64,000 nucleotides of DNA from Desulfatiglandales bacterium (lineage in GTDB: Bacteria; Desulfobacterota; DSM-4660; Desulfatiglandales; Desulfatiglandaceae): positions 4,480,001-4,544,000 of the forward strand of contig OY759599.1 in NCBI GenBank assembly GCA_963662465.1. Reading direction: 5' to 3'. The notes beneath the pieces were generated by a model. That model had not been told where the DNA came from and did not search any database. It worked only from the letters and a program-made list of their open reading frames with translations. The position numbers and the translations under genes are program-made. Below, in pieces: positions 1 through 64,000 of this stretch (its first letter is position 1; every line of letters starts with the position of its first letter).

Positions 1-759
1 GTTACCCGGACGTCTATCCATACGAGCAGCTCAAAATTGATCGAGCTGTCGCCATATTGAATAAACGTAACCATGGGTTTATGGGATTTTGAAACCATGG
101 GCTCTTTCTCCGCAATCTTCAGCAATATCTCCTTAACCTGCCGGGTGTCGGCATGATAGAAAACCCCCACCGGCAGGGCAATGCGAATCATGGGGGACGA
201 CAACGAATAATTTACAATCGTGTTCGAAATCAGGTTGGCGTTGGGAACAATGCATTTTGCCGCCGAATATGATCGCAAAACCGCTGATGATATTGGCGGC
301 CGTGTGCTGCAGTCCCAAGCCGATTCCGATGCCGGCGGCGCCCGCAAAAATCAGAAGAAACCGAAGATCAAGTCCCACAACCTCCAAGGTAATCATTGAC
401 AATATTGTGGCGTACAACAGCATTTTTCTAAAAGGATGAAACAAAAACAGGATCACAACTATGGAAACCGAGATCGCAAATTTCAGCAGGTCGATCACAT
501 CGGGCCGAACCTGAAAGCCTCCCGCGCCCTGAGTTACCGCGGCGCCGACCAGGCCATATAGAAGGGCCAGGCGTGCCAGGTGAAAAATATTCTTCCCATA
601 GCGGGATGTTGCCTTGAAAAGATCCTGGGTCAGTGACTCACGCAGGAAACTGATGACCAGGGAGCCAATAACCCAGAGAATCAGGAATTTCCCGGTCAGC
701 TGAAACCAAACCGCCTGATAGTGGATCATGGCTTTGATCAGGGAAGTGGCGCACCTCAT
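1..759 (-). pseudogene. mscS: Mechanosensitive channel MscS-family pseudogene (internal deletion and frameshift; runs off the left edge)
   Basis: GAAGIGIGLGLQHTAANIISGFAIIFGGK is joined directly to IVPNANLISNTIVNYS...IRIALPVGVS, then EILLKIAEKEP...QYGDSSINFELLVWID in another frame. The middle beta domain is missing. Confidence 0.8.
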
Positions 760-839
760 TGAATCCGCCGACGCTCAAATTGAAATCGGTTATGCGGACT
801 ACCACGATATGATGGTCTCTTTGGCCGCCGAACTGATCA

Positions 840-1000
840 GGCCCGACTGGCTCCAGATCGGCACACTGATCAATCCCATGCGCCATATTATCGTCGCACT
901 GCGCAATATATTTCTGGAAGGCGCCGGGGCCGGATTAGTCTGGCCGCAGATCTGGCCGCTTTTGCTGGCGGCGTGGTTGTTTCGGCATCGATCGCAGTGA
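840..1000 (+). pseudogene. C-terminal fragment of an ABC-2 type permease
   Basis: PDWLQIGTLINPMRHIIVALRNIFLEGAGAGLVWPQIWPL resembles the C-terminus of YbhR/YbhS-like permeases; no N-terminus is present. Confidence 0.6.
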
Positions 1001-1239
1001 TCAGCAGGGCGGGTCGAGGGACAACCAAACAACAGACAGCATCTATATCCCAGAACCGGAGCGCATTACGCCCTTTGCGGATATCACAAGCCACATACTT
1101 TTTTGTAATCATCAAAATACATGATGCACCCTATTTCAATCGCAAAAACGCTTCTCTATAATTGGGGCCGAGTAAGATAGGGCAAAATGAAGTTGGAAGC
1201 CGGGAGGATCGGCATGGCCGCACACGATGTCATTTCAAG

Positions 1240-1600
1240 CTTTTCACCAGGGGATGGAAAGAACCGGTGGATGATTTTGTCCGTGTTTTCCCGAGCCGCA
1301 TCAAGGCCTATGAATCCTTGCTGACGCACAATGCCATTTTTAAGGGCCGCACCAAAGGGATCGGCCGTCTTTCTCTGGACGACGCCATCGAATAGGGAAT
1401 TACAGGCCCTATGCTGCGGGGAAGCGGGCTCAACTGGGATGTCAGGAAAAACATGCCCTACTCGGGGTATGAAGCCTTTGACTTTGATATTCCCTGCTTC
1501 AGCGAGGGAGACTGCTACGCCCGCTATTGGGTCCGAATCGAGGAAATGCGCCAGAGCCTGAGAATCATTGAACAAGCGGCACGGAACATGCCCCCCGGGA
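1240..1600 (+). pseudogene. nuoD: NADH-quinone oxidoreductase subunit D internal fragment
   Basis: AIFKGRTKGIG...[38 protein letters not shown]...[23 protein letters not shown]. In-frame TAG at 1393-1395; both ends are missing. Confidence 0.9.
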
Positions 1601-2030
1601 ACAAGCCATCCATGTCATGTACGCGCTGCAGAACCATTACGGTTATCTGAGCGATGCGGCCGTTGGCGAAGCCGCTGATCTTCTGGGCATGACGCCCCTT
1701 GAAATTGACGAACTGGCCACCTTTTATGACTTCATCTACCGGGAACCGGTGGGTAAGTATGTAATTCATGTGTGCGACAGCATTATCTGCTGGATGTTCG
1801 GAGAAGAATCCGTCATGGAATATCTTTCCGGAAAACTGGGGATCAATCCGGGGGAAACCACGCCGGATGGGCTCTTCACCATTTTACCCGCCTGCTGCGT
1901 AGGCTATTGCGACCATGCACCGGCCATGCTCGTCAATGGAAAACCCTACGGCCCCCTGACGCCCGCTTTCATCGACCTCACCCTGGAAGCCCTCAGGCAA
2001 CAGCATCCTGAATCTCAGGAGGTCCGATAA
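1594..2030 (+). pseudogene. nuoE: NuoE (2Fe-2S), N-terminally truncated
   Basis: ATFYDFIYREPVGKYVIHVCDSIIC...CCVGYCDHAPAMLVNG. The 5' end is fused to nuoD at ccccggg ([13 protein letters not shown]). Confidence 0.85.
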
Positions 2031-3370
2031 TGGCCTGGGAACCCTTTTTGCTTCCCCAAAACAGGGACCGGACCCTGTCCCTGGATGATTACCGCCAAAG
2101 GGGCGGCTATGAGGGACTCCTCAAAATGCTTCGGCACTACTCCCCAGCCGAGACCCGGAAAATCGTGACGGACTCAGGGTTGCAGGGCCGTGGGGGAGCG
2201 GGATCTCCCGCGGGCCAAAAATGGGACCTCTTGAAGGATGACGCCCCCCATCCCCGTTACATTGTGGCCAACACGGATGAAATGGAGCCGGGGACCTTTA
2301 AGGATCGCGTACTTCTTTCCCTGAATCCCCACACGGTCATCGAAGGAATGATCATTGCCGGCTATGCCAATGCCGCCCAAAAAGGGTATTTCTTCATTCG
2401 ACCCTCCTACCACTGGGTGGCCCTGGAATTTGAAAAAGCCCTTCAGGAAGCCAGGGCGTCAGGCTTTTTGGGCCATCATATCCTGGGAACGGATTATACC
2501 TTTGATATCGTCGTTCACCGGAGCGCGGGCCGGTATATCTGCGGGGAGGCCAAGGGATTGATCCATGCCCTTGAGGGTCAAAGACCCCACCCCACCATTC
2601 CGGGCCACCTGACCGATGAGGGACTCTGGGGTAAACCCACCATTGTCAACAATGCGGAGACCCTGGCCTGCGTGCCGCATATCATCCGCAACGGTCTGGA
2701 ATGGTTCAAGAATCTGAGGAAACACGACAAGGCCCCCGGGAACAAGATCTACAGCGTAAGCGGACGGGTCAACCGTCCCGGAGCCTTTGAACTCCCCTTT
2801 GGAACCCCCCTGGGAGAGATCATCCGGGAACACGCCGGCGGCATGATTTCAGGATGCCGATTCAAGCCCTGTCTTCCCAGCGGGGCCTCCACCCGGTATT
2901 TGAAAGAGGAATTTTTTCACGTCCCCATGGACTTTGAATCCATGGCCGGGATCGGCCGCGGACATCGACTGGGGACGGGCGCCGTCATGGTATTGGATCA
3001 GGACACGTGCCTGGTGGCGGCCACCCTGAACCTGATACGGTTTTTCGCCAGGGAATCCTACGGCTGGTGCACCCCCTTCCGGGAGGGAATCCCCTATATG
3101 GAGACCCTGCCTTCAGCCATTGAAAACGGAGAAGGAAAACCATCCTTCACCCCCCTTCTTCGGGAGATATGCGGCCACATGAGACGGGCCTACTGCGCCT
3201 TTGCCATGGGGGCGGCAGCTCCCGTGCAGGCCCTGCTGGAAGATTTTTCAGAAGAGGTGCAGGCCCACATAAGCCTCAAGAAATGCCCATTTGAACATAG
3301 GGCCAAAGACCATTGGCCTATCAAAGAGAATCCAACAGGACCCGGGAGCGTTCCGGATCTTGAACCGTGA
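2030..3370 (+). CDS. nuoF: NuoF (FMN/NADH-binding), full length but probably inactive
   Basis: SGLQGRGGAG, DEMEPGTFKDR, AGRYICGE. The N3 ligand motif reads ESYGWCTPFREG instead of ESCGxCxPCREG. Confidence 0.9.
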   Translation: MAWEPFLLPQNRDRTLSLDDYRQRGGYEGLLKMLRHYSPAETRKIVTDSGLQGRGGAGSPAGQKWDLLKDDAPHPRYIVANTDEMEPGTFKDRVLLSLNPHTVIEGMIIAGYANAAQKGYFFIRPSYHWVALEFEKALQEARASGFLGHHILGTDYTFDIVVHRSAGRYICGEAKGLIHALEGQRPHPTIPGHLTDEGLWGKPTIVNNAETLACVPHIIRNGLEWFKNLRKHDKAPGNKIYSVSGRVNRPGAFELPFGTPLGEIIREHAGGMISGCRFKPCLPSGASTRYLKEEFFHVPMDFESMAGIGRGHRLGTGAVMVLDQDTCLVAATLNLIRFFARESYGWCTPFREGIPYMETLPSAIENGEGKPSFTPLLREICGHMRRAYCAFAMGAAAPVQALLEDFSEEVQAHISLKKCPFEHRAKDHWPIKENPTGPGSVPDLEP

Positions 3371-3380
3371 GCTGTCAAAA

Positions 3381-4550
3381 ATGCCGAAACTGATCATTGA
3401 CGACCGGGAAATTGAAGTTCCCAAAGGAACCAAGGTGATTGAGGCGGCCGAGCGCCTGGGGATCATGATCCCCAGATTCTGCTACCATGAAGCCCTGGGT
3501 TCCGTGGGGGCGTGCCGCATGTGCGCCGTGAAATTCCTGGAAGGCCCCCGCAAAGGGATTGACATGAGCTGCATGGTGGAGGCCAAAGACGGCGCGGATC
3601 TTGCCGGGCTTCTTCATGAAGGGGCTGAAAGCGCGGGTCTTTTCTACCTTCTGCCCGGACCCAATGCCTTTGGCGCCGGGTTGTTGTCTCCCACACAAGA
3701 TCAGGAATCGGTACTTAAAACCATTGAATCTGGAAAGGTCGACGCCCTGATTCTCGTGGAGCAGGATACTTTTTGGTTCTATCCGGATTCCCAACGACTC
3801 GATCAGGCCTTAAACAAGCTGAGTTTTCTTCTCGTTCTCGATTATCTTCCTTCTCCCTCCGCCAAAAGAGCCCATGGGGTTCTGCCCACAACCCCCCATT
3901 TTGAGCGTACCTCCGGCAGTTTCGTGAATCAAGAGGGAAGACTTCAGAAAGCACTCCCCATCCACCGTGGAGGAACGCCCATCTCCCAGATCAGCGGGGG
4001 ACACCCCCCCCCAGGACATTCCTGGACCATATCCCCGGCGGAGACCCAAAGGCGGCCCATGAGGTATTGGCCGAACTCTATGCCGCCATATCAGGTCAAG
4101 CGGAAGGGACGCTTCTAAAGGATCTTTGGGCTTGGATGGCTGAGGAAAAACCGATTTTCAATGCGCTTTCATTCTCGACCGATGGAATTCGCCTGGTTCC
4201 CCACAGCGCCCCGGAAGATAATATTTTCTCCTGGAGGGCCGGGGAAGCACAACTCCGAAACGCGGGATTGGAACTCCTGCTCACCGATTGGACCTTCGGG
4301 ACGGAAGAGCTGTCCTCTTATTCCTGTCCTGCCGGAAAAGGGGAAGCAATCCCGACGCTATCGATGCATCCTGACGATGCCGCGCGGTTGAACCTGGCCG
4401 ATCGAGACAGGGTCGCCCTTGACCTGGATAAAGGAGAAGCGGTTTTGGAACTTTGCATTCGATCCAACATGGCGCCGGGCGTGGTCATACCCCCCAGGCA
4501 TCGTCAGGTAAAATGGCGGAAGTTAAAACAGTGGCCGGTGTTCCTGCCGG
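3381..4550 (+). pseudogene. nuoG: NuoG remnant with large internal deletion and frameshift
   Basis: MPKLIIDDREIEVPKGT...PRFCYH...GACRMCAV...MSC jumps after EAKDG to C-terminal molybdopterin-fold segments ([22 protein letters not shown]). Frameshift in a C run near 4004-4012. Confidence 0.88.
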
Positions 4551-4882
4551 AGGCGGAAAACGAACTGGTGGCCGGCTACCACACGGAGTACAGCGGCATG
4601 CGCTTCGGTCTCTTTTTTCTGGGAGAATATGTCGCCATGATTGTTCTGGGCGCCCTGGCGACGGTCTTTTTTCTGGGCGGGTGGCATGGTCCGGTTCTGC
4701 CTTCCATGGTGTGGTTTTTGGGGAAGACCGCCGTCATTGTCTTTGTAATGGTGTGGATACGGGCCACGCTGCCCAGGTTGAGATACGATCAACTCATGCA
4801 CCTGGGGTGGAAAGTCCTGATGCCGGCAGCCCTTTTGAACATCATCATAACAGGGGCCATTATTCTGCTAATCAGAGTTTGA
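4544..4882 (+). pseudogene. nuoH: NuoH C-terminal fragment fused in frame to the nuoG remnant
   Basis: [29 protein letters not shown]...[20 protein letters not shown]. Confidence 0.9.
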
Positions 4883-4895
4883 GCAAGGACAGGGA

Positions 4896-5453
4896 ATGAA
4901 CAACGGAAAAGAGGGCTACGTTAAAGAAACCATGGAGATTTTCAGCGGGCTGGCCCGGGGATTAATGACCACCCTGGCCCACCTGTTCAGGGGAAAGGTC
5001 AGCGAGGAATATCCTGAATACAAGCGACTGTTGCCCGAGCGGACCCGGGCCAGGATCATCCTCACCCGCGACCCGGAGGGCGAGGAACGCTGTGTGGCCT
5101 GTTATCTCTGTGCGGGCGCCTGCCCGGTGAGCTGCATCTCCATGGAAGGGGCGGAGCGAGAGGACGGCAGGCGTTGGGCCGCATGGTTTCGCATCAATTT
5201 TGCCCGGTGTATCTATTGCGGGCTGTGCGAGGAAGCCTGCCCCACCCTGGCCATACAACTGACCTCTCATTTTGAGTTCTGCGACAACGATATTTTAAAA
5301 CTGGTGGCGGAAAAAGAAGACCTCCTGGTGGATCACGGTGGAAAGAACAGCGAATATAATTTTTACCGTCATGCGGGTGTGGCCATGGTAGAAGGCAAAG
5401 GCGCCCATATCAATGAAAACGCACCGGTGAATGTAAAGAGCAACATGCCTTAA
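4896..5453 (+). CDS. nuoI: NuoI (2x4Fe-4S)
   Basis: EERCVACYLCAGACP and RCIYCGLCEEACP motifs are intact. Confidence 0.93.
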   Translation: MNNGKEGYVKETMEIFSGLARGLMTTLAHLFRGKVSEEYPEYKRLLPERTRARIILTRDPEGEERCVACYLCAGACPVSCISMEGAEREDGRRWAAWFRINFARCIYCGLCEEACPTLAIQLTSHFEFCDNDILKLVAEKEDLLVDHGGKNSEYNFYRHAGVAMVEGKGAHINENAPVNVKSNMP

Positions 5454-5475
5454 GCGGGACAAGGAGCATTAGACC

Positions 5476-6013
5476 ATGACATCATACGGCATCCTATTTT
5501 ATCTCCTGGCGGGTCTTCTACTGGTCTCAACGGCCCTGGCGGTTTCCCGCACAAGGCTGGTGCATACCATACGTTTACCTGGTCATTTCTTTTTTCGCCA
5601 CCGCCCTGCTCTTTTATCTGTTGGGCGCGCCTTTTTTGGCAGCCCTGGAAATGATCATCTATGCGGGCGCCATCATGGTCATGTTTCTTTTCATCATCAT
5701 GACCCTGCGACTGGAGGGAGATAAAGAACAGGACGGATCTTCTTTTCGGCGCTGGATTCCAGCCATCGTTCTGGGCGGCATCTCGCTGGTCCTCCTGACA
5801 GCGCTCATATGGGTGGGTCCGGGTCATGGACTTTTCTTGAAACCGGCCATGGCCTCCCCAAAGGAATTTGGGGGCTACCTCTTCAGGGAATTCTGGTTTC
5901 CCGTGGAAATCGCCTCCTTCCTTCTGTTCGTGGCGCTGGCAGGAGCGTTGTATCTGGGAAGAGAAAAGACAACCGGGGGGAAAACAACCGATCCTGAACG
6001 GGAGGCATCATGA
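5476..6013 (+). pseudogene. nuoJ: NuoJ, frameshifted near 5570
   Basis: N-terminus MTSYGILFYLLAG in one frame; APFLAALEMIIYAGAIMVMFLF...PVEIASFLLFVALAGA in another. Confidence 0.88.
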
Positions 6014-6315
6014 TGGTTTCTTACAGCCATGTCCTCATCTTAGCTGCGATTCTGTTTTTCATGGGCGCGGGGTGCGCACTGGCGCGCCGAAATCTGATCA
6101 TGATTCTCGTCGGTGTGGAGATCATGCTGAACGCGGCTGGGATTGCCTTTGTGGGGGCCTCCCTGAGATGGGAGTCGCTTGTCGGTCAGGGTTTTGTACT
6201 TTTTATCATGACCGTGGCCGCCTCCGAGGTGGCCGTCGGCCTTGCCTTGATCATTTATGTGCGCAGGCGGACAGGGTCGATCAACGCCGATGAATACAGC
6301 TTACTGAAAGGATAA
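6010..6315 (+). CDS. nuoK: NuoK
   Basis: RRNLIMILVGVEIMLNAA...VAASEVAVGLALI. Confidence 0.93.
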   Translation: MMVSYSHVLILAAILFFMGAGCALARRNLIMILVGVEIMLNAAGIAFVGASLRWESLVGQGFVLFIMTVAASEVAVGLALIIYVRRRTGSINADEYSLLKG

Positions 6316-6326
6316 GGGGAACCCGG

Positions 6327-7309
6327 TTGAAAACAACCCTTTTTCTGTTGATTATTTTCCCTCTAACGGGAGCAGCCATTAACGAGATCTTCGGTCGGCG
6401 GCTCCCCAGAAAACTGGTGGAGGTCATCGCCTGTGCCGTCCTTTTGCTTAGCCTTGCCATGGCAACAACCGCCATTGTCAGGATCGGCGGCGACACCTGC
6501 GACTTCACTTTATTTCAGTGGTTCAAAGCGGGAGATCTCTCGGTGGCCATGGACATCCACTATGATGCCCTTGCCGCCATAATGGCGCTGATGGTCACTT
6601 TTGTGGCTTCCATTATTCATCTTTACTCCATCTCCTTCATGCGGGAAGACACGGATTACGGTCGCTATTTCTGTTACCTGAACCTCTTCGTCTTTTCCAT
6701 GCTGGTCATCGCGCTGGCCAACAATCTTATTTTTTTGTATCTGGGATGGGAAGGGGTGGGGTTCTGCTCCTACGCCCTGATCGGTTTCTGGTACGGGGAC
6801 CCGGTTAAGGCCACGGCCGGCAAAAAGGCATTCATCATGACCCGGGTGGGCGACATCGGCTTTGGTGTGGCCGTGGCCGTCTTATTTACGCATTTCGGAA
6901 CATTCTCCATCACCCATATCAACCCCCAGGCCGTGTCCTTGAATACTGAAACGGCCACGCTGCCAACCCTCCTGTTTCTATTTGAGGAACACGACATCTT
7001 TAAGATGGGCAACCTGAGCCGGCGCCTTCCCGGCGTATTTTAGCTCATGCTGGCAGGCGCCCTTTGTCTGAGTGCCTTTCCCACCCTGGGAGGGTATTTC
7101 AGCAAGGACCGGATCCTTCTGTCCACTTTCATCCACCCGACGACAAACGCATTAACCAAAGCCTGGAGAATTTCGCCGTCGGTTTTAATGTCGCAAGCCT
7201 CATGATGAGGCTATGTACAACGGGCAAGATCTCCACTTATCTTATCGCTTTCCTGGTGGGACTGGTGGGACTTCTCAGCGTCTTGGCGGTCCGGGTCGCC
7301 CTCTGGTAG
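6327..7309 (+). pseudogene. nuoL: NuoL with several internal deletions and a nonsense codon
   Basis: IHLYSISFM...RYFCYLNLFVFSM...GWEGVGFCSYALIGFWY...KAFIMTRVGD, then jumps. TAG at 7041-7043; C-terminal TGKISTYL. Confidence 0.9.
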
Positions 7310-8598
7310 TGGAGGACTACGCCTGGATCCCTTCAGTGGGAATTCGTTATACGCTGGCGATGGATGGTGTGAGTCTCATGCTGCTTCTTTTGACCACTTT
7401 TCTGGGAGCGCTTTGCATTCTCGTCTCCTGGAAACAGATCCAACGCAAGGTCAGCAGTTATTATTTCTTTCTTCTCACGACGCTTACCGGGATTTCAGGG
7501 GTGTTTTTAGCCACGGATCTCTTTCTCTTTTACTTTTTCTGGGAAATTCAGATGATTCCCATGTTCTTCCTGGTGGGCATCTGGGGACATGAACAACGCA
7601 CCCGAACGGCTATGAAATTCTTCCTTTTCACCATGCCCGGCAGTCTCTTCATGCTGCTTGCCATTATCGGTCTCTACGTCATTCATGGTCGTCAAACCGG
7701 AATTTACACCTTCGCCCTTCCCAGCCTACTCGGCACTTCCCTTTCAATCAGTGCCGAGGGGTGGCTTTATGCCGCCTTCATGCTCGCTTTCGGCATCAAA
7801 ATCCCCATGGTACCGCTGCACACCTGGCTTCCGGACACCCATACCCAGGCGCCCACGGCAGGGAGCGTGATTCTGGCGGGCCTCCTTTTGAAGACCGGCA
7901 TTTATGGTGTTTTTCGCTTCGCTTTGCCCCTTTTCCCGATGGCATTCAAGGCTTCCGTGCCCCTGCTCATGGTTCTGGACCTGATCGCATTGTTTTATGC
8001 CTCATGGATCGCCCTTTCCCAAGCGGACATCAAACGTCTCATTGCCTATTCCAGCATCGGCCACATGGGTCTGGTGGTGCTGGGGCTGGCCGTCTTCAAT
8101 GCCATCACCCTCAGCGGATCACTCCTTCAGATGATCAATCACGGCATTTCCGCTTCCGCTCTGTTTATCCTGGTGGGCATGCTCAATGAACGGATTGATT
8201 CCCGGCAGTTTAAAGACTTTGGAGGCCTGTGGAAAGCAATGCCGGTGTTTGGGGCCTTTTTCCTCTTTTTTTCCATGGCGGCACTGGGGCTGCCGGGGCT
8301 CAATAATTTCGTGGGCGAAATTTTCATTTTGGTCGGCACATACAGGGTATACCCCGTGGCCGCCGCTTTCGGGTTTGCGGGTCTGCTTTTCGGCGTCATT
8401 TACGTGCTGAGAATGGTTCAAGATACCCTTTTCGGAGAATTTAAGGGGGAAACATCGGCCCTTTGGGACGTGGATGTCCGTGAAACCGTAATTTTGGGGG
8501 CACTTGCCTTGAGCGTCCTCTTTCTGGGACTGTGGCCCAAACCGGTCCTCGACCTCTTTGAAGGGCCCGTGAATGCATTGATCGGCAACGTTTCCTGA
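7310..8598 (+). pseudogene. nuoM: NuoM lacking its N-terminal helices
   Basis: Begins directly after the nuoL stop at EDYAWIPSVGIRY. DLFLFYFFWE, IKIPMVPLHTWLPD, KRLIAYSSIGHMG, GLPGLNNFVGE. Confidence 0.88.
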
Positions 8599-8617
8599 AA
8601 GAACGTTAGGAGTTAAC

Positions 8618-10051
8618 ATGGGAAGCACATGGATTGCTATTTTTCCGGAAATCATTCTGGCAACGGGAGGGCTTCTGATTTTCTGCACCGGCGCCTTCCT
8701 GCAACGTCGGCCCGGACCACTGCTTTTTTTCATGGCCCTGATCTTTTTGGGAAGCGCCATCGGGGCTTTTGCATCCCTTCCCATTTCCGGCATATGCCTG
8801 AACGGCATGCTGGATGGCGGCGGCTACGCCCGGCTTTTCAGTACACTGATTGCCGCCATCGCGTTCATATGTCTCCTTTTCTCTTCACGATACGCCGGTA
8901 ACCGGGGTTTTGAAAACGATGAATATTACGGCATTCTCCTTTTTGCCGTTCTCGGTATGGATCTGGCGGCCATAGCCGCCCACTGGCTCATCTTCTTTTT
9001 GGGCCTGGAACTTTTGTCCATTTCCCTCTATATCCTGATTACCATCCGCGGGGAGGATCCTTTTTTTCGAGAAGCGAGCCTCAAATACCTGATCACGGGC
9101 GCCGTGGCCGGTGCGTTCCTCGCCTTCGGCATCGGCCTCTGGTATGCGGGGACCGGATCGTTATCGGTGATCACCCATCTCGCATCCGGCGCCGAACGCG
9201 TAGACATCCCGCTTATGCCGGCGGCGCCGGCGTTTATCCTGGTGGGGATCGGCTTCAAAATCTCAATGGCCCCCTTTCATCTATGGACGTCGGATGTTTA
9301 TCAGGGCTCCCCCGCGCCGGTCACCGCATTTTTGGCCGCGGGATCAAAAGTGGCGATATTCGCTTTCCTCATCCGCTTTTGTTTTCACATGCAGGCCCCG
9401 CTCTGGGAGGCGTTTAAGCCGATCCTCTGGATAGGGGCCTTTCTGACCCTGATAGCGGGCACGCTGACCGCCATCAGTCAGTCCGACCTCAAACGCCTTC
9501 TGGCCTATTCCTCCGTGGCGCAGATGGGATATCTCCTCATGACGCTTCTGGCCGTGAAAATGGAAAGCGGACGCTTTGCCCTGGCCTTCTATCTGATGGT
9601 GTACGCGGCCATGGATCTGGGCGCCTTCGGGATCATCGCCTCGCTGTCCCACGAAAAAAAGGACCGCGACGCCCTTGAAGCGTATCAGGGTCTCGGTTAC
9701 ACTCACCCCTGGCGTTCCGCCATCCTCACCCTCTGCCTTCTTTCTCTGGCAGGGCTTCCCCCGACCGCGGGGTTCGTTGGGAAGGTAATCCTTTTTAAGG
9801 CGGTGCTTCAGGCGGGAGAACTGTCTCTTGCCGTCATTGCCATCGCCATGGCGGTGCTCTCCATATACCTGTATATGAAGGTGGTAATCACTCTTTACAT
9901 GCGACCTGGCGAGGCAGTCGGGCACGCCCCCGCAATGGGCTCTTATGAACGGATGGGCGGAGTTCTGATTCTCCTCTTTCTCCTGTGGGCGGGAATTGCT
10001 CCCTCGCCCTTGCTGACCCTTATTGCCAGCATTGTTCCTTCAGGAGGATAG
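8618..10051 (+). CDS. nuoN: NuoN
   Basis: EASLKYLITGA, FKISMAPFHLW, KRLLAYSSVAQMGY, LSLAGLPPTAGFVGK. Confidence 0.93.
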   Translation: MGSTWIAIFPEIILATGGLLIFCTGAFLQRRPGPLLFFMALIFLGSAIGAFASLPISGICLNGMLDGGGYARLFSTLIAAIAFICLLFSSRYAGNRGFENDEYYGILLFAVLGMDLAAIAAHWLIFFLGLELLSISLYILITIRGEDPFFREASLKYLITGAVAGAFLAFGIGLWYAGTGSLSVITHLASGAERVDIPLMPAAPAFILVGIGFKISMAPFHLWTSDVYQGSPAPVTAFLAAGSKVAIFAFLIRFCFHMQAPLWEAFKPILWIGAFLTLIAGTLTAISQSDLKRLLAYSSVAQMGYLLMTLLAVKMESGRFALAFYLMVYAAMDLGAFGIIASLSHEKKDRDALEAYQGLGYTHPWRSAILTLCLLSLAGLPPTAGFVGKVILFKAVLQAGELSLAVIAIAMAVLSIYLYMKVVITLYMRPGEAVGHAPAMGSYERMGGVLILLFLLWAGIAPSPLLTLIASIVPSGG

Positions 10052-10052
10052 A
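10011..10052 (+). repeat. 42-bp direct repeat, left copy (attL-like; the nuoN 3' end)
   Basis: tgctgacccttattgccagcattgttccttcaggaggataga; 41/42 identical to 27790-27831. Confidence 0.9.
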
Positions 10053-10072
10053 AGTTTCGCTGTCTAATCGAC

Positions 10073-10280
10073 GATATCACACTATTTGCATTGGTTGGGA
10101 GTTATCCCTGCAAACACAGGTTTACCAAGACCAATATACGTTGGAGGTATACCCAGCTGGTGTCATCCAAAAAACGGCCAGTTTAAGGCATCTCCCAACC
10201 CTCATTCCGCTCCCATGCCAACGATGATATCACAGGCATTCGGCTGCGAGAAATCGGTTGAGATATCCATTCCGACCGAA
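10073..10280 (+). repeat. Non-coding repeat block B, copy 1
   Basis: 10140-10266 aligns ungapped to 23230-23356 with 18 mismatches in 127 nt (counted by hand). Also similar to 20597-20730 and 15054-15150. Confidence 0.9.
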
Positions 10281-10451
10281 CAGCATTCTGCAATCAACAA
10301 AACTGGCGGGGAGGTGGTGACCCTGACCTTTTAAGCCACCTGACGATTGTTTATATCGTTGGCAGGCCAATCCTGTCAGCAATTTTGACCTTTGACCTTT
10401 CTCGTCTCTCCCCATAATTTTTAGCCAATCCGTCTTGTCTTGGCCATAAAT

Positions 10452-13400
10452 TTACTTCACATTGATCATTTCGGATTTCAAAGACCCGCTCGATGCCTTA
10501 ATGGTCGTTGGACCGGGGGCATCAATAATGGTCATATTGGGCGCCTGATGATCATATTCGTTTGAATCGTACCCCCCTTTGATCAAAATTGATCTGCCGC
10601 CGCTCGCGCTTAAGGACTCCTCATAGGTTCCGCCTTTGACCTTAATGACCGATCCGGTCACGGCATCATCGATGGCATCCTGGATTTTGCGGTAGCAGGG
10701 TGTTTTAGTTCCGCAGTCGCCATTGCTGCTGACGTAGAAAGTGCCGGAGTAGGTTGGGTTTGTTTCAGCACCAAAAACGCCTGAAACATAGATCTGATAA
10801 AAATGGTAACCGTCTTCAACCGGTATGGTCACAACCTTTTCCGTCTCGCCGTTTTCGAGTACTACAGTCCCGGCATAGCGACTGACAATTTCAGTTCCTG
10901 TGTTGCTCTCTATATTCATGGTTATCGTTACAAACACAGCCCCTGAGCTGCCCTGAACTCGATTAACAGGAACCGACACGGAGCGGTTTCCGTTATTGAC
11001 CTGCTCGACAGGTGTCCCCAGATTGACCGTACCCGCTGGGCCCTCTTTAATCCACCGGTAGCCTTTGGACTGCACGCCTTCCTGGCTTTCAATCCCGTTG
11101 GTGTTCACCGATTTGACCATCCATCTGTACTCCCCGGCCTCCGAAATCCAGTCTTTATAAATAAAGGTGCCGGCATTAACCGTGTTTAGGAACTGAAAAC
11201 CTGAACCGGCGTCCCGGTATATCCTGAAGCCGGAAAGTGTGTTGCTCTGAGGGGGATCCCATCTAAGTTCAACTGAATTTCCATCCTGGTAACATGTCAG
11301 CCCCGTCGGTGGCGCCGGCTTTCCATCATACAGTGCCGGTCCCGCATATACCGGTGCGGCGCTGTCCCCCAGAATACTGTATGCCGCAAGGCGATACCAA
11401 TATTGTTTTCCAGCCGTTACCTTCTTATCCAGGTAACCGGATTGGCAAAGATACTGCCCATTAAGAAGATCTTCCCATAGACCGCCTGAGGCCTCGCTCC
11501 TCTCCAGCTTCCAGAAGACGGTGGCAGGCCAGCTATCATCAAACAAAACCCGAATACCCTGATATTCCGCCTGCAATTGCAGATTCGCAGGTGTGACAAG
11601 TGGCAAACCATACTCCCTGGTCGCCTCTACCATCTGAATCGAATTGGACCAATCGCTTATCTCTCCGCCGGTATATACCGACCTGACTCTGTACCAGTAT
11701 GGCGCAGTCGGCGTCTCACCCGTCCAGTCATCGAGCCATACCGGCTGGGGATACCGTTGTTGGCCAATCAGAACAAAAGGGCCGTTTTCCGATTCACTTC
11801 TTTCTAAATCATAACCCGCAATATCCGGATAATTCGAAGGGGACCAGCGTAAGACCGTTTTCTTTGCCGCGGAATAGGCCAAAGCCTCGATCCTGTCGGG
11901 AGGAGCGGCAAAGGCATCTTCTGCAACATTCAATGTGGCGGATATTTGGTGACGAACAGAACGATTCGCCTCCATTAAAAAACCTTCCAGAAGATTGCTG
12001 CCGGCATGAAAAGCAAGAGATTCCGGCACAGGCACCTCAACAGTGTTGTTCCCTATTTCCCCATGATTGGTGATGAGCGTACCATTCAGCCTGATTTCCA
12101 GATAGTCACGGTTGATGGGACAATCCGTAGTGTAGAGAGGAGAATCATAACTAAGCCAGAGATCCGGAGTTCGAGTATGAATCTCACTACCATCGGCCGG
12201 GCTCCAGCGTGCCGAGAGGCCCATCCAGAGATTATTAATGGTATACCCTTCGGTGCCGGGAGTGGAAATATAAGCGTCGCTTCGGGCCATGTCGCCCACG
12301 GTACTGCTTCCTTCTGGCAGGGTCGCTTGTGCGGTTCCGCCTGCATCCAGAGATACCATCCCCTTAACGGGGGTAACCAGTATCTTGTCATCGGGGAACA
12401 AATTGACAACGGTATACGATTCCTGATTTGACAGGGAAGAGGTATCGGCATCTGCTGAGCGCAAAAGAGCGTTCTGAGGTGCACGACTGTCCCCGACCTT
12501 TTTGAGTATATAATTCGTGCCATTTTCGGCAGCTTTGTTGAACACCCAATTCGCCACGCTGCCAGAACCGGGTGCAACCACGTTAGCGATCGCCTCACTC
12601 AGACCATCAATAAGTACAACTTTGCCATATCCTCTAGGGTCATTCTGAACATTGTAAGCCAGATTTTTTAGCTTAAAAAAGATTGAAGAACGCTCTAAAA
12701 CAATACCCCCTTCGATTTTGCCTAAAACGATTCTGGTGCCCCACTGTGAGTCTGGGACCCCCACTGACTGGCCATTGCAAAAACGAACGGACAAAGGTCC
12801 ACCAATGACTTCAAGCGCATCTCCCGGAAAGAGCTTCTCATTTACCTCCAACTCTCGAGGGTCTATAAACCCATTTACTCTAGACATCAGCTTCACCACG
12901 GGATTAACTCTGGTGGCCCGGGCGAATGGAAGACTGACGAATGTGCCGAGGTTTCCGGATTTATTACCATCTTTAGCGCTAATCTTTATCTCACCGTTGA
13001 TGTTTCCGTAGGTATCGGTATCCGACGTCAATAGGGCCGTCATATTGAAATGGGCGTTTTTAAAATTGGGACCCCAATCTGTAAAAGCAAAATAAAACGG
13101 CCCGGCATCATCTATGGTCGCCGAGAAATTAGATACGTCCTTATATTTAACGTTTAGGCCGTCATTTCCAAATCCATCGATTTCCTTGACACTAATGCTA
13201 AGTTGCTGATCTTTATCGTAAGAAGAGGGAACGGTACCGGCATAGACCATTAACTGCTCTCCCATGATCAAATGATCATCGAAAGTTGCACTTTTATTCG
13301 GATCTTGATTGGGATGCGAATAATCTGTATAATTTACTAAACCGTTTATATTAAGTTTAAAGGTATATTTGTGCACCCATGGTTTCGAAGGATCAGGCGC

Positions 13401-13862
13401 AACTGGGCAAAGCGAATTGACTCCGACCTCAACTGCATAACTATACTCAGAGAGCGCTTCCCACTCATTTTTAATATCGTCTCCTGTTGGATTCAAAGTG
13501 AAGCTTTCTATTCCCCCACTTCCCTCTGGACCCGTGAATTCAGCTGTAACGGTTATCGTTATCTGAGGTCCTTTATCCGGGTCCTGTCCAAGTTCTCCGG
13601 GCTCAAAGGTCATTATGTGGTTATAAATATGCGCGCCTCCATAATTAATATCCGAAGACCAGTAGTGACTGGTGTCGGGCGTGACCTCAACAGTCAGGCT
13701 AACGTATCTGCCTTCTCCGCCTTCTAGGGTGTAGGTCAGAGCGCAAACAGCCTCAGGACGGAATAAAAAACACCCCTGTACAATGAAAAGAAGAAGAATG
13801 GAAATTAAGAATAGCGAAAAGACTTTTTCTGTTTGAGCATCGATCAACGGGTATGGTTTCAT
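10452..13862 (-). CDS. Large secreted protein with fibronectin type III-like repeats and a conserved C-terminal domain
   Basis: N-terminal hydrophobic signal-like segment. FN3-like units (TVLRWSPS...YWYRVRSV; PPTGL...VELRWDPP...YRWMVKSVN). C-terminal YVSSNGDCGTKTPCYRKIQDAIDDA. Confidence 0.8.
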   Translation of the reverse strand: MKPYPLIDAQTEKVFSLFLISILLLFIVQGCFLFRPEAVCALTYTLEGGEGRYVSLTVEVTPDTSHYWSSDINYGGAHIYNHIMTFEPGELGQDPDKGPQITITVTAEFTGPEGSGGIESFTLNPTGDDIKNEWEALSEYSYAVEVGVNSLCPVAPDPSKPWVHKYTFKLNINGLVNYTDYSHPNQDPNKSATFDDHLIMGEQLMVYAGTVPSSYDKDQQLSISVKEIDGFGNDGLNVKYKDVSNFSATIDDAGPFYFAFTDWGPNFKNAHFNMTALLTSDTDTYGNINGEIKISAKDGNKSGNLGTFVSLPFARATRVNPVVKLMSRVNGFIDPRELEVNEKLFPGDALEVIGGPLSVRFCNGQSVGVPDSQWGTRIVLGKIEGGIVLERSSIFFKLKNLAYNVQNDPRGYGKVVLIDGLSEAIANVVAPGSGSVANWVFNKAAENGTNYILKKVGDSRAPQNALLRSADADTSSLSNQESYTVVNLFPDDKILVTPVKGMVSLDAGGTAQATLPEGSSTVGDMARSDAYISTPGTEGYTINNLWMGLSARWSPADGSEIHTRTPDLWLSYDSPLYTTDCPINRDYLEIRLNGTLITNHGEIGNNTVEVPVPESLAFHAGSNLLEGFLMEANRSVRHQISATLNVAEDAFAAPPDRIEALAYSAAKKTVLRWSPSNYPDIAGYDLERSESENGPFVLIGQQRYPQPVWLDDWTGETPTAPYWYRVRSVYTGGEISDWSNSIQMVEATREYGLPLVTPANLQLQAEYQGIRVLFDDSWPATVFWKLERSEASGGLWEDLLNGQYLCQSGYLDKKVTAGKQYWYRLAAYSILGDSAAPVYAGPALYDGKPAPPTGLTCYQDGNSVELRWDPPQSNTLSGFRIYRDAGSGFQFLNTVNAGTFIYKDWISEAGEYRWMVKSVNTNGIESQEGVQSKGYRWIKEGPAGTVNLGTPVEQVNNGNRSVSVPVNRVQGSSGAVFVTITMNIESNTGTEIVSRYAGTVVLENGETEKVVTIPVEDGYHFYQIYVSGVFGAETNPTYSGTFYVSSNGDCGTKTPCYRKIQDAIDDAVTGSVIKVKGGTYEESLSASGGRSILIKGGYDSNEYDHQAPNMTIIDAPGPTTIKASSGSLKSEMINVK

Positions 13863-14689
13863 AATCCGATATATCCCCTCTGTTTGACTTTAGGCTACGC
13901 CTGTAAAAGTTATAATTACCTTGCCTCCTGAGGGGCAAACTTGAGTTGTCCGTATTGGCTTATTAATATTGTGGAGCTTCTGACCCTTGCGCCTCAGTTT
14001 CTTGGTATTTTACATATTTGCGTTTCATTTCTGTATCCAAACCAACAGCAACAACACACTATCTTCTAGCCCAATTAATTTCGGCAATAGGGTGCTACGC
14101 AAATTTTTCGTCCAGATGGTTGAAGCCGGCACATCTAGCAGGAAATTTTCAAGGAAAATTGGGCAATCCAGAGACTGCTGCCTCGAACACAAGCTGATCG
14201 GCTGAGTTAACGGCATTCTGACGAGGAATGGAATCACGAAACTTATTCAGGGGGGGACGAGTAAAGTTCTTTAGCTTTGGAAAGTTTGAGGTGAATGGAT
14301 TTGCAGATATACTGATGAAAGATATAAAACGATCAGTCGAAAAAACTTGGCAGGAATTTAACAACAAAAATATTTGATTGAAAGAATTATTGTCTTCGTG
14401 ATCAGGATAAGCAAAGCCAATAGTGACAATGGAAAATATGGGTATAAAAAAAAGTATTACCCGTTTATGACTAATATTCATTGTAAATTTCTATTTGAGA
14501 TGGATGAGACATAGGTTATCAGATTTTGGTTATAGATAATTATCTATTTCAGTCAAGGAGTTGTGTTGTATGTATTATGTTAATTAATCCAGGGTAACGC
14601 CTCGGCTGTGCCGGAGGTACAGTGAATTGATTTGCAAAAATTTTATCTTTCCGAAATCCAAACATTTGGGCATTTGGACACGCCCGGAA

Positions 14690-15170
14690 CCTGCCGCATG
14701 CCTTACTTATCCTTAAGACCCAGCAGATCACAAAAGCATGGATGAAGTTCTTATCACCCCTACATACAGAGGTCAATCAATTTGCCAACAAATCGTTTGC
14801 GGTCGGGGTTACGTGTATCATCTTTCACCGCAACGCCAAGAAAATCGTTCAAGGCTGACAGATCAATCTTACACTATTTCCCCATGAAATCAAACGAATG
14901 CTGCATATAGGAAGTCTTCACTTTTCGATTAACAGTCTGAAAAGGGCGCGACCACAATATGTAGTGGCATTGGGTAATAAGAGAAATGGCAAATTCAATC
15001 TTTACTCGGATGAGATATTGAACTCATATCACAACGTGGTCTTTGGTTGTGGTACGTTGGAGTAACCTGTAGGTCTTGCGTGATCCAAAACATGCATCTC
15101 TGGAACCTCAGTTTACCCCGTTCCCGATGATGATATCTCAAGTATCCGGCTTCCAAAAATTGGATCAAAC
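14690..15170 (+). repeat. Non-coding repeat, joined blocks A+B
   Basis: A part: ggttacgtgtatcatc...aaaatcgttcaaggctgacagatcaatcttacac (14807-14874). B part from catatagg (14904) through atgtagtggcattgg...tgagatattgaactcatatcacaac to gatgatatctca, colinear with 20453-20700. Confidence 0.85.
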
Positions 15171-15184
15171 GGATGTGCCAAGAA

Positions 15185-18100
15185 TTACTTCACGGTCAAC
15201 GTACTCCCATCCATCTTCCAGTATAACCCTGATGGGTCATAGGGATTGGAATAGAATTTCAGGGTGAATCCATATTGATTGCCATTGTACGAAACACAGT
15301 CCAAGGGGATACTCAGGTCTGTGCCAATTGGTATGCAATAAGTACCCGTTCCTGTCGTCAATGTTCCCATGACCAACTTCCAATAGTAGCCGGAGGGGTC
15401 ATCGGGATGGCGGTAGAAATCAAGCATAAAGCCGTATGGATTTCCATTATAATCGACACAATGAACATTGATGCCTAAACCAGCGCCAACTGCAAGACAA
15501 TCTGTATTTCCAGGTACAGTAACCGATGTTTGGTACGGTAGCGATAGAATCCCTTTGCGATCACGGGCAAAGACAGCTACGTTGTAAATCCCCTGAGTAG
15601 TAAATCCGTTATAAGTGCCACTGTAGCAGTCGTTTCCAACGGCAATCAAGTTGATCGTTGGCAGATCAGTTACGGGATTATCGGGAGACCCACTGGAATA
15701 GTTGGGGGCTTTGATGACTGCAAATACTTCCTGAATGCCATCCGCATCCACTACGTTTTTGGCTTGGATAAATGCGGATGTTTCACCTCCTAAAAGTGTT
15801 TGAGGCGCAGATACATCCTGAATGCTAGGAATATCACCTGCTGTTTTGGTTTCATTGCCAATCTTGATGATGTTAGCAATCTCTTGATCCGCCTTTTCGT
15901 TTCCCACGCCGTTAGCGTTGGCCTCAAGCAGTGGATTTTGTTTGTCGTTGTAGGTGGTCTTGACGCAGTTTTTGGCGATGACGAAGGAATCGTAGAAGGT
16001 GCTGCCGTTAAACAGCTGAGCGAAAAACTGGAAACCAAAGGATAAACTCCCGTCCACTTCAAAAATAGCGGGTTCATTTGGGGATGTGCTCGTGGCCAAG
16101 ATTCTCGTTTTTCCGGCGGGGGGAAGCAAATAGGAGACAAAGCTGCCGGAATGGCACCCATCGTAAAGGATGGTGATGAAATCAGTGATGCTTTGCTGTG
16201 CGGAATCCAGCCAGGAATCCAGAAGCGATGCCTCCAGCATTTCATATTCCCCCATACGAAATGTCCCTTCGCCCCCATGACCCACCATGTAAATAACCAG
16301 ACTGTCCGCATCAGACGCCCAGGTTTTAAGGGCGTACTCAAAATTAGCATTGGTTGCATCGCCATCAACGTCCGGGTAACCGTCGTTGTCCAGATCCACG
16401 TCCGTGTCGGAGGAGAGATAATATATGGTATCTCTTGTATAACCTTGGTATGAAAGTGCTCGGTAGGCATAGTTGGCACACATCTGAGTCGCATCCCAGA
16501 GGGTGTTGGTGGAGTATGGACCACTTCCGGCAACAATGATGGCTTTGTTGGTGGGGCCGGTAGTGAACGGTTTGAAAACCTTAACACGGTCGCAACCGGG
16601 ATCCGAAAAATTCAACTTGCCTTGCGAGTTTATAGCAAAATTATAGGACAGACCTAAATCTCCAGGCCCCTGACCTTCTGACCAGAGAAACTTTGAAATG
16701 AAGGTTCCATCAGATGAGAATACCTGCATACGTCTGAGGCTGAATTGGTCGTCCATGCCTATTAATTCAGGACAAAGCATATCCAAAACATAGATGCCCC
16801 CCGCGTTACCGATTGCAATATCCTTAACCTCTAGAAATTTCCCATCCCCAGCACCAAAGCTACCCCATTTGCTGATAAACTCCCCGGACGAAGTGAATTT
16901 TTGAATGCGAAAATTATTGGGATCTGTCACATAGACATTGTCTTCCGCGTCTAAAGCTATGGCGGCGCCGTGGACATCAAAGGCGAATTGACCGTCACCA
17001 GTTCCCGTACCTCCCCATTCGGTGACAAACTCTCCTGACGATGTAAACTTTATAATCCGTTCGTTCGAGCTAAATATATATACATTTCCAACGCTATCTG
17101 TTGCTATGGAACTTGCGTAAAAGGCGCCAATATCGGCCTGGTCCAACTTAAGAGACTCTCCTGACGATGTAAACTTTTGGATGCATCCGCTTGCCGCATA
17201 GACATTTCCAAAAACATCTATTGCTAGATCAAGAGGGTAATCGCCGCTAATGCTCCATTTAAGCAGGAACTTCCCTGAAGGCGTGAATTTTTGTACACGG
17301 CTATTTCCATATCCATAGTCAGCTACATAGACATTGTCAGCATTGTCTATTGCTATGCCAAGAGGATAATCAAATTGGCCATCTTCGATGCCTGCACTAG
17401 CCCACTTTGTCAAAAAATCACCTGTTGATGAGAACTTTTGGATTCGACTGTTCCCGAATTCAGCCACATAAACGTTTCCGGTATCATCTGTAGCCAAGCC
17501 CATGGCCCAATAAAATTCACCATCTCCGAAACCACCGCTCCCCCATTTGGTTATAAACTCTCCAGTGGATGTGAATTTTTGAATAAAGGACTCCTGAGAT
17601 ACATAAATGTTTCCCTCATTGTCTATTGCTATGCCCTTTACGTTATTGAGTTCGCCATCACCATAACCAAAGTTGCCCCATTTGGTAATAAATTCCCCGT
17701 TGGATGAAAATTTCTGTATTCGGGGGTTTATGGAATTGAGTGCAGATACATACCCATTATCAGCTACATACACATTGTTTTCATACATACCATTTGGTAA
17801 TAAATTCCCCGTTGGATGAAAATTTCATTCGGGGGTTTATGGAATTTGCAGATACATCATTATCAGCTACATACACATTGTTTTCAGCATCTACGGCAAT
17901 GCCCCACGGAGAACAGAATTCTCCGTCTCCGCTCCCTTCACTTCCCCATTTCGTGATAAAATCCCCTGAGGACGTAAATTTCTGGATGCGGTCGTTTCCG
18001 GCGTCGGCAACATACACGTTGCCCATATTATCTATAGCTATGGACTGAGGATAATCGAATTCCCCGTCACCGGTTCCATAACTGCCCCATTTGTTGATGA

Positions 18101-18344
18101 AAGTGCCCGATAGTGTAAATTTTTGGATACACTCATTATAAGTGTCCGCAACATAAACATTTCCAGAAGCATCTATCTCGACATCGCTGGGATTCTGAAA
18201 ATACCATGGCTGCTCCAGCACCGGCCACATCCGCTCAAATACGTATTCTTCCGCTGCTGAATTGCTAACAGAAATGATGCTTAGAAGCAGAAAACCCAAA
18301 AACAAGAAAACTGTGGATTGTCGATGATTGTTTCCGTATTTCAT
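15185..18344 (-). pseudogene. Secreted NHL-repeat beta-propeller plus peptidase C13/caspase-like (clan CD) protein, split at about 17785 by a duplication-associated frameshift
   Basis: Signal peptide, many IAID.GNVYVAD.RIQKF..G.F..KWG repeats, then NKAIIVAG...VGHGG...YDGCHSGSF. The two ORFs (197 aa and 867 aa) overlap at a ~100-bp duplicated segment. Confidence 0.85.
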
Positions 18345-18539
18345 TCTTCCATCCGTGAAAGTAGATTTTCTCAAAATTACACCACCACATGGTGATTCGT
18401 CACAAAAAAATGAACCTAATTTTCGATTTCTGCATTATCATATACAAACCTTGAACAGGGTGAAGAGTCAACAATGCGAAGATTATGTGAGTCATTGATA
18501 TATCGACTTGCAATCACAAGCAAATCAGAACGGCAAGAC

Positions 18540-18960
18540 CTTGTGAGCTGCCTTACACCCTTGGAAACAGCAGTTTCCTCGGACTAGAAAATATTTCAGC
18601 CGCCCCCTGCCTCACTTTCATGCCAAAAACCAAATATTATGGGAATCACAAAAGTTGAGATATCATAAAACTAGAACCCTGTGACTAACGCTGTAAGTTC
18701 TTCTGACACCTCAGGTTTGCCCGCAGTACAGGTTAATTGAGATAATCACCAGGATTCAACACCCTCAAAACCTTGTGATATCAATTACATATCTGTAAGT
18801 GTCCTCAGATTGCAGATTCTTAATCGAAAAATTTTACCACCACAACATATGGGGGTCAACCCATTTTCCCACTATCCGGTCACAGAAAAAGGTTACGTGC
18901 ATCAATCCTCACCCCAACACCACCAAAATCGTGCAAGAATGCCAGATCAATCTTACACCA
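18540..18960 (+). repeat. Non-coding repeat block A (longest copy)
   Basis: Anchors gagatatcat (18657), ccctcaaaaccttgtgatat (18763), ccacaacatatggggg (18839) and tacgtgcatcaatc are colinear and near-equally spaced with 22913, 23017, 23094 and 23149. Confidence 0.85.
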
Positions 18961-19059
18961 TCTGCTTCTGTAGGATAAAACATGATGCGGTAGATCGACA
19001 TTCCCCATGGGGTAAATCAAGTCGACCGCTGAAAATGTATGCAGTTTCCCTGCGAAATC

Positions 19060-19333
19060 CTAAACCGCCTCTTTCAGCTTCTTCCCTGCTTTAAATTTAA
19101 CGGCATTAGATGTCTTGATCTTGATCGGTTCTCCGGTACTCGGGTTTCGACCTTTCCGGGCTTTACTGTGGATTTTTGAGAATGTACCGAATCCAATCAC
19201 GGTTACTTTTCCATCCTTTTTCTTCAGCTCTTTCGTAATACTGTCGATAAATGAATTTAGCACCGCATTGGTAGCGGATTTGCTGATGTCTGCATCTTTA
19301 GCCATTTGCCCGACCAGTTCAGCTTTACCAATA
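19060..19333 (-). CDS. hup: HU-family DNA-binding protein (no canonical start at the expected position)
   Basis: KAELVGQMAKDADISKS...VTVIGFGTFS...ARKGRNPSTGEPIKI...VKFKAGKKLKEAV. Confidence 0.85.
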
Positions 19334-19469
19334 TGTAATATGTAGTAATCTTGACCGCCAACAACCTGACTCAAATTGAATATTTAACTCAGAAGTTGTA
19401 ACTTTAACCAATAGGATATGTTGAGGTCAATTCATTTTTTATTAACCCTCAAAAAACGGGAGGTGCACT

Positions 19470-20305
19470 ATGGAACTGTTGGAGGCCACGAATTTTTTTT
19501 TGATTATCAGAGAATGAATTCCAAAAAAAGCACATTGAAAAACTATGAGTTCGTTCTAACCAGATTCGAACACCATTTCGGCAACATTGAGTTGTCATCC
19601 GTAACCACAAAAAATGTCCTTTTTTTTCTCACAAAGATATCCAAAGAGACGAAGCAGTCAACTAAAAAACTCCGTTACTCCCTCCTGTCGACCTTTTTCA
19701 ATTTTATCAAGACCTCTTTCGACCCCAAAATTCAAAATCCTTGTGATTCCCCTACACTGAAGAACCTTTTCAAAGTCCAGAAACCGATCCATTGGAAGAT
19801 TTTGGAAAAAGACGTTGTGGATGAAATCATCTTCAGAACGGAAGACATCAGAAACCGTCTCATGCTCGAACTTATGGGACGTGGTGGCATGAGAGTAGGA
19901 GAAGTTCTGAAACTCACACCTGCTGACGTTGAAGACAGGAAGATATTCATCCGCGATCCCAAAAGCGGAAAAGAAATGGAGGTCGTTTTCATCCCCAAAA
20001 AAGTAGCTGACAGACTCAAGGAGTACATCCGAGAGAAAAGAATTCAGTCTGGTGAAAGAATTTTCCCTATAAGCTACTCCGCTGCGAGGATTGTTGTGAT
20101 GAAAGCCGGTAAGTTGGTTGGTGTCAGATTGAGGCCGCATGATCTGAGAAGGCATGCCGCAACTTTTGCCTCCCGGGCTGGAACTCCTTTGGAGATTGTC
20201 AGCAAGATCATCCTCCGCCATTCCAACCTGTCGACCACTCAAAGATATTTGGGAAAAGTCAGTGATATGGAGACCATGAGATGGATTGACAATATTCATG
20301 GATAA
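19470..20305 (+). CDS. Tyrosine recombinase/integrase (XerC/D-like); -1 frameshift in a T9 run just after the likely start
   Basis: Catalytic R (GMRVGE), K (PKSG), HxxR (PHDLRR), H (LRHS) and Y (TQRY). RBS ggaggt plus ATG at 19470 reads into the main frame only if the T run is 10 long. Confidence 0.9.
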
Positions 20306-20449
20306 AAGAGAAAAAGCCGGGTTGAGAGGCAAAACACCTCAGCCCGGAACCGTGAAGATTTGATCTGCCATCCTTTTCCATGCTGCACCAAAAAAAAGGG
20401 TCCCAGCCAGGTGCTTTCCCAGACCTCCGAGCTCCAGATCTGACAGCAT

Positions 20450-20730
20450 ATTCATATAGGTATTGTTCACTTTTGGATTAACAGCCTGAAAAGGACTCGA
20501 CCAGATGTAGTGGCATTGGATAATGAGAGAAATGGGAAATGCAATCTTGCTCGGATGTGATATGTGGTTCATATCACAACCCGGTAGTTGCCTGATATAC
20601 GTTGGAGATATACCCGGTCTTATGTCATCCAAAAAACTGTCAATTTCATGCGTCTCTCGACACTCCGAACAACCCCTCCCAATGATGATATCACAACCAT
20701 TCGACTGCGAGACATCTATGGTTGATATCA
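20450..20730 (+). repeat. Non-coding repeat block B (full copy) downstream of the integrase
   Basis: Contains TGTGATAT-gtggttc-ATATCACA (20556-20578) and tacgttggag...tgtcatccaaaaaac...atgatgatatcaca. It abuts the stop codon of the next gene. Confidence 0.88.
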
Positions 20731-22788
20731 TCTAACCACCAACGTGTTCATATCCATCTTCCAGTAGTACCCCGATGGGTCATAGGGGTTGGGGTAAAAC
20801 TGAAGCGTAAACCCATATTGTGTGCCGTTGTATGAAACACAATCCATGGGCATACTGAGGTCCGTTCCAATGGGTAAACAATATGAGCCTGTTCCAGTAG
20901 TCAAGGTGGGCATGACCAGTTTCCAATAAAAGCCAGAAAGATCGTCCGGATTGCGATAAAAATCGAAAACAAAGCCATACGAATTGCCGCTATATTCGGC
21001 ACAAGGGACATTGATACCTAAACTGGCACTGACAGATAGGCAATCCGTATCTACAGGCACGGTAACAGAAGTCTGATACGGTAAAGACAGGATTCCTTCT
21101 CCGTCACGGGCAAAAACCGTCACACTGTAGACCCCTTGAGAGGTAAACCCGTCATATGTGCCGCTGTAGCTGTTGTTTCCGACTGAAGTCAAAGTGATGG
21201 TAGGCAGATCGGTTACGGGGTTATCGGAAGAACCGCTGGAATAGTCCGGCGGTTTGATAACGGCAAAGACCTCTTGGATGCCATCTGCGTCAACAACATT
21301 CTGTGCATGGATAAATGCGGATGTGTCCCCTGCTGAAAGCGCCTGCGGTGCGGATACAGTCTGAATGCTGGGAATATCGGTCGCTGTTTTGGTCTCATTG
21401 CCGATCTTGATTGCATTTGCAATCTCTTGATCCGCCTTTTCATTTCCCACTCCGTTGCCGTTGGCCTCAAGCTGCGGATTTTGCTTATCCTCATAGGTGG
21501 CTTTGACGCAGTTCTTGGCGTCAACGAAAGATTTGTAGAAACTGGTGCCGTAAAACAGTTTGGAAAAAAACTGATACCCAAAAGATAGCTGGCCGTCCAC
21601 TTCAAAAATGGCGGGTTCATTGGGGGAGGTGCTCACCGCTACAATTCTCGTTTTGCCGGTCGGTGCAAGCAGATAAGACACAAAGCTTCCTGAACGACAA
21701 CCATCGTAAACCAGGGTCACGAATTCAGGAACACTTTCCTGCACAACATCCAGCCACGTGTCAAGCGCTGACGCTTCCAGAAGTTCGAATTCCCCCATCC
21801 GAAATGTGCCCTCACCTCCGTGGCCTACCATATAAATGAACAGACTGTCCGCATCGGCAGCCCAGGTTTTGATGGCGTACGCGAGATTGTCGTTGGTGGC
21901 ATCGCCATCCACGTCCGGGTATCCATCGTTGTTCAGATCCAGGTCGGTGCTGGCGGAAAGGTAGTAGATGTATTCTCCCGTGTACCCCTGGTAAGTCAGA
22001 GCACGGTGGGCATAGTTGGCGCACATTTGGGTTGCGTCCCAAAGTGTATTGGTGGCATATGGACCACTTCCGGCGATGATGATTGCCTTATTATTGAAGA
22101 CACTTGCATTCTCTTTCAAAACCTGTATGCGGTTATTGCCATTGTCAACAATGTATATTTTGCCATTGCCACTCACAGCAAGTCCAAATGGATTGTTCAC
22201 CAGCCCCGGATCGGATCCGAGTGCACACAATTCCGTTATAAACTGACCGGTGGAACTGAACTTCTGAATTCGGTCGTTACCATTGTCCGCCACATAGACG
22301 TTCCCTTCCGGGTCGATGGCAATTCCTCTAGGACTGTTAAACTGCCCATCGGCTGCGCCTTCACTTCCCCATTTAAGGATAAACTCACCCGAGGAACTGA
22401 ACTTCTGGATACGATCGTTATCAGTATCCGCCACATAGACGTTCCCTTCCGAGTCGATGGCGATTCCTTCAGGACTGTTAAACTGCCCATCGGCTGCGCC
22501 TTCACTTCCCCATTTAAGGATAAACTCACCCGAGGGACTGAACTTCTGAATTCGGTCGTTACCAGTATCCTCAACATAGAGGTTCCCTTCCGGGTCGATG
22601 GCAAAATCTAAAGGGCTACTAAAATACCACGGTTGATCCAGCACAGGCCACATGCGCTCAAAAACATATTTTTCCTCTGCTAACGATTTGGCAGGGAAAA
22701 TGGTCAAAAACACAAAACTCAATATCAAGGGAACAAAGATTTGACGCAAGTTAGACCGTTTCAATTCTTTCTCCTTTTCAGAATTCAT
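20728..22788 (-). CDS. Secreted NHL-repeat plus peptidase C13/caspase-like protein (paralog of 15185-18344)
   Basis: Signal peptide, EKYVFERMWPVLDQPWYF, about 4 NHL repeats, VGHGG...YDGCRSGSF dyad, and a doubled Cys-containing C-terminal repeat. Confidence 0.88.
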   Translation of the reverse strand: MNSEKEKELKRSNLRQIFVPLILSFVFLTIFPAKSLAEEKYVFERMWPVLDQPWYFSSPLDFAIDPEGNLYVEDTGNDRIQKFSPSGEFILKWGSEGAADGQFNSPEGIAIDSEGNVYVADTDNDRIQKFSSSGEFILKWGSEGAADGQFNSPRGIAIDPEGNVYVADNGNDRIQKFSSTGQFITELCALGSDPGLVNNPFGLAVSGNGKIYIVDNGNNRIQVLKENASVFNNKAIIIAGSGPYATNTLWDATQMCANYAHRALTYQGYTGEYIYYLSASTDLDLNNDGYPDVDGDATNDNLAYAIKTWAADADSLFIYMVGHGGEGTFRMGEFELLEASALDTWLDVVQESVPEFVTLVYDGCRSGSFVSYLLAPTGKTRIVAVSTSPNEPAIFEVDGQLSFGYQFFSKLFYGTSFYKSFVDAKNCVKATYEDKQNPQLEANGNGVGNEKADQEIANAIKIGNETKTATDIPSIQTVSAPQALSAGDTSAFIHAQNVVDADGIQEVFAVIKPPDYSSGSSDNPVTDLPTITLTSVGNNSYSGTYDGFTSQGVYSVTVFARDGEGILSLPYQTSVTVPVDTDCLSVSASLGINVPCAEYSGNSYGFVFDFYRNPDDLSGFYWKLVMPTLTTGTGSYCLPIGTDLSMPMDCVSYNGTQYGFTLQFYPNPYDPSGYYWKMDMNTLVVR

Positions 22789-22899
22789 TTACCAATCAAT
22801 ACACCGCACAGTATCTTTTCGTCACATTTGGAACAATCTCAATGTAAAACCCCTGCCGCTCTCTAACTCAAACTACCTGAACATAAGGATGTATCATCA

Positions 22900-23375
22900 G
22901 CCCAAAAAAACTGTGATATCATCAAATCCGAGGTCTTGAGTAAACGTTGAGATTGATCCCATCTCTCAGGGCCGGTCATGGTTGATATATATTGAGGTAT
23001 TCCCAAAAAATAGGCCCCCTCAAAATCTTGTGCTATGCTTCACATGTTCCTTCCTGCGCTTCAAACTCTGAAACCACTCTGGGAATTCTGACAACCACAA
23101 CATATTGGGGTCCACCAATTTCCCGGCTATCCGCACCCAGAACAAGAGTACGTGCATCAATCTTCACCCCGACATCATCAAAATTGTGCGAGGCTGACAG
23201 AACAATCATTGAAGTCGAGCATGAGATATGTTGGAGGTATACCCAGTTAGTGTCACCCAAAAAACGGCAACTTTCATGCATCTACCAACCCTCACTCCGC
23301 CCCCTTCTCAATGATGATATCACAGGCATTCGGCTGGGAGGAATCGTTTGTGATATTATTCCGGTCGGAACCGTG
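22900..23375 (+). repeat. Non-coding repeat, joined blocks A+B
   Basis: A at 22900-23210 matches 18645-18955; B at 23225-23375 matches 10135-10280. Confidence 0.9.
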
Positions 23376-23686
23376 GAATTGGCCTCATGAGATGTTTACA
23401 GCAGTTTGAATCATAATTTTGAGATTGGCTCATATCTGTAACTTTAAATCATTCCATATAGCTAAGTGATACCAACAATTTGCGCCTATCGCGGACGGGG
23501 AAATGTGGTCCTATTAGGGTTTACCTTTGCAACGGCTGTGGTGAAAAAGCGCCGTGCCGAATAGGGGTCCTCTGCTACAACCGGAAATATCGCAACCGCG
23601 GCGGCTCCATGACTCGGCAGCAGATAAGCGCTTACTTGAATCTGTCGGGTTCTCAAGACGCTGCCGTCAAACGATGATACAGCCCG

Positions 23687-25585
23687 TCAAGGTGTGATCC
23701 GCATTTCCGTAAGTGTCAAAGAGGAGCCCTCCTCCACACTGGGAGCCTGATTAAATACCGTTTTGCCGTCCTGATCCGCAAAGGTCCGACCCCAGTTTCC
23801 GCTGAAGGTCAGCTGCTTTGATCCTTTAACGCTTACGGTTTCCGAGTAGTTTCCTCCGGCAATGAATAGGGTGGACCCAGTAGAAGCCGCATCAACGGCC
23901 GCCTGAATGGTGGTGTAGCAGGGCAACTTGCCACCGCACTTTTTTTCGGTGTCGCTGCTGACGTAAAGGTGGTGCTGCGTCTGGCCCCCGCCGCCGCCCA
24001 AGTACCAGTCGAGCGTGGCGTTGTCGCCGAAGTCGTTGGGGCCCAGCGGGGCCGGGTTAACGCCGAGTATGGGAGGATCTCCCTTGGTTCCATAAAACCC
24101 CCACAGGTCCGTAGAGGGGTATAAATAGGCCGGTGCAACCTCCATCATGCGCATCAGTTCCAAATAGTAAGGATCCACCAAGTCATCGGCCGTTCGGCGA
24201 TCATCCTGGAGGTTGATCATGTCCTGACCTTTTAGAGCTCCGGTAAGTCCACCCGTTACCTGCCCCCCTTTGACCAGAATATAGAAATCATATGTGTCTT
24301 CACCGACAATATACGGCACATAACCGGACCACGCCGGGAGCTGCTTGTCATTCACGTATTCGTCCTTGTAGATAACCCCTGTAATGACGGCGTTGCCTAT
24401 GGCATAAAAAAGATTGGTACCCATCACATTGGTGAGCCATGTCGGCGCGGTCACAACATTGTTCACGCTGCTGGTCCAGATACATTCGAGCAGCCCCTGG
24501 TCTTCCGTCATTTCGTAGCCTTTCCCGCTGGCATTTGTCACGGCATTCCATATCTGTTCGCCCTGGCCTGACGCGTTATTTTTGTAAAGTGTAAAGTCCG
24601 TCAGCTTCATGGTGTATTTTCCAGAGACAGGATCCTTTTCAAAGGTAACGTATGTGGTCCAATGGTTTGAATCATGGTTCGTTCCCGTCTCGGGATCATT
24701 CTGGGGGGTGTTTCTGCCCACACGGAAACCCGCGGTAGTCCAGTTGGGTCCGGTACCCGGACTCCCGGGCTGCCATATATGGTTACATGCCTTGGTGGTG
24801 GCGATAATCTTATCTAGGGCACGGGTAAAACTGCCGATGCCCTTTGCCCAGCCATTGCCACTAGCTTGATGCAGCGTCCTCCACCCGATGGGATCGGTCG
24901 CACCCGGAAACGTGAGTTTCTTGGAAACGCCTCCTTCACCGGTGCTCAGCCAGGCAAACTGAGGTTGAGAGCAATAGGCTGCAATCACAGCACTCAAAGC
25001 GGCAGTGGATTTGCCCTGCGCTGCCCCAAAAACCCCTTTGGCGGATTTTTCAGGAAGGTTTGAAAACTCCATACGGGTGAGGAAATCCACCCGATCGATC
25101 CAACTCATGTCAAACGTCTGGCCTGCCGTGCCAAAAAAAGCCCACTCAAAATAGTTATATGGCATTGTCGTGGTCTCGTCAGACGGTTGCGTGGCCGGTG
25201 GCTCCGTATCGCTCAATATGGCGTAAAACCGCGTACCATTATTGGGGCGCATGATGCGTACCTTGCCCTGGTCGATTTTACTGAACTGTACAACGGCATA
25301 TGCACCTGGAACTGAAACTTGGTTTAAGGTTTTCCATACGCCGGATTCCTGATACTTCAACTCATAATCGGTCAACAGCCAGATTTGGTCATCTGTCGGA
25401 GTGGCGCCGTAAAACTCGCCCGGTCCAAAGTTGTTGTGCACGGTCATCTCGTAATAGGTGGTCGCACCGAATGCGCGGGGCGCCTGTGCCAGTGTCAACA
25501 TCAGCAATGCAGACAGGCAGGACAGAAAAATGGAAACCTTTCGTTGAAAAGCCGAATAAGACACAAAATCAAAGTACCATTTCAT
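23687..25585 (-). CDS. Secreted hypothetical protein with the same C-terminal domain as 10452-13862
   Basis: Signal-like N-terminus (LLMLTLAQAPRAFG), a GGGGG linker, then LYVSSDTEKKCGGKLPCYTTIQAAVDAASTGSTLFIAGGNYSE. Confidence 0.8.
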   Translation of the reverse strand: MKWYFDFVSYSAFQRKVSIFLSCLSALLMLTLAQAPRAFGATTYYEMTVHNNFGPGEFYGATPTDDQIWLLTDYELKYQESGVWKTLNQVSVPGAYAVVQFSKIDQGKVRIMRPNNGTRFYAILSDTEPPATQPSDETTTMPYNYFEWAFFGTAGQTFDMSWIDRVDFLTRMEFSNLPEKSAKGVFGAAQGKSTAALSAVIAAYCSQPQFAWLSTGEGGVSKKLTFPGATDPIGWRTLHQASGNGWAKGIGSFTRALDKIIATTKACNHIWQPGSPGTGPNWTTAGFRVGRNTPQNDPETGTNHDSNHWTTYVTFEKDPVSGKYTMKLTDFTLYKNNASGQGEQIWNAVTNASGKGYEMTEDQGLLECIWTSSVNNVVTAPTWLTNVMGTNLFYAIGNAVITGVIYKDEYVNDKQLPAWSGYVPYIVGEDTYDFYILVKGGQVTGGLTGALKGQDMINLQDDRRTADDLVDPYYLELMRMMEVAPAYLYPSTDLWGFYGTKGDPPILGVNPAPLGPNDFGDNATLDWYLGGGGGQTQHHLYVSSDTEKKCGGKLPCYTTIQAAVDAASTGSTLFIAGGNYSETVSVKGSKQLTFSGNWGRTFADQDGKTVFNQAPSVEEGSSLTLTEMRITP

Positions 25586-25798
25586 CTTCCCCTCCTCAAT
25601 TGCTTAATAGAAAATTCTATATCATAAATTTTCTGTTGACACAAAATAAAACTCACACGCTGGTGTAAACCACGGCCAGTAAAAACACCTTGTATCGCGC
25701 ATAGTTATATATAACTACCCCTGACTACCTTTGGCACTTGCATGAAGCCAAAAAAGGCAAACCAAAAAAAGCTGTGATAAGTTTGGAGAGGTAAGATA

Positions 25799-26740
25799 AT
25801 GCATGATCAAAATTTCAAAAATCTGATTCTGGACTATCCCGTTCAAGCACTGGAGTTTTTTGCCGGGGAAGAAGCGGGATCAGATTTATCCGAAGCCAGA
25901 ATACTCCCCGTACGACAAGAACAACTGAAGGAGCGGTTGGGGGATCGTTTCCGTGAGTTGGATACGCCGCTTTTGGTGGAATGGTCGGATGGCCGAAGGG
26001 AAGCCATTTTGTTTGTGGTCGAAGAAGAAACCAAAACCAGCGAGTTTTCAATATATCGTTTAGCCCGCTATTGTTTGGATTTGGCGGAATTGATGGAAAC
26101 GGACCGTGTGGTTCCCGTTGTGATTTTTTTGAGAACGGGAGACCATCGGACCTATCTGAGACTGGGCAGCAATTCATGCGCCTATTTGGAATTTCGATAT
26201 CTGATGTGCGAACTCAAAGGCTTGTCATCAGCCCGATATTATGACAGCGACAATATTGTTGCGCGGTTGAATCTTCCCAATATGGCCTATCCTCCAGAGG
26301 ATCGTCTTGAGATGTATCCGGCGGCGCAAACCGGCTTGGCCCGGCTTGAGACGAGCCCGGAAAAGCAACAAAAATATGCAGACTTCATCGACTTTTATGC
26401 CGATTTGAGCGAAGAGGAAGTCACCCTCTATCGCGATCGCTATCTAAGCGAGAAAGGAGACATTATGGGACTGGCAAGTGTACTAAGAAAAGAGGGACGA
26501 GATGAAGGCATTGAGCAGGGCATGCAGCAGGGAACTATGAAACTTCTGTCCCGTCTAATTGCGAAGCGTTTTCAGGTCAGCGCTGATTCTGTTCATCCGA
26601 TTTTTGCCGGCTTGACAACAGAGCAGCTTGAAGAATTGGGAGAGAGATTTTTCGAGGCTGAGAGTTTGGAAGAGATTCGAAATTGGGCGGAGGAGAAACT
26701 GTCGGCAAAAGCTCAAAGGACCGAGGCATCTGTGGGATGA
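25799..26740 (+). CDS. Rpn/YhgA-like PD-(D/E)XK nuclease ('putative transposase') with a DUF4351-like C-terminus
   Basis: HDQNFKNLI, ELDTPLLV, FVVEEET, VVPVVIF, EGRDEGIEQGMQQG...LEELGERFFEAESLEEI. Confidence 0.8.
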   Translation: MHDQNFKNLILDYPVQALEFFAGEEAGSDLSEARILPVRQEQLKERLGDRFRELDTPLLVEWSDGRREAILFVVEEETKTSEFSIYRLARYCLDLAELMETDRVVPVVIFLRTGDHRTYLRLGSNSCAYLEFRYLMCELKGLSSARYYDSDNIVARLNLPNMAYPPEDRLEMYPAAQTGLARLETSPEKQQKYADFIDFYADLSEEEVTLYRDRYLSEKGDIMGLASVLRKEGRDEGIEQGMQQGTMKLLSRLIAKRFQVSADSVHPIFAGLTTEQLEELGERFFEAESLEEIRNWAEEKLSAKAQRTEASVG

Positions 26741-27053
26741 CCATGAAATTCTAAAAAAGTCTCTTGCCTCGGTTATACAAGAGAAACGGGGACAGGCACA
26801 TCATGATTCTCAAACCTAATCAATGCCTGTGAGTTGGATGAAAACAGATTTATAAAATTACAAAAAGGTCTCGTGCAAAAAGGCGTAGAGTTGGAGGGGA
26901 CAGGGGTCGAAGGAAGGAAGAGTAGATTTCGCGGTAGGCGACCATCAGCTTCCAGTTGCTTGCCTACCTTTGGATTGGAACACAGAACCGGGGTGGATGG
27001 GAAAGATGGAGTTCAACTGGCAGAGCCTCTGACAACTGACCTCTGGCTGTTTA

Positions 27054-27310
27054 CGCCTATATGGAATTTCGATATCTGATGTGCAAACTCAAAGGCTTAT
27101 CATCGGCCCGATATTATGACAGCGACAACATTGTTGCGCGGTTAAATCTTCCCAATATGGCCTATCCTCTAAAGGACCGTCTTGAGATGTATCCGGCGGT
27201 GCAAACCGGCTTGGCCCAGCTTGAGACGAGTCCGGAAAAGCAACGAAAATATGCAGACTTCATCGACTTTTATGCCGATTTGAGCGAAGAGGAAGTCATG
27301 CTCTATCGCG
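27054..27310 (+). pseudogene. Near-identical partial duplicate of the rpn gene (26179-26435)
   Basis: EFRYLMCKLKGLSSARYYDSDNIVARLNLPNM...DLSEEEVMLYR, with a nucleotide-level match. Confidence 0.9.
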
Positions 27311-27311
27311 C

Positions 27312-27364
27312 GGCAAAATCCTGATATCCAGCCATACGAGTGCGTGTGTGTCAAGAATCAGCAT
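27312..27364 (-). pseudogene. vapC: VapC/PIN toxin 5' stub
   Basis: ATG at 27364 gives MLILDTHALVWLD, a PIN N-terminal motif. It overlaps the antitoxin end and is cut off by the rpn duplicate. Confidence 0.65.
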
Positions 27365-27586
27365 TGGAGGCGTCCCAGTCAATATCCAGGAATGCGATCA
27401 GATCGTCTTTGCTCTGCGTTTTTCCTTTGTGCAAACCAAAAAGCGTCTTCGGTATGGTGCGATAGGCCCTCAGGACAGAAACAGGTGTCCCGTTTTTTGT
27501 GATTGTGATTTCTTCCCCGTCCGGTTTACCTCATCCATCAGGTGCAGGCATTTTACTTTGAATTCCGATGCCTTTATTATTTGCAT
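27351..27586 (-). pseudogene. Phd/YefM antitoxin, frameshifted in a G run
   Basis: RBS ggagga then MQIIKASEFKVKCLHLMDEVNRTG / EEITITKNGTPVSVL...TLFGLHKG. Not present in the ORF track. Confidence 0.75.
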
Positions 27587-27789
27587 GTTACAATCCTCCC
27601 ATGTATTCATCTCAATGGGGTAGCCAGGTTGTCCCGCCGTGTTTTGTGTTCGTATTCAAAAGAAGGAGAGCATTCCCCATGGCGTCTTTCACCTTAGTTG
27701 CCTATTGCAACCATGGTCATTATCATAGTCAAGATTGATTAAGGTCAACCGGCCCAAATGGTCAGACCTGAGAGAATGTGGTGTTCCTC

Positions 27790-27831
27790 TGCTGACCCTT
27801 ATTGCCCGCATTGTTCCTTCAGGAGGATAGA
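27790..27831 (+). repeat. 42-bp direct repeat, right copy (attR-like)
   Basis: tgctgacccttattgcccgcattgttccttcaggaggataga. Confidence 0.9.
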
Positions 27832-27924
27832 CGCTTCTACCCTCCCACTACCAGCTGATGTACCAGAAATATTAACAGGTTTGTCTTCAAAAAAAATCGT
27901 AACATCGACGTAGGTCAGTGAGGC

Positions 27925-29124
27925 CTAACTCGTCATGATAAAGAGAGGTCTCATTTCAAAACTCTTGTATTGAGGACGCAGACGTTCGACATCGTAGTGT
28001 TCCTGCACGTTGACGATTTTTTTCGAACTTACGACAACCTCAATCGGCATGTTGTCATATCTTCCGTTTTTCAGCACCACGAGACGGCCGTGGGTTTTTC
28101 CGAGGATCAGATCCAATGCCAGGTTGCCGTAGGCCATGGGAACAATCGAATCTATGGCATCAGGGTCTCCGCATCGAACCAGATACCCCAGCTTTTGATT
28201 AATGATGTCGATGGGTTTTCCCTTGTTGTGCTTGGCAGCGCGTTCTCTCAATTCGGAAGAGACGAGGTCGCCGATGCCACCAAGCTTTTTGTGCCCGTAC
28301 ATATCCGTCCTCGCCTCCTTGAATATCATCTCGCCCCCCTCGAACATGGCGCCTTCCGAAACCAGCACAACAGAATACCTGCTGGGATTTTTAAACCGGT
28401 CCTGGGCTAGAAGCTCCGTGAGCAGTTCAACGTTGAATTTGTATTCGGGTATGACACAACGGTTCGATGCGCCCGCCATAGCGGGAAGCATCGCGGTAAA
28501 GCCGGCGTAACGCCCAAAGACCTCGAGTACCAGGAACCGTTCATGAGAACCCGCGGATGTACGCAGGCTGTTGGTCATGGAAATAGTCCGAGTAACGCAG
28601 GTGCTGAACCCGATACAGTAATCCGTTCCGGGGACATCGTTATCCATGGTTTTCGGGATGCCTACGATACGGACGCCCTCCTGGTGCAACCTCACGCCAT
28701 AACTGAGCGTATCGTCACCCCCGATCGGGATAAGATAATCCACGCCCAGAAAATCCAGATTTTTCAAGACCTCCGGTGTTAGATCATTTATCTCATTGTT
28801 GTATCTATTCTGTAAGTGGCCGGCGACATTACCCCTGGGAATATGGCTGGGACGGGTTCGGGAAGTGTGCAGGAAGGTGCCCCCCGTGCGTCCCACCTTA
28901 TTGACTATTTCTTCAGTAAGGACTTGATAGTGCTCTGTGTTATCGGCAGCCTTGTCGGGAATCATTTCAATAATTCCCTCCCAACCATGCCGGATTCCGA
29001 TAACCTGATACCCCTCACGAATGGCCCGGATTGTGACCGCTCGAATAGCGGGATTCAGACCCGGCACATCTCCTCCTCCCGTGAGGATTGCAATAACGCC
29101 TTTCTTTCTATTAATATTTGCCAT
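27925..29124 (-). CDS. pfkA: 6-phosphofructokinase (PfkA family)
   Basis: ILTGGGDVPGLN, GGTFLHTSRT, IGGDDT, PKTMDNDV, EVFGRYAG, LGYLVRCG. Confidence 0.93.
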   Translation of the reverse strand: MANINRKKGVIAILTGGGDVPGLNPAIRAVTIRAIREGYQVIGIRHGWEGIIEMIPDKAADNTEHYQVLTEEIVNKVGRTGGTFLHTSRTRPSHIPRGNVAGHLQNRYNNEINDLTPEVLKNLDFLGVDYLIPIGGDDTLSYGVRLHQEGVRIVGIPKTMDNDVPGTDYCIGFSTCVTRTISMTNSLRTSAGSHERFLVLEVFGRYAGFTAMLPAMAGASNRCVIPEYKFNVELLTELLAQDRFKNPSRYSVVLVSEGAMFEGGEMIFKEARTDMYGHKKLGGIGDLVSSELRERAAKHNKGKPIDIINQKLGYLVRCGDPDAIDSIVPMAYGNLALDLILGKTHGRLVVLKNGRYDNMPIEVVVSSKKIVNVQEHYDVERLRPQYKSFEMRPLFIMTS

Positions 29125-29334
29125 TTTATAACCTCCGTTCACATCATGTTTCAAACATCGTGTATTGGTTTCAAGAGATCCCATCCATGAAACTGATTGT
29201 TATTCCCGTCTTTTAAATTTCTTTACATTTTATTGCGTGCCCCTTCGTCCCGTGACGGCAATCCAAAGGGAAGGCAAATACAGACGCTGGGGCCCTGAGG
29301 GAAATTGTCGGTACCTATATAAAATTTTAGAGTA

Positions 29335-30546
29335 TCACAACCTCTCATAATTCCAAAGATTAAATACAGTCGCGACCCTGTCCAGGTGGGATCGTTTTTT
29401 CGTGCCGAATTGTCGTTCAAGTTCGTCAATGCAGCGAGCCATCAGCGCCATGTCGATCCGCCGAACTTCCTCTTTGCAGCCGATCGATGTCAGCAGGGTA
29501 ATGCAGCGCTCCCCTCCGAGGTGTTCCTGAAACTCGGCCAGAGCCACCGGGACATCGAGCCTGGAAAGTGCAGGGTGGTACAGCGGCAGAGAGAGTTCCT
29601 CCAACAGGCAGAGAATCCGCTGCAATTCATTTTTTGTGATCATTCCGGCGAGGTGGGAATAGAGGGAGTCCAGGGCCATGCCGATGGCTACGGCCTCTCC
29701 GTGGCCCACGGAGCCACCAGTCATCTCCTCAAGCTTGTGGGCCGACCAGTGTCCGAAATCGAGGGGGCGGGCAGAGCCCATTTCAAAGGGGTCCCCGGCG
29801 CTGCCGATGTGCTCCATATGGAGGACTGCGCAACGATAGATCATCTCTGCCTCAGCAAACCGATCAAAAAGGGCCAGATCGTGCCGTTTTGAATAAAGGT
29901 AATCGAAAAAAGAGCGGTCCTTGATCAACGCGATCTTGACCGCTTCGGCAATGCCCGCCCGTCGCTCTCTGGGGTTGAGGGTATCAAGAAAGAGGCTGTC
30001 GTTGATCACGGCGTACGGCGGCGCAAAAGTGCCAAGAAAATTTTTGCGGCCCATGGCATTGATGGCGTTTTTGACTCCGACACCCGCATCGTTCTGAGCG
30101 AGTACGGTGGTTGGAAAACGGATAAGCCGGACGCCTCGGTGCGCGATGGCCGCGGCATAGCCCACTGCATCGAGTACGGCCCCGCCGCCAATCGCCAATA
30201 CGAAGGACTGTCGACAGACATGATGGCTCCGAATTGCTTCGATCACCCTATCGATTACGGAAGATCGGTCTTTACATCCTTCTCCGCCGGTCACTGTCAG
30301 GATCGGCTCGCAGAGCTCAATTACCTCACGGTTGACTTCGGCGTAGTTGATGATCTTCCTGCCAAAAGACGGCGTCGCGTCCATCACCCCTGAGTCGATG
30401 ACGAAGAGCGCTTTATGCCGTTTTGCCCCCGCCTGCGCGAGGAGTGAAGCAAGAATTCGGCAGCCGGGATGCAAAACATCCCGTTCAAAAAAAACAGGGT
30501 AGTCGTAGCGTAGGGTAAAATGCTGCTCCAGTGTGCGCATGGGCAA
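29335..30546 (-). CDS. 3-dehydroquinate synthase-like sugar-phosphate cyclase (EboD type)
   Basis: GGEGCK, IGGGAVLDAVGYAAAIAHRG, PTTVLAQNDAGVGVKN, DPFEMGSARPLDFGHWSAHKLE, HGEAVAIG. Confidence 0.85.
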   Translation of the reverse strand: MPMRTLEQHFTLRYDYPVFFERDVLHPGCRILASLLAQAGAKRHKALFVIDSGVMDATPSFGRKIINYAEVNREVIELCEPILTVTGGEGCKDRSSVIDRVIEAIRSHHVCRQSFVLAIGGGAVLDAVGYAAAIAHRGVRLIRFPTTVLAQNDAGVGVKNAINAMGRKNFLGTFAPPYAVINDSLFLDTLNPRERRAGIAEAVKIALIKDRSFFDYLYSKRHDLALFDRFAEAEMIYRCAVLHMEHIGSAGDPFEMGSARPLDFGHWSAHKLEEMTGGSVGHGEAVAIGMALDSLYSHLAGMITKNELQRILCLLEELSLPLYHPALSRLDVPVALAEFQEHLGGERCITLLTSIGCKEEVRRIDMALMARCIDELERQFGTKKRSHLDRVATVFNLWNYERL

Positions 30547-30642
30547 ACTCCGGTATTCTTTTCACATGCAGGCAAAAACGCCCGGTTTCAGGATTCTGGC
30601 GGCCGTGACACGCATTTTCTATGTTTAAACGTGCCTCTCTTC

Positions 30643-31320
30643 CTATTCCTGAGAGGTGGCTTTTCCACGGAACACCCGGTAGGTGTAGGTGGTGTAAAAC
30701 AAAATGACGAGAAGCAAAAGGCCTATGACGACCAGCATGAACATCAAAGTTTGCGGTGACGCCGCCCCTTCCCCGGGTCCATTGGTCTCCCAGTGGGCTT
30801 CCATGGCGCCCAGCTTCGTGGGCTGCGTTTCGGCCACTTCCCTTCCAGATCCGTCTCCCAGGTATATCTGGAGCGGCGTAATGATGACGGCCCCGATGAT
30901 GGTGATTTTAAAGGATTTGAGAAAAAAAATCCACCTGACGATTTTTCAACAAATACCATGCGCTGATGCCGCCGATCACGAAAACGCTGATTTCAAGACA
31001 GGCAAACCACATGTGGGAAACCGCCCACGGCATGTCGGGGTTAAAGATCACGGCCAGATTGTCGGTCACCCGGTACCGACCGTTCTCAAAGACGCCTCCG
31101 GCCGGCGTCTGCATCCAGGCATTGGCACTCATGATCCAAAAAGCCGAAAGCGATGTACCGAAAGCGACCATTGTTGTGGCAAATAAATGCATGGCCGGAG
31201 AGACCTTCTTCCAGCCCCAGATCATGATTCCCAGGAACGATGCTTCCAGCATGAACGTCATGGTCGCCTCGAAACCCAGCAAATGCCCGAAGATGTCCCC
31301 GTCTGCCTGGGAAAAAAGGA
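30643..31320 (-). pseudogene. cydA: Cytochrome bd oxidase remnant: cydA fragment fused to the cydB C-terminus
   Basis: FEATMTFMLEASFLG...SAFWIMSANAWMQTPAG...LQIYLGD...QPTKLGAMEAHWET (CydA), then ASPQTLMFMLVVIG...YTTYTYRVFRGK (CydB end). Confidence 0.85.
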
Positions 31321-31478
31321 TCTAACGTTCGTCAGATTATAAATTACTCAAAAGCTTTCGGTTCTTTCCCTTTAATTGAGTACTCCTCTTTACGAGTTTC
31401 GCGTGACATATAAACTTATAATCTGAAGTAACGTCCCCCACTCCGCCCACTCCGCATGGATTCGGGACGATTCCCGGA

Positions 31479-32498
31479 CTATTTCCGGGCAATATCCATG
31501 TCCATGGGGCCCATGGGGGTTTCCAGGGTGCGGGATCGCACCCACCGAAATCCACATCTAAGGGCAGACTCCGCCACAACACCCTGATCCAGGGAAAAAT
31601 CGACCCCGGTTTTGAGCCGGTCCGCCAGATGGCCCAACATGGTCTCGGGCTTGGTGTGCTCATGGGTCATACCATCCTGAAAGCTGACAAAATACCCGCC
31701 CCGTTTCACGACCGCATGGATCTTCCGGATTAAAACGTCCAATTTCCATTTGGCGAAATTGAGCGTGGAACAAGCCCATATGAGGTCATAATCCGTCCCG
31801 ATATCATCGACCATGTAGTCCCCGGCCACAACATTCACCCGCTGAACCATGCCGTATTTTTCGATGAAATACCGGGCTATCTCCACCACCTGCGCCCGAT
31901 CAAAAACCGTCCCCTTCATGGTGGGGTGCTCGTTCACGATATAGAGCGCAAAAACACCATGCCCTCCCCCCAAATCCAGCATCTTCTCAAAACCTGAAAA
32001 CCCGGGTAGCCCCGAGAGAATGCCAGCCACCCTTTGTCCAACCTCCCCCATGGCCCAGGCGGCGCTGGTTCGGGTAAGTTCGGTCCAAAGCGCCTGGGAA
32101 GCGAAGTCCTTTTCAGCGACTTTCCCCACCGGACCCTCTTTGACAAGCCCGAACAGGTCCTTCAGGGGATCAACGCACCGCATTTCAATCATCTGGAACA
32201 ACGCACCCCGGTAGCCGGGGGATGCCTCCGACAGGAAGGTCTGGGTGATGGGAAGGTTGCGGTACAGACCTTTTTCCTTTTCCAGCAGGTCGATGGTGAC
32301 CAAAGCGTCCAGGAAGCACCGGGTATTCTCAGGATGGGCGTCCAACTCCCGAGCCACCTCTTCAGCAGAGCGAAACGTCTCAAGCCGGTTGAAGATTTTG
32401 AGTTCAATCCCCGTCATCATCAGTCTTGTCTTTACGGGTCCGGTGACGATCTGATAAAGTTCTCCGTAATCCATGGTTGCTGCCGGCAACTGATTCAT
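31479..32498 (-). CDS. SAM-dependent O-methyltransferase (dimerisation domain plus Methyltransf_2)
   Basis: N-terminal winged helix (GIELKIF...LDALVTIDLL), MLDLGGGHG, VAGDYM. Confidence 0.85.
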   Translation of the reverse strand: MNQLPAATMDYGELYQIVTGPVKTRLMMTGIELKIFNRLETFRSAEEVARELDAHPENTRCFLDALVTIDLLEKEKGLYRNLPITQTFLSEASPGYRGALFQMIEMRCVDPLKDLFGLVKEGPVGKVAEKDFASQALWTELTRTSAAWAMGEVGQRVAGILSGLPGFSGFEKMLDLGGGHGVFALYIVNEHPTMKGTVFDRAQVVEIARYFIEKYGMVQRVNVVAGDYMVDDIGTDYDLIWACSTLNFAKWKLDVLIRKIHAVVKRGGYFVSFQDGMTHEHTKPETMLGHLADRLKTGVDFSLDQGVVAESALRCGFRWVRSRTLETPMGPMDMDIARK

Positions 32499-32871
32499 AA
32501 TGGTCTCCTTCCTCTCAAACACACAACATTGGTTTCCTCTTCAACAAGCCTTGATTCCTCCACCAGAAAGCCTGCCGCATCCAGCAATCGGGCAAGGTCG
32601 TCCGGACTCACGATCCGGTTTTCTTTGGGCGGTATGCCGAATTTTCCGAGATAACGAATCCCCATGGCAAGCTTTGATCGGAAACTCATGCCATAAGAGG
32701 TGGAATCCGCCAGTACAATGCTTCCGCCGGGCTTGAGGACCCTGTAGCCCTCGGTCAGAACATCCATCAGACGCCTTGATCCGCGACAGAGGTTTCTCTC
32801 CCGATCAATCTCTCCACTGTGTCACGGAGAAAAGAATGGTCGTAGTCCACCAACCCGGGTATTGTTTTCAT
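32495..32871 (-). pseudogene. Fused remnants: transglutaminase 5' stub plus class I methyltransferase 3' half
   Basis: MKTIPGLVDYDHSFLRDTVERL (compare 49786) is joined to MDVLTEGYRVLKPGGSIVLADST...VVCLRG (compare 45834-46110). Confidence 0.8.
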
Positions 32872-32927
32872 GTGTTGTCCTCATATCGTGTTTCATCCCG
32901 TTCATACCTCAATCCTCCGAATGTTCC

Positions 32928-34019
32928 TTAGAGGTGGTAAACGCACACGCGATTGCGTCCCCCATGCTTCGCCCGATACAACGCCATGTCCGCCGCTCTT
33001 AACAGTCCCTCACCATCGGCAATATTTCCGTTGAGCGTACATAAGCCGACGCTTATCGTTGTCCTGACCACATCATCGGCAATGCAGATGTCGTCTTTTT
33101 CAACACCTTCCCGCAAACGTTCAGCAATTTGCCCGGATCTGGGCAGATCCACGTCCGGTAGAATCACCGCGAATTCCTCTCCTCCCAACCGCCCGAAGAT
33201 GTCATTTTCCCTGAGTACTTTTTGGCAGGCGACCGTGATCCTTTTGAGTACCTGATCACCCACGCCGTGACCGAATCGGTCATTGACGGATTTAAAATAA
33301 TCCACGTCGATCATGATCAACGACAAGGGGAATTGTAAATCGCGAGCGCGACGAACTTCCTGTTGCAGCTTTTCCGTAAAACAACGGCGATTGTATATTC
33401 CGGTGAGCGCATCCGTATGGGCCAGAAGGGTGAGTCTCTCGTGCAGCTTCTTCCTTTCGGTAATATCCAAAAGCAAACCATCGATATGGGCAACGCTGCC
33501 GGTTTCGTCTATAATGGCTTGAGCGCTGAATTCCACCCATATGCAATCGCCCTCTTTCCGAATCAATTCCGTCTGGTATTGCTTACACCCGCCATTCTTG
33601 ACGACAACGGAAAAAAGCTGCCGGTACCCTTCCTGAGCCTCCAAAGCCGACTTTACGGATTGCTTTTTCAATATATGCGTGGGAGATGAATATCCCAAGA
33701 TATGCGCCATTGCCGGATTGACATCAATAAGGCCGCCATGAGGGTCGCTGCGAAAAATCCCTTCGACCGCATTTTCAAACAGGTTTCGATACTTGCTTTC
33801 GCTTCGAAAAAGCTGTTTGTTGAGCCGATTCAATTCGTTTTGCATACGGTCGCTGAACTGAACGATCCTTCGGGTTTGTTTGAAGAGTTTTCGGTATTTC
33901 CCGAGGAGCCATTGGAAATGCCCGAGGGCCTGGTTCTCATCCCGAAAACCGGTCGCAAGTATTTCCTGGGCCTCATGAACAACACCCTGCTCCGTTTGAA
34001 ACAAATTGCCGTAACCCAT
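32928..34019 (-). CDS. siaD: PAS-GGDEF diguanylate cyclase with a SiaD-like N-terminal coiled coil
   Basis: KYRKLFKQTRRIVQFSDRMQ, a PAS domain, DALTG, DVDYFKSVND, RLGGEEF; last gene of a sia-like operon. Confidence 0.8.
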   Translation of the reverse strand: MGYGNLFQTEQGVVHEAQEILATGFRDENQALGHFQWLLGKYRKLFKQTRRIVQFSDRMQNELNRLNKQLFRSESKYRNLFENAVEGIFRSDPHGGLIDVNPAMAHILGYSSPTHILKKQSVKSALEAQEGYRQLFSVVVKNGGCKQYQTELIRKEGDCIWVEFSAQAIIDETGSVAHIDGLLLDITERKKLHERLTLLAHTDALTGIYNRRCFTEKLQQEVRRARDLQFPLSLIMIDVDYFKSVNDRFGHGVGDQVLKRITVACQKVLRENDIFGRLGGEEFAVILPDVDLPRSGQIAERLREGVEKDDICIADDVVRTTISVGLCTLNGNIADGEGLLRAADMALYRAKHGGRNRVCVYHL

Positions 34020-34031
34020 TATTTTTGCATC

Positions 34032-34418
34032 CTACTCGGAGATGGCGACCAGTCTGATGTCAAGACCATCATAGTCCATCTGAAAATCTTCGCCGCTTTC
34101 CCGGATAATTTCGTTTTCCTTATCAAAACGCCACATAACGGTTATAGGCCAGCCTGTTTGGACGGCATCCTCCAGAAGGTCAAAAAGGTTCATGATCGCC
34201 TTTGAACTGCTGCTGTTGTAGTAAACCAGCTCAAAATTCAGCTGCATATGATGTTGATCGGAGATTTTAAACCATCGACTGAGCCAATGCAAAACCGGTT
34301 CATAAAAACCGGCAGCATTTTCCGGATAGGACTCCCCCTTGATCTCAAAAACGTTCGAATCCGGATAAAAACGAACCGATGGCGTGGATTTGGATGATTC
34401 GATTCTTAAAGATTTCAT
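34032..34418 (-). CDS. siaC: SiaC-family (DUF1987) protein
   Basis: TPSVRF...IKGESYPENA..FYEP...LVYYNSSSSK. Confidence 0.85.
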   Translation of the reverse strand: MKSLRIESSKSTPSVRFYPDSNVFEIKGESYPENAAGFYEPVLHWLSRWFKISDQHHMQLNFELVYYNSSSSKAIMNLFDLLEDAVQTGWPITVMWRFDKENEIIRESGEDFQMDYDGLDIRLVAISE

Positions 34419-34428
34419 GCCAAACTCC

Positions 34429-34980
34429 TCATATGACCGCTTTGACGGCAAAGAAAGCAAGCTTTTCATCCAGGGGCTGAACATCAAATACAATGGGATC
34501 CGTGGAACGACGCGCGATTTCCAACAACCCCAAGCCCGCACCCAGGCTATCGGCCGGAGGATCAGACCTTCGCCTTTCCCGATACATGTTTCGAAGCCCT
34601 TCCGGTTTGAGTTCCCGAATCATAGTCAGATCCCGGGCAAGCGGTTCGGCTCTCTCCAGAGCGATATAATTCCCACAACATACATAATACTGTTTGTCCT
34701 GAAATCCGAGCGCTAAAACGCCGGCCCTGATCTCCCCTTTCCCTTCTCCTTCCGATGCGACAATTTCAGCGGAGTAGTTCATAATATTCTGGCTCTGCTC
34801 GATGAATACGGAAAAGACACGCTGTATGGTGTTCAGTGCGGTTGAATCCATTTTCATCTTTTTGCGCATCGTCTCCCCGATGCCTTCCAAAATCATCTGA
34901 GACAACGGGCCGCTGAAACTGAAAATAATGCCATCGCTTTTCAGCTCTTCGTAAAGGAACTTTAAATGTTCGATCCGCAT
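34429..34980 (-). CDS. siaB: SiaB-family kinase (DUF6272)
   Basis: FSFSGPLSQ, RVFSVFIEQSQNIMNYS, GAGLGLLEIARRS. Confidence 0.85.
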   Translation of the reverse strand: MRIEHLKFLYEELKSDGIIFSFSGPLSQMILEGIGETMRKKMKMDSTALNTIQRVFSVFIEQSQNIMNYSAEIVASEGEGKGEIRAGVLALGFQDKQYYVCCGNYIALERAEPLARDLTMIRELKPEGLRNMYRERRRSDPPADSLGAGLGLLEIARRSTDPIVFDVQPLDEKLAFFAVKAVI

Positions 34981-34989
34981 ATCCTCTCC

Positions 34990-36177
34990 TCAACCCTTAA
35001 CGGCTGAAAAACCCAACAATGTAAGGTCATCCCTTTTTTCTTCTTGACCCGCGTATGTTCTCCAAGATTCCGTTAAATGCTTTTGACGCTCCTGAAACGG
35101 CATTCCGGAAACCCTTGCCAACAACTGTTTGAGCCCGTTCTTTCCCAAAGGCAATCCCTTCCGACCGCCCACCTGATCCGTTACGCCGTCGGTCAATAAA
35201 TAGAACGTCTCAAAACCCGTCAATTGAAGGGTATGGTTTTTATAATGATAATCCACCGGAACCCGATGATCCCCGACGCCCATTCGGTCCCCTTTGATTT
35301 CCAATATCTTTCCCTGGATCTCGTAGAAAAGGGGCAATCCGGCGCCGGCGAAGGTCAGTTCTCCACATTCGGCATTTATATGACAAACGGCGGCATCAAA
35401 ACCATCATCAATTCGCGATGCCGTTCCGTTACAACCCAAGACCTGTTTCAATTGAATGTTCAGAATCTCCAGCACCCGCCCGGGGTTGTTGCAGAATTCG
35501 GAAGCCCCTGTTTTCTCAAGCAGGATATGGACGATGAGGGTCATAAATGCACCCGGAACACCATGCCCCGTGCAATCGATGGCCGCGACAAAACAACCGC
35601 TTTCCGTCTTTGTGACCCAGTAGGTATCGCCCCCCACCACATCGCGCGGTTCCCACCACACGAAATAGTCTTTAAAAACCGCATTGAACACGGCGGAAGA
35701 GGGCAGCAATGCATGCTGTATCCGGCTGGCGTATTCGATGCTTTCCATGACCTTGGTTTGGGAAAATCTTAGCAGTCCAAGGATATTGACCAGTTTTTCC
35801 TCCCTCGCCGCAATAATCCGCCCCATCCAATAGAGATTTCTCTTGGTTTTCAAAAAATCGTTTTCCTCTCCTTTTTCAGGCGGCAAGGGGAAGGACGCAT
35901 GATAGGCCCCCTGTTTCACCGACTGACAATAATCATTGATTTTCTTTATATTTCTGAAAACCATTGCGTTGCTGAACCAGCCGCACACGGGGAACTGGAT
36001 CACAATCATGAATGCCAGGAAAAGGGCGGCAAAGGGGATGATTTGTTTAGAAGAATAATGGTGCAAGAGTACCAGATTCACCCCGGCGGGCACTATCGAT
36101 AAAATAAAGAAAAACACCAGGGTTTTGATTTTGGTATCCATATCGGCAATGATGTCCATCAATCGGCTCATCCTCAT
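34990..36177 (-). CDS. siaA: Membrane PP2C/SpoIIE phosphatase (SiaA-like)
   Basis: Two TM segments; SIEYASRIQ, PRDVVGGD, DCTGHGVPGAFM, TDGVTDQVGG, RDDLT. Confidence 0.8.
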   Translation of the reverse strand: MRMSRLMDIIADMDTKIKTLVFFFILSIVPAGVNLVLLHHYSSKQIIPFAALFLAFMIVIQFPVCGWFSNAMVFRNIKKINDYCQSVKQGAYHASFPLPPEKGEENDFLKTKRNLYWMGRIIAAREEKLVNILGLLRFSQTKVMESIEYASRIQHALLPSSAVFNAVFKDYFVWWEPRDVVGGDTYWVTKTESGCFVAAIDCTGHGVPGAFMTLIVHILLEKTGASEFCNNPGRVLEILNIQLKQVLGCNGTASRIDDGFDAAVCHINAECGELTFAGAGLPLFYEIQGKILEIKGDRMGVGDHRVPVDYHYKNHTLQLTGFETFYLLTDGVTDQVGGRKGLPLGKNGLKQLLARVSGMPFQERQKHLTESWRTYAGQEEKRDDLTLLGFSAVKG

Positions 36178-36181
36178 GATC

Positions 36182-37978
36182 TCATCCCTTGGACCCAACA
36201 TTTGTTTCTTTTGGAATGGGCACATCCAGCATGTTGCGCACACTTTCCGAAAGTTCCGCGATGGTAAAAGGTTTCTGAATAAACCCGCCGTATCCCTTGC
36301 CCATGACTTTGTTCACCTGGTTGCCGGCGGCATGACCACTGGAAAACATCACCCGCATCGCGGGCATGATCTCACGGATGGAATCGAACGTCTTGCCGCC
36401 ATCCATACCCGGCATGATCATGTCCAGAATCACCAGATCGATTTCGTTTTTCAATTTTTTGACGACTTTAACCGCTTCTCCGCCACCTTTTGCAGCAATG
36501 ACGCGATAACCCAATTTTTCCAGCATGGCATGGCCCACATCGAGGATCATTTCCTCGTCGTCAACCAGCAAAATTCTCTCCGAACCTTGATTCAGCTTTG
36601 CTTTTCCTGAAACAACCCGAACCGCTTCGTTTTCGCATAGCGGCAGATAAATATTGAAGGCACTCCCGTGACCGGGGTCGCTTTTCACCGTAATCACGCC
36701 GCCATGATTCTGGATGATCCCGTAAGCTGAAGCCAGCCCCAAACCCGTCCCCCGACCCCTTTCCTTGGTGGTGAAAAATGGATCGAAGATCCGTTTTCGA
36801 GTGGCGCGGTCCATGCCGACCCCCGTATCCGAGATCCTGATCCTCACGTAGGGTCCCGGTTCGGCCCCATGACGATCCAGAAATTGCTTATCGGGGATGA
36901 GGATTCCGGTTTCCAGAAAAATATCCCCGCCATCGGGCATGGCCTGCCAAGCGTTGATCAGCATGTTCAGCAATACCTGTTCAATTTGATTGGGATCGGC
37001 ATTGACCACCACGGCCCCTTTTTCGCATTTCATGTGAATCCGAAGCCCTTTTTTGGTTCTTCCGAACAGGCTCGCGCTTTCTCGCACCAATTCATTGACG
37101 TCCATGGGCCGAGCCCTGTATTTGCCGCCCCTGGCAAAGCCCAACAACTGATCCGTGAGTATCTTGGCGCTTTGAACGTGCGTCTCGATGGCATCGGTGT
37201 GTTCCAAATGGGGATGAGAAGGAAATAAATCCATGGCGATCAGTGAGGCGCGGCCCTGAATGCCCATGAGCAGATTATTGAAATCATGGGCAACCCCGCC
37301 GGCCAGCGTGCCGATGGCTTCAAATTTCTGAACCTGAAGAAGGTGTGCTTCCAATTCTTTGCGCTTTGAAATATCCGTGAAAACGAACTCGAAGTGCTTG
37401 GGGCTGCCATTGCCGTTGAAATGAACGAAACCGCTCCCCATAACCACGGTCCGTTGTTCACCCAGGTCTTTGCGGCACAGCACTGCCTCAAAATCCCCAA
37501 TACTACCCATAAACAGCAGTTCCTTGAGGAAATCGTCCAGGATTGCCGGTTCCGCGAAGAGATTGTCCAAACAAAGATCCCGCATATCCGTCATGCAAGA
37601 ATACCCGAACAAACGAACCGAGGCCGGGTTGGCTTTAAGCAACCGCATTTCATGGTCAAAAACCACAATGGCTTCCCGGGTGCTTTGGAAAAAATTATGA
37701 TGTTCCCGTTCACTTTCAAGCACGGCGGTATATTCCCGAACAAGCGCCTCATTTTGCTTCTCCAGCGCCGCCATTCGTTGCGCCATCCGGCAGAAATCCA
37801 TTCCAACCCCCATGGAACGGCAATCTTCATTGAAAGCTTTTCCTTCGAATTCCATTCGGGCTCGATCCGAGAGCCCGATTTCGCCATTTTCTGATATCGA
37901 ATTATTCCCGCGACCGCGGCAATCCTGCTCCATTACACGAACCTCACCCACAAGATTAGATTTTCTTTTTGCCTCCAT
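36182..37978 (-). CDS. Hybrid PAS-histidine kinase-receiver protein
   Basis: GGVAHDFNNLL, FDPFFTTK, GTGLGL, ILLVDDE, LDMIMP. Confidence 0.92.
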   Translation of the reverse strand: MEAKRKSNLVGEVRVMEQDCRGRGNNSISENGEIGLSDRARMEFEGKAFNEDCRSMGVGMDFCRMAQRMAALEKQNEALVREYTAVLESEREHHNFFQSTREAIVVFDHEMRLLKANPASVRLFGYSCMTDMRDLCLDNLFAEPAILDDFLKELLFMGSIGDFEAVLCRKDLGEQRTVVMGSGFVHFNGNGSPKHFEFVFTDISKRKELEAHLLQVQKFEAIGTLAGGVAHDFNNLLMGIQGRASLIAMDLFPSHPHLEHTDAIETHVQSAKILTDQLLGFARGGKYRARPMDVNELVRESASLFGRTKKGLRIHMKCEKGAVVVNADPNQIEQVLLNMLINAWQAMPDGGDIFLETGILIPDKQFLDRHGAEPGPYVRIRISDTGVGMDRATRKRIFDPFFTTKERGRGTGLGLASAYGIIQNHGGVITVKSDPGHGSAFNIYLPLCENEAVRVVSGKAKLNQGSERILLVDDEEMILDVGHAMLEKLGYRVIAAKGGGEAVKVVKKLKNEIDLVILDMIMPGMDGGKTFDSIREIMPAMRVMFSSGHAAGNQVNKVMGKGYGGFIQKPFTIAELSESVRNMLDVPIPKETNVGSKG

Positions 37979-38028
37979 GGCCTATTCCCTCCCCGGCGGA
38001 TCCATTATATTTGACCTGATGTCAATGC

Positions 38029-40029
38029 TCAACAGCTTGAAGGAATTACACCGGAACCCATCACTCCGGACGGACCCGTCTCAAGGAGAGGGCGTCTCCG
38101 CCATTTTCCGCTCCCCACCATATGCCGATCCCGTCCGCCGCCGGCGGAATTTCCAGCCACCAATGCCAGCAGACCTTTGACAGTCTGCCGCATCCGTTCC
38201 GCCTGCCCGGCCATTTCTTCAGCCACGCTTGCCGATTCCTCGGCGCCCGCCGCATTGTGCTGAACCACCTTTTCCGTGTCTTCAAATGCCATGTTGAGCT
38301 GTTTGATAGCCGCTGACTGTTCATTGGAAGCGGAAGCGATCCGACTCACCAGTCCGCCGACTTTTTCAGTGCTTCGGGCAACCCGAATGGACTCTTCCCG
38401 GGTTGTGGAAGCCAGTTTGGCGCCTTTTTTCACGCTTTCCAGGGTCCCTGCGATCAGCGCTTCCGTTGTTTTGGCCGCATCCGCTGCCCGAAGGGCCAGT
38501 TTCCGAACTTCATCGGCGACAACCGCAAATCCCGCCCCGGCTTCACCGGCCCTGGCCGCTTCAATCGCGGCATTCAAAGCCAGCAGATTGGTCTGAAAAG
38601 CGATATCATCGATGGTCTTGATAATCTGGGATGTCTCCTGACCGGCTTTTAAAATCTCCTCCATAAAATCGATCAAATGCGCCATGGCGATATTGGCACC
38701 GGCCACGATCCTGCCGGTCTCACCCATCAAGCCATTGGCATCATCGGCGTCATCGGCGTTGTGTCGGGTGGTTGACGCCATCTCGGCCAGGGATGAGGAA
38801 ATTTGTTCGATGGCCGCCGCCTGCTCGGCGGCCCCCTCGGCAAGCGCCTGACTGGTAGCGGAGAGCTGATCGGATGCCGAGGCAACCTGTTCCGCCCCCT
38901 TATCCAGAACGTCCGTGCTGTCGCCAATGGGTTTTGTAATGCTTCGGGCCAAAAGAAAGGCGGCGCCACCTCCCAAGATCAACAGCAACAGGGCGCAAAG
39001 CGATACCACAACCATCAGGGATCGAAAGCCGTTTTGCACGGACAGCGCGGTCGCCGCGATCTCATCCTCGTAGGCGCCGGCACAGATCACCCAATCCCAG
39101 GGGGCGTAATAGGTACACTGAACCACCTTCATGCGAGCCTCGCTTTCATGGCCGTTTTTCCATGGATACCGCACTGTAATCGTGTTGCCCGGTTTTGCGG
39201 AAACGGCCCTTTGGATGATGTCGTAAACAAACGGCTTCCCTTCGGCATCCCTCACCTCCAGGATATCTTCACCATCCCGCTTGCCCTCATGGGATATGAT
39301 ATAATGCCCTTTGTCCTCCCCCTTACCTCCCAGAACACTGACATAGCCGCTTTCGCCAATCCGTTTGGACAGGATCATCCGGCGTATTGCGTCTCCGATC
39401 CGCGCTTTCACCATCTGGTCGAACTCGGTTTTGTACGCCGATGCCGCAATGATCCATCCCCAAGGCGCAAAAATTTTCTGGGCCAGACATTTGGCCCGTG
39501 CATTGGCTTCCCCGGGATTTTTCCACTCGTACTCAAGGTATCCCCCATCACCCATTGTGAGCTGTTTTTGAACAAAATTGTGTTTACGCAAATTTCTTCC
39601 GATCATGGCCCCGTTGGGATGAGCCACCATTATTCCCTCAGAAGACAGCACGCAAACATACCCCGTTTCCCCGATTTTCCGGCTCAACAAATATGACGCA
39701 GCTCTTTCCTTGGCCTCAGCCTCGGTCATGCGACCCGATTGATATTGATCGTAAAAATACCGAACCATCCGTTCGCCGTTCTCTGCAATACTCATACACG
39801 TGGAAACAATGGCGGCACTGGACGCCTGGGCGATGTTTTCGCCGATGGTCTTGGCCATGTCGTCCAACTGCGCCAGCGTCGCTTCCTCCATTTTGACATT
39901 CACCAATTGACTCAAGGCGTTGCTTTTCAAGTACGTCACGATTAAAATAACGAGCGTCGGCAAAATGACACACATCAGGGCAAGGGCGACAATTTTCGTT
40001 CGCAAATTTAATGCATTCATCATGTTCAA
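38029..40029 (-). CDS. Methyl-accepting chemotaxis protein with two Cache domains
   Basis: IGETGY/IGESGY...Y.WKN...W.W Cache repeats; [34 protein letters not shown]. Confidence 0.92.
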
Positions 40030-40458
40030 TCCTCCTTATTGAGAAAAAGGCATATGGGTCTGTTTCGCAAACACACATGAGCGGCATTCACACTGCATCA
40101 GCTTCCAGTCGGCTGATAAATACCACCGGAATCCCTGACAACTTAAATGGGAAAATCCGCACAAACGGATGGAAACCGCTACGGCGGCAATATGTTTTGC
40201 AGGTCTAACTCTTTCGAAAAGTTCTGTCAATCTTTTTTTATTAGGAAATTCAAACATATTTCGTTTCATTGATCAGGAAGGCACAATTCACTCAGAATAG
40301 ACGTCATGAATCAGGCGGGCATTCACCCCCAAACATGGAAATGACATCTACCGCTTTCAAGCTAACGGCTTTATTTTCATGATAAATCAAGGAAACAGAA
40401 ATTAATGCGGCCGAGCGGCCGAAGGGGATAAGGAACTTTATTAAAGGAAAAAAAGCCG

Positions 40459-41358
40459 CTAAACAAACGTCGATATCAGGAAAAGGACTCCCAATGTCGC
40501 AACGGCAAGGCCCGATACGATGCCCATGCACTGTTCTACTTTGACGGCCCGTCTTTCCGAAATAAATTTCAGGGAAAAATCCTTTCCCAAAACAACCGCG
40601 ACAATAACGAAACCGATGGTTGCGGCCATTCCCAATGAAATGACAATTCCCAGCAGCAATCCCAGCATGAACGCGTCCATGGACAGACAGAAGAGCAGAA
40701 CCATGACCACGCCGGGACACGGCACCAAACCCACTGCCAGTGCCCAGGGGAGGAATCTTTTTTGACCTGCCATCGAGGGGCTGCCCGCCACGGAATGGGG
40801 CGTTTCGTTTCCGGAAAAAAAACAATAGCCGTTTTTAATAACGATTGCCAGTCCCAGAAGGGAAATCAGGCTGAAGCTGACCAGTTGCGTGATGTAGGAA
40901 ACCGATCCCAACCCCCCAAAAACGCCCTGCTGAAGGATATGGTGCAGAACTAAAACACAAAGGATTCCTGATAAACCGTGGAAAAGGGCAATGAGTGCGC
41001 CGAACAACAACCCGCCGCCAAGGGTCACATTTCCGGAGAGCATAAACGACATGGCCACGGCTTTGCCGTGTCCGGGCCCGGCCGCATGAAGCGCACCGTA
41101 ACCGAATGCCATCAAGATTACAACCATCAGGGGCATGATGCTTTTTTCGGTTTTCGCCTGTCGGATCAAAGCAGCCATTTTCCCCTTGAGCTGTTGTTGC
41201 CAAAGGGTTATTTTCAATAAAAATGAATGTTGCGGCGCCGGGATCTCGGAAACACGTTCAGGGCTCTTTTCGGCCATAAAGGGATTCCGGGAATGTGCCG
41301 TCGTCCCGGTCCAGATAAAGGCGGAAAACAAAAGGAAAAACAGGAGTATTCTAGCCAT
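40459..41358 (-). CDS. Ni/Co transporter (RcnA/HoxN-like)
   Basis: YGALHAAGPGHGK and GLVPCPG motifs. Confidence 0.85.
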   Translation of the reverse strand: MARILLFFLLFSAFIWTGTTAHSRNPFMAEKSPERVSEIPAPQHSFLLKITLWQQQLKGKMAALIRQAKTEKSIMPLMVVILMAFGYGALHAAGPGHGKAVAMSFMLSGNVTLGGGLLFGALIALFHGLSGILCVLVLHHILQQGVFGGLGSVSYITQLVSFSLISLLGLAIVIKNGYCFFSGNETPHSVAGSPSMAGQKRFLPWALAVGLVPCPGVVMVLLFCLSMDAFMLGLLLGIVISLGMAATIGFVIVAVVLGKDFSLKFISERRAVKVEQCMGIVSGLAVATLGVLFLISTFV

Positions 41359-41971
41359 TTTTGAGCCTGAACCTCACGGTGGCTTCATCGGGATAAATCT
41401 GATCGAAGAAATAGGCCTCGGCCTTATTTTTTTCGATCCGGCGGCGTACCTCAAAAGACCGGTGGTTTTTAAAAACGATCGGCTCTTTTGCCATAAATAT
41501 GCTGGTGTAGTATTCCCTGTCATAAACGGATATTGTAACTTCTTTCCATTTACGCGTGGCGCTCACATGGCAGGGGACAAAAAACCGGTAAATCAAAATA
41601 TTATTTTCAATTTCCGCTGAAAAATTTCTAACGTATTTTACCTGAAACGGTTTTTTGTCTATTTTGATATGGGTAAAATAATCAAACTCCCGCAGATTGG
41701 AAAAGGCGCCCGTTTCCAGTCCCGCAATCTCGGACGGCTCAAATCGTCCATTCCGGTTCTTGTCAAAATCCAGAATAATCATACTGCTGAACATCTCGTC
41801 AAAATCCCATCTGATTTCAAACCCCGAAAGGCCTTTTTGATCAAAGACCACCGTGACCCCATTGAACATAAAAACGTGGGGATGCGCTCGGGACAGAGGG
41901 ACCGAGAGTAGCGGAAAAAGCATTAAACCCGCAAGAATCAAAAATATTCGACGCATCATCATTTCGGTCAT
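41351..41971 (-). CDS. DUF1007-family periplasmic protein
   Basis: Signal peptide then AHPHVF, WDFDEMFS, DFDKNRNG, YDREYY. This is the usual partner of the adjacent transporter. Confidence 0.85.
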   Translation of the reverse strand: MTEMMMRRIFLILAGLMLFPLLSVPLSRAHPHVFMFNGVTVVFDQKGLSGFEIRWDFDEMFSSMIILDFDKNRNGRFEPSEIAGLETGAFSNLREFDYFTHIKIDKKPFQVKYVRNFSAEIENNILIYRFFVPCHVSATRKWKEVTISVYDREYYTSIFMAKEPIVFKNHRSFEVRRRIEKNKAEAYFFDQIYPDEATVRFRLKNG

Positions 41972-42094
41972 CCGGATATCGCTTCCTTCGGCAGTTCACA
42001 GCAAAAGAAAACATCACTAAAGATGGCACGAAATGTATTTTAAATGGGATGGGTTGTCAAGACGGCGCATCGCTTCGAGTAAAGCCTGTCATAA

Positions 42095-42108
42095 TTAGAA
42101 ACATCTAA
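42095..42108. promoter_or_regulatory. Possible metalloregulator operator (TTAG-N6-CTAA)
   Basis: ttagaaacatctaa in an AT-rich context upstream of the DUF1007/Ni-Co transporter genes; resembles DtxR/MntR-type boxes. Confidence 0.3.
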
Positions 42109-42117
42109 AAAATTTAT

Positions 42118-42430
42118 TCACATGGTGGGATGTTGGTTTACGATATAGAACGCGAAAATACCATGGCCGCTCCCCAAATCCAGCATTTTCTCAAATCCCG
42201 AAAAACCGGGCAGTTCCTCAAGGATTTCCGCCACCTTCGGTCCAACCGTACCCATGGGCCAGGCAGCGCTGGTCCGAGTGAGTTCGGCCCAGAGTTCCTG
42301 GGAAACAAAATCCTTTTCGGCGCTTTCCCCAATCGGCCCCAATATTCGTATTCTTTCCTGTTTTTCATTATCTTGACTCCCAAACGCTGAAATATAAAAT
42401 CGGGGGGTGGAAAAAAACGCGCATCAGTTT
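42118..42430 (-). pseudogene. Collapsed copy of the methyltransferase plus O-methyltransferase module
   Basis: Its 5' region matches 46488-46540. MKNRKEYEYW is fused to PIGESAEKDFVSQELWAELTRTSAAW...MLDLGSGHG...HPTM. Confidence 0.85.
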
Positions 42431-42763
42431 CAATAAATCGCTCACTTTTCTTAGAAGGCTTATTTTCATGACAAAAATTACCGTTTAAGCCCAAGAATAG
42501 GGCTATTTCGGCATAATTAATTAGGCATTTCAACCAGTTGGCTTGGCCCGACCCGGCCAACACGGCCAAGTGGCCAAGTTCCACGTTGTTCAAACGGAAC
42601 GGCGAGGAATTTTTTCCGGAAACCTCACCATTTCCGAATCGATCTCGTAAATTCATAGGAAGTTCCAGTTTGACATAATGGATCGCCCATTGAATACTGC
42701 GCCGCATTATTAAATAGGGCGGTGCATTTTTTTCTCGACCTTCCCTTAACCGGAGAACATCCT

Positions 42764-43585
42764 ATGATATTGCCTTTTCATCCGTGCATGAACCACGATG
42801 CCCATTACCAGGTTCCACGCCTGCATTTGCCGGTAGCGCCAAAATGCAACTTGAGCTGTCGCTTTTGCGAACGGAACATCGACCCGAAAAATTCTTTGAT
42901 CAGTGCTCCCGGCGTAGCCACTGAAATCATGACTCCCGGACAAGCCCTTGAAAAAACCGGACGGTTTTTAAACCGATGGGGTATGTCTGCGATTGTCGGT
43001 ATCGCCGGTCCGGGAGACCCTTTGGCCAATCCTGAAACCCTTGAGACATTCAGGTTGATCCGAAAACGTTATCAAAATGTGAACCTCTGCATTTGTACCA
43101 ACGGTTTAAACCTACCAGAAGCGGTGTCTGAATTAAAGAGACTCAATGTCAAATATCTGACCGTTACAGTCAACGGCCTAGACCCGGCGATTGTCGCAAA
43201 AATCCAACCCTGGATCAACAAAAACGAGACCTTCTTCAGAGGACATGAAGGCGCCCGCATATTGATTCAGAATCAACTGGAGGGAATTCAGGCTGCTGTC
43301 AAAACCGGACTTATCGTCAAGATCAATTCGGTTGTGGTCCCGGGGATTAATGAGATTCATATTGCCGCCATCGCCCAAAAAGCCCGCAACCTGGGCGCCA
43401 CTGTCATCAACCCCATGCCGCTGATCCCCAGAGGCGGGCTAAAGAAATTTAAAGCCCCTTCCAGTGCACAGATGCGGTTCATATATAAAGTCTGTGAAAC
43501 TCAATTGCCGGTTTTTAAGCTGTGCCGTCAGTGCCGTGCGGATGCCGAAGGCATACCGGGAAAGGAGCGACTCTTATGCCGTTAG
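42764..43585 (+). CDS. NifB-like radical SAM protein (no NifX domain)
   Basis: HPC, RLHLPVAPKCNLSCRFC, VGIAGPGDPLAN, CTNG, KINSVVVPGIN, C-terminal CRQCRADA. Confidence 0.88.
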   Translation: MILPFHPCMNHDAHYQVPRLHLPVAPKCNLSCRFCERNIDPKNSLISAPGVATEIMTPGQALEKTGRFLNRWGMSAIVGIAGPGDPLANPETLETFRLIRKRYQNVNLCICTNGLNLPEAVSELKRLNVKYLTVTVNGLDPAIVAKIQPWINKNETFFRGHEGARILIQNQLEGIQAAVKTGLIVKINSVVVPGINEIHIAAIAQKARNLGATVINPMPLIPRGGLKKFKAPSSAQMRFIYKVCETQLPVFKLCRQCRADAEGIPGKERLLCR

Positions 43586-44436
43586 AACAAAAGAACGTTA
43601 GCCGACGTGCTTTTTTAAAATCTTCCGGGCTGGCCCTGACCGGGACCCTTGCGGTGTCTGCCGTGGCAAAAGCCGGTGAAGGTAAAAAGCGCTCTCTACA
43701 GGTTTGGTCCTGCGGTGGTTTGGCTGAGGCCTTTATTCCGGCAAATAAAAGGTATGAAAAGGAAAATGGATGCGCAATCGCCTACACCGGCGCGTTTGCC
43801 GGTGCCCTTGGAAAAACCCTGTTAGGGGGCAGCGGCCGGACGGAAGTATTTGCGCCGCGCGTTCTGGGTTTGGCCAAAAAATTGAAAGCACAGGGCAAGA
43901 TGCTAAGCTATAAACCGCTCTGCTTTGCCCAATATGGCCTTGTGGTCCCAAAAGGCAATCCCGCAAACATTCAAAGCATTCAGGACATGGCAAAACCGGG
44001 TGTTCGGGTCGTTTTATCCCCCGATGCATCGCCGCCGGGAGGCAAGGCGTCCATGGTCATTTTAAAAAAGGCGGGCATTATTGAACAGGTGCAAAAAAAT
44101 GCCGTTGTACGGGGAGACTGCGTTCAGACCGCTCTGCCGGCCCTTTTAAACGGTCAGGGAGATGTGGCGGTGGCGGAACTGAGACTGACACGCCTGCCCG
44201 AGTTCAAAGGGAAAGTCGACTGGATCGAAATTCCGGAAAAATACATGCCTCCGCCTCCCATGCCCTTTACCATCGGCGTGATGAAATGGGCCAAAAACAT
44301 TGATATGGCGGAACATTATGTTCGGTTTATCTTATCGGCAAAGGGTCAGAGCTGTTTTGAGAAAGCCGGTTTTATTCCGGCCATGTCGGAAAAAGGGAAA
44401 AGACTCAGCGTAAAATACGGAGTGATCGATGCTTGA
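43576..44436 (+). CDS. Tat-exported ModA/WtpA-like substrate-binding protein
   Basis: SRRAFLK Tat motif; LVVPKGNPANIQSIQDMAKPG; FILSAKGQSCFEKAGF. Confidence 0.8.
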   Translation: MPLEQKNVSRRAFLKSSGLALTGTLAVSAVAKAGEGKKRSLQVWSCGGLAEAFIPANKRYEKENGCAIAYTGAFAGALGKTLLGGSGRTEVFAPRVLGLAKKLKAQGKMLSYKPLCFAQYGLVVPKGNPANIQSIQDMAKPGVRVVLSPDASPPGGKASMVILKKAGIIEQVQKNAVVRGDCVQTALPALLNGQGDVAVAELRLTRLPEFKGKVDWIEIPEKYMPPPPMPFTIGVMKWAKNIDMAEHYVRFILSAKGQSCFEKAGFIPAMSEKGKRLSVKYGVIDA

Positions 44437-45171
44437 TGCAATTAAAATACAATGGAAACGGCGGTTGGTCCAGTTGATGTCATTGGCTGTCATGGGTGAA
44501 TTCTCATTTTACGGTGTCTTTCGGTGTCCTTTTGCCGTTCCCTACGTTAGCTGCGGTAATTGTCCGGTCATTCAGTGCCCGGGACGAAAATTGTGGCTGA
44601 CGGTCTGGCTGGTCATTCTGGTATCCGCCATTCTGTTCGGCCGCGCTTTCTGCGGCTGGGCATGCCCCGGAGGCCTCCTCTCGGAAATTCTATCACAATT
44701 TTCGCTGCTGCGAAAAAAAATTACAGGCCGAATGGAGATGATCCTCAGCACGGGAAAATACATGGTTTTGGCGGTAAGTCTTTATTTTGTTTTTTTCACC
44801 ATCAATCCGCGATGGGCCATCCCATAAGGACCGGAGATTTTTTCAACTCCGTCAAACTGACCTTTGAACATGGGAATGGGCTCTGGCTGACCCGGACCAT
44901 CATAGTCCTCGGAGGGTTGGCTCTGTGCCTGCTCATTCCCCACTTCTGGTGTCGGTACCTTTGTCCCACGGGCGGATGTCTGGAAATTTTCCGGAAAATA
45001 TCCATATTTAAATATTTCAAAACTTCCGACTGCAATGATTGCGATGCCTGTTTAAGATCGTGCCATATGGAGACCCGGCCGAAAGAGATCAACTGCACCA
45101 ACTGCGGCGACTGCGCCGGTTCCTGTCCCGTTGATGCCATCAAATTCGGGGTTCGCGACAAATCCGAATAA
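44429..45171 (+). pseudogene. Membrane polyferredoxin (NapH/YccM-like), frameshifted near 44822
   Basis: FGRAFCGWACPGG, FWCRYLCPTG, CNDCDACLRSC, CTNCGDCAGSCP. The reading PRWAIP/IRTG needs one extra C. Confidence 0.85.
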
Positions 45172-45234
45172 CGTGCGAATCGCTGACTTTTATTTCCACG
45201 CATACTCCGGCTTGCTGAAAAAGCGTGCGAGATC

Positions 45235-45298
45235 GGGGGGCAAGTCTACGGTTGGCCTTTGATAATTTTAACAAGAGTCAATGGTAGACTTGACCCCC
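45235..45298. repeat. 64-bp imperfect palindrome
   Basis: ggggggcaagtctac ... gtagacttgaccccc; arms are 14/15 complementary with further inner pairing. Confidence 0.7.
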
Positions 45299-45553
45299 AA
45301 TACGTAGCCTCCAATGCCTTCAAAAGCATGGCTTTTTTATGGGAGGGATGATGACCTGCGACCGAATCATGAGGTGTGGTCGTGATGAATTAAGGCTGTC
45401 GCCCCAAATCCTTTTCAATGGTAAGCTAAAATGCTATGAGCCGGTAAAGGACAATGATTTCTGGTGGTTTGAACGGTGAATGGCCGCACTTCCTTCTCTA
45501 AAAGGAATTTCACTGTTTCGAAATCCAGGCGCAGATACACCCCCTATGGTCGT

Positions 45554-45841
45554 TTATTTTCCGCCACCTTCGGTCCAACCGTACCCATGGGCCGCAGCGC
45601 TGGTCCGGGTGACTTCAGCCCAGGGTTCCTGGGAAGCAAGATTCTTTTCGGCGCTTTCCCCAATCGGCTCCTTCCTGATGCGTTCGGCCAGATCTTTTAG
45701 CGGTTCAATGTTCCTGTTTTCAACCCGTTGAAATAGGGCGCCAATGTAGGTGGGAGAATCTTCCGTAAGCAAAGATTGTGAGACCGGAAGGTTGCGATAA
45801 AGCCCGCTGTAATCCATACTTGTTGCCGGCAGTCTATTCAT
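45554..45841 (-). pseudogene. O-methyltransferase remnant (paralog of 31479-32498)
   Basis: MNRLPATSMDYSG / LYRNLPVSQSLL...EPIGESAEKNLASQEPWAEVTRTSAA, with an internal deletion and truncation. Confidence 0.85.
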
Positions 45842-46481
45842 GGCTTTCTCTCCTTCCTTTCAGACACACAACGTTTGTTTCCTTGCTGATGAGCTTTGAT
45901 TCCTCCACCAAAAATCCGGCCTTTTCCATCAACCCGGCAATTTCCGGCGGACTGACGATCCGATTCTCCCTGGGCGGTATTCCGAATTTCTCCAGATAAC
46001 GAATGCCCATAATAAGCTTTGACCGGAGCGCCATGCCATGGGATGTGGAATCCACCAGCACAATGCTTCCCCCAGGCTTGGTGACCCTGCGGCTTTCATT
46101 CAGAACATCCATCGGACGGCCGAGAATATGGATGACATTCCCTAAAAAAACGACATCGAAAACGCCGTCCGAAAACGAGGTGTGATAACAGTTTTCCATC
46201 TTCACTGTCGCATTTCGCAACGGATCCAGTCTCCGTTTCACAAGCCCAAGCATTTCAAGAGATCGGTCCGTGGCCGTCAGATGCCTGACTTTGCCTGCAA
46301 TAACCAATGAAAAATGGCCGGTTCCGCAACCCAATTCCAACACCTCATCCTTGGCTTTGAACTGGTTCCCGATCCAGTGGTTTGTTGCCCACTGCGTTTT
46401 CTTTCCAACCACATAAGATGTGGCAGCGTCAAAATTACGTGCCTTTTTGCTCCAATATTTGTATTCTTTCTCGTTTTTCAT
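45834..46481 (-). CDS. Class I SAM-dependent methyltransferase
   Basis: VLELGCGTG, FDVVFLGNVIH, RRVTKPGG. Confidence 0.88.
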   Translation of the reverse strand: MKNEKEYKYWSKKARNFDAATSYVVGKKTQWATNHWIGNQFKAKDEVLELGCGTGHFSLVIAGKVRHLTATDRSLEMLGLVKRRLDPLRNATVKMENCYHTSFSDGVFDVVFLGNVIHILGRPMDVLNESRRVTKPGGSIVLVDSTSHGMALRSKLIMGIRYLEKFGIPPRENRIVSPPEIAGLMEKAGFLVEESKLISKETNVVCLKGRRESHE

Positions 46482-46682
46482 TATGTTGACTCCCAAACGC
46501 TGAGATACAAAATCGATGGTGGAAAAAAACGCGCATTAGTGCCTTACAGATCAAATGCTTCGAAAAAAACAAGATGATCAATATAACAAAATGAGTTCAT
46601 TGGTAAAATAACTTAAAACTTAAAACTGCGGCTTGCCGCTTTAGTTTCAATAACATGCGTCTGAAGCCGATAACCCGTTTAA

Positions 46683-47840
46683 TCAAAAATCGGCCGTGAG
46701 TCGCACGCCCAGGATCCACCCCTTTGGGCTGTCGCCCTCTTTCATTACATCCTTCATGTATTGAACATCACCGGTGACGGCGAAAATGTCATTGAGGGCG
46801 AACCGGCCGTAGGCCTCAAACACGTCTGTGCTATCCGCATTCATGTTTCCACCCATCAGATAGCCATAAGCGATCCCGATATTATCCGATGCTCGCCCCC
46901 AGAGCTTTCCGCTGACATTCAATCCACCGGAATAGAGGTCTCCATAAGTTACGGCGGCGGCATCATCCTGCCAGGCAAACCGAATCTAAGTCCCCAAAAT
47001 TTTGCCAAACTGCTGATCAAAGGAGATGGATGCCGCACCCAGCCGCTCCTTTCCGTTGCCGGTCACATTGCTGAAATCACTGCTCGTTGTATCCACGAGC
47101 AACCGGTAGTTCCCTTTCCCGAGACGAAAATCCACAGTGTAACCCAACTGGATCCCAAAAAAATTGTAGGGTTCGTCAAGCGCCCCGGCTTCCCCATTGC
47201 TCCCAACGGCCATGGCCGCAGCATTAAGGGAAAACCCGCCGATACCCCATTCCATCACCACCCCGATGTCATAAGACGGCACAAAGGCATTGGGACCGTT
47301 TACAAAGGTCGCATTCATAAACTGGCGGTACTCATCATTGGCAAAGGCGTTTACGTCCAGATAGTCCGTGGCATCGATGATACCTCCGGTTAAACCCAGT
47401 GTGTGATCCTTGCTGAAACTGAAGGTATGCTTGTACCATGCCGTGAGGAGATAGTCGCGATTTCGGCCGTTGATGTTTTTAACGCCATCCTGAGTATCAC
47501 CACCCCACGAGGCCAAGATAAAGGGAGACCGGCCATCTTCCATCAATCCGTTTCCCGCGCCAAACCCAAACTTGACAAAAAATTCGTCGTTGCCGGTAGG
47601 GCGAAAACCGATTGTGGGCTGAAATGCTAAAAGACCGCTGCCTTCGCTCTCATGGTTCGGGAAATCCGTGATGCTCTGATACTGGTATATCCCAGCAATG
47701 ACGCCGCCCACTGAAAATTGGTCGTTGATTTCATGAGCAAACCCAGTCCGCCCCGGCAAAACAAACCCCAAGATCGTGCATAACAAACCCAGGACCTGCT
47801 TCTTTCTCGCCTTCGTGCCTTGTTGTATCGCTTGGGACAT
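46683..47840 (-). pseudogene. OprB-like outer-membrane porin with an in-frame TAG at 46986-46988
   Basis: Signal peptide, GIIDATDYLDVNAFANDEYRQFMN, and C-terminal DVQY...GVRLTADF. The frame continues through the stop (ILGT*IRFAWQ). Confidence 0.85.
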
Positions 47841-47845
47841 GATGG

Positions 47846-48241
47846 CTAACTGGGATAAAACGGCATCAGTTCGTCGAACAGCTTTTCATCCCGGAACACC
47901 AGACCGCCCCGGCGGGCGTCATTGGCGATCATATCGGAAGAAAAAAGGGAAACCGTCTGCCGGTGAATGCATAGCACATAGTAATCCATTTTGAACAACT
48001 CCACACGATAAAGCGTTTTGGGTTTGGGATTGCCCTTATAACTGTCGGCACTGAGATAAACCCTTCTCCCATCTTTTTTAACCCGGTTCAGGGCCTTGGC
48101 AATAACCCTTCTGATCTCGTTTGCATTTCGCCGCTTACGTCTGACGGCCGGATCGCCGACCCTTTCTTTATAGGAGTTAACCGTGTGGGCGCCGATCGAC
48201 CAGTCGCTATTGACGCGTTTCCTGATTTTAGCCATGATCAT
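47846..48241 (-). CDS. Hypothetical basic protein
   Basis: RBS aggag upstream, co-oriented with neighbours; no recognised motif. Confidence 0.6.
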   Translation of the reverse strand: MIMAKIRKRVNSDWSIGAHTVNSYKERVGDPAVRRKRRNANEIRRVIAKALNRVKKDGRRVYLSADSYKGNPKPKTLYRVELFKMDYYVLCIHRQTVSLFSSDMIANDARRGGLVFRDEKLFDELMPFYPS

Positions 48242-48314
48242 CTCCTTTCAAATCGCCCTTTCCGAAATTGGGAAAGCTATAAAAAGGTAAAAGCGGCGGA
48301 TACGGAATAATCCG

Positions 48315-48500
48315 TCAATCAATCCTGACGATTTTCACCGTACATCCAACCCAGCTGGATGGAAGATATATCCTCCCACTGTTGCAGCTGTTGCAGCTGG
48401 ACTTGACTTGCTTTTCAAGGATCTCTTTGCCGTAAATTTCAAGCCGGGCCCATCCGGATTTCCCTTGCGGTTTGTTGACGACGTATTTTTCCATATTCAT
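48315..48500 (-). CDS. Small DUF2080-like protein
   Basis: EKQVK...NSGRIYLPSSWVGCTVKIVRID; directly follows the flavodoxin stop. Confidence 0.65.
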   Translation of the reverse strand: MNMEKYVVNKPQGKSGWARLEIYGKEILEKQVKSSCNSCNSGRIYLPSSWVGCTVKIVRID

Positions 48501-48950
48501 CTATTGGACTTGTTCTGCAACCATTGCGGCCCAGTCTTTAATGCCCTCATCCGCGTCATCGGGGTCCCCGTCGATCTTCAACGATACAGTCACAAGCTTT
48601 CCGCCCAGTTCCTCCACCTTTTCTTCAATGACATCCACGGCACCGCAAAAATGCTTATAGGAGCTGTCGCCACAGCCAAAAACCGCCACTTTCTTGCCGA
48701 TTAGAGATATTTGATCCATGTTCTCATAAAATTCGGCGAAATCCTCTTGAATTTCGATCTCTTCATCGCCCCAGGTGGAAGATCCCAAAAGAAGCAGATC
48801 ATAATCCCAAGTGAGTTCTTCAACCGAAGTCTCATCCACGTTCTTCAAAACCATATCCCATTCCTTTTCCTCTAAAACATCGTTGATCACTTCCGCCATC
48901 GACTCGGTGTTGCCGGTTGTTGAACCGAAAACAATCAATGCATTACTCAT
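48501..48950 (-). CDS. Short-chain flavodoxin
   Basis: GSTTGNTE, GSSTWG, VFGCGDSSY.HFCGAVD. Confidence 0.93.
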   Translation of the reverse strand: MSNALIVFGSTTGNTESMAEVINDVLEEKEWDMVLKNVDETSVEELTWDYDLLLLGSSTWGDEEIEIQEDFAEFYENMDQISLIGKKVAVFGCGDSSYKHFCGAVDVIEEKVEELGGKLVTVSLKIDGDPDDADEGIKDWAAMVAEQVQ

Positions 48951-49057
48951 TTGTTTCTCTCCCTTGGTTAATTCCCCTACGGAAACATCATCAGGCCATT
49001 TTATTTTCAGGAGTTTTATTAAAAACAATACAACTTAGGCGTTTGCACACCAGAAAG

Positions 49058-49786
49058 TCACATCTTCACTTCGTCCGCATCCTGCAAAAGATCGGATTCC
49101 GATCTCATGCGTGCCACTCTGCGATTGATCCTTTTGATCATGAACCTGTAAACAAACAGCACTATGGCATTGTGGCGGTTTTTATATTTGTCGGTCCCGT
49201 AATAGTCGGAAGGATCACGCCAGACACCCTGGTCTTTGACAACGGCATCCATTTGGACAAATTTTTCTTCTTCGATATTAAAATCAGCGCTCGCCTCCCC
49301 GCCGGAACATGAAATGGAATATCCCGTGTCCCACCCTTTCTCACTGAGGGCATTTCTGCCCGCAATGTAGAATGCCTTGTCATTGATAAACGAATCCAGC
49401 CTGCGCCATGTCCCGTCTATTTTGACTTCAATCCAGCTATGGGAGAGCAAAGACGGCATTAAAGCATAGCCGATTCCGGTGAAAAGACCCCTTTGTATCT
49501 CTTTTTTTATAAGGGAAAAATGGATGCGTGCAGGAATGCCAACGGCCTTGCACAAAGCCAGAAACAGTACACCCTTGGTATTGCATTGCCCCATTCCGAG
49601 TCTGATGGTGTCGGAGGCCTTCACCAAGTCTCCATCTTCTGGAAAACCGAAGCGGATTTCGTCGCGAACATAGTAAAACAGTTTTTCCAGCTTCCCGCGT
49701 AAGGAGGCTTCTCCCCCGACCAGTCTCTCTGCGGTATCGCGAACCAGAGAATGGTCGTAATCCACTAATCCGGATTTTGCTTTCAT
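49058..49786 (-). CDS. Transglutaminase-like protein
   Basis: GQCNTK...ALCKAVGIPAR...HSWIEVKIDGTWRRLD gives a Cys-His-Asp triad. Confidence 0.85.
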   Translation of the reverse strand: MKAKSGLVDYDHSLVRDTAERLVGGEASLRGKLEKLFYYVRDEIRFGFPEDGDLVKASDTIRLGMGQCNTKGVLFLALCKAVGIPARIHFSLIKKEIQRGLFTGIGYALMPSLLSHSWIEVKIDGTWRRLDSFINDKAFYIAGRNALSEKGWDTGYSISCSGGEASADFNIEEEKFVQMDAVVKDQGVWRDPSDYYGTDKYKNRHNAIVLFVYRFMIKRINRRVARMRSESDLLQDADEVKM

Positions 49787-50088
49787 GTCTTGCCCTCATC
49801 TGGTGAAGCCCTTGAAACACCGCTTCAGCGAGCCGATTTCGCCGGCTTCACTGAATTTTTTCATCTCGATTCTCTTATTTTTTTCTTGAAATATCCGGCT
49901 CCATCGGCAGTTTCCCCAAATGCCGGGTAAGCGTACTCCTGAGAACGTAACAGATTTTGAAGGCCGCCACATGGGATAACGTACCGGATACAAACAAGAT
50001 CAGAGAACGTAAAATAACGATCCCCGCGGCAAAAAAAAGCCATCTTTCGGATATATAAGAATAATCATTGGGGCCAAAATGGTTTTAT

Positions 50089-50397
50089 TTAAACAATGAC
50101 TACGGAATTCTCAGCATCCTCATATGGGGTGGGGACATATCTGTCAGCGTTCCAATCATTCGCCCAATCCGTCCCATTCAGAAGATAACGAAACTGGTAT
50201 TCTCTGCCTTTTTCCAGATCAATCACCGCATTGAACGCACCCTTTTTTAATCTTTTCATGGGAGTGGCAGAAACATTCCAGTTATTAAACTCACCAACAA
50301 TATGGACGGATTTGGCGGATTTGGCCTGTTTTTTGTTCAGCCTGAACGTGACTTTACATACAGGCTTTCTCTTAAGGTACTGTCTTTTAACACTCAT
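50089..50397 (-). CDS. Isoamylase early-set/CBM48 domain protein
   Basis: KVTFRL...VHIVGEFNNW...YQFRYLLNGTDWAND...ENSVV. Confidence 0.85.
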   Translation of the reverse strand: MSVKRQYLKRKPVCKVTFRLNKKQAKSAKSVHIVGEFNNWNVSATPMKRLKKGAFNAVIDLEKGREYQFRYLLNGTDWANDWNADRYVPTPYEDAENSVVIV

Positions 50398-50425
50398 AAT
50401 AACCTCCAAATCTAACTTGGGACCT

Positions 50426-51283
50426 TCATCCCGATTGGAATCCTGCCATACCATGCGGAACAGAACGGGGATGCGGCCAAGCAAACCGTAAGCGTACGAT
50501 TCTGTCGTTAAAGCGCCTTTTAAACCAAGGGATTAAAGCCAACCAACCCATCCATCGCCATCGATCCTTATGATAGTCGAAATAATTCCATTCTTCGACA
50601 AAGCGGATCGCGGGATTGAAAGCTTCCATCTCCCGACCGTGTTGAATCCCCCATTTGAACGTAACCCCGATTTTACGGACCGTATCATGCTGTTTGCTTT
50701 TCTTAACCAGGGCCGGGGTCATCATCTCAAACAGCATCTCAGCCCCGGGAAACGCAGCCACAAGGCTGTTCATCAAATCCCTCACCCGGGCTTCTTCAAA
50801 GTACATCAATATCCCTTCGGCAATAATGAGTACCGGAAGATCGGCGGAATGCACATCCTTGATCCAGGAAAAATCAAAGATCGACTTAGCGATCATCCGA
50901 TATCTCGGAGATTCTTCAAAATACACCCTTCGAACGCGAATGGGTTCGGGCAGATCAAGGTCATGCCACCGTATTCTGCCATTATCGAGTCTGGAGTACC
51001 GTGTATCCAGCCCGGCGCCGAGGTTAATGATCACGCAATCGGGATGCGCATCGATAAAGCCCTTTGTTGCAGAATCCAGGAGCATGGTTCGGATGGCGAC
51101 GCCCACCTGAGACATCCAGGCACGGTTGAATTTGGAAAAATCATAATCCATTTTCCCGACGATCTTGACGGCCAGATCATCTTTCACGATAGGATTGGGC
51201 CGCCCGGTTTCAGCTGCTCTGGCCCAAAGAGGGATCAGCGATGTTTCGGAAAGGCCGTTCAAATGGTGTTTCATTTCGTTCAA
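50426..51283 (-). CDS. Leucine-carboxyl/TcmP-type O-methyltransferase
   Basis: ETSLIPLWARA, INLGAGLDTR, DLDLPE, IAEGILMYF. Confidence 0.88.
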   Translation of the reverse strand: MNEMKHHLNGLSETSLIPLWARAAETGRPNPIVKDDLAVKIVGKMDYDFSKFNRAWMSQVGVAIRTMLLDSATKGFIDAHPDCVIINLGAGLDTRYSRLDNGRIRWHDLDLPEPIRVRRVYFEESPRYRMIAKSIFDFSWIKDVHSADLPVLIIAEGILMYFEEARVRDLMNSLVAAFPGAEMLFEMMTPALVKKSKQHDTVRKIGVTFKWGIQHGREMEAFNPAIRFVEEWNYFDYHKDRWRWMGWLALIPWFKRRFNDRIVRLRFAWPHPRSVPHGMAGFQSG

Positions 51284-51376
51284 ACCTCCATTCTCCGGAA
51301 TTTATTTTTGAGCATATTATCCGGGATTTCCGGTTCCGCGATTGGGTGTTATCTTAAGCCGACATGGGCTATTTCC

Positions 51377-52096
51377 TCATTTAATCGCCTCAACCTGGAT
51401 GACATGAGCCTCATCCGGACCGAAGTGAATACGGAGTCCGTCCATGGTCTCGATGGCAAGATGATTTCCGGGCCCGTAGGCGATCCGCTTTCCCTGCTCG
51501 ATCCCCACCAAGGCCAGGACCGTACCCGGCGTGATCCCTAAGCCCGTCAGATACTTCCGGGCGCGGGCACCCCCAAGGAGTTTGCTGACTTTGAATTCTT
51601 TCCGGACCTTTGCCGACGTGAACTGACATTCCGACCCTTCCATCACCCCCCAGATCTTTGAAGCAATCCCTTCCTGAAGATGGATGTGCTTCTTTCGATC
51701 CATGCCGGCCACGTATTCCATGGGAGGCAATTTGCGCAATAGTTTGATCCGCCCCCCCACCCCGAATCCAAGCGTCTCAAGGGTATTGATCAAGCCGGGT
51801 CCCCCGTTCAAGGCCTCAATGGTTCCCTCTTCATTCCGGTTCATCCGCGAAAGGGACGTCCTTCCGCCATCGGCTTTTCCCACGATAATTTTGGTGCACA
51901 TCCCCCCACCCAGAACCGCGTCCCTTTCCGATCCCCGAACACGAACGGACTGACGCACGATCTCTTCTTTCGGGAATTTTATAAACGTGGATCCGGGGAT
52001 CAACCCGATCCGTTTCAGGCTTTCGGCAAGTTTATTGTCTTCAACACGGGCCAGACGCAGAACGTCGCCCGGATGAGCATCTTCAAGGGTCAGCAT
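51377..52096 (-). CDS. Multi-FeoA-domain protein
   Basis: Three units of L..LG..PG (LKRIGLIPG, LETLGFGVG, LTGLGITPG). Confidence 0.75.
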   Translation of the reverse strand: MLTLEDAHPGDVLRLARVEDNKLAESLKRIGLIPGSTFIKFPKEEIVRQSVRVRGSERDAVLGGGMCTKIIVGKADGGRTSLSRMNRNEEGTIEALNGGPGLINTLETLGFGVGGRIKLLRKLPPMEYVAGMDRKKHIHLQEGIASKIWGVMEGSECQFTSAKVRKEFKVSKLLGGARARKYLTGLGITPGTVLALVGIEQGKRIAYGPGNHLAIETMDGLRIHFGPDEAHVIQVEAIK

Positions 52097-52173
52097 TTTT
52101 CAATCCCCCATATTAAACCGTTTCTTTCAAACGGTGATTCATTCACGGTTCCAAATCAAGGCATTACCCATCC

Positions 52174-54273
52174 TCATTCCTCTTTCGGTACAATCGACGT
52201 GGCCCCGGCCGTATACCCCAGAAGACCGATGGTGGTCCCGTTATGCATGAAGGCCGCCAAAGGCGGTGAAATCATGCCGAAAAGCGCAAGCAGCAGCACC
52301 GAGGTGTTGACGCCAACGGTCATATAAAAATTGTTTTTCACAACGGACATAACCTTCCGGCTCACTTCCCGTGCAAAAACAAGGGACATGAGATCATCAT
52401 TGAGCAAAACCACCCGGGCGGATTCCTTGGCAATATCGGCGGCCCTGGGCATGGATATGCCCACGTCCGCCTTGACCAGGGCCGGGGCGTCGTTAACGCC
52501 ATCCCCCACAAAGGCCACTTTGCACCCTTCATCCTGAAGCCGTTCAAGAATCACGGCCTTGTCTTCCGGCAGTAGTTTCCAGTGAACCTCATCGATGCCC
52601 AGTTCAAGGGCAATGGCCCGTGCCGTCTCCTCCTGATCCCCGGTGAGAACGATCACCCGTTTTATGCCCGTTTCCCTGAGCCGAGCCAGGGCCTTCTTCG
52701 CTTCGGGACGGATGATATCCCGCAACGCAATCAACCCCATGAGCTTCCCTTCCCTGGCCACATAAAGGGTGCTCTTTCCTTCGGACTGGAGTATTTTTTC
52801 CCTATCCAACCCAAGGGTACAATCCACACCTTCGTCTTCCGCCAAAAAATGGAAATTTCCCACCAATACATGACCTGAATCCACAAAAGCTGAAACCCCG
52901 TGGGCGACAATAAAGTCGCATTCGCCAGCTTCATTCACGCAAATGCCCTTTGCGACCGCCGCTTCGCTGATGGCGGCGGCCACGGGATGGTGATAATGGC
53001 TTTCCGCTGCGGCGGCCAGTGCGAGCACTTCATCCGGCGTGCAGCCGTTGAAGCAAACGACGTCCGTGACTTCCGGAGACCCTTTTGTCAGTGTGCCGGT
53101 TTTGTCGAATATGAAGGTGTCCACCCTGGAAACCGCCTCCAGAGCGCCCGCGCCCTTGATGATGATACCCCCTTCGGCCGCCGATTTCATACCCGTTTTC
53201 ACGGCCACGGGACTGACCAGTTTCAGGGCGCAGGAATAATCTACGGTCAATGCGGCGGAAGCCCGACGCAAATCCCGCGTCACACCATAAATCCCCAACC
53301 CCAGCCCCAGCGTCAAAGGCACCAGGCGATCCGCCAGGTTTGCCGATTCCGTTTGAACAACGGACCTGTCCATCAATGATTTCTCGATATACTGGCTGAT
53401 TTTCGCTGTAGTGGCCTCGGCGCCCACGCGCACGGCCCGGATTTTCAACTTTCCCTGCTCGATGATCGTACCCGCGAAGACCTCGCTCCCCAGCGTTGCA
53501 TCCACGGCCAGGGGTTCGCCGGTAATGGACGCCTGGTTCACGGCCGCCGCCCCTTCCGCCACCACGCCGTCCACGGGAATCAGCTCACCGGGGCCGCAGA
53601 TTAACGTATCACCCAGACGTACGTCCCGGATGGGGATACGCGTCTCAACGCCGTCCACTTCGATCCAAGCCCAATCCGATTCCTGTTTGTAGAGGCTCAA
53701 GAGCAGCCTGTCCGACCGATACTCGGTAATACCCTCCAGATACTGCCCGAAAGACAACATGAGGGTGATAATATTGGCCGAAAGATAATCCCTTCGAAGC
53801 AGCGTAAACAACACCGCGCCCGCATCAAGGGTTTCCACGGAAATGCCCCTTTCAAGGAAGCTGCCAGCCCCTTTCGTCAAAACCGGGGCCACGGTGAGCC
53901 AGGTCAAAAGCGCCTTCAGGGGAAAGGGCAGGAAAAAGACTAAAACCATATTGACCCCTACCCGCAACGTGCCGGTAAGATCAGGAGGCGGGGAAAGATC
54001 AAATTTTGTGGTGATGATCTCCCGGGGCGGGTTTTCCAGGATCGAAAGAATTTTATTTCGCGTTTCCGCCTTGCCGTCGAAACGGATCATCACACAGGCG
54101 GCCGGTTTATTCAATCGGACGAATTCGACCCCCTTGAGCGCCTCCATATAGGCTTCCAGATATCGTGCATTTAAAAAAGGATCGCCCAAAAAGGCACTCC
54201 GAATTCGAATCCTCCCGAAGATATCATGGACAATCCTGAGTCTGTTTTTTTTTGCGGGTTCCCGCTTTTCCAT
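52174..54273 (-). CDS. fezB: P1B-6-type ATPase, ferrosome FezB-like
   Basis: N-terminal HDIFGRIRIR, TGE, transmembrane DYSCAL, DKTGT, GDGVND, HNGTT. Confidence 0.8.
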   Translation of the reverse strand: MEKREPAKKNRLRIVHDIFGRIRIRSAFLGDPFLNARYLEAYMEALKGVEFVRLNKPAACVMIRFDGKAETRNKILSILENPPREIITTKFDLSPPPDLTGTLRVGVNMVLVFFLPFPLKALLTWLTVAPVLTKGAGSFLERGISVETLDAGAVLFTLLRRDYLSANIITLMLSFGQYLEGITEYRSDRLLLSLYKQESDWAWIEVDGVETRIPIRDVRLGDTLICGPGELIPVDGVVAEGAAAVNQASITGEPLAVDATLGSEVFAGTIIEQGKLKIRAVRVGAEATTAKISQYIEKSLMDRSVVQTESANLADRLVPLTLGLGLGIYGVTRDLRRASAALTVDYSCALKLVSPVAVKTGMKSAAEGGIIIKGAGALEAVSRVDTFIFDKTGTLTKGSPEVTDVVCFNGCTPDEVLALAAAAESHYHHPVAAAISEAAVAKGICVNEAGECDFIVAHGVSAFVDSGHVLVGNFHFLAEDEGVDCTLGLDREKILQSEGKSTLYVAREGKLMGLIALRDIIRPEAKKALARLRETGIKRVIVLTGDQEETARAIALELGIDEVHWKLLPEDKAVILERLQDEGCKVAFVGDGVNDAPALVKADVGISMPRAADIAKESARVVLLNDDLMSLVFAREVSRKVMSVVKNNFYMTVGVNTSVLLLALFGMISPPLAAFMHNGTTIGLLGYTAGATSIVPKEE

Positions 54274-54328
54274 TTTTGTTTCTCCAAGTCTCGGCAATCG
54301 AAATTTTCGGTCAATCATTCACCGTTTT

Positions 54329-56524
54329 TCAATAGAGCCATCTTCCCACCTGATAAATGACGAAAGCCAACGTGAAGGCAAACGCCATGGACCCAAAGAC
54401 GGCGAAAAGCGTCCACCGCCAACTCGATTCTCTCACCATTACCGCCACAGTTACCATACATGGGGCATAGAGCAACAAAAACACCATCATGGCGATAACC
54501 CCGGGCATGGTCCATTCGGGATCGGCCGCAATCTTCTCACTCAGGCTTTGGGCATTATCCGTTTCAACCTCTCCCATGGAATAGGCTGTGGAGAGGGTAG
54601 AAACAAACACCTCCTTGGCCGCAAAGGCCCCGATCAGCGCGATATTGGCCTGCCAGGGAAAACCGGCGTATCGGGTAATGGATTCCAAAGCGTTTCCAAG
54701 TCTGCCGGCGACCGAATACCGCAACGCCGCCTCACCCTGATCGTCGGCAATTCCGGAAAGCCGTTCTTGAAGCATCGCTTCCCTTTCCCCGGCCGAAATC
54801 CCCCGGCCCCGTTCCGCCACTTCGATTTTGGCCGTTTCGCGTGCGGCCTCGAATCCATCAATGCGATCAGCGGGAAGTTGCGGGAACGTCATGAGGAACC
54901 ACATGAGGATTGAGATGCCGAGAATGACCGTTCCCGCTTTTTTGATGTATTGCCACACGCGATCCCATGTATGGATGGCGACGCTTTGCACGGTAGGCAA
55001 ACGGTAGGGAGGCAGTTCCATGACAAAGGGTGTGGCAGGCCCTCGAATGACGGTGGTTCGAAGGATCTTTGACACCATCAGCACAAAAAACCAGGAGGCC
55101 ATGACCACCGAAAACATGGCCGCGGTGGGGTAGGTCGGAAAAAAAGCCGCAATCAGCACCACGTAGGCCGTTGTTTTGGCGCCGCAAACCATGAAAGGCG
55201 CCGTAAAGATGGTGGCCAACCGCTCGCGCGGGCTCCTGAGGGTACGAGCGGCCATCACGCCCGGAACCGCACATCCGCCCGGAAGCCCCCCCGATATAAT
55301 CAGGGGCATGACGGATGCGCCGTGCAAGCCGAAGGTTTGGAGAACCCTGTCCAACATATAGGCCACTCGCGCCATGTAACCCAGGTCTTCCAAAAAGACC
55401 AGCAGGGAAAACATGATCAGAATGAGGGGCGTAAAACTGAGGACGGCGCCGACCCCGTCAATGATACCGGAAACAACCAGTGATTGCACCAGTCCTTCCG
55501 GTATAAACCGTGTCCCCAATTGGGCCAGATAGGCGAATCCTTCCTCCACCCAACCCTGGGGATAGGCCCCGATGTTAAACGTAACGTAGAAAAGCGCAAA
55601 CAGGACGCCAAGCATAATGAACGGCCCCAGAAAGGCATGGGTCAACACCCGATCCACCTTGTCGGACGCATCGACGCGAAGGTCGTTCTCCCTTGACACC
55701 ACCCCCTGATTCAAAATTGAATTGATAAACCCGTAACGATAATCCGCAATGACCGCCTCCGGATAAATACCCTTGGTTTTCTCCAGACGTTCGGACAATT
55801 CATCCACATACTTTTCAAGTTCCGTCCCAAGTGGACCCGCCTTCTTTCCCGCAGCAATAATCTCACCATCTTTTTCCAAATATTTGACGGCCAGCCATCG
55901 GGCATCATACCGATCCGTCATGAATTGGGATTCTTCGATCCTGCGGCTCATTTCATCCACGGCCGGGTCAAGGTCGGGTCCATAAGAAATTCGAAGGGGC
56001 TTCCATTTCCCCTTTGTTTTTTCAACAAGGGCCTTTATGCTTTTCATCAACTGCTCTTTACCCTTTCCATACCGGGCAACGCATTCCACAACGGGAACCT
56101 GGAGAAGTTTTGAGAGTTTTTGGGAATCGATTTGCATGCCCTTCTTCCTGACCTCGTCCATCATGTTCAAACCGAGGACGATCGGCACACCGATTTCAAT
56201 CAGCTGAATGGCAAGATAAAGGCTCCGTTCCAGGGCCGTGGCATCCAGCATATTAATGGCCGCGTCGGGACGTTCGTCTACAATAACGTTCCTGGCAACC
56301 ACCTCTTCCATGGAATAGGCGGAAAGTGAATAGGTCCCCGGCAGATCCACCAACCTGAAGGTGCAATCACCCATCCGGCAGGAACCCTCCATCCGATCGA
56401 CCGTGATTCCCGGATAATTGCCCACGCGGGCCGTAGACCCGGTAATGGCGTTGAACATGGTGCTCTTTCCACAATTGGGCTGGCCCGATACTGCCACCCT
56501 GATAATTTCGGTCATCGAGGTCAA
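54329..56524 (-). CDS. feoB: Ferrous iron transporter FeoB
   Basis: GQPNCGKS, VGNYPGITV, DLPGTYSL, LNMMD, PFVMELPPY, LYAPC. Confidence 0.95.
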   Translation of the reverse strand: MTSMTEIIRVAVSGQPNCGKSTMFNAITGSTARVGNYPGITVDRMEGSCRMGDCTFRLVDLPGTYSLSAYSMEEVVARNVIVDERPDAAINMLDATALERSLYLAIQLIEIGVPIVLGLNMMDEVRKKGMQIDSQKLSKLLQVPVVECVARYGKGKEQLMKSIKALVEKTKGKWKPLRISYGPDLDPAVDEMSRRIEESQFMTDRYDARWLAVKYLEKDGEIIAAGKKAGPLGTELEKYVDELSERLEKTKGIYPEAVIADYRYGFINSILNQGVVSRENDLRVDASDKVDRVLTHAFLGPFIMLGVLFALFYVTFNIGAYPQGWVEEGFAYLAQLGTRFIPEGLVQSLVVSGIIDGVGAVLSFTPLILIMFSLLVFLEDLGYMARVAYMLDRVLQTFGLHGASVMPLIISGGLPGGCAVPGVMAARTLRSPRERLATIFTAPFMVCGAKTTAYVVLIAAFFPTYPTAAMFSVVMASWFFVLMVSKILRTTVIRGPATPFVMELPPYRLPTVQSVAIHTWDRVWQYIKKAGTVILGISILMWFLMTFPQLPADRIDGFEAARETAKIEVAERGRGISAGEREAMLQERLSGIADDQGEAALRYSVAGRLGNALESITRYAGFPWQANIALIGAFAAKEVFVSTLSTAYSMGEVETDNAQSLSEKIAADPEWTMPGVIAMMVFLLLYAPCMVTVAVMVRESSWRWTLFAVFGSMAFAFTLAFVIYQVGRWLY

Positions 56525-56754
56525 TCCTCCGTTTCACAATCAATGTAATCGGCCTCATTGTTGCGCAGGCTCAGGGTAAATCCCTTCATACGCAGGGCAA
56601 TGGGATCTTTCAAAGGGGCACGGCCCACCACGGCAAACTCGGTCCCGGGAATCAGACCCATATCCCGGATGCGCCGTCCGATCTCACCGTGGGCCCTGAC
56701 CGAACAGATGCGGCCGCGTTGATTTTTCTGCATTCTTCTCATTGACATGGGCAT
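56521..56754 (-). CDS. feoA: FeoA
   Basis: RRIRDMGLIPG...RAPLKDPI...LSLRNNEA. Confidence 0.93.
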   Translation of the reverse strand: MPMSMRRMQKNQRGRICSVRAHGEIGRRIRDMGLIPGTEFAVVGRAPLKDPIALRMKGFTLSLRNNEADYIDCETED

Positions 56755-57030
56755 GGCATTCCTCCTTAGGGTTGATCAAACATCGTATCCGCAAAAATCC
56801 CGCAAAACGCTTTCACGGCTTACAACGGAAAAATTTTCGGAAACGGATGCAATCTGATAAACGCGAGAGTGTTTTGAGCGTCTAACTTTTTCCCATTGTT
56901 TTGTCAACTAAATTATGTTAGAGCTTTATAATTAAATCGCTCCTCCCCAGGTGAATTTCATTGACAAACATGGAAAAATCCACCCATAACAAACCGGAAA
57001 GGCAACACTTAATCAAAGGGAAATCGGCAT

Positions 57031-57630
57031 ATGTTCAAAACATGCGTGATCATTGGCGCACATCGTGAAGAGTTGGCCTTTGGGGAAAAAACAACGAAAG
57101 GCATCAACAAAAGGGGAATCGAAATCATCCGCATACCCGAAGGCATCCCGAACAAACGTTCCAACGGCGAGCTGAAGTCCTCCAAAAGAGCCAACCTTGC
57201 CAATCTGTATTCCCGAATCCACAAAAAAGTATGCGGCAGTTTTGACCTGGTCATCGATCTGCATTCCGGCTTAAGTGAAGAAAAATGGGGTGCGGACATC
57301 TTCTCCGCTGAAAAGGAATTTCTGGATTTCATGGGCGCCGGATCAAAAAAGCTGTTCCAAAAAAAATATCGTTTGCCGGATGCAATCCGTCTGTTCAGGA
57401 TTATCGGAAAACCCGAACGTATATCAAACGTCTTCGACGACCGTTACCCGGTTTGCCTGGCTTTTGTCCCTGAAAACATCATAAACGGAAAGCATTACCG
57501 TTATGTCGGGCTTGAAATTTACCTGACGTCGGAAAAGGGACGCTTGTCGGATTATCGCCTATCACGACGCCTCCTACGAGCTGTCCATGAATGCGCCATG
57601 GGCTATGCCTCACGGAAAAAGAGTTTCTGA
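57031..57630 (+). CDS. Hypothetical protein, possibly M14/desuccinylase-like fold
   Basis: IIGAHREE and VIDLHSG resemble the HxxE and DLH motifs of M14-like hydrolases. Confidence 0.5.
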   Translation: MFKTCVIIGAHREELAFGEKTTKGINKRGIEIIRIPEGIPNKRSNGELKSSKRANLANLYSRIHKKVCGSFDLVIDLHSGLSEEKWGADIFSAEKEFLDFMGAGSKKLFQKKYRLPDAIRLFRIIGKPERISNVFDDRYPVCLAFVPENIINGKHYRYVGLEIYLTSEKGRLSDYRLSRRLLRAVHECAMGYASRKKSF

Positions 57631-57657
57631 TACACGACATGACTTCCGACATTTTAC

Positions 57658-59502
57658 TTAGCAATCGACGCCATTATCACGAACCAACCGGGCGGAATTA
57701 AGCACGACCAGTACAGAACTGACGTGATGGAACAGGGCCGCCAACCACGGGCTCAGGAACCCCATGGTAGCGAGACTGATGCCGACAACATTAAACCCGA
57801 TGGCCCATGCATAATTCTCCTTGATAACGCGGATGAGCTTTTTTCCCTTATGGATGATGGTCAACACGCTTGAGGCATCGTCTTGCAGCACAATAATGTC
57901 GGATGACTTTATGGCCAGATCCGCCTTGGCGCCGCCCATGGAAATGCCCACGTCCGCCGCAACCAGCGACGCGGCATCGTTAACCCCGTCTCCGATCATC
58001 ATTGTGACCCCCTGTGCGTTCAGTTCTTTCACAAGAGCGGTCTTTTCCTCCGGTTTCAAGCCCCATCGACAACCATCCGCTCCGATGAGTTCCGCCACGC
58101 GACGCGCTTCAACCTCTTCGCTATCACCCGTTGCCAACTCGACTCTTTTTACGCCCAAACCGTGAAGTCTTTCCCCGAGGCCCCGGGCATTCTCCCGAAG
58201 CACGTCCCGAATGACGATAGCGCCCGCCACTTTCCCATCAAGGGCAATCCATGTGGGACGCCCTTTGAACCCGACGTCAGAGGGCACGGTCATACCGAGG
58301 CCCTTTATCGTCTCCGCCGGACCTAAAACAACCTTACGGTCCCCCACAAAAGATCTGACGCCCTGGCGCAGGTATTGTGATTCGCGAACGACCAGAGGCT
58401 TTATTCCTTTTCCGGCGGCATAGGTTACAATGGCGTTTGCAATGGGATGATTGAACCCCGATTCAACCGAGGCGGCGATTTGGAGCAATTCCTCTTGCGA
58501 CAATGTCAAGGCTCTTATTTCCGATACTTTGGGTTTTCCCAGGGTCATGGTTCCCGTTTTGTCCAGCACCACATTTACAACCCGACCCGCCATCTCCAGG
58601 GGCGTACCGCCGCGGACCAGAATGCCGCGGCCGCTGAGGCCCCCGATGGCCGCCGCAAAGGCCGTGGGAACGGACAGCGCCCAAGCGCAGGGACAAGCCA
58701 CCGCGGTCACGGCGGCCATGCGCATAAGGCCCGCGGCAACATCACCGGCCAAACCGCCGGAGAAGAAAAATACACCGATTGCATAAAAAACCACGCCGGG
58801 AATGAAAAATTGAACAATGCCGTCCGCCATACGCTGGGTTTTGGACTTTTCTTTCAGGGACTCGGTTATTTCCTTGGCCATAACATAAAGAAATCCCTTG
58901 TCCCCCGCTTTGGAAGCCCGTACTTTCAACTGGGAGGTAAGGCTAACGGCGCCCGACACAACCGGGGCGCCGGCCTCCTTGAATACGGAAAAGGGTTCAC
59001 CGGTAATGACGGATTCGTCAATGGAAGAAGCACCCTCCACGATTTCTCCATCCACCGGTATCATTTCGCCTTCCGGCACAATGACCAGATCGCCCCGGAG
59101 AACCTGTTCAACGGGCAATTCCATGATCTTGTCTTCCCTCACGACCCGAACCACCTTGTCCCTTTCGTTCGTAAGGATTTCAATCCGCCGACGCGTCCTT
59201 TCAATGACCGCAAGGGAAACGGCAAGCCCCATGCTGATAAACCAGGCCACCAGCGCACCGCTTAAGGGTTGTCCGGCCAAAAACGAGACCACCATCACCG
59301 TTACCACCAGCAAGTCCGCCGTAACCCTTCGAGTCTTTAGCAACGCAAAGAGCAATGCCTTGGCGTACATGGTCAAACAAATAAAATAAAAAATCAGTGC
59401 AAACCCCATCATCGGTTCAAAGCCCGTCCACTGATGTGCAACCAAGCATATAACGGCGACCAACGCAACAAGGGTTCTGATGATAAACGCTTTCGCGGAC
59501 AT
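57658..59502 (-). CDS. Heavy-metal P1B ATPase without an N-terminal metal-binding domain
   Basis: TGE, ACPCA, DKTGT, HP, GDGVND, HHVSS. Confidence 0.9.
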   Translation of the reverse strand: MSAKAFIIRTLVALVAVICLVAHQWTGFEPMMGFALIFYFICLTMYAKALLFALLKTRRVTADLLVVTVMVVSFLAGQPLSGALVAWFISMGLAVSLAVIERTRRRIEILTNERDKVVRVVREDKIMELPVEQVLRGDLVIVPEGEMIPVDGEIVEGASSIDESVITGEPFSVFKEAGAPVVSGAVSLTSQLKVRASKAGDKGFLYVMAKEITESLKEKSKTQRMADGIVQFFIPGVVFYAIGVFFFSGGLAGDVAAGLMRMAAVTAVACPCAWALSVPTAFAAAIGGLSGRGILVRGGTPLEMAGRVVNVVLDKTGTMTLGKPKVSEIRALTLSQEELLQIAASVESGFNHPIANAIVTYAAGKGIKPLVVRESQYLRQGVRSFVGDRKVVLGPAETIKGLGMTVPSDVGFKGRPTWIALDGKVAGAIVIRDVLRENARGLGERLHGLGVKRVELATGDSEEVEARRVAELIGADGCRWGLKPEEKTALVKELNAQGVTMMIGDGVNDAASLVAADVGISMGGAKADLAIKSSDIIVLQDDASSVLTIIHKGKKLIRVIKENYAWAIGFNVVGISLATMGFLSPWLAALFHHVSSVLVVLNSARLVRDNGVDC

Positions 59503-59557
59503 GTAGTATCTCCCTTTTTAAGCCGGCGGAACGGCAACCATTCCGCCGTTTGCCGCG

Positions 59558-59746
59558 TCACGACCGTTTCCCATGATGCGGCTGATACAGGTTGTAGTGC
59601 CACACGGAAAAACCGACCAGCGCCACGCCGGCCCAGGTATGCAACGCCCTATTCTGTCGGCCCCTTCCAAGCGCCGTCCAGGCAAGAACGCTCAGAGAAA
59701 CCACCATCCCCGACTTGACCAAGTCTTTTGCGGTACTTTTTTCCAT
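59558..59746 (-). CDS. Small His-containing membrane protein
   Basis: MEKSTAKDLVKSGMVVSLSVLAWT...LHTWAGVALVGFSVWH; within the operon. Confidence 0.65.
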   Translation of the reverse strand: MEKSTAKDLVKSGMVVSLSVLAWTALGRGRQNRALHTWAGVALVGFSVWHYNLYQPHHGKRS

Positions 59747-59756
59747 AACGACCCAC

Positions 59757-60167
59757 CTACTCACCCTCCGGGGCATGCTGCATTTCGGCCCTGACGTCCT
59801 CAAATTTTTCTTTTATTTCCTGAACGCCCCCCTGGACCGCGCCAATGACTTTGGCGGCACCCTTGATCACGCTTTTCTGTACGGTGTCATTGGTTACCAG
59901 CAATGCCGCGGCAGCCCCCAACAGCGCCCCTTTCCAAAACTGTTGATCCCGAAAATTCATTCCCAGAAAACCCACGCCCGCCGGCGCGGCCTGAACCTGG
60001 AAACTCTGTTGTGGAACCATTCCGTACTGATTGGCTTCATAGAGCGGTTCGTGGCTCCGGGGATATGAAAAAGCCCCTTCGTTACCGGGGGCCACCATGC
60101 CCTGTTGCGGCTGGAAATTGGGCGGTTGCTGCGTATTCATGGGGTAAGACGGATGATGTTCACTCAT
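59757..60167 (-). CDS. GxxxG/YtxH-like small membrane protein (Fez accessory-like)
   Basis: Q/P-rich N-terminus, FWKGALLGAAAALL, C-terminal EIKEKFEDVRAE. Confidence 0.7.
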   Translation of the reverse strand: MSEHHPSYPMNTQQPPNFQPQQGMVAPGNEGAFSYPRSHEPLYEANQYGMVPQQSFQVQAAPAGVGFLGMNFRDQQFWKGALLGAAAALLVTNDTVQKSVIKGAAKVIGAVQGGVQEIKEKFEDVRAEMQHAPEGE

Positions 60168-60252
60168 GATATGACTCCTTCTCATTTAAAAAAATTTGCA
60201 AAAAGATGATGGTTAACCTGTTGCGATTCAGCGTTTTCAAAACGCGACGGGA

Positions 60253-60618
60253 TTATTTCTTCAATACGGTTACGGACTTTTCGGATGCCGATTTACCCAC
60301 CGAATTCAGCACATAACCGACGCCTGTCGCCGTTGCAATCAGAAGCGCAAAAGACGCGAAACTGCCGAAACGCACCGATGATGCCACGGCAGTCCCGGCA
60401 GCGGTCGCAACACCGATCCCCGCGCCTTTGGCCAAACTGTCCACAAAAGCCTGTTTCGGACTCATCGAATCATCCTGAACCTTGTGCAGGTTCAGTGCAA
60501 GAGACGCCGTTCCCCCTACGATAGCGCCGAAAAGACCGGCATTCATGATGGTATTGGGATAAATGCGGGTTGACGGGGTTACAATCTGATACTGTTGTGG
60601 ACTCGGATGTTTTGTCAT
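60253..60618 (-). CDS. MamC-like Gly/Ala-rich membrane protein (Fez accessory-like)
   Basis: AGLFGAIVGGTASLALNLHKV...AKGAGIGVATAAG. Confidence 0.7.
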   Translation of the reverse strand: MTKHPSPQQYQIVTPSTRIYPNTIMNAGLFGAIVGGTASLALNLHKVQDDSMSPKQAFVDSLAKGAGIGVATAAGTAVASSVRFGSFASFALLIATATGVGYVLNSVGKSASEKSVTVLKK

Positions 60619-60714
60619 AATGGACTCCTTAATCGTTTATTTCATTTAAGCCGAAGGCCCCATGGCCAAAATCTTCATGGGATTTCTTTTCCGCCGCAAG
60701 TCGCGTGCCCGCGG

Positions 60715-61563
60715 CTATTGGCGCTTCTTTGTTTTGGTTTCGGTTTCCGATTTTTCCGTGGGCGAGTCCCGCGTTTCAGGCGGCTGCACGGTTTTTGCCG
60801 ATGCCCCGCCGAAAACTTTGCCCACACTCTGCTTGACCATGTCGCTATTGAGCACCAAAGCCACGAGTGCACCCGCCAGCGCCCCTTTCCAGAACTGATC
60901 GTTCCGGAAATTGAGGCTGAAAATGTCTTTGACCATATCGCCGGTGGTGGCCTCGCCTTGAACAAAACGGCTCACCATATCGGCCATCTGTCCGAAACGA
61001 TTCTCATCATGTTCCACGTGTTTGGCATCGGCGCCCATATGGCCGAAACCCCGTCCGGATTCCGCGGGGTTCATCGGGGGATGTATATCGGGACCTTGGA
61101 AAGGCATCATTCCCGGATGACCCACCTGCGCATATGGGGGAAAATACGAACCCTGCTGCACCTGATGGGGCGGGAATGGAGGCGCAAAATGAACCGACGG
61201 AACCTGTTGCGGCTGATATTGCGGCGGCATCCGCGGAGGTTGTTGATACGGCTGATTTTGAGGTTGGTATTGGGGTTGTGCCTGATACTGAGGCTGAACT
61301 TGCGGTGGCTGCTGATACTGAACCCGGGCTTCCGGTTGTCCCATGGTTGCCTCTGAAAATCCGGCGGGTCCACCATCCATACAGCTTTGCCCGCCCACCG
61401 TCGCCGCTCCTGTTTCATGCTCGCAATCGCAAGATTCAGCCGCGGCTTCCAAACCACCGGCCTGCCCTGCTTCAACATTTCCGGAAAAACCCGTCCCGGG
61501 CATCTGTTCCTGATTTGAGCCTGCGCCCCCTGTTCCCGGCTGAATTCTTTGTTCCTGTTCCAT
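60715..61563 (-). CDS. Gln/Pro-rich protein with a C-terminal GxxxG helix
   Basis: QPQYQ repeats; HVEHDENRFG; FRNDQFWKGALAGALVALVL. Confidence 0.75.
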   Translation of the reverse strand: MEQEQRIQPGTGGAGSNQEQMPGTGFSGNVEAGQAGGLEAAAESCDCEHETGAATVGGQSCMDGGPAGFSEATMGQPEARVQYQQPPQVQPQYQAQPQYQPQNQPYQQPPRMPPQYQPQQVPSVHFAPPFPPHQVQQGSYFPPYAQVGHPGMMPFQGPDIHPPMNPAESGRGFGHMGADAKHVEHDENRFGQMADMVSRFVQGEATTGDMVKDIFSLNFRNDQFWKGALAGALVALVLNSDMVKQSVGKVFGGASAKTVQPPETRDSPTEKSETETKTKKRQ

Positions 61564-61656
61564 AAAATTTCTCCTTACGCTAAAAAATACAATAAAATAT
61601 CAACACGGCAAACTTATCGCCCAATGCGGTATAAGCGCCGCCGGCCCCTGTTCCCA

Positions 61657-62004
61657 CTACCCTTTTTTCCCGCCGAACAGGGCCCGAAAACGACTGACGA
61701 TTTTCGGCGCCAGATCCGGTCGTTTCCCGACTTCTCCCAACCCGACCCACAGGTCATGGGGAATTAGTTTTTCGTCATAGTCAATGATGACGGACCGCCC
61801 AATACTATTGACCCGCGTACTTTTAATGCCCGGGATTCGAATCCCGTCCATCGCAATACCGCGACCGTTGACGGCTCTCGCACCTTCAAGCGAAATTTTC
61901 AGCCGTATTCGGCCCGGAATGTGATGGACGATGGTCGCATAAGGCGCGATTCTCAAAAGTCCGTCAATCATCCGTTCATCTTCAATGTCATCAATGGATT
62001 TCAT
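61657..62004 (-). CDS. HMA2-like domain protein (FezC/G-like)
   Basis: IVHHIPGRIRLK...IPGIKSTRVNSIGRSVIIDYD. Confidence 0.75.
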   Translation of the reverse strand: MKSIDDIEDERMIDGLLRIAPYATIVHHIPGRIRLKISLEGARAVNGRGIAMDGIRIPGIKSTRVNSIGRSVIIDYDEKLIPHDLWVGLGEVGKRPDLAPKIVSRFRALFGGKKG

Positions 62005-64000
62005 CTATCCGCACTCCGTTTCTTTGATTTTTCCAATCCGGGCGCCTCCCAATTCAGAAGACGGCTTGAATTTATGAGAATGCCGAGGGTATGAACGATA
62101 TGCAGCATACCCGCCATCACCGGACTGAGCAGACCGCCGGCCCCCAGAATAACGCCCAGGACGTTGGTGCCGGTAGCCAGATAATAATTCTGCTCAATGG
62201 TCAGAAGGGTCCGATGGCTGAGCTGCCGCATGGCGACCAGCCGTTCAAGTTCGCTGTCCACAAGCGCAATATCCGCGGCTTCAATGGCCACCTCGGCGCC
62301 GCCGGCCCCCATGGCCACACCCACGGTGGCCTTGGAAAGGGCCAGGGCATCGTTGACCCCATCGCCGACCATCACGACCCGTTTGCCCTCCTTTTCAAAT
62401 TTTTCCACGTAGTCGGCCTTGCCCTCGGGAAGCAGATCGCCCTGATACCCGTCAAACCCGAGGGAATCGGCAAGGGATTCGGCCACGGACCCGGTATCCC
62501 CGGTCCCCAGAAAAAGATAGGACGCCCCGTCCTGTCGAAGCCAATCCAGAACGGCCTTTGCATTGGCTCGAACCGCGTTGGCCACCACAATGACGCCCTG
62601 GAGCTTGCCGTTTTTGGCCACATAGAGAACCGTATGCCCTTGCAAAACACGGGCTTCCGCTTCTTTTTGGAAGTACTTCACACCGATATTGCGGTCTTGC
62701 ATGAAATGATCATTCCCCACCAGGATTTCGTTTCCGCCGGTTTTGGCCATGACCCCTCTGCCCAGGATAAACTCGCACACCGCATGGGATTCAAGCGCGA
62801 TCCCCCGGGCGACCGCAGCATCCACCACGGCCCTGGCCATGGGGTGTTCATTATGGATTTCGGCGATGGCCGCCGTTTTCAATACCTGGACCTCGGTCTG
62901 TTGGGGGGTGCACGGGATAACCTCAAGCACCTCGGGAATTTCAGAGGTAATGGTGCCGGTTTTGTCAAAAAAGAAACTATCCGCCTTTCCCACCATCTCC
63001 AGGTGAAGACCGCCCTTGATGAGGAGATGGTTGCGGGCGGCATTGGCCAATGCCGCGGTCACGGCGGTTGATGCGGCAAGCACGGTGGCGCAGGGACAGG
63101 CCATGACCAGCATGACCGTAAATGCGCGAACCGGATCCGCTGTAAGCAGGAGCGTGGCAACGGTGGCAAAGGCGCCCAGGCGAAAGAGACGGGCCGCCAA
63201 AATATCCGCCTGCTTTTCAGCGGGCGCCCGGTTTTCAATGGCGTCTTCCACCAAATGAAGAATCCGGCACAGATAGGTGTCGTCTCCAACCCTATCGGCC
63301 CTGATATAAATAACGCCTTTCTGAACAATGGTTCCCGCGAAAACCGGATCATCGGCACGCCGCATTTCCGGTTCGGCCCTGCCGGTGATATGGGCCTCAT
63401 CCACCAAGGCTTCTCCCTCCAGCACAACGCCGTCCACGGGGATTTTCTCTCCGGTGTGAAGAACCAGGGTATCTCCTTCGCGAAGCTGATCCACGGGGGT
63501 TTGTACTTCCACGCCGTCAATCAGGATATAGGCGTCCTTTGTCGCCACCTGAAGGATTTCGCTGATGGCTCTTCTGGATTGTTCGGCCACATAATCTTCC
63601 AGAAGCATGCCCACACGCAGGATCCAGATTACCTCCAGGGCCGTCATGGCCTCCCCCACGAAGATGGACAGAACACAGGTAGCGGCCAGAAAAGGGAAGA
63701 GGCTCATGGTTTTACCCTGCCTGAGATCATTTACGGCATGGCGGAAAAGAGGAATGGCCCCCACCAACGCTACCCCGGCAACCACTGAAAACACCCCCTG
63801 GGCCAGGGGCGCCTTGAAAATAAGCTTCCGTATAAGGACAAAACCCACAAAAAGAGTAATTGCCACTACCTCCACCACCCGCCCCAGCATGGATTTTCTT
63901 CTCTGTACGGGGCCGATAATAGGCCGGCACGTCCTGCAGTCCAGACCACAGGCGGCGTGTCCGGACAAAACGCCGGAAAGAGAAGGGGACGGAAGATTTT
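62001..64000 (-). CDS. Second ferrosome-cluster P1B ATPase (FezH-like); 5' end lies beyond the window
   Basis: The frame is open to the window edge. HAACGLDCRTC, HITGR in place of TGE, MACPCAT, DKTGT, GDGVND, HIVHT. Confidence 0.85.
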   Translation of the reverse strand, partial: NLPSPSLSGVLSGHAACGLDCRTCRPIIGPVQRRKSMLGRVVEVVAITLFVGFVLIRKLIFKAPLAQGVFSVVAGVALVGAIPLFRHAVNDLRQGKTMSLFPFLAATCVLSIFVGEAMTALEVIWILRVGMLLEDYVAEQSRRAISEILQVATKDAYILIDGVEVQTPVDQLREGDTLVLHTGEKIPVDGVVLEGEALVDEAHITGRAEPEMRRADDPVFAGTIVQKGVIYIRADRVGDDTYLCRILHLVEDAIENRAPAEKQADILAARLFRLGAFATVATLLLTADPVRAFTVMLVMACPCATVLAASTAVTAALANAARNHLLIKGGLHLEMVGKADSFFFDKTGTITSEIPEVLEVIPCTPQQTEVQVLKTAAIAEIHNEHPMARAVVDAAVARGIALESHAVCEFILGRGVMAKTGGNEILVGNDHFMQDRNIGVKYFQKEAEARVLQGHTVLYVAKNGKLQGVIVVANAVRANAKAVLDWLRQDGASYLFLGTGDTGSVAESLADSLGFDGYQGDLLPEGKADYVEKFEKEGKRVVMVGDGVNDALALSKATVGVAMGAGGAEVAIEAADIALVDSELERLVAMRQLSHRTLLTIEQNYYLATGTNVLGVILGAGGLLSPVMAGMLHIVHTLGILINSSRLLNWEAPGLEKSKKRSADR

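Follow-up and report, generated by a model that had tools for sequence, protein, structure and literature searches.

The repeated non-coding DNA that separates a row of exported-protein genes in genome G000 is best explained as the boundary sequence of a gene-cassette system, not an integron, which would work in an integron-like way with other parts; we put the probability of this reading at about 0.6. In each cassette, one gene or occasionally several would be flanked by a B arm on the 3' side and by an A arm on the 5' side, and cassettes would be joined head to tail through linkers of 40-100 bp. The arms would be diverged inverted repeats of about 250 bp carrying short nodes, several of the form ATAT-N7-ATAT, and a short two-domain XerA-like recombinase would be inserted in some of the linkers. 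This enzyme, presumably made at a low level by slippage on a homopolymer, would exchange strands at the nodes, such that cassettes would be excised, probably as circular intermediates, moved, and exchanged among arrays around the chromosome. Two nested end types are visible, GTTGGAG...ATTGAG on the inside and ATATAGG...GTGCAT on the outside.

The window, that is, the whole 64-kb stretch that was analysed, comprises positions 4,480,001-4,544,000 of G000 (8.16 Mb, single contig OY759599.1). Upon re-examination, the gene order, strands and block positions of the first-pass annotation were all confirmed, and the count that it gave for 10140-10266 against 23230-23356, 18 differences in 127 nt, is exact. 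The features are as follows, in positions of the window.

10011..10058, plus strand: 48-bp direct repeat, left copy, at the 3' end of nuoN (94% identity with 27790-27837)
10140..10416, plus strand: B arm of the FN3 cassette, node GTTGGAG at 10140, modules b4 b5 b6 (module and profile matches)
10452..13862, minus strand: cargo, exported-type protein of 1136 aa; has an fn3 domain, and shares its C-terminal domain with the 632-aa protein
14640..14812, plus strand: A arm of the FN3 cassette, degenerate, a3-a5-like (under the nhmmer threshold)
14813..14911, plus strand: junction linker a6-a7, with node GTGTAT and node GATCAAT, up to core ATATAGG (14905)
14905..15160, plus strand: B arm of NHL cassette 1, core, b1 b2 b3, node GTTGGAG (15056), short b4
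15185..18374, minus strand: cargo, NHL-propeller and peptidase C13 protein 1, split (103-bp duplication near 17755-17857)
18588..18902, plus strand: A arm of NHL cassette 1, a1 a2, node ATTGAG (18736), a3 a4 a5, node GTGCAT (18897); inverted homologue of the B arm
18897..19059, plus strand: junction linker, left part (a6, a7h), opened by the HU-recombinase insert
19060..19374, minus strand: HU-family gene (PF00216) without its own RBS and ATG, probably decayed
19470..20305, plus strand: XerA-like tyrosine recombinase, RBS-ATG at 19470, T9 run at 19493-19501; R-K-H-R-H-Y intact, without IntI insertion
20314..20460, plus strand: B', a terminator-like hairpin and spacer up to core ATATAGG (20454), in place of a7
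20454..20729, plus strand: B arm of NHL cassette 2, b1 b2 b3, node GTTGGAG (20601), b4 b5
20728..22788, minus strand: cargo, NHL-propeller and peptidase C13 protein 2, paralogue of protein 1
22914..23157, plus strand: A arm of NHL cassette 2, a2, node ATTGAG (22991), a3, a5, node GTGCAT (23152)
23152..23236, plus strand: short junction linker a6-a7x, ending at node GTTGGAG (23230)
23230..23423, plus strand: B arm of the 632-aa cassette, b4 b5 b6y
23687..25585, minus strand: cargo, 632-aa exported-type protein, no Pfam or NCBIfam family
27790..27837, plus strand: 48-bp direct repeat, right copy (94% identity with the left copy)

The two 48-bp repeats may be the bounds of an island in which the array lies; in relatives, nuoN and pfk showed no synteny with the window. 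NHL protease 1 consists of 197-aa and 867-aa ORFs split by the 103-bp duplication, which is absent in a contig of sequencing run X3. An assembly artefact was rejected, as contigs of run X1 cover most of the stretch with 0-1 differences; additionally, a contig from another study (run X4) extends from the linker through HU and the recombinase to the core and has the same T9 run. The FN3 and 632-aa genes had been called unrelated, which is true only in part, since their common C-terminal domain is 37% identical over 78 aa (E 3e-11).

The genes had been read as a single local array with a two-part repeat, A and B, between them. In a blastn search, five intergenic stretches of the window instead matched 29 clusters in the genome; a search with 21 module types taken from the genome itself yielded 258 matches in 91 runs, and nhmmer profiles gave 286 matches in 89 runs and 38 clusters, with 0 in the reversed genome. 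The blocks are therefore spread over 29-38 clusters, and each is a mosaic of modules of 40-150 bp, many copies of which are 65-85% alike. Each run covers part of a single master order (a1-a7, core, b1-b6), in which alternative segments occur. This order is kept by 164 of the 167 adjacent module pairs in G000 and, at the loci fetched from relatives, by 192 of 194; module boundaries were drawn by eye at branch points, which makes boundary counts partly circular, and pairwise junctions are free of this. DNA matches to the blocks were found in 7 of 40 relatives with one query and in 12 of 85 family genomes with another. A plasmid search gave no match at E 1e-25, and the best matches in viral contigs reached 44-47% identity, with modules at 0 of 80 loci.

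The blocks are non-coding by periodicity and indel tests, in line with the earlier remark that they keep no common reading frame. Codon periodicity was absent in 13 modules (p 0.21-0.90; integrase positive control p<0.001), only 4 of 166 indels were multiples of 3, and seven ORFs over or near the blocks had no Pfam match under E 0.1. A degenerate coding gene, which the first-pass annotation had named among the outcomes that would overturn its proposal, was rejected on these three grounds. By the same coding tests and Pfam, as distinct from IS-end databases, the blocks carry no coding signature or protein-family match of an IS or MITE remnant. Similarly, a structured RNA or hairpin site was rejected, since Rfam gave no match and there was no folding signal: whole arms folded no better than shuffles (z -0.64 and 0.00), and module pairs had mean z values of +0.7 to -1.5 with 14 of 93 under -2, in a test for which the attC control was weak (six pattern matches, z -0.7 to -2.0).

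When the A arm of the window was compared with the reverse-complemented B arm, the two aligned end to end (z 3.8, 0/300 shuffles), as against z 0.5 in direct orientation, and nodes lie at mirror distances in the two. Judged by this alignment, A and B are diverged inverted repeats of about 250 bp each. Across random copy pairs the mirror signal is modest and weaker than for the window's own arms. Palindromic boxes are present in a5 and b1, and one 16-bp palindrome, CCACAA-N4-TWGTGG, is presumably reminiscent of an NrdR box.

Modules switch partners at short motifs, here termed nodes. B copies start and A copies stop at the same ATATAGG, with differing flanks: 39 contexts of this core fall into 10 left and 12 right flank classes, several right-flank singletons being alternative b1 alleles. 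The core was at one stage taken for the outer end of an element, a candidate dropped because many right flanks are such alleles. GTTGGAG, ATTGAG and GTGCAT behave like the core, with 19 left-flank classes among 42 copies of GTTGGAG and 13 right-flank classes among 33 of ATTGAG, at a threshold (60% over 35 nt) that over-splits diverged alleles at these three nodes. Additionally, 56 of 112 alignment starts fall in five 9-bp windows at nodes, against a null maximum of 29; the clustering of alignment ends (55/112) was discarded, 25 of them coming from an insertion in the reference. ATAT-N7-ATAT occurs 21 times in G000 versus 0.8 in shuffles, 14 versus 0.8 in relatives, and at no fewer than five non-homologous nodes, as a pattern spotted after the fact, of which the longer form is not specific to a spacer of 7 and against a background in which dyads overall are barely enriched.

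Switch points number at least six, in place of the one A/B junction envisaged earlier. Linkage counts suggest that ends fall into an inner pair (b4-b5, a1-a2) and an outer pair (b1-b2, a4-a5), with linkers besides, a scheme that is a simplification because GATCAAT and the b2/b3 node also switch. In a lineage (Mantel) test, decorrelation appeared across the core, GTGCAT and GTTGGAG but likewise inside b1, b4 and a2, as expected from homologous exchange, which probably adds to the mosaicism.

The genes are held in fixed polarity. With cargo counted in G000 as ORFs of at least 150 aa within 700 bp of runs of at least 45 bits, the 3' end of the gene lies at B in 31 of 33 cases and the 5' end at A in 24 of 28; the corresponding figures for relatives, from fetched loci chosen by their matches, are 54/66 and 23/29. 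By a crude hydrophobicity test, 28 of 43 G000 cargo proteins are exported compared with 953 of 5336 ORFs, as are 38 of 70 in relatives, again at loci chosen by matches. Fifteen of 23 scanned G000 cargo proteins have Pfam families, which include Peptidase_S74 (5), Ig, caspase/Lcl, CNNM, pentapeptide, IPTL-CTERM, beta-helix, PKD/M23, PASTA and a beta-lactamase fold. The cargo of relatives also includes sensor kinases and cyclase-like genes, as read from sequence without profiles. In G073, which belongs to another genus, shorter a6-a7 boundaries stand between single genes, many of them of sensor-kinase type by sequence.

B-gene-A behaves as a mobile unit, as the first-pass annotation proposed: the same cargo was found at different sites, and different cargo at the same site in a related genome. 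For instance, a CNNM-gene unit is 99% identical between G000 and G010, with different neighbours and nodes at both ends; it stops at the core, adjoined by B' in G000 and by a7 in G010. A pentapeptide-gene unit (94%) also has different neighbours in these genomes and ends at GTTGGAG and GTGCAT, and a beta-helix unit (94%), similarly relocated, has a clear node at one end. Within genomes, a 2229-bp unit in G010 (97%) and a 2625-bp unit in G073 (96%) are each duplicated with both ends at nodes, and a duplicate pair in G000 diverges exactly after ATTGAG; the duplicated stretches L032/L122 and L152 end away from nodes. Conversely, the same chromosomal flanks enclose 3.8 kb in G000 versus about 37 kb of other cargo in the related G010. 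Overall, cassettes 94-99% identical lie in differing neighbourhoods within and between genomes, and their ends often fall exactly at nodes.

Comparison with relatives that are 80-97% identical and rearranged gave no clean empty target at L115/L121, L117/L122, L120/L140, L107/L147, L041, L090, L166 or L161. Flank homology breaks off 100-1600 bp outside the outermost module, and in G005 the flanks of one island are adjacent, the island ends not being nodes. In further comparisons the two flanks fell on contigs without linkage to each other. The 48-bp repeat at the nuoN end fits the carriage of arrays to new loci inside larger islands. No circular junctions were seen among assembled contigs, where certain joints were not counted as circles because their sides are short and they fit paralogous copies, and a direct a5-b1 end-to-end joint was not found in the sequence examined.

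The lack of circles and of clean empty sites would also be expected if the arms were relics of a once-mobile tyrosine-recombinase transposon (A-HU-Int-B), the alternative that survives best and one that we consider unlikely. Internally deleted copies would have spread in the manner of MITEs and come to flank genes as composite units, and the mosaics would stem from homologous recombination or gene conversion resolving at the best-conserved patches. Long inverted arms do resemble transposon ends, mosaicism extends into the modules, many copies are only 65-85% alike, the HU gene is decayed, and many sites persist in G010 beside recombinase remnants, with no intact enzyme. However, non-homologous flanks meet at nodes of 6-9 nt, which are too short for homologous recombination, and a gene between B and A with the recombinase in the linker is the reverse of an internal transposase. 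Fixed polarity and the signal-peptide bias of the crude test are likewise unexpected from random composite capture.

A candidate recombinase lies in the junctions themselves. Four copies are present in G000 (89-100% identity), three of them with HU and all followed by B' and b1; in the window, HU-Int-B' stands in for the a7 segment of the linker. The earlier proposal that a resident HU-integrase module gathered the array does not agree with four copies of an enzyme that is itself a junction insert, nor with an HU gene that is likely decayed cargo. All three G000 copies of HU lack their own RBS and ATG, unlike L061, and HU is found without the recombinase in G004 and G006; it is thus probably decayed cargo in the window and not evidently an obligatory partner of the recombinase.

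The enzyme is about 278 aa long (full-length homologues 275-283 aa) and has core-binding and catalytic domains only, with no N-terminal extension or arm-binding domain; the catalytic set R-K-H-x-x-R-H-Y is intact and invariant. On this domain content it is a simple (Xer-like) tyrosine recombinase. In both sequence and fold, the closest solved structure is that of XerA, and equivalog scores fall under their cut-offs (NF040815, 123 of 220 bits; XerC, 60 of 335; XerD, 57 of 330). The first-pass judgement that it is not IntI was upheld: the query and six homologues lack about 40 residues that the IntI of this genome has, and TIGR02249 (IntI) scores 43 bits versus a cut-off of 265. Homologues occur in 27 of 85 family genomes, and 183 representative proteins match under 1e-30.

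The earlier account called for a recombination assay with a repaired integrase, and the RBS-ATG of the recombinase at 19470 is indeed out of frame with the catalytic domain across the T9 run. The same holds at 31 of 35 homologous loci, 30 of which have a run of at least seven T or A with shifts in both directions, and none of the four in-frame loci has such a run; an initial view that all homologues are frameshifted (21/21 loci) was dropped as loci were added. This comparison indicates that the frameshift is a family trait, not damage, and that the recombinase is not simply broken. The homopolymer pattern suggests transcriptional slippage. A further consequence of a family-wide homopolymer frameshift is that gene callers truncate the recombinase and label it broken.

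The claim that the blocks are tied to this integrase family stands at the level of the core motif, which is linked to its clade. ATATAG[GA] lies within 260 nt downstream at 9 of 11 recombinase loci of at least 75% identity (6 of 7 outside G000), compared with 2 of 32 other-clade recombinase loci and 42 of 1902 control genes. The claim is weak at the level of genomes: the repeat occurs in 12 of 85, the recombinase in 27 and both in 4, counts taken from fragmented assemblies with at most seven candidates scored per genome. No modules lie within 900 bp of any of the 23 recombinases under 75% identity, and these distant clades may use other sites. In G004, recombinases of about 60% identity are followed by TATGTTGG, and the flank after TATGTTGG also follows an a2 end. 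Fetched G004 loci have only inner-type ends (9, 14, 16, 16 versus 0, 0, 0), and an independent query with a6, a7 and b1 found no match in this genome. Inner and outer end types are thus each apparently tied to their own recombinase clade.

It is very unlikely, on our estimate, that the cassettes are real and are moved by another enzyme (chromosomal XerC/D, a genome IntI or some other recombinase), with the short recombinase a passenger of the linker. At least five IntI-family genes exceed the cut-off in G000, an attC-like hairpin adjoins a module at G000 position 7889110, and the weak genome-level co-occurrence would be accounted for. Against this, the nodes are without attC-like folding, the core motif is specific to this recombinase clade, and the end type in G004 tracks the recombinase clade.

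A highly improbable third alternative, that A and B are promoter-side and terminator-side binding-site arrays shared by co-regulated exported proteins and spread by duplication, could draw on the constant position of A upstream of the gene, the boxes in a5 and b1 and several cargo paralogues (the five Peptidase_S74 among 23 scanned), but the same boxes occur in B downstream of stop codons, the cargo families are unrelated, whole units move with their ends at nodes, and the core follows recombinase genes.

Among known systems, the integron serves as the standard picture of how bacteria capture genes. Integrons and CALINs share with the cassette system described here single-gene units in fixed orientation, tandem arrays, variable cargo and order, and a simple tyrosine recombinase. 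Integron membership nevertheless fails on three defining features. The enzyme is without the IntI insertion; there is no attC hairpin, the sites being hundreds of bases long and two-armed with several nodes; and the enzyme lies mid-array inside a junction, not with attI at the head of one array. Additionally, the cassettes here retain upstream DNA. Of the earlier phrase "functionally integron-like", the co-oriented single-gene cassettes in variable order therefore hold, and the three features just named do not. The IntI-specific insertion is called essential in PMC8138268.

Acinetobacter pdif (XerC/D dif) modules, which are bounded by 28-bp XerC/XerD sites on which host XerC/D act, may be alike in that genes lie between short Xer-type sites, and XerA is the nearest structure here. 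The present system differs in having its own mobile recombinase in place of host XerC/D, a chromosomal location with no plasmid match, and long mirrored arms. The dif layout is 11-6-11, whereas the spacer here is 7 where a dyad is visible (at least five nodes). In PMC9771954, pdif modules are believed to be rearranged into arrays.

Lambda-type integrative elements (attP arms, IHF/HU) likewise have long sites, repeated motifs round a short core and a nucleoid-protein gene nearby. In contrast, the recombinase here has no arm-binding domain, and HU is decayed and elsewhere present without recombinase; no single attB or clean empty site was found in the loci compared. Tyrosine-recombinase transposons (Tn554, RIT, Tn916 ends) share inverted ends round cargo, non-autonomous units mobilised in trans and genome-wide spread, and MIC/IMU are among the composite, non-autonomous cassette elements compared. 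However, the enzyme here lies outside the inverted arms, in the linker, there are several nested switch points, and a single short enzyme is present with no trio or helper genes. The Rci shufflon also pairs one recombinase with several short sites. Shufflons invert coding segments in place, whereas the sites here lie between genes and delimit entire genes at tens of loci, and the units move and duplicate. Rci is mentioned in PMC8138268, and the comparison literature also comprised GInts (PMC5385486) and a Prochlorococcus integrative-element preprint (10.1101/2020.12.28.424599).

The freely accessible literature that was covered contained no description of this system, and the YR tables of PMC8138268 may list the family. 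Integron finders seek IntI and attC, and such a system would be invisible to them. A fuller reading, to which we give somewhat less than even odds, is that this would be an undescribed gene-capture platform of Desulfobacterota, in which a slippage-controlled Xer-like recombinase is nested in junctions, core sites form an ordered series of related but distinct sequences, each of two clades owns one nested end pair, and exported-protein and sensor genes are shuffled among dozens of chromosomal arrays. Under that fuller reading, the ordered core sites would be a natural counterpart of lox-variant cassette exchange, and if the nodes are heterospecific, they would provide a natural multi-site cassette-exchange tool. 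If true, the cassette system would account for how large surface proteins and sensor genes turn over in sulfate reducers of sediments. Its parts are open to test: a 278-aa recombinase, defined nodes, and 2-3-kb cassettes with known ends.

Homologues of the 632-aa gene (71-72%) occur without modules in G010 and G004. Upstream of this gene in the window, at about 25735-25785, a weak a1-like stub is visible by eye, with no nhmmer score.

The integron cassettes and the proposed arm-module cassette system are in contact at one locus of the source genome (G000), where an attC-like hairpin at 7889100-7889170, following a toxin-antitoxin-like gene pair, borders a module. At least five IntI-family genes above the cut-off are present in this genome. 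Short leader-peptide-like genes that follow the ATTGAG node, a switch point between modules, have an upstream segment in common at G000 6239545-6240060 and 7889380-7889620 and in the fetched locus L140, and they resemble Nif11 precursors. Five signal-peptide-bearing cargo proteins of G000 have a Peptidase_S74 (tail-fibre chaperone) domain at the C-terminal end, and group II intron-like remnants, recognized by eye, adjoin modules at several loci.

Peptidase_S74 cargo proteins and group II intron-like remnants in G000
1081451, Peptidase_S74 cargo protein
3860280, Peptidase_S74 cargo protein
6587536, Peptidase_S74 cargo protein
6589414, Peptidase_S74 cargo protein
7890236, Peptidase_S74 cargo protein
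2868132-2869438, group II intron-like remnant
about 6582300, group II intron-like remnant
7892100-7892560, group II intron-like remnant

Within the window, the 3' end of nuoN occurs as two direct copies of 48 bp (10011-10058 and 27790-27837), which border a 17.8-kb island. Because a second copy of this gene end is also found 2-6 kb downstream in the related genomes G010 and G007, with different genes in between, the nuoN 3' end may be an insertion hotspot. Elsewhere in G000, a 24-kb module-rich island lies between two copies of another gene end (3833736-3834947 and 3858683-3859642), and a recombinase remnant in G010 adjoins an orthologue of the gene whose end is duplicated around that island. 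Recombinases of 44-47% identity occur on viral contigs (L209-L214), on which a search for arm modules found none.

The pfk gene (window 27836-29184) may be another cassette. It is 95-98% identical to copies in the related genomes G004 and G006, which sit in other contexts, and its 3'-terminal 80 bp are matched by a segment that elsewhere comes after b6y, a B-arm module.

Other repeated genes and segments were also observed. In L128 of G010, three very large NHL-type genes are in tandem (5165-19984), each preceded by a repeat of approximately 200 bp that has no match to the module set. In the window, NHL protease 1 is split by a 103-bp duplication (17755-17857) that is absent from one assembled contig of sequencing run X3. 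The stretch 25799-27324 holds a DUF4351 gene together with a fragment 94% identical to it, with more copies across the genome, and three related methyltransferase-like genes (31479-32522, about 42100, and about 45600) are 77-90% alike in stretches.
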